A stretch of DNA of 64,000 bases, taken from Pseudomonadales bacterium. Its GTDB lineage: Bacteria; Pseudomonadota; Gammaproteobacteria; Pseudomonadales; GM7GCV1. The position numbers were made by a program, and so were the translations under genes. This document shows, in pieces, positions 1 to 64,000 of the stretch; position 1 is the stretch's first letter, and each line of letters starts with the position of its first letter. Below the pieces are notes generated by a model. That model was given only the letters and a program-made list of their open reading frames with translations. It made no database searches and was not told the origin of the DNA. The stretch spans positions 24,252 through 88,251 of the forward strand of contig OZ244871.1 in NCBI GenBank assembly GCA_965221105.1, written 5' to 3'.

Positions 1-229
1 ATCAAAGCATTTCAGCCATATCAGCCTGTCATTCAGTCTTTTCCGGCAAATGACTTTGTGATATAAAGCGCGGCGCCGTCAGGGACTGTGTCTGCGGCTG
101 AAATTCTTGCAACAGTAATTTGAACGACACACAGGTATTCGCAACCCTTTTCCGGGTGCCTGGGGACGCGTTTTCCGGGTCAGAAAAGTGGGGATGTCTG
201 GAGGCTTAACCCTACAATTGGAGCAATTT

Positions 230-1117
230 ATGACGACTGTCAGCATGCGTGACATGTTGCAGGCTGGAGTGCATTTCGGCCACCAGACCCGCTTCTGGAA
301 CCCCAAGATGGAGCAGTACATATTCGGGGCTCGCAACAAGATTCACATCATCAATCTGGAACAGACAGTTCCCGCCTTTAACGAAGCGCTTGCCTATCTT
401 CAGCAACTCGCTTCAAGTAATAACAAGATTTTGTTTGTAGGTACCAAGCGTGCTGCAAGCCGTGTTATTCAGGAGCAGGCCGAGCGCGCCGGGATGCCCT
501 ATGTCAGCCACCGCTGGTTGGGTGGCATGCTCACCAATTACAAAACCATCCGCGCTTCTATCAAGAAGTACCGCGAACTTGAGCAGCAAAAGAGCGACGG
601 CACCTTCGACAAGCTCACCAAAAAAGAAGCACTGATGCGCCAGCGTGAAATGGACAAACTCGAGCGATCTATTGGTGGTATCAAGGATATGGGCGGTTTA
701 CCCGATGCGCTCTTTGTAATCGATGTGGATCATGAGCGAATCGCCATTCAGGAAGCCAATAAACTTGGCGTTCCCGTCATAGGCGTTGTCGATACCAACA
801 GTGAACCAGACGGGATCGATTTTGTTATTCCCGGGAATGACGATGCCATCAGGGCGATCAAACTCTACGTCACCGCAGCTGCCGATGCGATTATCGCCGG
901 CAAATCCGTCAATGCCCATTTCAGCTCGCGCGACGAGTTTATCGAAGTTGAGGAAGAGGAACATTCAGCTGTGGGTAACGAGGAGCCTTCAGCTGCTGAA
1001 GAGCCTGTAGTAAACGAGGAACCCTCAGCGAACCCAGCGCTTTCGTCCGAAGAAGACGCTCCTTCAGAGACTCCCGCTGCAGTGGCAGAAACCAGGGAAG
1101 ACTCTGGCAAACAATAA
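230..1117 (+). CDS. rpsB: 30S ribosomal protein S2
   Basis: ORF 188..1117. [27 protein letters not shown] is the canonical S2 N-terminus. ATG at 230 is preceded by GGAG at 221-224. There is an acidic low-complexity C-terminal tail. Confidence 0.95.
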
Positions 1118-1210
1118 TGGAGTGGGGAACTGTCCCCTCCTGCATATATGAACACCTGGAACCTTGAACCATCCAGGTGGAACTGAACAACTACCGGGAG
1201 GAATCTTTCC

Positions 1211-2089
1211 ATGGCACAAGTAGCGGCTTCCCTTATTAAAGATCTCCGTGAGAGAACCGGTTTGGGGATGATGGAGTGCAAGAAAGCTCTGATCGGCGCC
1301 AGCGGTGACATTGATCTGGCCATTGAAAACCTGCGTAAATCCAGTGTGATGAAGGCTGCGAAAAAGGCTGGTCGAGTTGCAGCAGAAGGCGTGGTTCTCG
1401 CTCGTGTCTCTGATGATGCACAATCAGCTGTTCTGGTTGAAGTAAACAGCGAAACAGATTTTGTCGCCCGCGATCAAGGGTTTATGGAGTTTGCCAATCA
1501 GGTAGCTGATGCCGCAGCCATTTCTGCAGTCGGAAGTGCTGAAGAGCTGATGTCGAGTGATCTGGATGCTGCGCGAGAGGCGCTTGTCCAGAAAATTGGC
1601 GAGAATATCAGCGTACGTCGTCTGGCCAGGATCAGTACCCAGGGAATGGTGGCAGCCTATGTCCACGGGAATAATCGGATTGCAGTGCTTGTTGACCTCA
1701 GTGGGGGAGATGAGGCGCTTGCCCGAGATGTGGCTATGCATGTAGCGGCCGTGAATCCCCAAGTAGTAAAGCCGGAATTGATGCCTCAGGATGTACTTGA
1801 TAAGGAGAGGGAAATTTTTAGTGTTCAAGCTGCTGAGTCAGGGAAACCACCAGAAATCGTCGAGAAAATGGTTGCGGGCAGAATGCGCAAGTTTTTGGCA
1901 GAGAACAGTCTGACCGAGCAGGCATTCGTCAAGGATCCTGATCTGACGGTTGCAAGACTTCTGTCCCGGAACGGTGCCGATATCAACGGGTTTGTTCGTT
2001 ATGAAGTTGGCGAAGGCATTGAAAAAGCAGAACAGGATTTTGCAGCAGAGGTTGCGAGGCAGGTACAGGGCGCCGGCGGTTTGGCTTAA
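1211..2089 (+). CDS. tsf: translation elongation factor Ts
   Basis: [27 protein letters not shown] is a typical EF-Ts N-terminus (UBA-like). It follows rpsB as in most bacteria. Confidence 0.95.
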
Positions 2090-2140
2090 GCTGCGGTGTG
2101 GAGTGCCCGTGGCTGAAAGCGGGTATCATGAAACGAGGTT

Positions 2141-2154
2141 GGCCCCTTGGGGCC
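2141..2154 (+). terminator. GC hairpin GGCCCC-TT-GGGGCC between tsf and pyrH (attenuator/terminator-like, no T-run)
   Basis: Perfect 6-bp inverted repeat read directly in the tsf-pyrH spacer. No downstream U-tract, so function is uncertain. Confidence 0.25.
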
Positions 2155-2181
2155 TGCCTGTACATTCGGGAAGTGGTAGCC

Positions 2182-2925
2182 ATGCCAAAATCAACAAGTC
2201 GGGAACGTAAATATAAGCGCATCCTGTTAAAACTGAGCGGAGAGGAGCTCACTGGTGAAGAGGGATATGGCATTGATCCCCAGGTACTGGACAAGATGGC
2301 ACTGGAAATTGGCCAGCTTGTCGGTATCGGTGTTCAGGTCGGTCTGGTTGTTGGTGGTGGGAACCTCTTCCGAGGACAGACTCTCAGCGCAGCAGGACTC
2401 GACAGAGTCACCGGCGACCACATGGGAATGCTGGCAACAGTTATGAATGCACTCGCGCTTCGCGATGCTCTGGAGCGTTCCAATATAGCCAGTCATGTTA
2501 TGTCGGCAATTCCCATTGGCGGTATTGTTGAACACTACGACCGTCGACTTGCAATGAAATATCTCTCACAGGGCGATGTGGTTATTTTCTCCGCTGGCAC
2601 CGGTAATCCATTTTTTACAACGGATTCTGCGGCCTGCCTGAGAGGTATAGAGATTGAGGCCAGCCTGGTACTGAAAGCCACCAAGGTCGATGGGGTGTAC
2701 GATAAGGATCCAATGAAATATCCGGAGGCCATCCTGTGCAGTCACTTGACGTACGACGATGTGCTCAACAAAAAACTTGAAGTCATGGATCTGACCGCCA
2801 TTTGTCTCTGTCGTGATCACGATATGCCTGTGAGGGTGTTCCGAATGGCCAAAGCTGGCGCATTGCTCAATATTGTAGTCGGTGAGCAGGAGGGAACCCT
2901 GATCGAGGAAAAAAGTCATGATTGA
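2182..2925 (+). CDS. pyrH: UMP kinase
   Basis: [13 protein letters not shown] and [10 protein letters not shown] motifs. Start chosen at ATG 2182 (MPKSTS...) rather than the upstream in-frame ORF start at 2098. Confidence 0.93.
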
Positions 2926-3475
2926 AGATATTCGTTCTGAGACCATCGAGCGTATGGTCAAGTCTCTGGAAGCATTGCAGAACCATTTCAACCGGATTCG
3001 CACAGGACGAGCTCACCCAAGTATTCTGGACAGCATCCTGATCGAATATTACGGAGCCAGTGTGCCTCTGAGTCAGGTCGCAAACATCAATGTTGAAGAT
3101 GCGCGCACTCTGTCATTGACACCTTGGGAAAAGGCGTTGGTTCCAGACATCGAAAAAGCAATCATGAAGTCGGATCTGGGCCTGAATCCCGCAACAGCAG
3201 GTGCGGTTATCCGAATACCCATGCCGCCCCTCACTGAAGAGACCCGACGTGGCTACACCAAACAGGCCCGGGCCGAGGCAGAGAACGCACGAGTGTCCAT
3301 TCGCAACGCCCGGCGCGACGCGATGTCACTGCTCAAGGGACTTGAAAAGGACAAGGAAATCTCAGAGGATGAAGAACGTTGTGCGCAGGATGAAATTCAA
3401 AAAGTTACCGATGAATACATCGCCAAGGTCGAAGCGGCTCTTGAGGTCAAGGAAAAGGATCTGCTGGAAATCTAG
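2918..3475 (+). CDS. frr: ribosome recycling factor
   Basis: 185 aa. [22 protein letters not shown] is typical RRF. Overlaps the pyrH stop by 8 nt. Confidence 0.95.
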
Positions 3476-3483
3476 GTTGTTCT

Positions 3484-4245
3484 GTGGCTGATACAGATTC
3501 AAACCCGAGCGAGATCCCCCAACACGTCGCCATCATCATGGATGGCAACAATCGCTGGGCTAGGGCTCGCAACCTGAAAGGAATTGCCGGCCATCAGGCC
3601 GGAGCTGATCGTCTTGAAGATGTCATGCGGGGCTGCTTGGAGCGCGACATCAGGGTTTTGACAGTCTTTGCATTCAGCAGTGAAAACTGGGCGCGCTCAA
3701 AGCAGGAAGTCAAGGCAGTCATGTCGTTGTTCGCCTCGACGCTGAAGCGCTACAGCACCGTACTGAAACAGGAGGATGTTGCGCTCAGGGTCATTGGTCG
3801 CAGGGACAGGTTTAGTCCGCACCTGCAGAAACTGATTGATGAGGTGGAACAGGAAACTGCCTGCGGCAAATACACTCTGGTTGTTGCAGCGGACTATGGT
3901 GGGCGCTGGGATATCGCTCAGGCGTGTCAGGCAATCGCTGCGATGGCTTATGCAAGGGAACTCCGGGTTGACGCGGTGGACGAGGAGCTGTTATCCAGTT
4001 ATTGCGCTCTCGCAGATTTACCACCGGTAGATCTGTTGATTCGAACCGGGGCAGAATACCGCATAAGCAACTTCCTTCTCTGGCAAATCAGCTATTCGGA
4101 GCTTTATTTTGCAAACTGTTACTGGCCGGATTTTGACGGGGCCTGGTTGCGCAAGGCACTGAAGGACTACGCACGCAGACAGCGCCGTTTTGGAACCGAC
4201 TTGACTGTGCCGGGCAGTCAATACGACAGCACTTCGGAGTGCTAA
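3484..4245 (+). CDS. uppS: undecaprenyl diphosphate synthase (cis-prenyltransferase)
   Basis: HVAIIMDGNNRWA and FAFSSENW motifs. GTG start. Confidence 0.93.
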   Translation: MADTDSNPSEIPQHVAIIMDGNNRWARARNLKGIAGHQAGADRLEDVMRGCLERDIRVLTVFAFSSENWARSKQEVKAVMSLFASTLKRYSTVLKQEDVALRVIGRRDRFSPHLQKLIDEVEQETACGKYTLVVAADYGGRWDIAQACQAIAAMAYARELRVDAVDEELLSSYCALADLPPVDLLIRTGAEYRISNFLLWQISYSELYFANCYWPDFDGAWLRKALKDYARRQRRFGTDLTVPGSQYDSTSEC

Positions 4246-5066
4246 CCGTGTTGGGGCAGCGTGCAGTGACAGCCGCGCTGTTGATCGCAGTGTTGCTGGC
4301 AACGCTTTTTGTACCGTGGCGACTGTTTCCGGTGCTAATCCTGTGTCTGTTGGGGCTTTCCGCTTGGGAATGGAGTTCTCTGGCGCGCTTCGGGAACCAG
4401 CGTGAGCGGGCATTCTATGTTGGAGGCACCGTACTCCTTTTTCTGGGCGTTCTGTGGTTTCAGGCCGAAATAATCGAGTTTGCATTTCAGATTTCTATAC
4501 TGGTGTTCTTGATTTGGATCCTGTTCATTCCTCTGTTGGTGAGATTTCCAAAGACCAGGCCGATTTTTCAGAATCCTGTCATTGTCGCAGCGATGGGCGT
4601 CGTTATTCTGCTTTCGACCTCGTCGGGCCTGCTCTGGCTGGAGGCCCACGATCCGGGTCCCTGGCGTGTTCTCTGTCTGTTAGCGATTGTTTCACTGGCC
4701 GATTCCGGTGCCTATTTCGTCGGAAGACGGTGGGGGAAACACAAATTGGCGCCCGAAATCAGCCCCGACAAGACATGGGAGGGCGTCTACGGCGGTCTGC
4801 TGGCAAATTTCCTGTTTGCGCTTCTGTTGGTGTTTGGCTTGAATATGAGGCCAGAACAGGGTTTCCTGGTAGTGCTCGCAGTTCTTCTGACCAGCATTCT
4901 ATCAATTGAAGGCGATTTGCTGGAGAGTGCCATCAAACGCAGTCATGGAGTCAAGGATAGTGGAACCATCCTGCCGGGGCATGGCGGTATGCTGGACCGG
5001 ATTGACGGTGTCAGCGCCGCGACTCCCTGTTTTATTTTCTGTATCCTCTACTTTCCATTGGAGTAG
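4239..5066 (+). CDS. cdsA: phosphatidate cytidylyltransferase
   Basis: Multi-pass membrane protein with the C-terminal signature SAIKRSHGVKDSGTILPGHGGMLDRID. Conserved position after uppS. Confidence 0.9.
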   Translation: MLTVLGQRAVTAALLIAVLLATLFVPWRLFPVLILCLLGLSAWEWSSLARFGNQRERAFYVGGTVLLFLGVLWFQAEIIEFAFQISILVFLIWILFIPLLVRFPKTRPIFQNPVIVAAMGVVILLSTSSGLLWLEAHDPGPWRVLCLLAIVSLADSGAYFVGRRWGKHKLAPEISPDKTWEGVYGGLLANFLFALLLVFGLNMRPEQGFLVVLAVLLTSILSIEGDLLESAIKRSHGVKDSGTILPGHGGMLDRIDGVSAATPCFIFCILYFPLE

Positions 5067-5089
5067 TCAGTTGACTGGGAGACAGTCTA

Positions 5090-6253
5090 TTGAATAATGT
5101 TCTCATTTTCGGGTCTACCGGCTCTGTGGGTATCAGTACCCTGGAGGTTATCGCGAACAATCCTTCCAGATTTAGAGTCTGGGGTATCGCAGCAAACAGC
5201 AACGATGCCGTTGTTATCGAGCAGATTGAGCGGTATTCACCTCAGTATGTGGTGATGCGCGATACTGGAGCTGCTGAAAGGGTCTCCGCATACGTCAGGC
5301 ACAAGCAAATCGGAGTTGAGGTACTGGCAGGGGATGACTCTCTGGTGCGCCTCGCGTCGGCTGAGCCTGTGGACATCGTTATGGCTGCGATTGTCGGTGC
5401 TGCCGGGCTGAAGTCAACACTGGCGGCAGTAAGCGCGGGCAAGCGTGTATTGCTGGCAAATAAGGAATCACTGGTTTGTGCCGGCAAGCTCTTTATGAGT
5501 GCAGTGGAATGCGGTGGTGCCACCCTGATGCCCGTGGACAGTGAGCATAACGCTATATTCCAGTGCCTGCCTCAGGGTGCCATGGACGCAACGGCCGTCA
5601 CAAAAATAATTCTCACTGGATCAGGTGGGCCATTTCGCAACTGGTCAGCGGAGCGGTTAAAGACGGTAACCCCTGCGCAGGCGTGCCAGCATCCAAACTG
5701 GGATATGGGGCAAAAGATTTCTGTGGATTCTGCAACCATGATGAATAAGGGGCTGGAGTATATAGAGGCCTGCTGGCTGTTTGGTGTGAGCCCGAATCAG
5801 ATAGAAATCCTGCTCCACCCACAGAGCCTCATTCATTCCATGGTCTACTATCGGGACGGTTCTATCCTGGCGCATATGGGTGTTCCTGATATGAAGACGC
5901 CTATTGCCCATGCGCTAAGCTGGCCTGAACGCATTGATTCTGGAGTTGCTGAGGCAGATTTTTCTGCCTGGGACCTGCAATTTGAGCATCCCGATTTGCA
6001 GGCCTACCCTTGTTTGGAAATTGCACTTGACGTCGCCCGGGAAATGGGAGCGGCACCAACAGTCATGAATGCTGCCAATGAAGTGGCGGTGCAGTCTTTC
6101 CTGGACAGGAAAATAGGCTTCACCGCGATCGCTGGACTCATATCCGGCAGTCTGAATCGGCTGAGCCCGGGGGAACCCGCATCAATTGAAGAAGTCCTAG
6201 AGATCGACGCTGAAGCGCGCGCTGTCGCACAACAGCTGGCAGACGGCTGTTAG
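5090..6253 (+). CDS. dxr: 1-deoxy-D-xylulose 5-phosphate reductoisomerase
   Basis: IFGSTGSVGISTLEV (NADPH site), LANKESLV, PVDSEHNAIFQC. TTG start. Confidence 0.95.
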   Translation: MNNVLIFGSTGSVGISTLEVIANNPSRFRVWGIAANSNDAVVIEQIERYSPQYVVMRDTGAAERVSAYVRHKQIGVEVLAGDDSLVRLASAEPVDIVMAAIVGAAGLKSTLAAVSAGKRVLLANKESLVCAGKLFMSAVECGGATLMPVDSEHNAIFQCLPQGAMDATAVTKIILTGSGGPFRNWSAERLKTVTPAQACQHPNWDMGQKISVDSATMMNKGLEYIEACWLFGVSPNQIEILLHPQSLIHSMVYYRDGSILAHMGVPDMKTPIAHALSWPERIDSGVAEADFSAWDLQFEHPDLQAYPCLEIALDVAREMGAAPTVMNAANEVAVQSFLDRKIGFTAIAGLISGSLNRLSPGEPASIEEVLEIDAEARAVAQQLADGC

Positions 6254-6306
6254 ATGCGTCATCAATGTAAGCACACAGAATACAAGGGGTAGATCTCGCA
6301 CATTCG

Positions 6307-7686
6307 ATGGAAATTCTGGAGATCATTTTTTATGCGCTTGTGGCGCTGTTTGTGCTGGTGACTGTGCACGAGTACGGGCACTATTGGGTGGCACGACGCT
6401 GCAACGTGCAAGTTGAGCGGTTTTCTATCGGGTTTGGCAAACCTCTGCTCATCTGGAATCGAGGTGGGACAGAGTTTGTGTTGGCCGCCATCCCGCTGGG
6501 AGGATACGTCAAAATGTACGGTGAAGCCGCCCACCAAGAGGATGTAACTGAGGAAACCCGGTATCTGAGCTTCAGACACAAGACAGTGTGGCAGCGTATT
6601 GCAATCGTATCCGCGGGCCCCCTGGCAAATCTGATTCTGGCCGTGACAGCCTATTTCCTGGTGTTTTGGGGTGGACTCCCTGGTGTAGCACCCATCGTTG
6701 AGCATGTGACAGCGGGATCGATTGCCGAACAGTCCGGATTGCCATCACATTCTGAAATACTCGCCGTTGATGGGGTACCGGTATACACCTGGTCCGATGT
6801 GATAGATGGGTTGATCAAGCGCGTAGGGGAATCCGGCGAGCTGGAACTGGAGGCTGCGAGTTACATTCTCCCATCCGGTCCATCAGGGTACGAGGTGCCT
6901 GCCCAGCTGTACGAGTTGCAGATCGAGAAGTGGCTTGGGGACAGCGATGACCCCGATCTTCTCGGCTCTCTTGGCCTGGTCCCCTATAATCCAAAAATTG
7001 AGCCCTTGGTCGGACAGGTGCTCGATAACAGTCCGGCCGCAGCGGCCGGTCTGAGCCCCGGAGACAGAATTGTTGAGACCGATGAACTGCCCATCACGGA
7101 ATGGGAGCAGTGGCGTGCCATCGTCCGCGAGTCTCCCGGTAAGGATCTCAACGTTCTGGTGTCGAGGGACGGACAGATATATCAGCTCAGATTGCGCCCC
7201 GACATCGTGGATGAAGAGGGCGGGCAAGTTGGTCTGGCGGGTGTGGCGCCCCGGCCCCCTGAATGGCCTGAGGAACTGCTCAGGGAACGAGAATACGGTT
7301 TTGTCTCTGCCTGGGCTGCAGCGCTGAACAAAACTGCGTCCAACAGCCTGTTTGTACTGGATTCTCTCGGGAAACTGGTGAGCGGACAGGTATCCACCAA
7401 ATCGCTGGGAGGCCCAGTGTCCATTGCCAAGTTTGCCGGTGCCTCCGCGGATGCCGGATGGCAGTCATTTTTATCGTTTCTGGCAATTATGAGCGTCATG
7501 CTGGGTGTCATGAATCTTCTTCCAATACCGATCCTCGACGGTGGTCATCTCATGTTTTACGCTATCGAGGTGCTCAAGGGATCACCCCTGAGCGACGCTG
7601 TTCAGGGCGCAGCAATGCGACTGGGCATGTCGATAGTGTTAGGGATTATGGTATTAGCTCTGTACAATGATTTTATGCGCTTGTAA
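6307..7686 (+). CDS. rseP: RIP zinc metalloprotease RseP
   Basis: HEYGHYW (HExxH) in the first TM segment, PDZ-like middle region, and C-terminal NLLPIPILDGGH motif. Confidence 0.93.
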   Translation: MEILEIIFYALVALFVLVTVHEYGHYWVARRCNVQVERFSIGFGKPLLIWNRGGTEFVLAAIPLGGYVKMYGEAAHQEDVTEETRYLSFRHKTVWQRIAIVSAGPLANLILAVTAYFLVFWGGLPGVAPIVEHVTAGSIAEQSGLPSHSEILAVDGVPVYTWSDVIDGLIKRVGESGELELEAASYILPSGPSGYEVPAQLYELQIEKWLGDSDDPDLLGSLGLVPYNPKIEPLVGQVLDNSPAAAAGLSPGDRIVETDELPITEWEQWRAIVRESPGKDLNVLVSRDGQIYQLRLRPDIVDEEGGQVGLAGVAPRPPEWPEELLREREYGFVSAWAAALNKTASNSLFVLDSLGKLVSGQVSTKSLGGPVSIAKFAGASADAGWQSFLSFLAIMSVMLGVMNLLPIPILDGGHLMFYAIEVLKGSPLSDAVQGAAMRLGMSIVLGIMVLALYNDFMRL

Positions 7687-7741
7687 GGTCGCCACCTCTC
7701 AACTCCACATCTGCAGTTTCCCGATTTCCAATTCACCATAT

Positions 7742-10102
7742 ATGAGAGCCATCAGATACATTCTGTTTGCAGCCCTGTTATCCCCCGGGTCTGCATGTGC
7801 CAAGGCATTCACTGTTGAAGACCTTCGCATCGAGGGCCTGCAGCGCGTCTCTGCCGGCTCGGTTTTCTCTGCCGTACCCGTTCAGGTGGGAGATCTTGCG
7901 GATCAATCAATGATCCAGGACAGCATACGTGCGCTGTTTCGAACCGGGTTCTTTAGCGACATTCTGGTATATCGGGATGAAAATGTCCTGGTCATTCAGG
8001 TCTCGGAAAGACCTGCCATTTCCGAGATCAATATAGAAGGCAACAAGGTTATCAAGGACGATGATCTGTTCAGATCCCTGCGTGAAAACGGACTATCAGA
8101 GGGTCAGATATTCAGGCCCGCTACCCTTGATGGTTTGAGCAAGGCACTGAGTCGCGAGTACGTATCCCAGGGACATTACAGTGCGACGCTGGAGACCGAA
8201 CTGCGTGAACTGCCTCGCAATCGCGTGGCAATTGATATCGATATCGATGAAGGGAGTAAAGCCAGGATCAAGGAAATCAATTTTGTCGGAAACAGGGAGT
8301 ATTCCGACAAGCAACTTCTGGATATTTTTAGCCTGCAAACCTCAGGCTGGTTTACTTGGATAACGGGCAAGGACAAGTACTCGCGCGAGAAACTTTCGGG
8401 TGACCTGGAAGCCCTTGAGGCACACTATCTGGACTTGGGTTATCTGCGTTTTAATATAGCCTCCACACAGGTCTCCGTCAGCCCGGACAAGGAGGCCGTG
8501 TATATCACCGTCAATCTGAAGGAAGGTGATGTCTACAACGTCAGCCTGGTTGGATTGTTGGGCGATCTGATCGTGTCTGAGGAAGAGTTGCTCGAGTACA
8601 TACTTCTTAGTGAGGGGGAAAATTTTTCTCAGAGCCAGCTTACACGTACCAAGGAGATCATGACCAACCGGCTCGGAAATGAAGGGTATACCTTCGCTGA
8701 GGTGGAAGAGATACTGGATATTGACGATGAGGCCAACACGGTTGGACTCACCTTTTTTGTTGATCCCAAGCAACGTGCCTATGTGAGACGGATCGAATTC
8801 AGAGGAAATACCCGAACCGAGGGTGAGGTTCTGCGTCGCGAGATGCGCCAGTTCGAATCTGCGGCGGCCTCCAATCAGCTTATTGAATATGGCAAAGTCC
8901 GCCTTGATCGGCTTGGCTTTTTCAAGGAAGTTGAATCCGAGACCGTTCCGGTGCCCGGAACCAGCGACCAGATTGATGTTATCTACTCTGTTGAAGAACA
9001 GAATTCCGGCAGTATCAGCGCCAGCATCGGTTTTGCGCAAAATCGGGGGGCCATCCTCGGACTGAATCTGCAGGAGAACAACTTTCTGGGAACGGGCAAT
9101 CGTGTCGGCATCGGTGTGAACAGGAGTACATATCAGCAGGCTCTCAATCTCAGCTATACTGACCCCTACTTTACTGAAGATGGAGTTAGTGCAGGCTATT
9201 CGATCTATCTCCGGGAGGTCGATTATGGCGACCTTGATATCGCGACCTATACCACCGATATTCTCGGGTTAAGTGTGAACTATAGCTATCCCCTGTCAGA
9301 GATTTCAAGGATATCTGCCGGCTTTGGGTACGAAAATCTAAAGATCGATCTGGGGAGTCGCGCCTCGGGCGAGATCGAAGAGTTTGTTTCTGAAGACACC
9401 GGTTTTGATCAATGGAAGATAAATGCTGGCTGGTTGCGCAGCACATTGAACCGGGGCATATTTGCTGACCGGGGCAGTCGTCAGTCAATCGTGATAGAAG
9501 CCGCGATTCCCGGTAGCGATGCTCCCTATCTGAAAATAGGCTATGAGGGCCAGAAATATGTCCACCTCTTTGGACCCTGGACCATGCGCTTCAGGACCGA
9601 ACTGGGCTACGGCTTAAGCCTGGACAGTGGTCGTCGGCTGCCTTTTTTCGAGAACTATTACGCTGGTGGCTTTGGTTCGGTTCGTGGTTTTGAAAGCAAC
9701 ACCCTTGGCCCCAGGGAGTCTCCTGCTTTTCAGGAGGAAGCAGATGGCAGCATCACTTATCTCGACGATGCTGACCCTATCGGAGGTAATGTTCTGATTA
9801 CCGGTTCTGCCGAGATCTTGATTCCGCTGCCGTTTGTGCCCGACCAGAGATCTGTTCAGGCGGTAGCCTTTTTTGACGCCGGGAATGTCTTCGATACGGA
9901 TTGCGGTCCGCGTCAGGTGTTCTGTTATAAGCCTGACCTCAATGAGCTCAGGTATTCCTACGGTTTTGGGTTTACCTGGCTGAGCGGTTTTGGCCCCATG
10001 TCGTTCGCAATTGGTCGTGGCGAAAATGGTGCCACGGGATCATCAAACGTCGAGCCCGAGGAGACCGAATTCTTCCAGTTTTCTCTCGGCCAGACCTTTT
10101 AA
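7742..10102 (+). CDS. bamA: outer membrane protein assembly factor BamA
   Basis: Signal peptide MRAIRYILFAALLSPGSACA, POTRA repeats, and a C-terminal beta-barrel ending FQFSLGQTF. ATG 7742 chosen inside ORF 7667..10102. Confidence 0.93.
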   Translation: MRAIRYILFAALLSPGSACAKAFTVEDLRIEGLQRVSAGSVFSAVPVQVGDLADQSMIQDSIRALFRTGFFSDILVYRDENVLVIQVSERPAISEINIEGNKVIKDDDLFRSLRENGLSEGQIFRPATLDGLSKALSREYVSQGHYSATLETELRELPRNRVAIDIDIDEGSKARIKEINFVGNREYSDKQLLDIFSLQTSGWFTWITGKDKYSREKLSGDLEALEAHYLDLGYLRFNIASTQVSVSPDKEAVYITVNLKEGDVYNVSLVGLLGDLIVSEEELLEYILLSEGENFSQSQLTRTKEIMTNRLGNEGYTFAEVEEILDIDDEANTVGLTFFVDPKQRAYVRRIEFRGNTRTEGEVLRREMRQFESAAASNQLIEYGKVRLDRLGFFKEVESETVPVPGTSDQIDVIYSVEEQNSGSISASIGFAQNRGAILGLNLQENNFLGTGNRVGIGVNRSTYQQALNLSYTDPYFTEDGVSAGYSIYLREVDYGDLDIATYTTDILGLSVNYSYPLSEISRISAGFGYENLKIDLGSRASGEIEEFVSEDTGFDQWKINAGWLRSTLNRGIFADRGSRQSIVIEAAIPGSDAPYLKIGYEGQKYVHLFGPWTMRFRTELGYGLSLDSGRRLPFFENYYAGGFGSVRGFESNTLGPRESPAFQEEADGSITYLDDADPIGGNVLITGSAEILIPLPFVPDQRSVQAVAFFDAGNVFDTDCGPRQVFCYKPDLNELRYSYGFGFTWLSGFGPMSFAIGRGENGATGSSNVEPEETEFFQFSLGQTF

Positions 10103-10124
10103 TCGAATACGAGGTACAACTTTA

Positions 10125-10628
10125 ATGAAACACCTAAACTACATCATCTTTACACTGGCACTATCCGTGGTTTCAGGGGCGGTCTGGGCGGAAAAAATCG
10201 CTGTCGTGAATATACAGGCAGCTATTCTCGAATCCACTTACGGACAGGCCGAATTGGCCAAGCTTGAGCAGGATGTTGGGTATTCTGCTCTGGTCAACGA
10301 GGCTCAGACGCTGGTTGCCGATGTTCAGGCACTGGATAAAGAAGCGCAATCTAATCGTGGTGAATGGAGTGCGGATGAGGTTGCTGAGTACCAGAAACAG
10401 CGCCAGTTCCTGACCGCAGACCTTCAGTTGAACCAGCAAAAAATTCAGACTGAGCGAGAACGTGTTGTCCGCCAGATCAATGCTACGATGAATCAGGCAG
10501 CTTTGGCGGCCCTTCAGGAACTGGTGCAGGAGGATGGCATCTCGCTTCTGCTGCAGGAAAACGCGGTGTACCACGCGACCGACGATCACAATGTGACGGC
10601 CAAACTTGTAGCCAAACTCAGCGAGTGA
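10125..10628 (+). CDS. skp: periplasmic chaperone Skp (OmpH)
   Basis: Signal peptide MKHLNYIIFTLALSVVSGAVWA, coiled-coil Q/E-rich body, and position between bamA and lpxD. Confidence 0.85.
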   Translation: MKHLNYIIFTLALSVVSGAVWAEKIAVVNIQAAILESTYGQAELAKLEQDVGYSALVNEAQTLVADVQALDKEAQSNRGEWSADEVAEYQKQRQFLTADLQLNQQKIQTERERVVRQINATMNQAALAALQELVQEDGISLLLQENAVYHATDDHNVTAKLVAKLSE

Positions 10629-10641
10629 GGGCTGGTTCAGG

Positions 10642-11727
10642 TTGTATCCAGCTTCTGGCGAACCGAAAATCTGCGGTTCAGATTCCGTGAACTATACGCT
10701 TGAGTATCTGGCTGGCTATCTTCAGGCACGCCTGATACCTGCTCCAGGCCGTTCCGAGGCTGAGGTCGCGGGTATCGAAATCAGGGGAATTGGGGCCTGT
10801 GAGACAGCCAGTGCCAACCAGATTACTTTCGTAACCTCCGCAAAGTATGGATTGGCACTGGGTTCAACCAGAGCCGCCGCCGTTATTCTCAGAGAAGTTC
10901 AGGCAGGTGACTGCCAGACAAACTCGCTGGTCGTTGGTGATCCATATCTGGCATACGCCCGACTCAGTGCGCTTTTTGCCGAGCCATATCCCGCAGCCGG
11001 AATCCATTCCAGTGCGCAGGTTGACGCATCAGCAGAAATTGGGAATGAGGTGTACATCGGTCCGACAGCGGTTGTCGAGGCTGGTGCACGGCTCGCAGAT
11101 CAGGTTGTGGTTGGTGCAGGTGCCTCTATTGGAATGCGGGTCAGAGTTGGACGAAGCTCGGTTCTTCACGCCAATGTGGTGCTCTACCAGGATGTGCAGC
11201 TGGGTGCTGACTGTATTGTGCATGCCGGTGCTGTTATAGGTGCGGATGGTTTTGGTTTTGCTCCCAGGGATCAGGGGTATGAGAAAATCCACCAGCTGGG
11301 TGCCGTGGTGATCGGCAACCGGGTGGAAATCGGAGCCAACGCCTGCATTGATCGTGGCGCATTGGGTGATACCCGGATTGGTGACGGGGTGAAAATCGAT
11401 AATCTGGTGCATGTAGCGCACAACTGCACTATTGGGGCAGATACTGCCGTCGCCGCACAGGCAGGGCTGGCGGGGAGCACCGGAATCGGGGAGAATTGCA
11501 CTATCGGCGGACAGGTTGGGTTTGCCGGGCATCTGGAGTTGACAGACAACGTGCAGATTAATGGGCAGAGCAGGGTGAGCAAGAGCATCAAGCAGCCCGG
11601 GCACTACTCGTCGGGAACACCTATGATGGATGTTCAGTCCTGGCGCAGAAATGCAGTGCGGTTCAGTAAGCTCGATACCTTGTACAGGCGAGTTGATGTG
11701 CTTGAGAAGAGTCGCAAAGAAGATTAG
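10642..11727 (+). CDS. lpxD: UDP-3-O-(3-hydroxyacyl)glucosamine N-acyltransferase
   Basis: Left-handed beta-helix hexapeptide repeats and ITFVTSAKY near the N-terminus. Start uncertain: TTG 10642 or GTG 10687. Confidence 0.9.
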   Translation: MYPASGEPKICGSDSVNYTLEYLAGYLQARLIPAPGRSEAEVAGIEIRGIGACETASANQITFVTSAKYGLALGSTRAAAVILREVQAGDCQTNSLVVGDPYLAYARLSALFAEPYPAAGIHSSAQVDASAEIGNEVYIGPTAVVEAGARLADQVVVGAGASIGMRVRVGRSSVLHANVVLYQDVQLGADCIVHAGAVIGADGFGFAPRDQGYEKIHQLGAVVIGNRVEIGANACIDRGALGDTRIGDGVKIDNLVHVAHNCTIGADTAVAAQAGLAGSTGIGENCTIGGQVGFAGHLELTDNVQINGQSRVSKSIKQPGHYSSGTPMMDVQSWRRNAVRFSKLDTLYRRVDVLEKSRKED

Positions 11728-11757
11728 GCAGAAGCTATCCAGAAGCCAGATAATTTG

Positions 11758-12195
11758 ATGATGGACATTATTGAGATACAGAAATATTTGCCTCACAGAT
11801 ATCCAATGCTGATGGTCGACCGGGTTGTAGAAATAGAGTTGGGTAAGAGCATTCGAGCGTACAAAAACATTACATTTAATGAGGAACTGTTTCAGGGGCA
11901 CTTCCCCAATGCGCCAATTCTGCCCGGTGTGGTGGTCATTGAAGCTCTGGCTCAGGCGTCCGGTATCCTCGGATTCCGTACAGTGGGCCAGACACCTGAA
12001 GACGGGCTCCTCTATCTTTTTGCAGGTATTGATAATGTAAAATTTGTGCGGCGCGTAGTACCAGGTGACCGGCTGGATCTTGAATCGACAGTAGTGGCTC
12101 ACAAACGGCATATCTGGAAGTTTGATGTTAAGGCTCTGGTGAATGGCGATCTGGCACTCTCGGGACTGCTCACCTGTGCAATTGTCGAGAACTAG
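11758..12195 (+). CDS. fabZ: 3-hydroxyacyl-ACP dehydratase FabZ
   Basis: LPHRYPMLMVDRV and FQGHFPNAPILPGVVVIEALAQ motifs. Confidence 0.95.
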   Translation: MMDIIEIQKYLPHRYPMLMVDRVVEIELGKSIRAYKNITFNEELFQGHFPNAPILPGVVVIEALAQASGILGFRTVGQTPEDGLLYLFAGIDNVKFVRRVVPGDRLDLESTVVAHKRHIWKFDVKALVNGDLALSGLLTCAIVEN

Positions 12196-12978
12196 ATGAG
12201 CCATTCATTGATTCATCCACAGGCGATTATTCATCCGTCTGCCTCAATTCATGAGACTGTCTCGATTGGCCCCTTTACCGTCATCGGTTCAGAGGTATCC
12301 ATAGATGAGGGCACGTGTATAGGTGCGCACAATGTCATCAAAGGCCCTATAAGGATCGGCAGGAAAAACCAGGTCTTTCAGTTCTGCACACTCGGTGAGG
12401 ACACACCCGATCTGAAATATAAAGGTGAGCGTACCGAACTGGTGATCGGTGACGGTAACGTTTTTCGGGAATACAGCTCGGTGCACCGTGGAACGGTGCA
12501 AGGTCAGGGTGTGACCAGAATAGGCGATCACAACCTGATAATGTGTTATGGGCACGTAGGGCATGACTGCGTGCTTGGAGATCACTGCATTATTTCAAAT
12601 GCGGCCATGCTGGCAGGGCATGTGCATATTGGCGACTGGGCAATTCTCTCTGCCAATGCCGGTATCCACCAATATTGTCATATTGGCTCCCATGCGTTTA
12701 TCGGTGCCTATAGCGCTGTTTTCCAGGATGTCCCTGCCTATGTTACCGTGCAGGGATCGCCCGCGGTGCCCAGAATCGTCAACGCGGAGGGGCTGAAACG
12801 GCGAGGATTTTCAGCGGAAGACATCAAGGCAATCCAGATCGCTTTTAGAACGCTCTATAAGAAAAAGCTTAGCCTCACAGATGCATTGACGGAGATTGCG
12901 CACCAGGCAGAAGCGCATCCCGTAGTTCAGCCTCTCTATGACTCGGTGGCGAACGCCCAGCGGAACATCGTTCGCTAG
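12196..12978 (+). CDS. lpxA: acyl-ACP--UDP-N-acetylglucosamine O-acyltransferase
   Basis: IHPSASIH start and hexapeptide repeats. Directly abuts the fabZ stop. Confidence 0.95.
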   Translation: MSHSLIHPQAIIHPSASIHETVSIGPFTVIGSEVSIDEGTCIGAHNVIKGPIRIGRKNQVFQFCTLGEDTPDLKYKGERTELVIGDGNVFREYSSVHRGTVQGQGVTRIGDHNLIMCYGHVGHDCVLGDHCIISNAAMLAGHVHIGDWAILSANAGIHQYCHIGSHAFIGAYSAVFQDVPAYVTVQGSPAVPRIVNAEGLKRRGFSAEDIKAIQIAFRTLYKKKLSLTDALTEIAHQAEAHPVVQPLYDSVANAQRNIVR

Positions 12979-12996
12979 CGTCAACAGAACATTCTC

Positions 12997-14190
12997 TTGT
13001 CGCGTCGGCGAGCGCTTCCACAAGTGTCACGGATTCTGACTATTGCAATTGTTGTGGGCGAAGCCTCGGGCGATCTGCTTGGGGCTTCACTCATCAGAGC
13101 CATTCGCACAATTCATCCAGAGGTGCGATTTGAGGGCATAGGTGGTCCCCGCATGATAGAGGCCGGTTTTGAATCCATCTATCCCATGGACCGCTTGTCA
13201 GTTATGGGGTTTGTGGAACCCATGAAACGCCTGCCTGAGCTGTTTGGCATCCGCACAACACTGGTGCGGAGGTTCCTGCTCACACAGCCAGATCTTTACA
13301 TAGGTATAGACTCACCTGATTTTAATCTCCAGGTAGAAGCGCCACTCAAGCGCGCAGGCATTCCAGTCGCACACTACGTAAGCCCCTCTGTCTGGGCCTG
13401 GCGGCAGGGCAGAATTCGAACCATTCGCAGATCCGCGGATCTCATGCTGTGCCTGCTTCCGTTTGAGGTTGAATTCTATAAGAGTAACAAAATGCCCGCT
13501 GTTTTTGTCGGCCACCCAATGGCTGATGAAATTTCCCGATTTGCGCGAGATCAAATTGACCGGAGTATACTCGCAGGTTACGCGTCTTCAGGGGCGAATC
13601 TGGTGGCCCTGCTCCCCGGCAGCCGCAGGGCCGAGATCGAGGCCATGGCTCCAGTCTTTTTTACTGTTGCCCGGCGCGTTCACGAACGCTGGCCCGAGAC
13701 AGAGTTTATCGTGCCGGCAGCATCCGAAGAGGCTTTGACACGTTTGTGTGAACGAGCTTCGGAGTTCCCTTTTATAAGGGTCGTAGAGGGACAGGCACGT
13801 GCAGTTTTGGGGATTTCGGAAGCAGCGCTCGTTGCTTCCGGGACAGCTACTCTTGAAGCCATGCTTATGAAGTGTCCTATGGTTGTGGCCTACCGAACCG
13901 ACCCGGTCTCCTATTTTGTGGCGAATCGCATGGTGAAGACTCGGTTTTTCTCACTGGTGAATTTGGTTGCAGGAGAGGCGCTCGTGCAGGAGCGCCTGCA
14001 GAAAGATGCCAGTGTTGATACACTCCACAGTGATCTCGTTGATCTGCTCAACTCCAAATCCGCACGCATTGCCATGGTGAAACGTTTTGACGAGATCCAT
14101 GCCAAGCTCCAACGGGACGCGAGCAATCAGGCTGCACGGGCTGTTGTGAACCTGATGGAAAATTCTGGTGCCGATCGCGGGGACCGATGA
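12997..14190 (+). CDS. lpxB: lipid-A-disaccharide synthase
   Basis: [16 protein letters not shown]-terminal motif, 397 aa. Start is TTG 12997 or GTG 13024. Confidence 0.9.
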
Positions 14191-14734
14191 AGCAGGTCGT
14201 GGGCCACTTGCTGGCCCGGTCGTGGCGGCGGCTGTGATTCTCGACCCGGAGAACTCCATAGAGGGTCTGACAGACTCCAAAAAATTGAACGAGCGACGCC
14301 GCAGCCAGCTATACGATGTGATTTGCAAGAGTGCTCTTTGCTATGCAATCGCTGAGGCCAGTGTGGCTGAGATTGACCACCTCAATATACTGCAGGCTTC
14401 CATGCTCGCCATGCGCCGGGCGGTCGAATCCCTTGATATTGAACCGGAACTGGTACTGGTTGACGGCAACCGATGCCCAAACCTTGATGTTCCAGCCCAG
14501 TCAATCGTTGGTGGTGACCATCTGGAAGCCTGCATTTCTGCGGCGTCCATTTTGTCGAAGGTTCATCGTGACTGGTATATGCTGCACATGCACGATGTCT
14601 ATCCGAACTACGGGTTTGACCGGCACAAGGGTTATCCAACCAGGCTACACCTCGAGCGTCTGCACCTTCACGGTCCCTGTGAAATTCATAGACAGAGTTT
14701 CAAGCCTGTTCAGCAGGCTGATCTTTTTGGATAA
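14168..14734 (+). CDS. rnhB: ribonuclease HII
   Basis: [17 protein letters not shown] catalytic motif. GTG start overlapping the lpxB end. Confidence 0.92.
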
Positions 14735-14767
14735 TCCCTGTCTGCCAATGATATGGACGGCGCTCAA

Positions 14768-17700
14768 ATGTCGGAACCCAAGAATTTTATTCACCTCCAT
14801 CTGAGATCTGAGTTTTCCCTGGTTGATAGTATCGTGCGCATTAACCCGCTTCTGGATCGGTGTCGGGAGTTGCAGATGCCAGCGGTGGCACTCACCGACT
14901 ACAATAACCTCTTTGCGGCCGTCAAATTTTACCGCGCAGCCCGCAATCGTGGCATCAAGCCAATTCTGGGTGCTGACTTTCTGCTCAGGGAAGGCGATGA
15001 TGCAGGTAGTTCCTCATTGCTGACTTTGTTGGCGATGGATGAGCGGGGCTACAAAAACATTATTGAACTTATTTCGCTGGCGTACACCCGTGGCCAGGGG
15101 CAGGGCCTAGCCGGTATCGAAAAGGATTGGCTGGAGGAGTACTCAGATTCGGTGATCTGCCTGTCAGGCAGCGTTTGTGGCAATCTGGGTCAATGTCTGA
15201 TCAAGGACCGTGGCGACGAGTCCCGTCAGCTCCTTGAGTACTGGATGGATCTGTTTCCGGGACGCTTTTACGTAGAGTTGCAGCGCACCGGCAAACAGGA
15301 CGACGATCATTATGTGCTGGCTGCGGTTGAGTTGGCTGGGGAGTGCGGTTGCCCGGTGGTGGCAACTAATGACGTGCGCTTTATTCGGGCTGAAGAATGT
15401 GAGGCTCACGAAGCACGGGTATGTATTCAAGATGGTAATACCTTGGGTGACGCAAACCGGGTGCGACGCTATTCGGAACAGCAGTACCTGCGCAGCTCCG
15501 AGGAGATGCTGGCGCTGTTTGCCGATATCCCTGAAGCTCTCGAGAATACCCTGCAGATCGCGCAACGCTGTAATCTTGAACTGCAGCTGGGTGAATATCA
15601 CCTGCCAGCCTATCCAATTCCCGAAGAGCTCACAGAGACCCAATACTTCAGAAAGTCGTCGCACGAAGGATTGGAAAAACGTATGTCACTGATTCTGGAG
15701 AAGTCTGGCGTTGAGGATCAGCAGAAGAGAGAGGCACTGCTCCAGACGTACCGAGACAGGCTGAATTTCGAACTCAATATTATCGAGCAAATGGGATATC
15801 CTGGCTATTTCCTGATTGTCATGGACATTGTTCGATGGGCAAAAGAACAGAATATCCCAGTCGGTCCTGGACGGGGATCAGGTGCTGGCTCTCTGGTGGC
15901 CTACGCGCTGCGTATCACTGAACTCGACCCTCTTGAATATGACCTGCTTTTTGAACGCTTCCTCAATCCAGAGCGGGTATCATTGCCGGACTTTGATACC
16001 GATTTCTGCATGGATAATCGTGATCAGGTGATCAATTACATCGTGGAGCGCTATGGGCGCGACGCTGTATCACAAATCGTAACTTTTGGAACCATGGCCG
16101 CTAAGGCAGTGGTCCGCGATGTTGCCCGGGTTCAGGGGAAATCCTATGGACTCGCTGATCGTCTTTCAAAAATGATCCCGTTTGAAGTCGGCATGACTCT
16201 GCAAAAAGCACTCAATCAGGAGGAGCCATTACGCGATTTTCTTGCTGAGGATTCAGATGCCCAGGAAATCTGGGATATGGCCGTCCAGCTTGAGGGCCTA
16301 ACCCGCAACTGCGGCAAACATGCTGGTGGCGTAGTCATCGCGCCCACCAAACTGACTGATTTTTCACCACTTTACTGCGACGATAGGGGTAGTGGGCTGG
16401 TGACCCAGTACGACAAGGACGATGTCGAATCAGTCGGACTGGTCAAGTTCGATTTTCTGGGGTTGCGGACCCTGACCATCATTGATTGGGCCCTGCGTAT
16501 GGTGAATCGGAAACGTGTAAAAAAGGGGATGGGGCCTCTGGATATTGAGCGTATCGACCTTGAAGACCCGGTCACATTCGATATGTTACAAAGGGCAGAG
16601 ACAACAGCAGTATTCCAGCTCGAATCGCGAGGCATGAAAGATCTGATCGTGCGCCTCTTGCCGAGCCGATTCGAGGATATAGTGGCCCTTGTTGCGCTCT
16701 TCCGACCGGGCCCGCTGCAATCGGGCATGGTCGATGATTTTATCAGCCGCAAACACGGGCGTGAACAGGTTGCCTACCCGCATCCAAAATATCAGCATGA
16801 AGAGCTAAAGCCGATTCTCGAGTCCACCTACGGTATTATCCTCTACCAGGAACAGGTCATGCAGATTGCCCGAGTGATTGGTGGTTACACTCTGGGAGAG
16901 GCTGACCTGTTGAGGCGCGCCATGGGGAAGAAAAAGGCCGAGGAAATGGCTGAGCAGCGCGAGAATTTTATGCAGGGCGCCGCTGGTAGGGATATTGATG
17001 AAGATCTTGCCAGCAATCTTTTCGACCTGATGGAGAAGTTTGCCGGGTACGGGTTTAACAAATCCCACTCGGTAGCCTACGCGCTGGTGGCCTATCAGAC
17101 CGCCTGGCTGAAGGCGCACTACCCCGCTGAGTTCATGGCGGCGGTCATGTCGGCTGACCTGCAGAATACTGACAAGATTCTGACCTTTGTCGATGAGTGC
17201 ACGGCCATGGGACTTACCTTGAATCCACCGGATGTGAATGCAGGGGAATTGGGTTTCACCGTAAATACTGCGGGTGAACTCGTCTATGGGCTAGGTGCCA
17301 TCAAGGGGCTAGGCGAGGGTGCGATCGAATCAATCGTAGACAATCGCAACAACGCTGGACCCTATGGTGATCTGTTTGATTTTTGTGCCCGGGTCGATAT
17401 GCGTCAGGTGAACAAACGCTCGTTGGAAGCTCTGGTTCTTGCAGGTGCTTTCGATGCCATAGGTCCGGATGCAAACTCAACCGGCGAGTTGCGCGCTCAT
17501 GTGGTTGCGCTTCTCCCACAGGCGATCAAAACCGCTGAACAGCACCATCAGAACAGCAGATCTGGAATGACAGACCTGTTTGGAACATTGGTTCCCGGAG
17601 ATGAGTCTGCTGATTTGCAGACCGCAGCATCACCTGATTTCTTACCTTGGAGTAACCGCGATGTCCTTCAGAAGGAAAAGAACGCATTGGGCCTCTATAT

Positions 17701-18288
17701 GACGGGACACCCGCTGGATGACTACATCGACGAGATTCATCAGTTGACTGGAAACAGGCTTGGCACCCTGGAAGCTGGCCGGAGTGCCCAATGGATTGGA
17801 GGCCTTGTTATCGATCTGAGAGTAATGAAGACCAAGCGGGGAGACCCCATGGCAATTCTTACCTTGGATGATCGCAGCGGGCGTACTGACGTCGCCCTGT
17901 TTGCCGATCTGTTTGCTGAGGCACGCTCTTTCATAGACAGAGATGCTGTGGTACTGGTTGAAGGTACTGTTGAACACGACGACTATAACGGAATGCTCCG
18001 GATGCGCGGTGAGCGTGTGTTGCCCTTGCACCAGATGCGCGCTCAGCGAGCACGGGGATTGCTGCTCGCTCTTAAAGAAACGGCACTTGCTCCCGAAACC
18101 ATTGAACAGATTCGTCTGACAGTGATGCCCTATTTGGGCGGCAGTTGTCCCATGGAAGTTCAATACAGCCTCAATGGTTACGGAGCTGAGCTGCGATTCA
18201 GCGAGGATTGGAAGGTGGATCCGAGTGATGAACTCATTCATCGCCTGAGACAGTTGCTGGGCAAGGATTCGGTTACCCTGCGATTTTG

Positions 18289-18289
<1 letters not shown>
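14768..18289 (+). CDS. dnaE: DNA polymerase III alpha subunit
   Basis: PHP domain start FIHLHLRSEFSLVDS, then GSGAGSLVAYALRITELDP and FDFLGLRTLT. About 1170 aa. ATG 14768 preferred over 14753. Confidence 0.95.
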
Positions 18290-23556
<5,267 letters not shown>

Positions 23557-23570
23557 TATCGGCTCGGGCG

Positions 23571-24500
23571 TTGAATTCAGGTTTGCAGTTGAGCTGTGTC
23601 TTGCGAAAGCCCATCTGTACACTCCCGGCCCGATACCTGTTTTTCGCCTGTTTTCTGATTCTGCCGGGTGGCTGCATACTTCCAGAACAAATTCGCGCCC
23701 ACAGGGAATTTGTTGAGTGCGAGGTGCTGAACAACCCCGAGATCGAGGAACACCATGTCGAACAATCTGGATTCAGGCTTCACTATCGAAGCCGGGGTTC
23801 AGCTCAGAAAGCTGTGGCAGTCTGGATTCACGGTACGCCTGGACGCTGGTCAGATATTGGGAGTCTCTTCGTCGATGAACACTTCCTGAAAGATGTCAAG
23901 CTGGTCAGCATCGACCGGCCTGGCTGGGGCGAGTCCCAGTTCACCGGACAACATCAGGTTTTGCCGTCTTTCGGTCAACAGGCAGCGTACCTCAGTCCAC
24001 TGTTGGTCCAGCTCCACAGGCAGTATCCAGAAGTTCCCCTGATACTGGTGGGACATTCCTGGGGTGGTTCCCTGGTGCCGTACCTGGCTTCAGAGAACCA
24101 GGGAATAGTCAGCGCCGCTCTGGTGCTTGCGGGTGGATTGGATCCGCAGTTGAGCCGTCCACGCTGGTATAACCGCCTGGCGGCTGCTTGGCCAATCCGC
24201 ACGCTGATTGGCAAAACGATGACCGCTGCGAATCAGGAGGTGCACGCACTGCCTGAGAATCTCTCGGATATGCGTGAACGCCTGACCAGACTCGCTATAC
24301 CAGTGATCGTTATCCAAGGCGATGAAGATGATCTCGTAGCTCTGGAAAATGCTGATTTTGCGGAGGAGTGGCTCCCACCTGGTGATTCACGTGTCATTCG
24401 GCTGAAAGGTCAGGGACACCTCCTTCAGCTTGAACAAATACCCATGATAGCGAGTTGTATCCTGGCATTGACTGAAAAACAGTTGGATCAGTGTGGCTGA
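23571..24500 (+). CDS. alpha/beta-fold hydrolase, probable lipoprotein
   Basis: Lipobox-like LPGGC near the N-terminus, nucleophile elbow GHSWGG, and a late GQGH motif. Non-ATG start, exact start uncertain. Confidence 0.6.
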   Translation: MNSGLQLSCVLRKPICTLPARYLFFACFLILPGGCILPEQIRAHREFVECEVLNNPEIEEHHVEQSGFRLHYRSRGSAQKAVAVWIHGTPGRWSDIGSLFVDEHFLKDVKLVSIDRPGWGESQFTGQHQVLPSFGQQAAYLSPLLVQLHRQYPEVPLILVGHSWGGSLVPYLASENQGIVSAALVLAGGLDPQLSRPRWYNRLAAAWPIRTLIGKTMTAANQEVHALPENLSDMRERLTRLAIPVIVIQGDEDDLVALENADFAEEWLPPGDSRVIRLKGQGHLLQLEQIPMIASCILALTEKQLDQCG

Positions 24501-24566
24501 TAGGAGTGGTGCACCATCCTCAAAGATCGGTCTGGAGCGCGATACCCTTGCCCATACGCTCCGGCA

Positions 24567-25853
24567 TTAGCGTTGGTCGACAGGCTTGAATTCCCGTTTT
24601 TCGTAGCCAGTGTACAGCTGGCGAGGCCGGCCAATGCGGCTGTTGTCCTCGACCATTTCATTCCAGTGAGCCAGCCAGCCGGCGGTGCGACCCAAAGCGA
24701 AGATGACAGTAAACATGTTCAGCGGAATACCTATGGCGCGGAGGATAATGCCCGAATAGAAATCCACGTTTGGGTAGAGTTTTTTCTCAATAAAGTAGTC
24801 GTCTTCGAGTGCAATTTCTTCCAGACGTTTGGCAATTTCGAGCAAAGGGTCGGTCACACTCAGTGCCGTAAGCACCTCGTCGCATGTCTGTTTCATAACC
24901 TTGGCACGTGGATCAAAATTCTTGTACACACGGTGACCGAAACCCATAAGACGGAAGGAATCACTGCTGTCCTTGGCTCTTTTGACTGCAGTATCGACAT
25001 TGGAAATGTCGCCGATTTCTTCGAGCATGTTGATTACAGCTTCATTTGCGCCTCCATGCAAAGGTCCCCAGAGTGCCGCTACACCTGCAGCAATACATGC
25101 GAAGGGGTTGGCACCGGTTGATCCTGCCAGCCTCACGGTCGAGGTTGAAGCATTCTGTTCATGATCGGCATGCAAAACGAAAATGCGGTCCATTGCACGG
25201 GCAATGACCGGGTGCACTGCATAGTCTTCACAGGGAGTTCCATACATCATATAGAGAAAATTGGCAGCGTAATCCAGATCGTTACATGGGTACATTGATG
25301 GCTGGCCTATGCTGTGTTTGTAGGCCATTGCCGCCAAGGTAGGCATCTTGGAGATCAATCTCAGCGTGGTAATCCAGCGATGCTCTGGGTTGTTAATATC
25401 CAGCGAGTCGTGGTAGAAGGACGAGAGTGCGCCCACAACTCCACAGAGCATGGCCATGGGATGGGCGTCGTATCGAAAGCCCTTGTAAAAGTCTCGAATC
25501 CATTCGTTGACCATCGTATGCCGATTAATTGTTTCTAGGAATGCCTGTTTTTGCTCGGCATTTGGTAACTCACCATTCAGCAGAAGATAGGAAACTTCCA
25601 GGTAATCGGACTGCTGCGATAATTGCTCGATTGGGTATCCCCGATGCAGCAGGATGCCTTGGTCACCGTCAATATAGGTTATCTTGGATTCGCAGGATGA
25701 TGTGGATGTAAAGCCTGGGTCGAGCGTGAAATAGCCCTTGGAGGCGAGGGATGTGACATCGATTACGTCTGGTCCGATCGTACCGGAGCGGACGCCCAGC
25801 TCAATGGTATCATCAGAACCGTCGATGGTTAGCCGTGCCTTGCGGTCGGTCAT
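24567..25853 (-). CDS. gltA: citrate synthase (type II)
   Basis: 428 aa. LTIDGSD...[15 protein letters not shown] and [14 protein letters not shown] signature. Confidence 0.95.
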
Positions 25854-26389
25854 ACAGTTTCTCCAAAATCAGAATGCACTATCTATTACGGATGTTGTGC
25901 AGCATCGGGTGGAACTCCATACAGGGACATCTTGTCCTATCTTGCCGGGGAGCGTGGTCGGTGGCCGATCAAAATGCAAGTATAGCTCAGAGTGCGCTCC
26001 CCAATTATACGCTGAATCAGTTCACGCGGAAATTCTTAGCCTTCGGCTGGTTGCATACCTGGTGCGAGGCTTCGATCTTCTGTTTGGGCTCAAGGCTCAA
26101 GGCTGGTTGAAAGATCAACCATGCCAGCCCGGAAAGCCTTGTGCGTAGACCGATTGAGTTGAGTTTGGCTGTCTGGATATGTAAACTATCGGCCCGGTTT
26201 TGCGATGGACAATTTCCTTAGAAATCCGTCCTTCAATTGTATTGTCCCGTTTGATCATTGGCTCTTGTTCGGGTGTTTACCGGATTGATCGCCGACTGAA
26301 TTTGGCTGGCGAAGAATGTGCATCGCGTTGAGAAACCATCGGGATGGTAAAGAGTCTGAACTCGGGCGCAGGCTAATCTGGAGTATCTG

Positions 26390-27274
26390 GTGCGACGAGA
26401 GAGCGCACTCAGCCTTTAAATTCAATACCTTAGGTAAGGATTTAAAGGCACTCAGAAGGGTTGTCAACAGGTCTTCCGGGATCTCTCCCCCAGCCGTCAG
26501 GGGTACAACGGCGCCCTGTAGGGGGGTCAGTCTCAACTGAACATCCGAAAGGATCGAAGGAGCCTACAGTAGTAAAACCTGACACGATAGACCTCAGAAG
26601 CCCACCTGAGCCATCACATGACATCGTAGGTCATGTCACTGAAACAAACAGGGAGCCCTGTGCTGCTCATACGAGTAGCTGCCCCAGGATTAAGGGCTAT
26701 ATAAACCGTTCCGTCGGCCCGACGTGAAAAGGCCATTCGGGCTGCTCAGTGAGAAGGGTAGAGGATGATGGATGAATCGAATGACAGAGTGTACTGATGT
26801 GACTACCGGGATGAGCCAGGCTTGGCAGCGAACGCTGTGCCCACGTCCATCGGGTCTTTCATCGCACGATGACAGGTGCACCCTCAATAGAAAACCCGCA
26901 CGGGGTCTCCTCCTCAGGGGGTGTCGCTATCCTGATAAGGAGGCGGAATGGTGTACCGCCGTCTCCCCAGGCAAGCTCTGGTCTCCCTCTGTCTCGTATG
27001 GAGAGAAGGGAATAGCATGAAAAAGCAGACTGTGTGTGCGGTGAGAGGCACCACCTATGCCCGCGGTCTCAGAACCACCAGCGGACTGACACCAGATCGA
27101 TCAGGGCCATGTTCACAGAATGGTTTGAGGGGTGCTTGTGCGGAGTGCGAAGGCTGCATGGAGTGCACAACCGGATCTTTCGGGGGCTGTGTAAGGCTTG
27201 AGCCGTATGCGGGGAAACTCGCACGTACGGTTCTGAGGGGACGGGAGCACAGTAATGTGCTCCTGCTATCCGAC
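26390..27274 (+). mobile_element. ORF-less (IEP-deleted) group II intron
   Basis: 5' GTGCG at 26390. Canonical 34-nt domain V at 27200-27233. Domain VI hairpin GGAGCACA-GTAA-TGTGCTCC has a bulged A at 27268, 6 nt before a ...GAC 3' end at 27274. Total length fits an intron without a reverse-transcriptase ORF. The 5' boundary is less certain than the 3' end. Confidence 0.8.
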
Positions 27275-27277
27275 TAG
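27017..27277 (+). pseudogene. residual domain-IV ORF (remnant of the intron-encoded protein start, 86 codons, no RT motifs)
   Basis: GGAGAGAAGGG SD-like tract plus ATG 27017. The reading frame runs through domains V and VI to TAG 27275-27277. No reverse transcriptase, maturase or HNH motifs are recognisable. Confidence 0.4.
27200..27233 (+). ncRNA. group II intron domain V (catalytic hairpin)
   Basis: GAGCCGTATGCGGGGAAACTCGCACGTACGGTTC contains the AGC triad, a 9-bp lower stem, a 2-nt AC bulge, a 5-bp upper stem and a GAAA tetraloop. Confidence 0.9.
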
Positions 27278-27279
27278 GT

Positions 27280-29043
27280 ATGAAAACCATGAATTTTGAC
27301 GGGGTCATCGTCGGGGGTGGCGGTGCGGGGATGCGCGCAGCTTTGCAGCTTGCCCGGTCGGGCTTTAAGACCGCAGTTATTACCAAGGTTTTCCCAACCC
27401 GTTCGCATACCGTTTCCGCCCAAGGCGGCATAACGTGTGCCATAGCTTCAGCAGATCCAAATGACGACTGGCGTTGGCACATGTATGACACCGTCAAGGG
27501 TTCGGATTACATCGGCGATCAGGATGCCATTGAATATATGTGTTCCGAGGGCCCGGAGGCTATCCTTGAACTCGATCACATGGGCTTGCCCTTCTCGAGG
27601 TTTGACAATGGCCGCATATACCAGCGGCCCTTTGGCGGCCAATCCAAGAACTTTGGTGAGGGCGGACAGGCAGCACGCACCTGTGCTGCAGAAGATCGTA
27701 CGGGCCACGCGCTGCTGCATACGCTCTATCAGAGCAACATCAGGAACGAGACCACATTCTTTAATGAGTGGTTTGCCGTTGACCTGGTTAAGAATGTCAA
27801 GGACCAGATTGTCGGCGTTATTGCTATCGATATTGAATCTGGCGAGCAGCTTTTCGTTCAGTCCAAAGCGACCGTGCTGGCTACCGGCGGCGCAGGCCGT
27901 ATCTATGCGTCAACCACAAATGCTCATATCAACACCGGTGACGGTGTCGGTATGGCTCTTCGTGCTGGTATGCCGGTTCAGGATATGGAGATGTGGCAGT
28001 TTCATCCCACCGGTATCTATGGAGCGGGAGTACTGGTCACCGAAGGATGTCGGGGTGAAGGCGGCTACCTGATCAACAGGGACGGTGAGCGATTCATGGA
28101 GCGCTATGCACCCAACGCCAAAGATCTTGCATCTCGTGACGTTGTTGCGCGCTCCATGTTTACCGAGATTCGTGAGGGGCGAGGCTGTGGCGAGGGTGCT
28201 GACCATGTCATGCTCAAGCTTGACCACCTTGGTGAGGACGTTCTCAACTCAAGGCTGCCCGGAATTCAGGAACTCGCGAGGACTTTTGCCCAGGTGGATC
28301 CCACCATTGAAGCCATTCCTGTCGTTCCGACCTGTCACTATATGATGGGTGGTATTCCTACGAATATTCACGGTCAGGCAATAACCCAAGATGAATGCGG
28401 CCAGGACAAGGTCATTGACGGGCTCTATGCTTGCGGTGAAATTGCCTGTGTTTCAGTGCATGGAGCGAACAGGCTGGGAGGGAATTCATTGCTGGACCTA
28501 GTGGTATTTGGGCGCGCAGTGGGCCTCTATCTCGAAAAAGCCCTGAGCGACGGTATCCAGATGGATGAGGCAGTTCAGAGTGATATTGAAGCTGCTATGG
28601 CGCGACTCGACAGAATTGAGAACAATCCCGGCGGCGAGCCAGCCCACCGAATCCGCGCCGATATGCAAAGGATCATGCAGGAGTGCTTTGGTATTTTCCG
28701 CACGGGTGAAGATATGGAGCGTGGCAGACAGGAGCTGTTGGCGCTGCGTGAACGAGCTGACAATGTCGGTTTGAGCGACACAAGCAAAGTATTTAACACG
28801 GCTCGTATCGAGTCGCTGGAATTGCAGAATCTGTTTGAAACTGCCGAGGCCACCGCCCAGGTTGCATCAGTACGTGAGGAATCCCGCGGGGCGCACTCGC
28901 GCGAGGACTATCCCGACAGGGATGACGAGAGCTGGCTGACCCATTCAATGTATTGGAAACAGGGCAAAAGAATCGGACGGCGAGCTGTCAATATGACCCC
29001 AAAAACTATTGCAACCTTTGAGCCCATGACCCGTACGTACTGA
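27280..29043 (+). CDS. sdhA: succinate dehydrogenase flavoprotein subunit
   Basis: [31 protein letters not shown] (covalent FAD His), HPTG, CHYMMGG. Near-collinear with the E. coli SdhA sequence as I recall it. Confidence 0.95.
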
Positions 29044-29060
29044 GTGATCTGCCAGGAGGA

Positions 29061-31273
<2,213 letters not shown>

Positions 31274-31366
31274 TGCGTAATCTGGAAGCTCATTTTTTCA
31301 ACAGGTTGATCAGATCAGTTTACATAGTCTGCTGCACTAACATCCCGGTATTAAAGAGAAGACCAT

Positions 31367-32527
31367 ATGAATCTACATGAATATCAAGCCAAGCAGATAT
31401 TTGCCCAATACAGCCTTCCGGTGTCACAGGGTATCGTAGCTTCGACCGCCCAGGAAGCCGTTGCCGCGGCAGATGAAATCGGTGAGGACCGACTGGTTGT
31501 CAAGGCTCAGGTTCATGCCGGAGGTCGAGGCAAAGCCGGAGGTGTCAAGCTGGTATCCAGCAAGGAAGAAGTGGATGAATTCGCCCGCAAATGGTTTGGC
31601 AGTCGTCTGGTGACGTACCAGACCGATGCCAGGGGTCAGCCGGTCAGCCGCATTTTGGTTGAGCCATGCACGGACATTGCCGATGAGCTGTATCTCGGTG
31701 GTGTAGTGGATCGTGGCACACGCCGTATCGTCATCATGGCGTCTACTGAGGGCGGCGTAGAGATTGAAAAGGTTGCCCGTGAAATGCCCGAGAAGATTCT
31801 TCGTGCGGCGATTGATCCCCTTGTTGGCCCACAGCCCTATCAAGCGCGTGAAATGGCTTTCAAGCTGGGTCTTGCAGCTGCGCAGATCAAACAATTCACT
31901 AAAATCTTTATGGGGTTGGTGAAAATCTTTATGGAAAAGGATGTTGCACTGTGCGAGGTAAACCCTCTCGTTGTCAAGGCTGACGGTGATCTGCATTGCC
32001 TCGATGCCAAGCTCGTAATCGATAGCAACGCATTGTATCGCCAAAAGGATCTGCAGGAGATGGCTGATCCCAGTCAGGATGACGAGCGCGAGGCGCATGC
32101 GGCTCTGTGGGATCTCAATTACGTAGCACTGGACGGGAACATAGGCTGCATGGTCAATGGCGCCGGATTGGCTATGGGAACCATGGACATTGTGAATCTG
32201 TACGGCGGGACACCGGCAAACTTCCTTGATGTAGGCGGGGGGGCAAATAAGGAAAGGGTTGCTGAAGCTTTTAAAATAATTCTTTCCGACCCCAATGTGA
32301 AAGCGGTGCTGGTCAACATCTTTGGTGGCATTGTTCGGTGCGACATGATTGCACTGGGGATTATCGGTGCAGTTGAAGAGGTTGGTGTGAACGTTCCAGT
32401 CATCGTTCGACTTGAAGGCACCAACTCAGAAGAGGGCAAGCGGGTTCTTGCCAAAAGTGATCTGAATATTCAGGCAGCTGCTTCGCTGGACGAAGCCGCC
32501 GAGCGAGCTGTCAAAGCCGCACAGTAA
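31367..32527 (+). CDS. sucC: succinyl-CoA synthetase beta subunit
   Basis: [12 protein letters not shown] start and ATP-grasp domain. 386 aa. Confidence 0.95.
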
Positions 32528-32548
32528 TTTACCGGAGACCGAGGATAT

Positions 32549-33421
32549 ATGAGTGTATTAATTGACAAGAATACCAGGGTAATCTGTCAGGGGTTTACTG
32601 GTTCCCAGGGCACCTTTCATTCGGAACAGGCAATTGCCTATGGAACACGAATGGTCGGTGGTGTTACGCCTGGAAAGGGCGGGCAAACCCACCTCGATCT
32701 GCCCGTTTTCAACACCGTATCTGATGCCGTTGAAGCCACTGGGGCGACCGCATCCGTGATCTATGTGCCAGCGGCTTTTTGCAAGGATTCCATTCTGGAA
32801 GCGGTTAATTCCGGTATTGAGTTGGTAGTCTGCATTACCGAGGGAATCCCCACTATGGACATGCTTGAGATTAAGGTGAAATGTGATGATCTGGGCGTAA
32901 ATTTGATCGGCCCCAACTGTCCCGGCGTGATTACGCCCGGTGAATGTAAAGTTGGTATCATGCCTGGGCACATTCATCTGCCCGGCAAAGTGGGCATTGT
33001 GTCCCGCTCCGGTACGCTGACATACGAAGCCGTCAAGCAGACGACTGATAGCGGTTTCGGGCAATCAACCTGTGTGGGTATTGGTGGAGACCCTATTCCT
33101 GGCTCCAATTTCATCGACATTCTGGAGATGTTCAGAGATGACGATCAAACTGAAGCGATTGTCATGATTGGCGAAATTGGTGGTACTGCCGAGGAAGAGG
33201 CCGCCGAATATATCGGTGCCAATATCGACAAGCCCGTTGTAGCGTACATCGCCGGTGTCACCGCACCCCCAGGAAAGCGCATGGGGCATGCTGGGGCGAT
33301 AATATCTGGTGGCAGGGGAACCGCCGAAGAAAAGTTCACCGCACTGGAAGCTGCCAGAGTAAAAACCGTGCGCAGTCTTGCAGAAATTGGCAACGGCCTC
33401 AGGGAAATCACCGGCTGGTAA
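32549..33421 (+). CDS. sucD: succinyl-CoA synthetase alpha subunit
   Basis: [23 protein letters not shown] and phosphohistidine loop MGHAGAII. Confidence 0.95.
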
Positions 33422-33699
33422 GTGGTGTACCTGACTCAGGTTGGCAACACAACAGCTGGTCGGGGTGTATTCCGTTCTTGCAGTTTCTCCAGGCCAAAGC
33501 TGTTGAGAAAGGCCATTGCCGTTCGCTTGCCTGTGCCTGGACATCATATTCCCCATCGCGCTTGTCGGCATAGCGTCTTCGATCTGAATCCCAAAAAGAG
33601 CGCAGATTGCCGAACTATCGTTTAGACATGTCCTAGTCTAATGGTATGACCCGCCCCTTCTTAGAGGTCTCCAACTTATGCGGCTCCGATCAACACTGA

Positions 33700-33900
33700 A
33701 GCATCACGTGCCACTGCCAGCATGTCACCGGGAGCAGTGTCCCCCAGGCTCCGGAATCCGCTCCAGTGGACGCTCCCTGGGCAGTGTGACTGCCGGGAGT
33801 CCTGAGGACAGGCAGTGAACAGAGAGGCCATGGTTCACCCTGTCAGATACGGCTTCAGCGAGCCACACTCATCACTCTTTCATTCACACTGAGGCATGAA
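33700..33900 (+). ncRNA. structured 5' non-coding end of the decayed IS110 element (candidate bridge/guide RNA region)
   Basis: Four consecutive 6-bp stems read by eye: CACTGC/GCAGTG 33712-33739, CCCAGG/CCTGGG 33743-33781, ACTGCC/GGCAGT 33789-33816 and GTGAAC/GTTCAC 33815-33838. They lie immediately upstream of the IS110-type ORF. Stems 3 and 4 share positions 33815-33816, so they cannot both form in full. Confidence 0.25.
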
Positions 33901-33902
33901 CC

Positions 33903-34445
33903 ATGACCACAGCGAAGCAGAACACGAAGATCACCACGACTGCTCCCGCCTTCATTGGCATCGACTTGGCGAAGAACTCGGTCCACATCCACGGGGTCGA
34001 CAGATCGGGCCACACCCGCAGTGATCAGAAGCTGAAGATGTTTCTGGCCACCCTGAAGCCCTGCGTGGTGCACATGGAGGAGCGGGTGACCAGGTGCGAC
34101 CAGACGAGCGGGCGCAGCTGCTGATGACGATCCCCGGCGTGGGGCCGATGACGGCCACGGCGCTGCTGTCGACCATGGGCGATCCGGGTGTGTTCCGCAA
34201 CGGCCGGGAATGCGCGGCCTGGATCGGCCTGATCCCGAGACAGCACTCAACCGGCGGAAAGGAGCGGCTGCTGGGGATCGACAGGGGTGACCGGTGCCGG
34301 CGCAGCCGGTGGCTGCAGGGGCTGCTGGAGCGGCGTCATCGGAACGTGGCGACGGTGGCCCTGGCTTCCGGTGTGCACGCACCGCCCGGGCGGTCCTCAG
34401 ATCGGGCACCCCGTATGAAGGGAATCATGTGCCTGCCCTGGGGTA
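33903..34445 (+). pseudogene. IS110-family transposase, internally deleted and frameshifted
   Basis: N-terminal FIGIDLAKNSVHIHGVD (DEDD-type) is joined after about 60 aa to the C-terminal module LMTIPGVGPMTATALLSTMGDPGVFRNGRECAAWIGLIPRQHSTGGK in another frame. The tail ARTARAVLRSGTPYEG lies in a third frame. Confidence 0.75.
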
Positions 34446-34814
34446 GGCACATGGGGGATCGGGAACCGGGTTCCCGACCCAGGATGACACTCAGACACCA
34501 CAGATGAATTGAACCCACCAGGGGTGCGTGAGAGTACTGAATCGTGATGGCAGACACGGCACACCGCCGGAGTGAGAACCTGAGCAGTGCACAGACCCGA
34601 TGGGGACACCTGAGGGTGTTCACTGTCGAGGTCGATAGTCTGATCAGGACACACCGGTGCGACTCTCCATCAGGGCCAGGGGCGCAGAGAGCCCCATTGA
34701 CAGGTCGGATATATGGCAGCAGCCCGTCTCTTCCAGATCGAAAAGTGCTCGTGCACACCGGGCGGGGCCTTTCAACGACTCACACAGGATTTGGAACTGG
34801 ACAGATGAGTCTGT

Positions 34815-35245
34815 ACCGGAGCGATTCAGGTCGTGGGTATCGATCATGCCAGGGCGCATGTTGGAGATGCAGCTCGGGCGATCTTTGATCATACCGACCT
34901 CGGCGCGGTCTGGGGTCACCGTTGGCGAGACGAGCCAGACCGGTCAGGCGAGGCTGACCGGCTGATCGAGGAACTGCAACGTCATGGTCAGAGCGCGCTC
35001 ACCGAAGCGAACTATGTTAAGAACAGCCGGAAACCTATGTGCTCCTCAGAGTTCAGGGCACAGGGGATGTGTGTGTCATCTGGAGTCGTTGCAGGCGCAT
35101 GCACATTGGTCGTAGGCACCCGTCTCACATGGGGTGGCATGCATTGGCCTGTCGATGATGCGACTGCCATCATCGCCTTGCGGTGTTCTCTGGAAAGCAG
35201 CCGCTGTGACGACTTCTGGAAGCGACAGGTCGGGGCAATCTCACA
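34815..35245 (+). pseudogene. C-terminal fragment of an ISKra4-like transposase
   Basis: EANYVKNSRKPMCSSEFRAQGMCVSSGVVAGACTLVVGTRLTWGGMHWPVDDATAIIALRCSLESSRCDDFW matches, from memory, the conserved C-terminus of ISKra4-type transposases. No N-terminal or catalytic part is present. Confidence 0.5.
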
Positions 35246-35338
35246 AAAATCACGCAACACCCGGCTGCGGGTCTTGAAATACTCAGCGATAGACCTATTT
35301 AAATGGCGTCAAGCCAATATCCTGGAAACAAGAATCCC

Positions 35339-37234
35339 ATGACTGCAACTGCCACTGAAACCCATGTGTTCCAAGCCGAAGCAAAACAGCTTCTGCATTT
35401 AATGACGCACTCGCTGTATAGCAACCGGGAGATTTTTATTCGCGAGCTGATCTCCAATGCCTCTGATGCCTGCGACAAGTTGCGTTTTGAGGCACTGAAC
35501 AATGATGAGCTCTACGAGGGACAGACAGAGCTTAAGGTTCGAATAAAACTTGATGCTGAAGCGAAGACCATCGCGATTATGGACAACGGTGTAGGCATGT
35601 CCAAACAGGAGATTATGGACAACATAGGCACTATTGCCAGTTCTGGAACTGCAAAATTTCTGGAGAATCTGACTGGCAATCAGAAAAAGGATTCAGCGCT
35701 CATTGGTCAGTTTGGTGTGGGCTTTTACTCATCGTTTATTGTCGCTGACAAAGTTGAAATTTTTACCCGCCGGGCGGGACTAAAACCATCGGACGCTGTC
35801 TACTGGTGCTGTTCGGGAGAAGCTGAATACGAGCTGGGAGATGCGGACATCGTTGAGCGCGGAACCCGTGTTGTGTTGCATCTTAAGCCCGATGCAGATG
35901 AGTTTTCGAACGACTGGAAGATCCGCTCAACAGTCAAAAAATATTCGGACCACATTGCCATCCCGGTCGAAATGGAAAAGCCGTTCTACGGAGAGGATGA
36001 CGACAGGCCTGAAGCACCCGAATTTGAGGCAGTGAACAGCGTTAAAGCTATGTGGACACGTTCCAGATCGGAACTCAAAGATGATGACTACAAGGAATTC
36101 TACCGCCATATTTCACACGATTTTGAAGAGCCGCTGAGATGGTCTCACAACCGAGTCGAGGGCAAACTCGACTACACAAGCCTTCTGTATTTGCCTCGCA
36201 GGCCCCTTTTCGACCTTTGGCAGAGGGAGGCGGCGAAGGGGCTGAAACTTTACGTGCGAAGAACCTTTATTCTCGACGATGCGGAACAGTTTTTGCCGCT
36301 CTATCTGCGCTTTGTCAAGGGTATTGTGGATTCCAATGACCTGCCGCTCAATGTATCCCGGGAGTTGCTGCAAGAATCCAAAGAAGTTGATTCTATCAAG
36401 ACTGCCCTGACAAAACGCGTGTTGGACATGCTTGACAAAATGATCAAGAGGAACCCTGAGGACTACCAGGTATTCTGGAATGCTTTTGGTCAGGTCATGA
36501 AAGAAGGTCCAATGGAAGATCCGGTAAATCAGGAAAAGCTGGCGGGTATGCTGAGATTTGCCAGCACCCACACCGACAAGCCAGACCAGGATCAGTCTTT
36601 GGATCAATACATTGAGCGGATGAAAGAGGGCCAGGACAGGATCTACTATCTGGTGGCTGATTCCATGAACGTTGCCAACAAAAGCCCACTGCTGGAGACT
36701 TTCCGGGTCAATAGTTGCGAGGTGCTGCTGCTGACTGATCGCATAGATGAATGGCTGATGGGTAATCTGCGTGAGTACAAGGGCTTAGCATTCTATGATG
36801 TTGCGCGCGGGGATCTTGCCGATCTGGATGAAAAACCGGATGCGGACACAAATGATGATGCGAGTGAAGACAGGGAAGAGAACCCGCTGATCGAAAAGAT
36901 TGCTGGTTATTTGGGCCAGCGTGTCGCAGAAGTGCGTGTCTCGCACCGACTGGTCGAGTCTCCCGCATGTCTGGTTGTCGGTGACCAGGATATGGGAATG
37001 CAGATGCGGCGCATTATGGAGGCAGCTGGTCAGGAAGTGCCGGACAGCAAACCCATTCTGGAGTTGAATACTGCACATCCCTTGCTAAAAAGGGTTGAGT
37101 CAGAGGATAGCGACCAGGTCTTTGAGGATCTTGTTGAAATATTGTTCGATCAGTCAAGTCTGGCGGTTGGGGAGCAGCTTCAAGACCCGGTGGGATACGT
37201 TCAACGCATCAACAAACTGCTCTTTGACGTCTAA
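35339..37234 (+). CDS. htpG: molecular chaperone HtpG (Hsp90)
   Basis: FQAEAKQLLHLMTHSLYSNREIFIRELISNASDACDKLRF. About 630 aa. ATG 35339 chosen. Confidence 0.95.
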   Translation: MTATATETHVFQAEAKQLLHLMTHSLYSNREIFIRELISNASDACDKLRFEALNNDELYEGQTELKVRIKLDAEAKTIAIMDNGVGMSKQEIMDNIGTIASSGTAKFLENLTGNQKKDSALIGQFGVGFYSSFIVADKVEIFTRRAGLKPSDAVYWCCSGEAEYELGDADIVERGTRVVLHLKPDADEFSNDWKIRSTVKKYSDHIAIPVEMEKPFYGEDDDRPEAPEFEAVNSVKAMWTRSRSELKDDDYKEFYRHISHDFEEPLRWSHNRVEGKLDYTSLLYLPRRPLFDLWQREAAKGLKLYVRRTFILDDAEQFLPLYLRFVKGIVDSNDLPLNVSRELLQESKEVDSIKTALTKRVLDMLDKMIKRNPEDYQVFWNAFGQVMKEGPMEDPVNQEKLAGMLRFASTHTDKPDQDQSLDQYIERMKEGQDRIYYLVADSMNVANKSPLLETFRVNSCEVLLLTDRIDEWLMGNLREYKGLAFYDVARGDLADLDEKPDADTNDDASEDREENPLIEKIAGYLGQRVAEVRVSHRLVESPACLVVGDQDMGMQMRRIMEAAGQEVPDSKPILELNTAHPLLKRVESEDSDQVFEDLVEILFDQSSLAVGEQLQDPVGYVQRINKLLFDV

Positions 37235-37314
37235 TTGGGGTAAGCGCTTAAGGGGCGACAGGCCAGTTTGGCTGCGTATAATGCGCAATCTGAAATGGTT
37301 TGAGAGGGTTGTGC

Positions 37315-37596
37315 ATGAGCATTAAAGAATCATTGTTGAGTACGGATACCTGGCTTCGGGGGGGCTTCATACTCCTTTTCTGGATACTTTTGACACTGGT
37401 CGGCTGGGTGCTGGGTGCCGTTATCGTAGTTCAATTTGTAATTGTCCTATGCAGTGGACAGGCGAATCGGCAGTTGCTGGACTTTGCCGAAAACCTGGGA
37501 ACCTATCTCAAGCAAATCGTGTGGTTCACCTGCTTTATCAATAAGGAGAAACCATTCCCGTTTTCTGATTTCCCAAGCGGGCATCACACCGGCTGA
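37315..37596 (+). CDS. small membrane protein, DUF4389-like
   Basis: 93 aa with two hydrophobic helices (GGFILLFWILLTLVGWVLGAVIVVQFVIVL). The family assignment is from memory only. Confidence 0.45.
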   Translation: MSIKESLLSTDTWLRGGFILLFWILLTLVGWVLGAVIVVQFVIVLCSGQANRQLLDFAENLGTYLKQIVWFTCFINKEKPFPFSDFPSGHHTG

Positions 37597-37644
37597 ATCA
37601 ACGCATTCTTCCGGTATGCGTACCCAGATTGAAGAGAAACTTGA

Positions 37645-37680
37645 ATGAAGCTTTTTGTGCTTCGGCATGGCAAGGCCCAC
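37645..37680 (+). pseudogene. 12-codon stub MKLFVLRHGKAH (histidine-phosphatase / SixA-like start) cut by IS630
   Basis: ATG 37645, and the frame runs straight into the IS630 left inverted repeat at 37682. The RHG motif is typical of the histidine phosphatase superfamily. No matching continuation was found after the IS. Confidence 0.3.
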
Positions 37681-37681
37681 T

Positions 37682-38882
37682 AGTGTAGTGTCTTATAAAT
37701 AGATTCAATTAATCGTCATTTTATGTCACGCTGGCCATTGTGTACCTCATGCACCTGAGAGAGATGTGAGCACTATGGCCCGACCTATTTCGGTTTTGGA
37801 GCTGACAGCGGATGATAAAGCAGAACTTAAGCGCCGTGTTGCTGCTTCAACAACCCCGGCGCGTGATGTGGTGCGGGCACGTATCGTTCTGTTGCGCAGC
37901 ACGGGGATGCGGCAGCAGGATGTGGCACAGGCGGTTGGTGTTTCGAACGGTCAGTCAACAAGTGGTCGCACCGCTTCGATGTGTTGGGTCTGCAGGGGCT
38001 GAAGGACAAGCCAGGGCGAGGCGTCAAACCGTCCATTTCGCAGGCGGCGGTGAAGGAGGTCATCGACAAGGCGGGTACGGATGCGTCGGCCATGCAGGTG
38101 CGCAGTACGCGCACCACAGCAGCCGAGATGGGAATCTCGGCGTCGAGCGTCTCCCGCCTCTGGCGTCGGCATGATCTCAAGCCACATCGCATGCGCACTC
38201 TGAAACTGTCGAACGATCCTCAGTTTCAAGAAAAGTTCTGGGACATCGTGGGGCTGTATCTGGACCCACCGGACAAGTCTCTGGTGTTGTGTTGCGACGA
38301 GACGACACAGATTCAGGCACTGGAGCGCACTCAGCCGGAGCTCCCACTTGGCATCGGCCATATCCGCACCCACACGCACGACTCCATTCGGCATGGGACA
38401 TTGACGCTGTGTGCGGCGATGAACTATCTCGATGGCACACTGATCAATCGTCTTGAAGCCACCCATACCCATGTTGAGTGGCTGCGCTTTCTCAAGCAGA
38501 TCGACTGGGAGACGCCGAAGGATCTGACGCTCCACCTCATTGCCGATAACTACGCCACACAGAAGCACGCACAGGTTCAGGCCTGGCTCAATACACACCC
38601 GCGATTCGTGATGCACTTCACTCCGACATCAGGCTCGTGGCTGAACCTGGTGGAGCGTTTCTTCGCCAAGATGACCACCGTGCTAGGCGCCAGCAGCTTC
38701 TCCAGCCTGGACGAGTTGCGGCACGAGATCATCAGGCATCTGGCCGAGTACAATGAACATCCAAAACCGTTCAAATGGACAGCACGGGGTGAAGATATAC
38801 TGGAGAAGATTGGCCGGGCCAAGGCGAAGCTGGAAAAAGTGGAAAAGGACGTTAAATGAACCTATTCATGAGACACTACACT
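37682..38882 (+). mobile_element. IS630-family insertion sequence
   Basis: Imperfect terminal inverted repeats of about 32 bp. The left is AGTGTAGTGTCTTATAAATAGATTCAATTAAT. The reverse complement of the right is AGTGTAGTGTCTCATGAATAGGTTCATTTAAC. The first 12 nt are identical. The repeats enclose the transposase frames. Confidence 0.85.
37775..38859 (+). pseudogene. IS630-family DDE transposase in two frames (shift near 37946-37951)
   Basis: Frame A reads MARPISVLELTADDKAELKRRV...AQAVGVS. The -1 frame continues SVNKWSHRFDVLGLQGLKDKPGRG..., with CCDETTQIQALE, LIADNYATQKH and WLNLVERFF (DD..E). No slippery heptamer is present at the junction. Confidence 0.8.
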
Positions 38883-39146
38883 GGCTACACCCCAATTCCA
38901 GAACGCACTGGAGTCCGCAGCAGACTATTTGAGGTGAGGGTCTTGGTTTGGACATTGCCTTCATGTGCTGATCCGCGATGAACTTGCTCAGCTTGGTCCG
39001 ACGAGGTAGGGAGAAACCCAGACTCAGACTTTCAGTGCGCGTATCAGGTGCAATCCGTATAATGAGTGAGAATGTGTTCAATGACCCTATACGGCGTTGA
39101 CTTAAGGTCAGAGTGAGTCCAGCGGGTCTACCCGGAAGAGATTTCC

Positions 39147-40244
39147 ATGTCTGGTAATTCCATTGGCCAGTTGTTCTCGCTTACTACCTTTGGCGAAAGC
39201 CACGGGCCTGCTCTTGGTGCGGTGGTGGACGGCTGTCCACCGGATATAGATTTGTCCGAAGAGGATTTACAGCCCGATCTGAACAGACGCAAACCGGGAC
39301 AATCGAAATACACCACACAGCGACGTGAGTCCGATCAGGTCAAAATCCTCAGCGGTGTGTTTGAAGGCAAAACAACCGGCACATCCATTGGTCTACTCAT
39401 CGAAAATGTCGATCAGCGTTCCAAAGATTACAGCCACATCAAGGATTTGTTCCGCCCTTCGCACGCTGACTACAGTTATCGACAAAAGTATGGTATCCGT
39501 GACTATCGTGGCGGTGGGCGGTCCTCTGCCCGGGAAACCGCAATGCGGGTTGCTGCCGGTGCCATAGCCAAACGGGTACTCAGACAACTCTGCTGTGTGG
39601 AAGTCAGGGGTTACATGAGTCAGATGGGCGATCTTAAAGTAGCCAGCAAAGACCTCTCCATAGTCAATAATAATCCATTTTTCTGCCCGGATGCGGCACT
39701 TGTGCCAGAGCTTGAGGCACGGATTGACCGGCTGCGCAGTGACGGCGATTCATGCGGGGCTCTTGTCGAAGTTATAGCGACCGGGGTACCTCCAGGTTGG
39801 GGTGAACCCGTATTTGATCGCCTGGATGCCGATATTGCCAAAGCCCTGATGAGTATCAATGCAGTCAAGGGCGTGGAAATGGGAGCGGGTTTTCAATCTG
39901 TGAGCCAGCAGGGAAGTGAGCACCGCGATGAAATCTCTCCAGAAGGTTTTCTGTCGAACAATTCGGGAGGGATCCTGGGTGGTATTTCCAGCGGCCAGGA
40001 CATTCTGGCCAGGATCGCACTCAAACCTACCTCCAGTATTACCCTGCCGGGGCAGACCGTCGATATAAATGGCCGACCAACGGAGGTTGTGACCAAGGGG
40101 CGCCACGATCCCTGTGTGGGCATTCGCGCCGTTCCCATAGCCGAAGCCATGATGGCCATAACCTTGCTTGATCATTTTCTGCGGCATCGAGGCCAAACTG
40201 GTCCTACCCGAACAAATACGCCTGTTATCCCTGCTCGAAAATAG
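39147..40244 (+). CDS. aroC: chorismate synthase
   Basis: [24 protein letters not shown] start, [24 protein letters not shown]. Confidence 0.95.
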
Positions 40245-40325
40245 GCATTTCAACCGTCCTCGACCGGTGCCAGTGATTGTGTAATTTTTCCGGTTGACCT
40301 TTACTGCCTGGACCGCTCCAAAGTA

Positions 40326-40757
40326 ATGACCACACTGCTATCGAGATTATTCAAATCCACCTTGCTCAGAACTTTACTGCCAGCAATTGCAGGCTTCGTT
40401 GGTTATGGCGGCTGGGGTGGACTTTGCAATATGAAGCACGGTTGGCAGATCAGCCTGCAGGCGGGGTTGATTCAGGGGTCATTCAGCTTTGCAATTACGC
40501 TGACGCTCAACAGTATGCTGGAGGCTATCTACCGAAGGACACTGAGCAAGTGGTTCGGCTTTTTGGCATGTGTTCTGGGCCAAGTTGGAGTAGCCACGGG
40601 AATACACCATATCGCTGGGACACCTGAAATCCTGCCTACCATTGCTCCCGGTGCTATTATTGGCAGCTTCTACATCTATTTGTATGTCAACCGACTTGAA
40701 TCCCTTCAGGTGCTAGAGTCTGATATGACATCAGGCGAAATGGACAGTGAGCAATAA
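40326..40757 (+). CDS. hypothetical membrane protein
   Basis: 143-aa ORF with about four hydrophobic segments. No recognisable family. Confidence 0.4.
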   Translation: MTTLLSRLFKSTLLRTLLPAIAGFVGYGGWGGLCNMKHGWQISLQAGLIQGSFSFAITLTLNSMLEAIYRRTLSKWFGFLACVLGQVGVATGIHHIAGTPEILPTIAPGAIIGSFYIYLYVNRLESLQVLESDMTSGEMDSEQ

Positions 40758-41190
40758 AAATCGGAGCAATGGATTCTGTAATTTCAGACGTCCTGACCTC
40801 GGGGCCTTTTCTGTTCAATTGTTTGAGAGATCATACGCGGTTTTCATCCGTTTTCAGGCAGCTCGTAACGCCTGCGCAGCTTGGCTGTCGCCCAGTGAAT
40901 GGTGATCGGGCTGACGTCACATGTGGTCAGGATGTCAGTGATCTGCACGGTCATGTCGGCGCAGTATAGGGTGCGGTCAGCCTCGTCGTGGATGCTGAAG
41001 GGTCGGAGGGAGGAGAACCCGGATATGCCAATCTGGATGGCTGAAGGGCTGTAAATGCATGGCTGATTTCTCACAGTGTCCACTATATTCTGGTGACACA
41101 TGGAAACCGAGCGCTGCACACCCAAAAACTACACAAATAGCCAGGTCATCAGATAGATGTCGGAATGTCTGATGCCGAAAGGCAGACCAC

Positions 41191-41208
41191 GAGGTCAGGA
41201 CATCTGAA
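41191..41208. repeat. 18-bp repeat GAGGTCAGGACATCTGAA, copy 1 (2 nt from the tRNA-Ala 3' end)
   Basis: Identical to 45451-45468. Similarity continues imperfectly into the tRNA acceptor end (TGGTGGA versus TGGCGGA). Confidence 0.9.
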
Positions 41209-41210
41209 TT

Positions 41211-41286
41211 TGGTGGAGCCAGGCGGGATCGAACCGCCGACCTCAACACTGCCAGTGTTGCGCTCTCCCAGCTGAGCTATGGCCCC
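41211..41286 (-). tRNA. tRNA-Ala (anticodon GGC)
   Basis: The reverse complement reads GGGGCCATAGCTCAGCTGGGAGAGCGCAACACTGGCAGTGTTGAGGTCGGCGGTTCGATCCCGCCTGGCTCCACCA. It has the G3:U70 identity pair, a CTGGCAG anticodon loop, a GGTTCGATCC T-arm and an encoded CCA. Confidence 0.93.
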
Positions 41287-41522
41287 GGATTGGTCCGACA
41301 GTATTGCAGATCCAAAAAGGAGCGCGCATTCTATGTAGGTGCTTTGGGGGTGTCAACATCATCATTAAGCATTGTGCATTACCGGCTGTACAATGCCGTC
41401 GCTGCGAAGGCGTTACAAAGCCGACAAGATTTACCTATCATCTGAACTTCGAGAGCTCATCCGAGCTAACTCATTGATATTCTTTATAAAATCAAAATTG
41501 TATCAGATCGCTACTGGGTACA

Positions 41523-43076
41523 CTACCGTATTCGCACGCCCAAGAGCCGGAACGCTTCCGCCTGCAGCTCAGTGGGCCGGGTCAGGGTTTCGAAGGGTTC
41601 AGCCCCGGGTATCCGGGGCACAACCCGATTCTTCGTGAGGGTGGCGAGGTCCTTCATCAGGGTACGAAAGCTCTGCACAGGCATCCCGTCATCGGTGCAC
41701 GTGCGTGCAGCCTTCCGCCTGGCAGATGCCGAGACCCGGGCCGGGGCCACCACCGAGGTGCGCTCAGCGTCCGCGCCGGCGGAGTCCTCATCATCGAACA
41801 GCAGAGAAGCCAGCCGCTGACGCATGTGCCATTCCACGGAATAGGCCAGCATACACAGCAGCACATGAGCCCGCACCCGGTTCTCCGTGCGGTGGACCAC
41901 CGGACGTACCTTCAGATCCAGGGGTGTGAGACTGCGGAAGGCCCGCTCCACCCCGCTCAGGCGCGTGTAGGCGCGCACCGTGGCCCGGGCATCCAGCTCC
42001 TCCTCGGGCAGGTTGGTGCGGATGATGGAGAGGCCGTCCAGTGCAGCCTCCGCGGCGATGGACTCGGCGCGTCTCTCGGAGTGGACGACGCCGTGCTCGT
42101 CGATCGACCACTCACAATGCTTGGCCATCCTGTACCGGCCAATGACCGTCCCGACCCGCGCCCCGATCCTGTCCTCACCCCTCAGGCGTCGCTTCTCCCG
42201 CGTGGTGGCTGCCACACTGGGCTCAAGCACCTGCTCAGTCGCCTCCAGCAGTGCCTCACGCTTGCGGGCTCTGCGCTGTGCCATCAGCGGGGTGCGGCAC
42301 ACCATGAGCCGCTCCCCCGGATAGAGATCACTGCGGATCTCCACCAGGTCCTGCTCATCACAGAGCGAGCGCTGCACTGCACCGGTCTCGACCAGGGTGC
42401 GGATCGCCGGGCCCCGCAGGGCACTGATCCAGTCCAGCCCCGCCGGGTGGGCCTCCTCCCGGATGCGCGCTTCGACGAGCTTGGCCCGGTCGCCCACCAG
42501 GACGACCTTCGACAGCCCGAAGCGCTCACGCAGCTTCTCGATCTGCGGCCCCACCGTGGCCGGATCAGCCGTGTTGCCCGGACAGACCTCGACCGACACC
42601 GGACAGCCGGTGGCATCACAGAGCAGGCCGAACTCAATCTGCAGCGTCCCGCGCTTCCCATCCCGAGAATACCCGCGCCTGGCCAGGGGGCAGGTGGTGC
42701 CTTCCATATACACCGAGGTCAGGTCATAGAGCACCAGGGCACCGTCGGTCAGGTGGCGCTTCGCCAGAGACCGCTCGATGCGATCCTGGCGTTCGAGCAG
42801 CCAGTCCATGGCACTGTACAGGTCATCTTCATCCACTGTGCCCAGCACGGCGGCGACATGCCCGTGGGGCAGGGAGCGGAGGATGTCGAAGGCCTCGCCG
42901 AGCCGTTCCACGGCGGTGCCGCCCTTGAGCAGCAGGCGCAGGCCCTCAACCAGGGCGTGGGGCCACTTGGAGAGATTGGCCAGGGTGCGTTTCTTGACCC
43001 GTCCGTTGTGTCGGTAGGACTCGCGCAGCAGCACGGCGGGCGGGGATGAGCGGTTGGGGACGGATTCGATGTACAT
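41523..43076 (-). CDS. IS1634-type (IS4-related) transposase, apparently intact
   Basis: MYIESVPNRSSPPAVLLRESYRHNGRVKKRTLANLSKWP N-terminus recalled as typical of this family. Single uninterrupted frame. The block from about 41500 to 43140 is visibly GC-richer. IS ends were not resolved. Confidence 0.7.
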   Translation of the reverse strand: MYIESVPNRSSPPAVLLRESYRHNGRVKKRTLANLSKWPHALVEGLRLLLKGGTAVERLGEAFDILRSLPHGHVAAVLGTVDEDDLYSAMDWLLERQDRIERSLAKRHLTDGALVLYDLTSVYMEGTTCPLARRGYSRDGKRGTLQIEFGLLCDATGCPVSVEVCPGNTADPATVGPQIEKLRERFGLSKVVLVGDRAKLVEARIREEAHPAGLDWISALRGPAIRTLVETGAVQRSLCDEQDLVEIRSDLYPGERLMVCRTPLMAQRRARKREALLEATEQVLEPSVAATTREKRRLRGEDRIGARVGTVIGRYRMAKHCEWSIDEHGVVHSERRAESIAAEAALDGLSIIRTNLPEEELDARATVRAYTRLSGVERAFRSLTPLDLKVRPVVHRTENRVRAHVLLCMLAYSVEWHMRQRLASLLFDDEDSAGADAERTSVVAPARVSASARRKAARTCTDDGMPVQSFRTLMKDLATLTKNRVVPRIPGAEPFETLTRPTELQAEAFRLLGVRIR

Positions 43077-43405
43077 GGCTACAGTATCGCGATCCATACA
43101 GCGCACACAGCCCGCCACATCAATCACTTGGCTCAGATATCAGTGAAAAATCAAGGGGAAGTTCAGTATAATGCGCGGCTTTTGAGACAGCGGGGGTATT
43201 AAGGCAGAACAACAAACCGTATTTGATGATTGATCGCATCCAGAGGTTTCTAAAATAGCCATGCGCACAGGGTGAATCCCGCACTGTACTGCTTTTACTG
43301 AATGCGCCATTGACAGGATATGCGGATTACATTGCAATTTTTGTTCACCTGCTTTTGCCTGACACCACATCCGTTTCTGAAAACTCATCAACTGGAGATA
43401 TACCT

Positions 43406-44386
43406 GTGAAAGCACCTGTCCGTGTAACAGTTACCGGCGCGGCCGGACAAATCAGTTATTCGCTGCTCATCCGTATTGCGTCCGGGCAGATGCTTGGCCA
43501 TGATCAGCCTGTTATATTGCAGATGCTTGAAATCAAGCCTGCTCTTGATGCGCTCAAGGGTGTTGCCATGGAACTGGAAGATTGTGCTTTCCCCTTGCTT
43601 TCGAGAATGGTACAGACCGATGATGTTAATCTGGCCTTCGCGGATGCTGACTATGCGTTTCTGGTGGGAGCGAGGCCAAGAGGGCCTGGAATGGAGCGCA
43701 CAGATCTTCTGGAAACCAATGCGGCAATTTTTTCTGTGCAGGGCAAGGCCATCAACGATCATGCGAGCAGAAACATCAAGGTTCTGGTTGTCGGCAATCC
43801 AGCTAATACCAATGCATTGATAGCGCAACGCAATGCTCCAGATTTGAATCCACGCAACTTCACCGCAATGATGCGCTTGGATCACAATCGTTCGTTGAAT
43901 CAGCTTGCCAACAAAACCGGAAATCACAGCACCGACGTCAGGAATGTTGTTGTATGGGGTAATCACTCAGCAACCCAGTATCCAGATCTGCATCATGCCT
44001 GCGTTGCTGGTACGCCCGCTATGGATCTGATCGACATGGATTGGTACGAGAATGAATTTATTCATACTGTGCAGCAGCGAGGGGCAGCGGTAATCAAGGC
44101 TCGCGGCCTTTCCTCGGCCGCATCCGCCGCAAACGCAGCAGTAGACCATATGCGCGACTGGGTACTGGGCTCTGCTGAGGACGACTGGGTGAGCATGGGC
44201 GTGTATTCCGACGGCAGCTACGGTATTGAAGAGGGCCTCATCTACTCGTATCCCTGCATATGTCGAAACGGTAACTGGGAAATTGCACAGGGTCTTGGAG
44301 TGAACGAGTTCTCCCGCACGAAAATGCAGGAGACCGAGCAGGAACTCAGGCAAGAGCGTGATGCCGTAGCGCATCTGCTACCCTAA
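43406..44386 (+). CDS. mdh: malate dehydrogenase
   Basis: [31 protein letters not shown] (GTG 43406 after GGAGA), [27 protein letters not shown]. Confidence 0.92.
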
Positions 44387-44611
44387 TGGTATCCGTATGT
44401 GGCTATTCCTGAGCTGGGATCCCCACCACAGGATTTTGATCTGCCTGAATTAGAAGTGAAAACTCAGACGTCGCGACCTCGTGACCTGATTTCAGGTACA
44501 TTCGGGGTCACTTTCTTCAATGATAACAACAAGTTTCGAGCATTTCGAGCGTGACAGATTGGTTCATGTCGTGTTCATAGAATATGGAACATATGTGATT
44601 GACAGCGCCTC

Positions 44612-45440
44612 ATGAACACACTCCCTTTCAGCCCCCCGGATGCCACCCAGATCGGCACCTCCTGCTTCTCTTTCGCCAGCCAGAACGGCCGCACCTTCTC
44701 CTTCTCCAACCTCGAGCCCTTCGACTGCCACGATGAGGACGACCGTCAGGCACTGCTGCTGCGCCTGGCCCGGTTCGCCAGACATGGTGTCCCCCACAGA
44801 GACCTGATGGCGGCCTTCGGGATCAGCCGCACCAGGGTGCACCGGGCACTGGACAGGCTCCAGAGACAGGGCGAGGCGGCGTTCCACAGGCCCCGACGGG
44901 GCCGCGGGACACAGGTCATCACCGGGGCGCTCAAGGAGACAGCGAACCGCCTGCTGGCCTCAGGCATGAGTGGGGCGGCCGTGGCACGCGAACTCGGGGT
45001 GTCGGTGGCGACGATCAACCACAACCGCCGACGGGGATTTCTCGGATCAGGCACGCGGGGTCCGGAGTCTGAGCCAGCGGAGACCACACTCGATACTGAG
45101 GCTGAGGCTGGTGGTGACCTGCTCGACCGCAGCGCACGGGATCGGCGCGACCGGGCGGTGACCCGGATGATGCCGGCTGTTGCACAGGCCCAGGGTACCA
45201 AGACCCGCCCGCGGCGTCCCCTGGCAGAACTGTTTCACTCAGTGGCGAATAGTATCCCGGAACCGGAGCGCGGCATCCTGCGGGTACGCATTTGGGACGG
45301 CGAGCACTGCGGGCGATGCGGCACTCGCCGGGCTGCTTGAGGAACTCACCCAGACCCGGACGATCTACCCTGGAACCGAATTGCGCATGGTCTACGAACT
45401 GCCCCAGATCGACTGCACAACCGGAAAGAATGGTGCATGA
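44612..45440 (+). pseudogene. HTH-rich transposase remnant, family unresolved, internally deleted/frameshifted
   Basis: GC-rich. Two HTH-like segments (LMAAFGISRTRVHRAL; AAVARELGVSVATINHNRRRG). The tail in another frame reads LLEELTQTRTIYPGTELRMVYEL. No catalytic domain remains. Confidence 0.45.
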
Positions 45441-45450
45441 TATCTGATCT

Positions 45451-45468
45451 GAGGTCAGGACATCTGAA
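45451..45468. repeat. 18-bp repeat GAGGTCAGGACATCTGAA, copy 2
   Basis: Identical to 41191-41208, in direct orientation, 4.26 kb away. Confidence 0.9.
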
Positions 45469-45470
45469 AC

Positions 45471-45495
45471 TGGCGGATATCTCAGCTATCCGCCA
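45471..45495 (-). other. tRNA-like acceptor mini-hairpin (possible internally deleted tRNA paralogue)
   Basis: Perfect 9-bp hairpin TGGCGGATA-TCTCAGC-TATCCGCCA. On the minus strand it reads GGCGGATAGCTGAG...TCCGCCA, that is, acceptor-like arms plus a TAGCTNAG D-arm start, followed by the same trailer as tRNA-Ala. Confidence 0.3.
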
Positions 45496-45668
45496 TCAGG
45501 ACTTTTGAATAGTCCTGTTAGTTAGGGTCTGACTCCGAAAATATCACAGGGCCGGCATCTATAATTACCTTATCTGCCAATAATCTTCTTATCTATAGGA
45601 TCTTTGGGCTTGATAGCGTTAATATCAGGGTGCTTATTCAGGAATATACGGACCCCAGTCAAAAGTAG

Positions 45669-45711
45669 GGCTTTCTATGTGCATCGGATTATCAGAAAGC
45701 CTGAATTTTTT
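45669..45711 (+). terminator. terminator-like hairpin plus T-run
   Basis: GGCTTTCT (45669-45676) pairs with AGAAAGCC (45694-45701), followed 4 nt later by TTTTTT (45706-45711). The 17-nt loop and the spacer make it non-canonical. Confidence 0.3.
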
Positions 45712-45826
45712 GCGAATATTCGCTCACCAAATTGAATTTTTACTTGCGGTACATGCAAGGATTGGAGAGTTTGCTACTAGGACATGAACTGATAGGTTTA
45801 TTCGTTAATATTTGTAAGGAGAGATA

Positions 45827-46300
45827 ATGCCTTATCCCAAGATCGGAAATATAGCCCCGGCCTTTAGTTTGAGAGATCAAGACGGCAATGTCAGAAGTTT
45901 AAAAGACTGCGAAGGTACAAATGCCCAAGTCTTGTTTTTCTATCCTAAAGCACTCACTCCAGGATGCACGACCCAGGCTTGTGGCATACGGGATATCAAG
46001 GCCGAGTTAGAAGCCAGAGGTGTTGTGGTTTACGGCATCAGCCCCGACCCATTCGCACGGCTGCCTAAGTTCATGGGAAAATATGATCTCAATTTTTCAT
46101 TATTATCTGATGAAGATCACGCCGTAGCCAAGAAGTACGGTTGTTGGGGCATGAAGAAGTTTATGGGGAAAGAATTTATGGGACTGATCAGGACGACGTA
46201 TATCATAGGCAAGGATGGACGACTCCTGAAAGTCATGGACAAATTGAAGACCAAATCGCACCATGATGACCTATTGGCGGAGCTGGATAAGTTGCTTTAG
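45827..46300 (+). CDS. bcp: thioredoxin-dependent peroxiredoxin Bcp
   Basis: 157 aa. FFYPKALTPGCTTQACG peroxidatic Cys motif. GGAGAG SD-like tract before the ATG. Confidence 0.9.
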   Translation: MPYPKIGNIAPAFSLRDQDGNVRSLKDCEGTNAQVLFFYPKALTPGCTTQACGIRDIKAELEARGVVVYGISPDPFARLPKFMGKYDLNFSLLSDEDHAVAKKYGCWGMKKFMGKEFMGLIRTTYIIGKDGRLLKVMDKLKTKSHHDDLLAELDKLL

Positions 46301-46333
46301 GATTTTGATATTGCTGCACTGCCTTGAATGTGA

Positions 46334-46708
46334 CTGATAGGGAATGTTTTACCCCTTAAATCACAAAGATTCGGCTGCACGGTGCAGGCCCGCGCCCTCT
46401 GGAATCTGCATGCCCAACTTGCTGACCTTGGTGCAATGGTTATCAAGAGTCCAGATGCTGTTGCCCATCTTGAGAAGTTCGAGGAGAAACAGGAACTCAA
46501 TTTCAAGCTGATGAGTGATTAAGGTCACGCGGTGGTAAAGCAGTATGGAGTATGTGGACTGAAAAAGTTCGTGGGCCGCGATCTTATGGGTATCCTCCAC
46601 GCTACTTTCATCATCGATAAGAAGGTTAAAGCAGTGTATGTCGTGGGCACGGTGAAAGCCAAGATTCATGATCAGGACTTGTTGCGCTGGATTATCGAAA
46701 ATCTTTGA
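46334..46708 (+). pseudogene. decayed tandem bcp paralogue
   Basis: A single frame reads ...RFGCTVQARAL...ELNFKLMSD*GHAVVKQYGVCGLKKFVGRDLMGILHATFIIDKK...IIENL*. There is an in-frame TAA at 46520-46522 where the intact copy has GAA. The N-terminal 35 aa or so and the start codon are missing. Confidence 0.8.
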
Positions 46709-46739
46709 CCTGTTTGCACGAACTAACTGGAGAACTACA

Positions 46740-47072
46740 TTGTTAGACGTTCTTATTTCCACAGCGCACGCTCAAGCCCAGCAGTCACCAACACCCAGCC
46801 CCTGGGTATCCCTGGTTATGTTTGGTGGCTTGTTTGTCATTATGTATTTATTGCTGATTCGTCCACAGCGTAAGAGACAGAAAGAGCACCAGACGTTGGT
46901 CAACAGCCTGAGCAAAGGCGATGAGATTGTTTTAACAAGCGGTATGCTGGGCAAAATTACTGCTCTGAGTGAAGACTATGTAACTATTGACGCCGGCTCT
47001 GTTGAACTCAGATTTCAGCGCGTCGCAGTGCATGCTGTACTTCCCAAGGGCACCATCAAGGGAACAAAGTAG
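46740..47072 (+). CDS. yajC: preprotein translocase subunit YajC
   Basis: LVMFGGLFVIMYLLLIRPQRKRQKEHQTLVNSLSKGDEIVLTSGMLGKI is typical YajC. TTG 46740 follows GGAGAA. The longer ORF start at 46668 overlaps the bcp pseudogene. Confidence 0.85.
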   Translation: MLDVLISTAHAQAQQSPTPSPWVSLVMFGGLFVIMYLLLIRPQRKRQKEHQTLVNSLSKGDEIVLTSGMLGKITALSEDYVTIDAGSVELRFQRVAVHAVLPKGTIKGTK

Positions 47073-47238
47073 CCCTTCTGAAGGTCGTTGATCGGAGCAC
47101 GCCAACCAAAAGGAGACTCGCCTGGCGTATTCCGGGGTGGAATAAGCAGGGCGCTGTTCTGTCAAGTGGCTCTCAAGCCAGATTGCATTTGTTCCCGCAG
47201 CTGCACATTATGTGCAGCTGCGCAATCCAAAGCGAATT

Positions 47239-48228
47239 ATGAAACTGTCTTTTCCTGATCGTCTCAACCTAGCTAATGTTCCGACACCCATCCAGCGCCT
47301 GGATCGCATGTCTGCGATTCTTGGGATACAAATCTGGGTTAAGCGGGATGACTTGACCGGATCTGCAACGAGCGGTAACAAGGTTCGCAAACTCGAATTT
47401 ACCCTCGCTCGTGCAAAGCAACAGGGTGCAGATGTGCTGATTACCTGTGGCGGCGTCCAGTCCAACCATTGTCGGGCTACGGCAATTCTCGGCGCACAAC
47501 TTGGATTCAAGGTATATCTGATACTGCGCGGTGAAAAACCCCCTTCCTCTGAAGGGAATCTGATGCTCAATCAGATAGCTGGCGCCGAAATCAGTTACTT
47601 TTCTCCCAAATACTACAATGCTCACCTGGATTTCATTGTTTCCGAACTTGTTGAGGAATGTGAGAAGCGCAACCAGCGTCCATACTTCATTCCAACCGGA
47701 GCGAGCGATGGGACCGGCGTGTGGGGTTACTTGGCAGCAGCGGAAGAAATATCCCGGCAAACTGAGACTAGCTTTGAGCAGGTAGTATCGGCTACAGGTT
47801 CAGGTGGGACTCAGGCAGGGCTCACTCTGGGTGCCAGTATCTACCTGCCTGGGAGCCGGGTTACGGGAATGGCGGTCTGTGACGATGAAAGCTATTTTCA
47901 GGAGAAGGTCAGGCAAGATATCCAATCTTGGTCGGAGCTCTATGCGTACCCAGTTGACATCGAATCACTCAATATACGGGTGTGCGACAACTACATAGGC
48001 CCGGGCTATGCTCGGGCAAATCCCGAGATTTTTGAGTGCATAGAGCTCGTGGCCCGCACCGAGGGATTAATCCTCGATCCAGTATACACAGGCAAGGCTT
48101 TTTTTGGCATGTTGGCTGAGATCGAGGCAGGCCGCCTGCAGGGCGACAACATTTTATTCGTCCATACTGGAGGCATCTACGGGCTCCTGGCGCAGTCTGC
48201 ACAATACATGAAAACAGGGAAAAACTAA
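47239..48228 (+). CDS. PLP-dependent D-cysteine desulfhydrase / ACC deaminase family protein
   Basis: PTPIQRL...WVKRDDLTGSATSGNKVRKLEF (PLP lysine context), later TGSGGTQAG. Confidence 0.8.
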   Translation: MKLSFPDRLNLANVPTPIQRLDRMSAILGIQIWVKRDDLTGSATSGNKVRKLEFTLARAKQQGADVLITCGGVQSNHCRATAILGAQLGFKVYLILRGEKPPSSEGNLMLNQIAGAEISYFSPKYYNAHLDFIVSELVEECEKRNQRPYFIPTGASDGTGVWGYLAAAEEISRQTETSFEQVVSATGSGGTQAGLTLGASIYLPGSRVTGMAVCDDESYFQEKVRQDIQSWSELYAYPVDIESLNIRVCDNYIGPGYARANPEIFECIELVARTEGLILDPVYTGKAFFGMLAEIEAGRLQGDNILFVHTGGIYGLLAQSAQYMKTGKN

Positions 48229-48243
48229 CTCAGTAGGAAATTG

Positions 48244-49614
48244 ATGACGGCTATTTCAATCCAGTCTCACCTGCTTAATCTCTTGCAGAACGTTAATGCG
48301 GTGGTGTGGGACATCCCCATGCTCGCGTTGCTGTTTGGTACGGGCATATATCTGAATCTGCGCCTCAGGTTCCTCCCCATACGCCGCCTTGGTTACGCGC
48401 TTAAAATGCTGCGCAGGGTTCCCGAGCAACGGGAAAGAGGAGAGATTTCGCCTTTCAAGGCACTGATGACCTCCATGTCGGCTACCGTCGGGACAGGCAA
48501 CATTGCCGGTGTGGCCACGGCCATAGGTATTGGTGGCCCGGGTGCTCTTTTTTGGATGTGGATGATGGCGCTGGTGGGGATGGCGACAAAATATTCGGAA
48601 ACCCTGCTGGCCGTGAATTTTCGTGAGAAGGGTGAAGACGGTCAGATGCGCGGCGGACCCATGTATTTCATTAAAAATGGCATGGGAGAACGCTGGAAGT
48701 GGCTTGCTTCCCTCTATGCATCGTTCGCGGGCGTAGCCGCTTTTGGGATCGGCAATACGGTTCAGGCCAATTCGGTGGCTGATGCGCTAGCCAGCAGTTT
48801 CGCAGTACCCGAGTCCGTGACCGGTACGTTCCTGCTGGTGTGCGTAGGAGCTGTATTGCTGGGGGGCATCAGGCGTATCGCTCGTGTCGCCGGGGCGTTG
48901 GTTCCCACTATGGCCATGATCTATTTGCTTTGCGCGATCACTGTAATCTTGAGCAACCTGGAGTCCGTTCCCCGGATATTTTACCTAGTAATCCACTCAG
49001 CATTTAACGGCACAGAGGCTGCCGGTGGCTTCGCAGGTGCTGCAGTGTGGATGGCAATTCGCATGGGTGTGGCGAGGGGCGTTTTTTCCAATGAGGCAGG
49101 GCTGGGAAGTGGTTCTATTGCACATGCTGCGGCACAAACGGATTCTCCCGTGCGTCAGGGCTTTATATCCATGTTGGGGACCTTCACTGACACCATCATC
49201 GTCTGCTCACTGACCGGTTTTGTTGTTCTACTCAGCGGAGCCTGGCAAGGGAACGCCGAAGGCGCTGCCATGACGGCCGTTGCCTTCTCGTCTGCCATTC
49301 CGTTTGGCGACAAGCTGGTTGCCGTTGCTTTGGTTCTATTCGCTTTTACCACGGTGCTGGGCTGGAGTTACTATGGAGAAAAAAGTATTGAATACTTGTT
49401 TGGAAGCAAATCAGTTCTACCATTCAGGCTGTTGTGGGTGATTGCGCTGCCGCTGGGAGCGACTCTCTCTCTGGATGTGGTCTGGCTATTGGCTGATACG
49501 CTGAATGCTTTGATGGCTATTCCAAATCTGATTGCACTTATAGCTCTGAGTCCGTTAGTCGTGAACATCACTCGATCATACTTATCTGGTTCAAAAAACC
49601 GACAAAAACAGTAG
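48244..49614 (+). CDS. alanine/glycine:cation symporter (AGCS) family transporter
   Basis: 456 aa, polytopic. ISPFKALMTSMSATVGTGNIAGVATAI signature. Confidence 0.85.
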   Translation: MTAISIQSHLLNLLQNVNAVVWDIPMLALLFGTGIYLNLRLRFLPIRRLGYALKMLRRVPEQRERGEISPFKALMTSMSATVGTGNIAGVATAIGIGGPGALFWMWMMALVGMATKYSETLLAVNFREKGEDGQMRGGPMYFIKNGMGERWKWLASLYASFAGVAAFGIGNTVQANSVADALASSFAVPESVTGTFLLVCVGAVLLGGIRRIARVAGALVPTMAMIYLLCAITVILSNLESVPRIFYLVIHSAFNGTEAAGGFAGAAVWMAIRMGVARGVFSNEAGLGSGSIAHAAAQTDSPVRQGFISMLGTFTDTIIVCSLTGFVVLLSGAWQGNAEGAAMTAVAFSSAIPFGDKLVAVALVLFAFTTVLGWSYYGEKSIEYLFGSKSVLPFRLLWVIALPLGATLSLDVVWLLADTLNALMAIPNLIALIALSPLVVNITRSYLSGSKNRQKQ

Positions 49615-49939
49615 TATAAAGAACATATCTATAAAAATTCTAGTTTTGTCCAATTGAAGGATCGAGCGTTAGTAACCCGAAGATGCGTTGCTGGCCGCTG
49701 AAATAGCCCACATCAGTAGAAAGTTAATGCGTGTCCGTGGTTTCCTGAGGTAATTAAATCTATCGCAGAGCACGGTGTATGCCGGACTGACGCCACTTGA
49801 TTCGGGTGCGACGGCTACGCGGCGGCCTTCGGGCGGTTTGTTTAGAGCGGGTGACGCACGCAAGGCGCTGTCGGAGCATGCTCCAGAGATCACGGATGCC
49901 TTGGAGTAGGAGTAGGAATTGGACCCGGTGACTCGCGGC

Positions 49940-50395
49940 GATCACAGTGGAGCACTCTATTGGATACGTTACAGTGCGGACCGGCTCTCAGAGCGTCTGG
50001 CAAAAGCAGGACATCCGGCGATTGAGCGTGCGGTGAATCATCTTTTGTATGAGCTGGACTGCAGCCTGCAGGCCAATCCAGATGCGACATTTGACGGCTG
50101 TGCGAAAGCACGGGTGAGCATGGCGTCAGTTTTAGATGGCACAATCTCGGCTGGTGCCGTGCCTGTCTCTTCGGCGACCGTATGCCTACCCAGTGCGGCG
50201 ACACAGGTCACCTATTATCACACTGACCCTGTGCTCACAGGCCGTCTGCGTGCGGAACTTTAAAACAGGTCAAATCCATTGCTCTCTAGGACCAAATTAC
50301 AGCTGGCCATGCTCGGAGTCTCGGATTCATCTTGGTAACCAACAACGAGCGCGAGTTTGAACAGATACCGGGCTTATATAGAAAATGGGGTCAAT
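49940..50395 (+). pseudogene. PIN-domain (VapC-like) toxin remnant, multiply disrupted
   Basis: The C-terminal piece DQITAGHARSLGFILVTNNEREFEQIPGL (50290 onward) is strongly PIN-like. Upstream pieces are LLDT (frame +1, near 49950) and TGRLRAEL followed by TAA at 50261. At least two frame changes. Confidence 0.5.
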
Positions 50396-50568
50396 TGAAA
50401 GAGTTGTTAACAGACGGTTACGCAAGGTATGCGTTCATGACAATCAGCAGCGGTCACTTTCAATTAACACCCGTACAATGGTGATGCGAAGATTTGATTA
50501 CTCCGCAAGTCATTCCCGCTCGCTACGGGATTGGCAAACACGCTGTCCTGCAATCCTGACCCTATGAG

Positions 50569-51819
50569 TTATATTCGCCTGGTCTGGATTCCGGACTGTT
50601 TTTGAATGGCTTCGAGTACCGGCTTGTATTCCAACCAGCCAGCTGCCACGAGCTCTCTCAAGGATATGTTTGGATAGTGCCGGTCCCGAAGTGTGTGCAC
50701 ATACCTGAGTGTTTTCAACCCGTCCAGCCAACCATTCATATGAGACTGGTACTGGATGCCATGCAGGTCCTGTTTATGTGCGTGTGCAAAAGCCCGGTCA
50801 ATACCCATCTCACGAATGATTGCCAGACTTCTAGGGTTGATATTAAGGTCCGCAACCAGCGCAGGTTCGCGGGTCCGGATTTCCGACAACAGATTGCGTA
50901 GATGCACAAAAATTCCCGGAAAATAGAAGAGTGGCGCAGAACTCAGATCAGGGTGTTCCAGCATTCTTTCAACACTGGGCCCGGTACCAAAGGGTACGCG
51001 GTTTGAATGCCGTGTCTCAATGCGTATGAGTCGCTCCTTGAGCACCTGCACTGTTCCCTGCTTCGCCAGTTTGTTAAGGAGGTAGAAGTCCTCACCACCG
51101 GCTCGTTTTGGAAATCCCCTGGCTCTGGCGTACGCCTGAAAATCGAAAGCGAAACAACTTCCCAGTGAGTGAAAGGCATATGCTGATCCAGCTCGTTGGA
51201 GACCATCGACATAGTGTCGCATCCGTATTTCATAAACTCGAGTTGCCCACCCTACGGAGTCGTCTGAAAATCGGTGCCTGAAGGGATAGATTGCGGCGAC
51301 TGAGTTTCCGGCTTCGGACTCAATGTTGAAGTAGTCCCTGGGCAGCTCGGTGTCAGCATCCGAGTTCATGATCCACCTGGACAGGACGATACCCTCCGAA
51401 ACAAGTGCTGTCGCTAGGTCCGCTCCTATTTTACGAGCCAAGCCAACGCCCTGTTTTGCAGGAATTGCATGCACATCTGTTCGATCCACTAGGAGCACAT
51501 CCGCGTTGTTTAGCCGGTGCAGACTCAGCGAGGAATTCTGCCAAACCGCTGGTCCGCAAAAATCGGAGAGGGCCTGATGCGATGTCAATGCATGAACACG
51601 CTGACCGTCGTCCAACCCTGAGGGATGGTTGGAAACCAGAATAACAAGGTACCGCTTTTCAGCAATGGGTTTATCGAACTGACGGTGCAGAAAAGAAGGT
51701 GATTCCAGATAGGCAGGGATTACCAATACATGCTCATATGGCCCGTATGCGGGCCAGTCCATGAGCAACGCGGTTTCCGGTTCAGCATGATCGGAGAGGT
51801 ATTTCCGAAGTGCTTTCAT
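50569..51819 (-). CDS. GT-A fold (family 2-like) glycosyltransferase of unknown specificity
   Basis: 416 aa. VLVIPAYLES N-terminal GT2-type motif, DAD (DxD) in MNSDADTELPRDYF, later GGEDFYLLNKL. Lies 80 nt downstream of miaE on the same strand. Confidence 0.6.
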   Translation of the reverse strand: MKALRKYLSDHAEPETALLMDWPAYGPYEHVLVIPAYLESPSFLHRQFDKPIAEKRYLVILVSNHPSGLDDGQRVHALTSHQALSDFCGPAVWQNSSLSLHRLNNADVLLVDRTDVHAIPAKQGVGLARKIGADLATALVSEGIVLSRWIMNSDADTELPRDYFNIESEAGNSVAAIYPFRHRFSDDSVGWATRVYEIRMRHYVDGLQRAGSAYAFHSLGSCFAFDFQAYARARGFPKRAGGEDFYLLNKLAKQGTVQVLKERLIRIETRHSNRVPFGTGPSVERMLEHPDLSSAPLFYFPGIFVHLRNLLSEIRTREPALVADLNINPRSLAIIREMGIDRAFAHAHKQDLHGIQYQSHMNGWLDGLKTLRYVHTLRDRHYPNISLRELVAAGWLEYKPVLEAIQKQSGIQTRRI

Positions 51820-51899
51820 GCCATACAGCTTTCCGATGTGGGCACTGCGCAGATTGTTCCCGGGCGCGGCAAGGAGTGTATTCTGCGTGCTATGACTGT

Positions 51900-52478
51900 C
51901 TAGTGCAACGCCGCTCGCAGAGGAAGATCTGCGACAAGCCCCGCTTCCAGGTCCAGCAGTTCGTCCAGTCTGACTGATACAGTTTCATGGGGAAAATAAC
52001 ACTCAGCCAGGTCGAGAAAAAGAGCCTGGTGCTTGTTTTCAGAGCGGCTGATCGCACCGTAAAATTCCTTCGTGTCCCCCCGAGGGAGCGCTTGCTCGAT
52101 CATGGCAAAGCGCTCACAACCTCTTGCTTCAATGATGCCGGCGACTATGAGCCGGTCGAGCAGGCCGTCTTCGTGCCCCTGGCGCTGCAACTGCCGCATC
52201 GCATTAACATAGGGGTCTTTTTCATCCGGAAGCAGCTGCAGTCCTCGCTGTTGTAGCAATCTGACGCATTCCCGAAAGTGCTGGAGCTCTTCAATACTCA
52301 GATCGATCATTTCTTGTACCAGGCGGGGTTTGTCGCGGTAGTGAAGCGCCATGGACATGGCCATGCCAGATGCTTTTTTTTCAGCAGCAGCATGATCGAG
52401 CAGAAACTGGTCGAGATTGTTCACGACCAGGTCGGCCCAGGCGCTACCGGTAGCGTAGCGAAGTTGGATTTTCGGCAT
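51900..52478 (-). CDS. miaE: tRNA-(ms2io6A37)-hydroxylase MiaE (ferritin-like di-iron)
   Basis: LLDHAAAEKKASGMAMS, EELQHFRECVRLLQQRG and IIEARGCERF motifs, recalled as diagnostic of MiaE. Confidence 0.8.
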   Translation of the reverse strand: MPKIQLRYATGSAWADLVVNNLDQFLLDHAAAEKKASGMAMSMALHYRDKPRLVQEMIDLSIEELQHFRECVRLLQQRGLQLLPDEKDPYVNAMRQLQRQGHEDGLLDRLIVAGIIEARGCERFAMIEQALPRGDTKEFYGAISRSENKHQALFLDLAECYFPHETVSVRLDELLDLEAGLVADLPLRAALH

Positions 52479-52892
52479 TGGAAGAGGGTATTTGGCGTTT
52501 GCAGGTGTCGGTCCCGGGGCAGGGGCGATTATTCTACAATCGGTAACGCCGATGGAATAGGCGCAATCAACATGCTGGAATCTCAGGGGAAACCGGGTCT
52601 CAGGAAGGGCGTCGGACGGTTTTCAACTGCGGTGGAGTTTTCGGCCTGCTTGCCCTGCGAATCCCTATTGTTGAAGTGCCACCCGCAATACAGGCAAGCA
52701 GCCTGCGTCTTTCTGTGGTTGCGCCCTTTAGATGCAGTCAGTGCGCCCACCCATGGGAAATCTTGAAGCTTTAGGCATTTTTCTGCAATCGTTCCAACCA
52801 TCCGGCAGATTCCACATGGTCAATGATGCCGCCAAGACTCACATTCCAAAAAAGTTGGCGGATACCGCAGCTACCCGGTCACCATCCCAGGC

Positions 52893-54131
52893 TCATGCCC
52901 AAAGGGCTCCCAGAGGTACGGCATAAAGATCGTCACCAAAAGCCGTCGTATGATCGCCGTCATAAAGCAGAATACCGATCTTGAAGCGACCACTGGCCAC
53001 GGATTGAAAACGTTTCAAACCAGTAAAGTCCTTCGTGCTTAAGGTTGCTGCCGCCTTGACCTCGATGGCGAAACAGTCACCCATGGCGTTTTCGATGATC
53101 ACATCCACATCCACTTTGTCCTTGTCCCGGTAGTGGTAAAAGTTCAGTGGTTCCTCTACCCAAACCGCTTGCTTGCGCAATTCGTTATAGACGAAGGAAT
53201 CCATCAGCAAACCAAAATCTTCCGGTTGTTTGAGCAGTCGGTCTCGGTTAAGTCCTCGAGCGGCACACATCAGACCGGTATCGACAGAATGCAGTTTTGG
53301 CGTCTTCACCAGCCGTTTATATTCGTTGGAATGCCAGGCTGGCAATTGTCCCACCAGAAACAATTGCTCCAATAGGGCCATGTATTTTTTGATAGTCAAA
53401 TGATCCAGGCCCAGCTTGCCCCCCAATTCTGTGAAATTGACCAGTTTGCCGGCGTAAAAGGCGGTGAGCTTGAGCAACTTGCCCATTAAATCCGGATGAT
53501 CAATGTGAATGAGGTCACGAATATCCCGTTGCACCAGGGTGCTCAGGTATTGCTGATACCAGGCTTGTGAGCGCCGTTCAGTGCTGCGCTGCAGTGGCTC
53601 GGGAAAACAACCGGTAACCAGCCGGTTCAGGATGTGTTCCCTTACGCGGGTGGACTGGGTTGAGGGTGCTTCCTGTTTCAACAGCTTCGACAGAAATGTT
53701 GGTTGCTGCCCATGGATCTCACACTCCGAGAGCGTCATCAAACGAACCGATTCCATCCGGCCCGCCAGAGAGTCGGAGAGCCTGGGCAATAATAAGGCGT
53801 TGGCGGAGCCCGTCAGCAGAAAACGACCAGGCGTGCGTTGTTCGTCCACTGCCTGCTTGATGGATACGAACAGCTCCGGCATTCGTTGCACTTCATCCAG
53901 GGCAATGCGGGTAGGCGGCAGGTTGCGAATAAACCCTACGGGATCGGCTTGGGCAATCTCAAACTGGGCCTGATCATCCAGGGTGATGTAGATCCATTGT
54001 TCGGCCCCCATTTCATCTATCAAGGTCTTCACCAGAGTGGTTTTACCGGCCTGGCGGGGGCCCATGATGAATACGACGGGCGTGTCGCTCAGCGCTTCTT
54101 TGACTTGGGGTTGAGAATATCGAGGGTACAT
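52893..54131 (-). CDS. AAA-type ATPase with C-terminal DUF4143-like domain
   Basis: 412 aa. Walker A GPRQAGKTTL, Walker B-like IALDEVQ. The C-terminal half ends with a possible restriction-endonuclease-like segment (DKVDVDVIIE...AIEVKA). Confidence 0.75.
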   Translation of the reverse strand: MYPRYSQPQVKEALSDTPVVFIMGPRQAGKTTLVKTLIDEMGAEQWIYITLDDQAQFEIAQADPVGFIRNLPPTRIALDEVQRMPELFVSIKQAVDEQRTPGRFLLTGSANALLLPRLSDSLAGRMESVRLMTLSECEIHGQQPTFLSKLLKQEAPSTQSTRVREHILNRLVTGCFPEPLQRSTERRSQAWYQQYLSTLVQRDIRDLIHIDHPDLMGKLLKLTAFYAGKLVNFTELGGKLGLDHLTIKKYMALLEQLFLVGQLPAWHSNEYKRLVKTPKLHSVDTGLMCAARGLNRDRLLKQPEDFGLLMDSFVYNELRKQAVWVEEPLNFYHYRDKDKVDVDVIIENAMGDCFAIEVKAAATLSTKDFTGLKRFQSVASGRFKIGILLYDGDHTTAFGDDLYAVPLGALWA

Positions 54132-54186
54132 AAATGGGCTTCCGGCTATACAGGAGAAGTTTTTCGTCTATCTGTTACTTTATTAT

Positions 54187-54239
54187 CGTCCAATAATTAT
54201 CATAATACCGTCCAATAATTATTACAATGCCGTCCAATT
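54187..54239. repeat. three direct repeats of CGTCCAAT(AATTAT) at exact 22-bp phasing
   Basis: CGTCCAATAATTAT occurs at 54187-54200 and 54209-54222, and CGTCCAATT at 54231-54239. These lie 56-108 nt upstream of the ATPase start codon at 54131 (minus strand). Confidence 0.85.
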
Positions 54240-54631
54240 GCAAAAAGGCAGTGCACTCAGCCGGCAACATAAAAACAAAATTGACGAGACTGAATGCTCT
54301 GTTTATTGGAAGCGCCAGGTACCCCAGAGGCTCAAAAGGAAGCGCCACTCTGTTTGCAAGATGCCCTGGTTCGTGTGTGGCTCCCTCCGACAATCTTGGC
54401 TATTTCGCGCTAGCTCAGGAATGGTGGCTGTCGCCTGGAAGGCAGGACTCCAATTCCTGATACTATGACACGACTGTAAGTATAGGCCTCTATCTTTTAT
54501 ACTCTGTCCCATACTGCTCGCCTCTGGTAATTGATGTTTGTTTGTATGGAAGCCAGTCCTGAACAACATCGAACCGGATAGCGGCCAGTTCGAGCCTGTT
54601 TTCACCCGCATTCATATTAAAGTAGGGTCTC

Positions 54632-55735
54632 ATGAGTCTCGCCGACAAAGTACTGGCAGTGAACGACGATCTGCCAATTCGTACCGACCTTCCTGTTCAT
54701 AGTGGCAAAGTCCGCTCTGTCTACTGGCTTACACGGGCGGACAGCCAGCGCCTTATCGCCGAAAGGGACTACGATATTGCTGCCGATGCGCCTCTGGCGA
54801 TCATGGTGATCAGTGATCGAATCTCCGCATTTGAATGTATCTGGCGAGGGGAGGGGGGTATGAACGGCGTTCCCGGCAAAGGGGCGGCGCTCAATGCAAT
54901 ATCCAGCCACTGGTTTGACCTGTTTCGGCGGAATGGTCTGGCGGACAGCCATATTCTGGATGTGCCGCACCCTCTGGTGTGGATTGTGCAAAAGGCGCGT
55001 CCGGTCATGATTGAAGCGATCTGTCGGCAATACATTACTGGCTCCATGTGGCGTGCCTACAGTAAAGGTGAGCGGGAATTCTGCGGCTTTGCTGTGCCCG
55101 ATGGGCTGGAGAGAGACCAGAAGTTGCCGGAGTTGCTGATTACGCCTTCCACCAAGGGCATTTTGTCAGGTATTCCCGGTGTGCCTGAACAGGACGACGT
55201 CAACATTACCCGGCAGAATATTGTTGACAACTGCGCCGCCTTCAGATTCAACTCAGTAAGCGATATAGATCTCTACGAGAAGCTGCTGCGCGAGGGATTC
55301 AGGGTAATCAGTGACGAGCTGCAGAAAATTGATCAGATTTTTGTCGATACCAAATTCGAATTCGGGTATGTCGACGATGCCCAGGGACAGCAAAAACTCA
55401 TCTACATGGACGAGGTGGGCACGCCTGACTCATCCCGAATCTGGGATGGTGAGCAATATCGTGAGGGCAGGGTGGTTGAAAACTCCAAGGAAGCCTTTCG
55501 GCAGCTTTTGCTCAATCATTTTCCTGATCCCGACATCCTGACCAACAAGGATCGAATGGAAGAACGGTCAGATCTTGCCGCTGAGAACGCCTTGCCGGAA
55601 TCCGTAATGATGGAGGTATCACAGACCTATACCGACATTGCAAAGGCCATCACCGGCCGTCCTGTAGTGCTCAGTGCCAACCCGAAAGCAGAGATTGTTG
55701 ACCTGCTGGCTTCGAAATACGGATTGATTCGCTAG
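54632..55735 (+). CDS. purC: phosphoribosylaminoimidazole-succinocarboxamide synthase (long form)
   Basis: 367 aa. [19 protein letters not shown] and ITPSTKG motifs. Confidence 0.9.
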
Positions 55736-55836
55736 AGATCACAATCGACTGACTGGGTGCACCCGCATGCAGGTTAGATGGGTGAAGAGGGCACCGGATT
55801 GTCACACAAAGAGGATTTTCTCCTGGGTTCGGGGCT

Positions 55837-56060
55837 GTGTTGGCAATGTTGGGTACCGGAGGGGTGGTACCCAGGGCTGTGGTGATACTCCTGCACGGGA
55901 CAGCTGAGCACGGCGGTCGCTGCGGGCATCTGGCTGGGTTTCTGAATGGGCAGCACAGTGCCTTGTTTGCGCTGGATCACTTTGGGCTCGGTAATTCCCC
56001 AGGCACAAAAGGACACATTGACCGCTTCCAATCCTATCCGGATGGTGTAGAAGAGCTCCT
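55837..56060 (+). pseudogene. N-terminal fragment of an alpha/beta hydrolase (lysophospholipase-like)
   Basis: VVILLHGTAEHGGRCGHLAGFL...ALDHFGLGNSPGTKGHIDRFQSYPDGVEELL. It stops before the nucleophile elbow, and the junction with the abiE module lies near 56045-56070. Confidence 0.6.
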
Positions 56061-56139
56061 TTTCAACGACCGGGCGAAGGGCGGCGCCCACACCCTGGCG
56101 CTCGGCCAGTGCGGCAAGAGTTCCAAAGTCATCCGGCAT
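56050..56139 (-). pseudogene. about 30-codon stub of an AbiEii-like nucleotidyltransferase toxin
   Basis: The ATG at 56139 overlaps the abiEi stop by 11 nt (operon-like). MPDDFGTLAALAERQGVGAALRPVVEKE resembles AbiEii N-termini (the ...EKD.W motif region). The remainder is antisense to the hydrolase fragment. Confidence 0.3.
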
Positions 56140-56674
56140 TAAGAGACTCCAATTCCGATTGATCGATCAGGTGGGTGTTGCGTCCAACACGCTTCAAGTC
56201 TCTGACCGCAGCATCCAAATGGGCAACCCGCAGAGGTCGTTCCTGAATCTCCATGCTATCAATAACGCTCAAGAGGGGACGCCTGGTATGGGTAAACTCG
56301 ATTACCCCGTAAGGCGTCTGGTATTCACCTGTGCGGCCGGTTGTCATCACCGTTAACCGATCAACCGGCACCTGGGAAATCACCCCGTACTCAGCCAGCG
56401 CCGATTCCAGAGAGACATAACTATACTTGCCAGTACGCAGCGCCTTGGCAATGCGCTCCAGTGTATATCCATCCTGATTGTTTGTGAGGGCAAACACATA
56501 GACACCCCTGACTGCACGAACCAGGATACCGGCCTCAACCAAACGTGTAATCAATGCTTTACGAGCACGCTCAGAGGGCGCGCGCAACACCTTGGCCAGC
56601 TGGCGATTGGTATAGACATACTGACCGGCTTGATCTCTGGCGCGCAGGCACTTGATGGCTTCTACCTGCCGCAT
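56129..56674 (-). CDS. abiEi: type IV toxin-antitoxin AbiEi-family antitoxin/transcriptional regulator
   Basis: wHTH region LITRLVEAGILVRAVRGVYVF and C-terminal domain YVSLESALAEYGVISQVP. Start taken at MRQVEAIKCL (56674). Confidence 0.65.
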   Translation of the reverse strand: MRQVEAIKCLRARDQAGQYVYTNRQLAKVLRAPSERARKALITRLVEAGILVRAVRGVYVFALTNNQDGYTLERIAKALRTGKYSYVSLESALAEYGVISQVPVDRLTVMTTGRTGEYQTPYGVIEFTHTRRPLLSVIDSMEIQERPLRVAHLDAAVRDLKRVGRNTHLIDQSELESLNAG

Positions 56675-57161
56675 GTCAGCACCTCCATTCAGCAATGGTT
56701 GTACAAAAACAAGCATTAAGTATACATAAATAACACTTAAAAGTGCCTTTTGTGTATATATAATTTGAAATTCACCAAACAAATCTGGACTGATGGTGGC
56801 CTGATTTCAGATATGAACTCTTTGTGATGAGCTTTCTTGGTTATACAGCAAAACAATCCACGTTTTTCGCGCTTGTGTGTGCCGGTATACAAGCGCGGTT
56901 ATATGGCGCTGTTCACTCCTGACTCAACAGACCAGTAACCGCGCTGAACACGCAATGGAATACAGGTGGAACCTTTCCTGACTGAGCCTGGAACGTACAT
57001 GCCCATCCGGACATTCAGCTCCCGGGGGAGTGGTATCGCAATTGATTGGCCTGTTTGGTTGGAAGCCATCCGTTTGTGTTGTGAAAAATTGGGTCCATGG
57101 GTTGTGCGTCCGGATCTGCCACAGAACCTGAGATGTGGGGCTGCATATAAGTTCGTATAAT

Positions 57162-57995
57162 CTATATTATGTTAAATACAATAAAATTGACACAGTGTCT
57201 CGACACGACGCTGAACTCGCACTCCGCCATAGTCAACCAGCTCCCATGTCTGGGCGTGTAGACCAACTCCAGTTTCTCCAGCAGCGCCCGTGCCGTTTCG
57301 GGTGGACATGCTGTATGCAGTGACGCGCCGGTGTGCCCAGTGCAGTGCTGTATGAGTGTCCGCGACATCTGTTCGGCGCCATCCAATACAAGGTGCATAC
57401 AACTGGATCAGGTATGCCACACCAGTGCGCTCATACTCAACATCGTACCGTTCAACCTGTCCGGGCGTCCCAGGCAGCACCTGCTCCATGGCACACACAC
57501 GCGGCATCCTGCTTCGGTGGACTACACCACATCTCCTTACGCCAGGGTTTAAAAGAGTTTTTTTAAAACTTGGCGTACCGATTCATGCGAGATCGATTCG
57601 ACAACGTTCAATTCGATCAACCGATCACGCAACATATGCACCGTCCACCGGGACTGACCGGACGGTGCTTCACTACACATCAGCGCAACCAGGCGCGCTT
57701 CGCCGTCTCCATCAAGCACGCGCTGCTTTTCCCGGGCGCGCGGCGTGCGCTCAAGTGCAGCCTCCAGTCCCTCCTCTACGCATCGCTGTCGCACCCGCTA
57801 CAGGGTTTTTTCGGACACGTCGACTGTCTGCGCAACCTCGCTGTCGATCAGGCCGGGACCATGATCGCCCTCATCAGCCCAGAGGAGTCCCTGAGCGTGG
57901 GTGCGACGACAGGCCGCTCCCGTGCCTGTGCGTACCAGCGCTTCCAGAGCCTGCCGCTCCGCCTCGGTCAAACAAACCACGTACTTCTTTTTCAT
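57162..57995 (-). pseudogene. IS630-family transposase, decayed (stop, frameshifts, 3' truncation)
   Basis: GC-rich. MKKKYVVCLTEAERQALEALVRTGTGAA...VDVSEKTL* is followed by RQRCVEEGLEAALERTPRAREK...RWTVHMLRDRLIE. Further pieces (YDVEYERTGVAYL; LEKLELVYTPRHGSWLTMAECEFSV) lie in other frames. Confidence 0.7.
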
Positions 57996-58194
57996 ATTTA
58001 CTCTCAACATGTTACTGGACACTGTTGAGAAAGCACTTTAACATTAGTGGGAATCAATTTGAAGCAGCGTTAGTTATCTCTTTTATGAAACAAGGATATA
58101 CTGCCAATTGAAAAGATCGAGCAATTCTTATATCCAGAAACGGATGCCCGCCCTTTACGCCTAGGCTGAAGAGAATATGGCCCTTGACTTCTTC

Positions 58195-58481
58195 CTACTC
58201 AAACTGCTCTGGCCACTTCCGGGAAGAATGACACACACTGAGAATCTGGATCTCGCCAGCTTTTATCCGGTACGGCACGATATGGGACAAGTCTGGAACA
58301 ACAAGCTCCAGCGTCCCCCGAATGCGCCCGGCCTGCCGAGTTTCGGGAATTCTTCAAGTTGGTTGACGGCTTGTCGCACCCTCTCTCCAACTTCCCAGGC
58401 TGCGCGACGGTTGTCTTCGGCGATGTAGTCCTGAATACTCTCCAGTGCCCTCGCAGCGGGCTCTGTCCATACAATCCGCAC
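58195..58481 (-). pseudogene. parE: ParE-family toxin with a single frameshift
   Basis: MRIVWTEPAARALESIQDYIAEDNRRAA...EFPKLGRPG is followed, after a 1-nt shift, by RIRGTLELVVPDLSHIVPYRIKAGEIQILSVCHSSRKWPEQFE*. The lesion lies in the CCGGGC tract near 58330. Confidence 0.75.
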
Positions 58482-58483
58482 GA

Positions 58484-58723
58484 TCAGCTATCAGCGTATT
58501 TATTAAAGATTCGTTTCATTTCGGCATCACTGACAAAACAGCCTTCATCGGCTGCCTTGATCCCCTCTTTCGTCCGCTCCATTTGCCACGCATGCACTTC
58601 CAGAAGTTGATCAATCGCCTGGTTAACTAGGTAATTACGTGACCTATCCATTTGATTTGCCAGCCTGTCCAGTTGCTTTACTTTCTTACTGTCAGACCGG
58701 ATCGTGAATGCCTCAGTGCCCAT
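58484..58723 (-). CDS. parD: ribbon-helix-helix ParD/CopG-type antitoxin
   Basis: 79 aa. FTIRSDSKKVKQLDRLANQMDRSRNYLVNQAIDQLL. Lies immediately upstream of parE (2-nt gap). Confidence 0.7.
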   Translation of the reverse strand: MGTEAFTIRSDSKKVKQLDRLANQMDRSRNYLVNQAIDQLLEVHAWQMERTKEGIKAADEGCFVSDAEMKRIFNKYADS

Positions 58724-58973
58724 GATTTACCTGCCTAAGTGGTTCAGTACGATTCATAGCGGTTAGCTTGTAATTGTACCATGGCTTATGGCCCTGAGCG
58801 AAGAAATACTGAATAGATACCATTGAAATGCGGATATCTCTGCCTTTTGTCCGGTACGATACGACATAGGGCAGGCCCGGAATAACAAGTTTCAGTATTC
58901 CCTGCATGCGCTCCAGCCTGTCTAATTGCTTCACTTTCTTGCTGCCAGTATGACCAGACATTTCTGATCGCAA
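58713..58973 (-). pseudogene. deletion-fusion remnant of a second parDE module
   Basis: A single ORF joins the antitoxin-type start SGHTGSKKVKQLDRL directly to the toxin-type end GILKLVIPGLPYVVSYRTKGRDIRI. Confidence 0.55.
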
Positions 58974-59199
58974 TTAATGATAAAACGCACACAAGCAGGA
59001 CTCTACCCCACTGCTATTCCACGGTTTGATATTTACGAAGCGATCCTCATCTGGCTGGGGCGTGCACAGAGTGCCGCTAAGAAATTCTTTAACATCAACC
59101 AGTCAAGACTTTTAATTTCAATCTTTTACTTATCTTAGAGTGTGTTACTGCTTACTGCTAATGTAGTTTATAATTTAGTGCCGACAGGTCCTTCTCACA

Positions 59200-59548
59200 G
59201 TACCTTGATGGATCGCCGGGACGAAGTTGTGTGTGTCTTGATCAAGCACCGTCCATACAGCACCATTCTTCAGAGTGTTACACCGAGAGATCGACGGGGC
59301 AGCCTTTCTGCATAATGACATGGCGCAGGATGCGGTAATTCGCAACCTCGAGATGATCGGAGAAGCCAACCGCAACATCAGTCAACACTTCCCGGCGTTT
59401 GCGGACACCCACCCTGAACTGCCCTTGGCCTTCAGCATATGAGATGCGCAATGTGTTGGTGCACGGTTATTTCAAGGTTGAGCTGGCGATACTCTGGCAA
59501 ACCCTGGGAAAGGTCTATCCGAATTGCAGGCGCAAACACGGGCGGTTA
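59200..59548 (+). pseudogene. HepT/DUF86-type toxin remnant
   Basis: AAFLHNDMAQDAVIRNLEMIGEANRNISQHFPAFADTHPELP is followed, after a frame change, by AYEMRNVLVHGYFKVELAILWQTL. The N-terminus is scrambled. No MNT partner is recognisable upstream. Confidence 0.55.
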
Positions 59549-59759
59549 TAAAGGCTGAGAGACTGGATTCAGAATCCGATTCCTCCGATTGATGCGTGGT
59601 AGTAACCCTCCCCTATCAGAATTTCCTTGCTTTCCTGAATAGCAAACGCGCCTGAAATTGATGCACCTGGAAATCCAGCTTCCCACGAAAGTTAACACTC
59701 TCGGATCGAGCGGGATGTGGCGCAGGAGTTCTAGATCGATAAGGAACGAACTCTTTCTT

Positions 59760-60773
59760 TCAGGGAGTATTCTCCATGTCAATCACGAAGCGGTACTTGA
59801 CATTCTTCTGCTTAATTCGATGCTAGGCCTGGTTGATATAGTCCATGGAGATTATCCCAATATCTGCGACTACGCCATGTTCGGCGCAGAAGTTAACCAT
59901 TTCCTGGGTTTGCTCAATACCGCCAATCAGGGGGCCTGTTACAAATTTCTCTTCGTATGCCAGTATCCATCGGATTGAGCCTCAACTCATCCTCAGGTGC
60001 GCCGAGCAGGCAAATGCCGCCATCGTGCTTGAGCAGCGAAAGATAGGGAGTCAGCTCATGAACCGCAGAAATGGTATCGACAATAAAATCGAGGCTGCCG
60101 GCAGCCTCTCCCATGGCATTTGCATCGGTTGACAGGATAGCGCTATCGGCGCCTAAGTTTTGTGCGTCCGCGATCTTGCCAGTTGAGATGGTGATCATCA
60201 TGGGGGAAGCACCCAATGCCTTGATCATCTTGATAGCCGGATGGTCCAGGCCGACGACACCCACATGCTGGCCGGATCGAATGTGTCGCACGATGGGCCG
60301 GTAAACTGAAATGCCTCCACAGAGCAGCGGTGCTGCACCTGCGGGATCCATGTTTTCGGGGATCGAGACGCCACACTTTTCGTCAACGAGATAGTATTGG
60401 CTATACCCGCCCGGACTGGGTTCTCCCGAGATTTCATCGATACCCCCAAAGCTGAAAAAATCCTTTGCACAGTAGTGTTCATGGCCCTGACTACAGGCGT
60501 CACATTCCCCACAAAAGCCGGCTCAACAGCTCACACCAATCTTGTTGCCAAAGTCGAATCTGGTCGTCTCGCTGCCCCTTTGAGCCACCTTGCCGACAAT
60601 TCCATACACAGCACGATTGGGTACAGGACTTCTCCTGTGTGCCTCTTGGCAACACTGATATTTGAGTGGCAGATATCGCAATGGGATACTCTGATCAGAA
60701 CTTCATGATCCTCAGGTGTGCGTAAGTTCAGCGGCAGCGGCACCAGAAGCTCTGTCAGGTTCGGTGATGCCAT
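59760..60773 (-). pseudogene. zinc-type NADP-dependent alcohol dehydrogenase (YahK/cinnamyl-ADH-like), multiply disrupted
   Basis: The N-terminus has HCDICHS...YPIV. The middle has AAPLLCGGISVYRP and LGADS. The C-terminus reads [50 protein letters not shown]. There are at least three frames plus an in-frame TAG. Confidence 0.75.
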
Positions 60774-61058
60774 AGGCTTTTGTTTCCATGTCTTTTCCTC
60801 GGAGATAAGTATGAACTGTCTGGGAAAAGTATAATGGAGTCACTCATTTTCCAGGAACTATTGGTGGAGAGACTGTTGAGATTGGGGCGGAGAATAGCAT
60901 TCAGAGCAGACGGGTGAGAATACCGGTGCGTTGGCGAATTCCCGATGCACTGAAATACGTTCAAAACCTCCGGATGCCTGGATATCATGGAACATTTTAT
61001 TCTATTTTAAATTTTTATAAACAATTAGTTATACGTTTATTAGAGATTTTACTTTAAT

Positions 61059-62588
61059 ATGAGCAATATACGCTCCCTATTCCGGAAAGCCTGTGCTGAA
61101 CGCCTGAAGGAGACTTTTCTGCAGCTCCCTGATGGTCAGAGCCTGAGTTTTGGCGATATGGAACAGAGGGTGGCCAATTTGGCTGGAGTACTCCGCAAAC
61201 TTGGGTTGTCCGCCGATGACCGGGTCATGGCGTACATCCCCAAAACGCCTGACAGCCTCGCACTCTACCTAGCTGTATTGCAGATTGGCGCAATCTTCGC
61301 CCCCCTGAACACGGCATACACAGCGAGAGAACTTGAGTATTTCATTGAAGACGCTGAACCCGGGTTGCTGGTGTGTTCCGAAGATAATTATGCAGAAGTC
61401 GTAGCGGTGATTCAGGCCACAGAATGTGCCAGTAAACCCCTTGTACGTACCCTGGGTGGCAATACAGCTTCAGATGAGTCGCTGGAAGGGCTTTTGGTCG
61501 AGGCAGAGACTGTACACGACATACAGGGGCGCCTGGAAGATGATCTGGCCGCGCTTATGTACACCTCAGGTACAACGGGTCATCCCAAGGGTGCAATGAT
61601 TTCTCACGGAAACATGATCTCAAACGTCCGCGTCCTCCTGGAAGCCTGGGCACTTCAGCCTGAGGATGTTCTGATCCATGCCCTCCCCCTCTTTCACGTG
61701 CACGGCCTGTTCGTGGCCATGCATTGTGCCCTGCTCACAGCGTCCAGGGTGTTGTTTTATCCCAGGTTCGATGCCCAGCAGATCATTGCAGGATTGGCCG
61801 AGGCCACAATCATGATGGGCGTTCCGACGTTTTACACCCGATTACTCTCCAATCCGGATTTTGAATCTCTCCACTGCCAGGACATGCGCCTGTTTATTTC
61901 CGGCTCAGCACCCATGACCGAGCAGGTGCACGCCGCCTGGACTGAGCGAACCGGGCATCAGATTCTGGAACGCTATGGGATGACCGAGCTGGGCATGGTG
62001 ACGAGTAATCCCTGCGGGGGGCAACGCATTCCCGGCACCGTTGGCTACGCCCTTCCGGGGGTTGAAGTTCGCGTTGCTGATGACCGCGGTGTTGAGCTGC
62101 CTCGGGGCGAGATCGGGACACTTGAGGTCAGGGGCCCCAATGTGTTCAGAGGGTACTGGCGAAAACCTGAGTTGACCGCCTGTGAATTTCAGGATGATGG
62201 CTACTTTATAACCGGTGACCTGGCCTCCATGGACAGGGATGGCCGCGTATCCATTGTGGGCCGCGGCAGAGACCTGATTATTAGCGGTGGCTATAACGTG
62301 TATCCCGGAGAGATCGAGATGCTGCTGGACGAGTTGCCCGGTGTCCTTGAGTCGGCCGTCATCGGTGTTCCACACGATGATCTCGGAGAAGCGGTCTGTG
62401 CGGTGATTGTGCCTGAAAGCACGGATCTCACTACCAGCTCAGCGCAGGCGGCACTTGCCGGGAAGCTGGCGAGGTTCAAGCAGCCCAACCATTTTTATTT
62501 CGTTGAGGAACTCCCTCGCAATGCCATGGGGAAAGTGCAGAAGAACCTGCTGCGGGAACGCTATTCAGGAGCATCGGGCGATGGCTGA
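61059..62588 (+). CDS. matB: malonyl-CoA synthetase (AMP-forming acyl-CoA ligase)
   Basis: MYTSGTTGHPKGAMISHGN AMP-binding motif. Long collinear similarity to rhizobial MatB as recalled (LNTAYTARELEYFIEDAEP, LFISGSAP, ERYGMTE, GDLASMDRDGRVSIVGRGRDLIISGGYNVYP, PRNAMGKVQKNLLRERY). Confidence 0.8.
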   Translation: MSNIRSLFRKACAERLKETFLQLPDGQSLSFGDMEQRVANLAGVLRKLGLSADDRVMAYIPKTPDSLALYLAVLQIGAIFAPLNTAYTARELEYFIEDAEPGLLVCSEDNYAEVVAVIQATECASKPLVRTLGGNTASDESLEGLLVEAETVHDIQGRLEDDLAALMYTSGTTGHPKGAMISHGNMISNVRVLLEAWALQPEDVLIHALPLFHVHGLFVAMHCALLTASRVLFYPRFDAQQIIAGLAEATIMMGVPTFYTRLLSNPDFESLHCQDMRLFISGSAPMTEQVHAAWTERTGHQILERYGMTELGMVTSNPCGGQRIPGTVGYALPGVEVRVADDRGVELPRGEIGTLEVRGPNVFRGYWRKPELTACEFQDDGYFITGDLASMDRDGRVSIVGRGRDLIISGGYNVYPGEIEMLLDELPGVLESAVIGVPHDDLGEAVCAVIVPESTDLTTSSAQAALAGKLARFKQPNHFYFVEELPRNAMGKVQKNLLRERYSGASGDG

Positions 62589-62596
62589 GCCCTGCC

Positions 62597-63235
62597 CTAC
62601 CTGACTCTGGTCTTCATCCAGGACCGGATTCGGGGGAGCATCAAAAGCGCAAAAATCATCATGTATACCAGCGGGGAACGGTAGTCGGCCTTGGTCAGCC
62701 AGAAAAAGTGGAGTAGTGCCAGTCCGCCAACGAGGTATATGAGTTGGTGCAGACGGTTCCAGAGCTGCTTCAATCGGACTCTGGCTTTTCGCGTAGACGT
62801 GAGAACCAAGGGTATCAGCAAACAGAATGCTGTGAATCCCACAGTGATGTAAGGGCGTTCCAGCACGTCCTCGAATACCAGTATCAGGCTCAGATTCTGA
62901 TCCAGCAGGAAGTAGACAATGAAGTGACAGACTGCGTACAAGAAGCAATACAGCCCGAGCATACGGCGGAACTGGGTCAACCAGACCATGCCGGTCAGGC
63001 TGCGTAAAGGCGTGACTGCCAAAGTTGCCAGAAGCAGCCTCAGACTCCATTCACCGGTTTCGTGGGTAAGTTCCTCAACCGGGTTGATACCCAGCTCACC
63101 CGTGAAAAGCCGGTACAGAAGTCCTGCAAAGGGCGCAATCAGCAGCAGGTGGACACCGGGTTTGAGACGCCAGAGTATTGTTGCCGGAGACGGGCTCCAT
63201 CTCTTCATTACTTGAATCCATGCCAGCGGCTGCAT
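62597..63235 (-). CDS. msrQ: protein-methionine-sulfoxide reductase heme-binding subunit MsrQ (YedZ)
   Basis: Polytopic ferric-reductase-like membrane protein with conserved His residues (AVCHFIVY...LHFFW). Lies directly downstream of msrP. Confidence 0.8.
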   Translation of the reverse strand: MQPLAWIQVMKRWSPSPATILWRLKPGVHLLLIAPFAGLLYRLFTGELGINPVEELTHETGEWSLRLLLATLAVTPLRSLTGMVWLTQFRRMLGLYCFLYAVCHFIVYFLLDQNLSLILVFEDVLERPYITVGFTAFCLLIPLVLTSTRKARVRLKQLWNRLHQLIYLVGGLALLHFFWLTKADYRSPLVYMMIFALLMLPRIRSWMKTRVR

Positions 63236-63255
63236 AAAAAACCGGTGTAGCGCTC

Positions 63256-64000
63256 TCAGTAGTATTTCTTGAGGTTCATTCCCGCGTACAGTGAAGCGAC
63301 CTGGTCTCCATACCCGTTGAACATGAGGGTTTCGCGTTTAAAGAACTCGCCGATCCGTCGTTCCCTCCTCTGACTCCATCGGGGATGGTTGACGCTCGGG
63401 TTGACGTTGGAATAGAAGCCATACTCTCTTGGGGCAGACATATTCCAGGAGGTTTTCGGCTGGCTTCCGGTGAAACGAATTTTTACAATGGATTTTATGG
63501 ATTTGAACCCGTATTTCCATGGAACGACCAGCCGCAAGGGCGCACCATTCTGATTGGGAAGGACTTTTCCGTACAGTCCCACGACCATAAAGGCAAGGGG
63601 ATGCATGGCTTCATCCATCCGCAGACCCTCGCGGTATGGCCATTTCAGCACGGGGCGGCGTTGTCCTGGGAGGGGACGGTTGCGATCGTAGATGGTTTCA
63701 AAAGCAACATATTTTGCAGCTGAGTTGGGCTCAAAGCGCTTGAGCAGATCGGCGAGAGGGAAGCCCACCCATGGGATGACCATGGACCAGGCCTCGACAC
63801 AGCGCAGCCGGTAGATGCGCTCCTCAAAGGCATGGGGGCTCAGGATGTCTTCCAGGCTGTAGCTGCCGGGTTTGGCGCATTCCCCTTCTATGGTGACGGA
63901 CCAGGGGTCAGTTACCAGGGCCTCGGCATTGCGGGCCGGGTCGCCCTTGTCGGTGCCGAGTTCATAAAAATTGTTGTAGCCAGTGATTTCTTCCCAGGTA
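63256..64000 (-). CDS. msrP: protein-methionine-sulfoxide reductase molybdopterin subunit MsrP (YedY), N-terminus beyond the window
   Basis: The frame is open to the window edge. [18 protein letters not shown]...[23 protein letters not shown]...[21 protein letters not shown]. Confidence 0.85.

Follow-up and report, generated by a model that had tools for sequence, protein, structure and literature searches.

Most copies of group II introns that bacteria carry are truncated or have been inactivated, and bacterial introns that have no protein gene and yet are spliced, in trans, are known but rare (PMC4424553). Long-lived intergenic intron remnants near functional genes have likewise been documented (PMC4181065). 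Here, an element of 885 nt lies on the plus strand (26390-27274) and ends 5 nt short of the sdhA ATG in a 64-kb window, the window being the whole stretch of DNA that was analysed. A preliminary description had presented this element as an ORF-less group II intron with an intact-looking catalytic core, which might gate the expression of sdhAB-lpdA-sucCD through its splicing. Our analysis supports a group II intron devoid of its protein gene, but points to a very different present state: the element is very probably a doubly deleted, neutrally decaying intron relic, dead rather than a splicing switch.

Descent from a group II intron is evident in the 5' GUGYG terminus, the homology of internal domains, the precise insertion and the canonical domains V and VI. 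The GTGCG terminus reported at 26390 can be read directly from the sequence, and the 34-nt domain V described at 27200-27233 is present and unique in the window, where none would be expected by chance. The Rfam model RF00029, which comprises domains V and VI, matches 27198-27274 with 64.8 bits (E 1.8e-10 over 64 kb; gathering score 40). Its alignment agrees with the proposed domain VI hairpin and bulged A at 27268 and also with the 3' end ...CCGAC at 27274, which in addition corresponds to the boundary of the E. coli homologue, and the intron boundaries of 26390 and 27274 are upheld. When the whole intron was compared with plasmids and E. coli genomes by DNA similarity search, domains V and VI alone matched, and blastn of intron nt 1-791 against plasmids gave no match. 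The domain V/VI match is to a widespread proteobacterial intron, exemplified by the chromosomal ltrA intron of E. coli M3 (L001 683-3085), to which the two domains are 88% identical with compensatory exchanges in both: the domain V pair G12-C21 is exchanged for C-G, and domain VI presents two double compensatory changes.

Closer relatives were obtained from a metagenome pattern scan (L129 and L130), from a genome locus (L047) and from the contig that encodes the nearest full-length protein (L132). A scan of genome contigs with the 5' motif GTGCGACGNGANAGN{0,1}CGCAC returned at least 119 introns, mostly unrelated, with L030 and L047 the useful ones among the matches listed. The L132 contig carries two complete introns in tandem (2133-5292 and 5293-8462) downstream of an ETF-QO gene, each of which starts with GTGCGAC, matches RF02012 (domain I) and RF00029, and encodes a protein containing RVT_N, RVT_1, GIIM and HNH domains. 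Set against these relatives, the locus reads as follows.

26375-26389, plus strand: 5' exon flank, containing the ancestral sdhA Shine-Dalgarno sequence GGAG (26380-26383) and ending at the insertion point.
26390-26489, plus strand: intron 5' end, GUGCGACGAGAGAGCGCAC followed by two hairpins.
26490-26704, plus strand: unalignable segment of about 215 nt, matching no relative.
26705-26759, plus strand: degenerate domain II remnant, securely aligned from about 26730 only (distal hairpin and 3' strand).
26766-26852, plus strand: domain III, mostly preserved and about 80% identical to L129 and L130.
26853-27198, plus strand: domain IV stub, with the closing helix, an SD-like sequence and ATG, and a remnant of the intron protein gene.
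27200-27233, plus strand: domain V, canonical and identical to domain V of both L132 introns.
27236-27271, plus strand (3' end at 27274): domain VI, with bulged branch-site A 27268, from the RF00029 alignment.
27275-29043, plus strand: 3' exon, TAGGT followed by sdhA (ATG 27280; Pfam FAD_binding_2 and Succ_DH_flav_C).

The nhmmer matches to L047, L129, L130 and L132 cover domain III, domain IV and the start of the protein gene (E 1e-18 to 4e-28). In comparison with the full-length L132 introns the window copy retains the following blocks, numbered in intron nucleotides, the first of which was recovered by local alignment.

nt 1-100: intron 5' end, colinear although the similarity is weak (z about 5.7).
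nt ~341-497: distal domain II, domain III and the base of domain IV.
nt ~576-770: protein gene, its start and N-terminal codons.
nt 779-885: pre-domain V, domain V and domain VI.

The element is flanked by gltA (24567-25853, minus strand) on one side and by sdhA, sdhB, lpdA, sucC and sucD (plus strand) on the other. Three-frame translations between gltA and the intron revealed no remnants of sdhC or sdhD, and relatives likewise have neither gene between gltA and sdhA. By its SdhA relatives the organism belongs among Porticoccaceae-like gammaproteobacteria. Two relatives, L126 and L131 (SdhA ~88-90% identical to that of the window), are intron-less and provide the empty site. Their gltA-sdhA spacer of 616-620 nt ends ...ATCTGGAGAATCCAAGAATATGAAAACA, their empty sites read ...ATCTGGAGAATCCAAGAATATG, and AATCTGGAG is common to both and to the 5' exon flank of the window; compared with these sites, the joined exons of the window read ...ATCTGGAGTATCTG joined to TAGGTATG or, in a longer reading, ...ATCTGGAGTATCTG joined to TAGGTATGAAAACC. 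The exon-1 GGAG at 26380-26383 and the sdhA ATG at 27280 named in the preliminary description are both present, and the spacing of 11 nt that it had calculated for the joined exons proves identical to that of the intron-less relatives. Because the GGAG-to-ATG distance of the empty sites matches in this way, the intron can be placed exactly between the sdhA Shine-Dalgarno sequence and start codon, and the empty sites show that splicing would restore the ancestral spacing. At the identical site the element is also found in the sister strain L125 (2.81-Mb contig; 97.7% identity across 10.5 kb). Since the element is common to the window and L125 at one site, in two independent assemblies that differ by 22 substitutions within it, an assembly artefact is ruled out.

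Helices of the internal domains were scored on the consensus structure of five relatives. Domain III retains 22 of its 26 pairs in the window, with helices of 8/8, 5/5 and 4/4 pairs and a 2-bp helix at 1/2, while the hairpin capped by UGUAAUG has fallen to 4/7 pairs compared with 7/7, with covariation, in the relatives. At the base of domain IV a hairpin that is mostly formed in the relatives keeps all of its pairs (9/9), and the domain IV closing helix (26853-26862 with 27189-27198), read by analogy with the E. coli GGUCUUUCAA/UUGAAAGGCU, keeps nine out of ten. Domain II is far more degraded, with 7/12, 2/5, 2/4 and 0/2 consensus pairs (11/23 in total) against nearly all in the relatives. Within domain IV, the SD-like GGAGAGAAGGG and ATG at 27017 pointed out previously are present and align with the point at which the intron protein gene of relatives begins. 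From 27017 to about 27155 there remain ~45 degenerate N-terminal codons, frameshifted relative to the ATG at 27017 and containing in-frame TGA at 27087-27089 (for TGG) and 27126-27128 (for CGR); this remnant aligns with L047 6518-6895 and with L130 and L132, over the ORF start and the codons for WHQIDW...VRGMQVRIAKA. The deleted part of the intron protein gene amounts to about 1.56 kb. Pfam and tblastn with E. coli LtrA confirm that the element contains no RT, maturase or HNH gene, and Pfam assigned no domain to the 109-aa ORF running through domains IV-VI. The 86-aa ORF, which spans the deletion junction, is spurious; its translation found a single full-length match in the protein database, the L125 copy, and brought up no additional copy with the same deletions.

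Domain I of a group II intron is responsible for exon recognition and forms the scaffold against which domain V docks. The segment 26390-26489 corresponds by homology to the initial ~100 nt of the full-length relatives, where a large 5' inserted domain begins (local alignment score of 41 with L129 nt 1-99; shuffled sequences 22.6 +/- 3.2), and the intron 5' motif is also present in E. coli L001, L047 and L132. From 26490 to 26704 no significant local alignment to the relatives was obtained. Together with the uncertainly aligned 26705-26729 this segment amounts to ~240 nt, containing many small hairpins, and it stands where the relatives have ~735 nt comprising the remainder of the 5' inserted domain, the domain I core in its entirety (IB, IC and ID with the EBS loops) and 5' domain II. 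A conserved domain I core is found in all of the full-length relatives (L001, L047, L129, L130 and both L132 copies; 103-116 bits), the RF02012 model (group-II-D1D4-7), which covers subdomains IB and IC, giving 116.5 bits in E. coli, 102.6 in L047, and 111.2 and 108.7 in L132. In the window, however, neither RF02012 nor any other domain I-IV Rfam family matched at E<=10 in 26000-27600, and a search of 26300-27300 with a HMM built from five domain I cores gave no match at E<=1000. For subdomain ID, a covariance model (R1; 195 positions and 49 pairs) applied without filters returned spurious matches of <=10 bits only, with the whole interior of the model deleted. Similarly, with E. coli domains I-III the alignment to L047 extends over nt 75-596 (E 5e-35), but that to the window over nt 455-604 only. 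MFE folding of the whole element yielded nothing informative on domain I. For domain I the searches thus gave the outcome that the preliminary description had itself named as a refutation, with neither covariance-model nor profile support.

In L129 and L130 the EBS1 loop reads UUACAU, complementary to their exon AUGUAA, and falls in the part that is missing from the window. Complements to the 5' exon of the window (UAUCUG / CUGGAG) can be read at nt 42-47 (UAGGUA) and nt 80-84 (CAGGU), but such matches of 5-6 nt are at chance level, about one being expected, and none lies within a homologous EBS loop; they were given no weight for or against pairing. The nhmmer and local alignments to L129, L130 and L132 begin at intron nt ~341-347. 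We considered whether nt 17-25 (CACUCAGCC) pair with 351-362 (GGCUG-CUC-AGUG) to close the 5' inserted domain, as happens in the relatives; such a helix would put the deletion exactly between itself and J2/3. The breakpoints cannot be fixed, however, because that 3' segment also matches the 3' strand of E. coli domain II at 20/24 positions. With the domain I core absent, domain II largely unpaired and one hairpin of domain III degraded, the description of an intact-looking catalytic core does not hold. The loss of domain I leaves neither EBS1/EBS2 loops nor a docking scaffold, so that cis-splicing is not expected, and the relic RNA would neither recognise its exons nor dock domain V and hence would not splice.

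Comparison with L125 indicates how the element is evolving. The two copies of the intron differ at 22 of 885 positions (2.5%), the fourfold-degenerate sites of six flanking genes at 21 of 1224 (1.7%), and the upstream spacer by 7 substitutions and 2 indels in 536 nt. Judged by these 22 substitutions and this one sister strain, the element changes at a rate equal to or above neutral. The adjoining sdhA, with five synonymous and no non-synonymous differences, is under purifying selection. Domains V-VI show three differences in 75 nt (4.0%), one of which, G27225->C in L125, breaks the domain V U-G pair adjoining the catalytic AC bulge; the other two, in domain VI (27243 and 27248), both keep the pairing, although two sites carry little weight. 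Immediately beyond the intron, both strains preserve the AGG at 27276-27278 (TAGGT vs CAGGT).

Helper functions encoded elsewhere were sought in the available sequence. No RT homologue was detected in the 64-kb window by tblastn with E. coli LtrA, no other intron pieces were present in the 64-kb window or in 13.8 kb of L125, and among the best 120 relatives of the family's protein none came from the 2.81-Mb L125 contig. These results bear on the proposal that the element is a splicing-competent intron, acting alone or with a maturase encoded elsewhere, which brings the GGAG to 11 nt from the ATG at a ligated junction expected to read ...GUAUCUG joined to UAGGUAUG, and which in this way gates sdhAB-lpdA-sucCD. 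The canonical 5' GUGCG, domain V and domain VI with its bulged A all speak for this proposal, as does an insertion between Shine-Dalgarno sequence and ATG so precise that removal would restore the ancestral leader, and trans-spliced bacterial introns without a protein gene do exist, though rarely (PMC4424553). We nevertheless regard it as very unlikely, given a domain I core missing by three independent searches, a domain II with fewer than half of its consensus pairs, the lack of EBS1/EBS2 loops where the EBS1 loop of the relatives lies within the deleted part, and a substitution rate that is at least neutral, with a domain V pair broken in L125. Gated expression is unlikely because domain I is unsupported, the rate is neutral and neither sibling copies nor a maturase were found, either as a gene in the window or among the best 120 relatives from the L125 contig.

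In a variant, a second intron copy or fragment elsewhere in the genome would provide domain I in trans, in the manner of fragmented organellar introns. Split group II introns do trans-splice in organelles (PMC4424553), and the genome holds other mobile elements, namely the transposase genes at 37981-38859 and 41523-43127. A foreign domain I would, however, need exon-binding sites that match this particular exon, while no related intron sequence occurs in the window or L125, no sibling protein gene from the L125 contig appears among the best 120 relatives, and neutral drift argues against a maintained RNA function; a supply of domain I in trans is scarcely conceivable. Taken more broadly, continued removal of the element from the sdhA leader, whether by an unconventional minimal domain I made of the ~240 nt and the 5' inserted domain or by a domain I acting in trans, is highly improbable. 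Were it to occur, SdhA synthesis would hang on a splicing event that rebuilds the spacing between Shine-Dalgarno sequence and ATG, and a bacterial housekeeping TCA-cycle operon would be gated by a radically reduced, very small group II ribozyme. In the window strain domains V and VI remain canonical, both splice-site sequences are intact, and most pairs still form in domain III and in the helix that closes domain IV; these surviving canonical parts are also to be expected of a recently inactivated copy, in which some residual activity is conceivable. The combination serves as a caution that a canonical 5' end and textbook domains V and VI do not amount to a working group II ribozyme.

We therefore return to the dead relic as the preferred reading, for which the insertion, the deletions and the neutral drift are all directly visible in the comparisons above. 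In the history that we propose, a full-length group II intron, from a family with an RF02012 domain I, an RT/maturase/HNH protein and an extra domain near the 5' end, would have retrohomed into the sdhA 5' UTR of a Porticoccaceae-like gammaproteobacterium, between the GGAG ribosome-binding site and the ATG. The insertion would have followed the split from relatives with ~90% identical SdhA and preceded the divergence of the two ~98%-identical strains. Two later internal deletions, one of ~1.56 kb of the protein gene and one of the domain I core and 5' domain II, would have left the 5' ~100 nt, a broken domain II, domain III, the domain IV stub and domains V and VI as a relic carried within a long sdhA leader. 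The relic may persist because its removal without harm to the start of sdhA would call for a very exact deletion.

The maintenance of sdhA implies that the gene must be translated from the unspliced leader, and thus probably without splicing and without its ancestral Shine-Dalgarno sequence. The public gene call (P0001, 584 aa) begins at M4, a further in-frame ATG situated at 27289, and 587-aa SdhA relatives begin MKTM. That ATG 27289 arose as a new, compensating start is ruled out, M4 being present in the intron-less relatives also. The likeliest start of SdhA would be ATG 27289, for which the AGGU 9 nt upstream (27276-27279) would serve, with ATG 27280 as the alternative. The locus would accordingly offer a natural case in which a gene of an essential pathway works although a retroelement has separated it from its Shine-Dalgarno sequence.

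This arrangement also raises the question of whether the dead ribozyme has been co-opted in the sdhA leader as a promoter, as a processing or stability element, or as an initiation context formed by the domain VI hairpin and AGGU. The gene must be expressed, being under purifying selection, yet the ancestral Shine-Dalgarno sequence is 885 nt away, so that some sequence in or beside the relic must serve initiation, and the AGG at 27276-27278 is the same in both strains; remnants beside important genes have, moreover, been proposed as sources of regulatory variation (PMC4181065). On the other hand, sigma-70-like promoter matches in 25700-27400 numbered 0 where 1.2 were expected, the element as a whole shows no constraint, and a Shine-Dalgarno role for the last few nucleotides requires no intron-specific function. 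Such co-option appears unlikely.

Comparison with described introns places this relic among familiar objects. The full-length RF02012 introns of E. coli M3 and L132 share with it the 5' sequence GUGCGACG.GA.AG(.)CGCAC and the 3' end ...CCGAC, a domain V that is identical in L132 and identical at 32/34 positions in the E. coli M3 intron, a homologous domain VI with compensatory changes, and a protein gene that starts at the same position with the same sequence (GATAGCATG). The window copy differs from them in having no IB-IC-ID core, no 5' domain II and no ~1.56 kb of protein gene, and in leftover codons that are frameshifted and interrupted by stops. C.te.I1 from Clostridium tetani and cyanobacterial copies that are spliced by the protein of a sibling (PMC4424553) resemble it in having no intron-encoded protein while retaining the termini, domain V and domain VI. 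These introns, however, keep a complete ribozyme and usually have full-length siblings in the genome, in contrast to the present copy, which has lost domain I and for which the searches brought up no sibling. Another counterpart is the RmInt1-related remnant FRE652 of Sinorhizobium (PMC4181065), which is likewise an inactive piece fixed in an intergenic or leader position beside a functional gene, inherited vertically by related strains and accumulating substitutions. Bacterial fragments of this type typically lose a terminus (the 3' end in the case of RmInt1), whereas the window copy keeps both and has two internal deletions; because both termini survive and the losses are internal, it looks complete at first sight. 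Its place between a Shine-Dalgarno sequence and a start codon is also unusual for such remnants. As a kind of object, then, the relic is ordinary, and what sets it apart is the retention of both termini together with its site between the Shine-Dalgarno sequence and the start codon.

The relic lies in a TCA-cycle gene cluster (24567-33421 of the window) in which gltA is divergent from sdhA-sdhB-lpdA-sucC-sucD. Neither sdhC nor sdhD is found between gltA and sdhA, and neither sucA nor sucB in the 57-nt gap between sdhB and lpdA, in the window or in the intron-less relatives L126 and L131. Because these relatives share the same layout, the arrangement without the four genes is a clade trait and not an effect of the intron. 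At the start of the window (110-210) there is also an Rfam t44 RNA match of 47.7 bits.

In L125, the sister-strain contig that carries the same relic, a malate/lactate dehydrogenase gene and a DDE_Tnp_1 transposase gene lie in inverted orientation directly upstream of gltA (1-3217); their window counterparts are 16 kb off, within 41440-44387. This relocation looks like an IS-associated rearrangement between the strains. The genes concerned, and a further transposase gene, are located in the window as follows:

37981-38859, DDE_3 transposase gene
41523-43127, DDE_Tnp_1 transposase gene
43310-44386, malate/lactate dehydrogenase gene

A tRNA-Ala (GGC) on the minus strand (41211-41286) adjoins the transposase gene. 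Within the relic itself, L125 presents a pair-breaking G to C change in domain V at the equivalent of window position 27225. Just past the relic's 3′ end, T27275 to C abolishes the TAG that ends the spurious 86-aa ORF, which is therefore called as an 88-aa gene in L125.

The full-length relatives of the relic share an extra domain of 370-670 nt, placed directly 3′ of the 5′-terminal GUGCGACG.GA.AGUC and ahead of the first domain I helix, in these stretches:

L132 2133-2790, 5′ extra domain
L132 5293-5670, 5′ extra domain
L129 28-410, 5′ extra domain
L130 1418-2060, reverse strand, 5′ extra domain
L047 5449-6060, 5′ extra domain

Its closing helix covaries from locus to locus, being GCGCUUGCU/AGCAAGCGC in L129, an 8-bp equivalent GCGCUUGC/GCAAGCGC in L130 and GCACUUCUC/GAGAAGUGC in L047. 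A second GTGCGACGTG motif lies within this domain in L047 (5991-6013) and could be a fragment of another intron's 5′ end. The two L132 introns, both full-length and related to each other, are arranged head-to-tail (2101-8500), the second beginning directly after the ...CCCGAC of the first, and the pair is flanked by the ETF-ubiquinone oxidoreductase stop codon and the terminator-like hairpin of that gene (GGGTAATAAAAAACCCGGCGCCAGCCGGGTTTTTTT).

The longer version of the extra domain contains a 67-aa ORF (MPDRDK...; L132 2462-2665, where it is annotated as a gene, and L130 ~1751-1954, reverse strand). A conserved hydrophobic ORF of 37 aa (e.g. MEPAFVISMVSIPIFFLSVLAFVLILRARANKQNTEK) is found in domain IV, 5′ of the RT/maturase gene; neither ORF has a Pfam match. 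The latter is located at:

L132 6404-6517, 37-aa hydrophobic ORF
L129 1139-1252, 37-aa hydrophobic ORF
L130 2780-2893, reverse strand, 37-aa hydrophobic ORF

Unlike these three loci, the window relic lacks the 37-aa ORF. No described group II class is known in which a large inserted domain separates the 5′ splice site from domain I, and the E. coli homologue intron differs from those of L132, L129, L130 and L047 in being without the 5′ extra domain.
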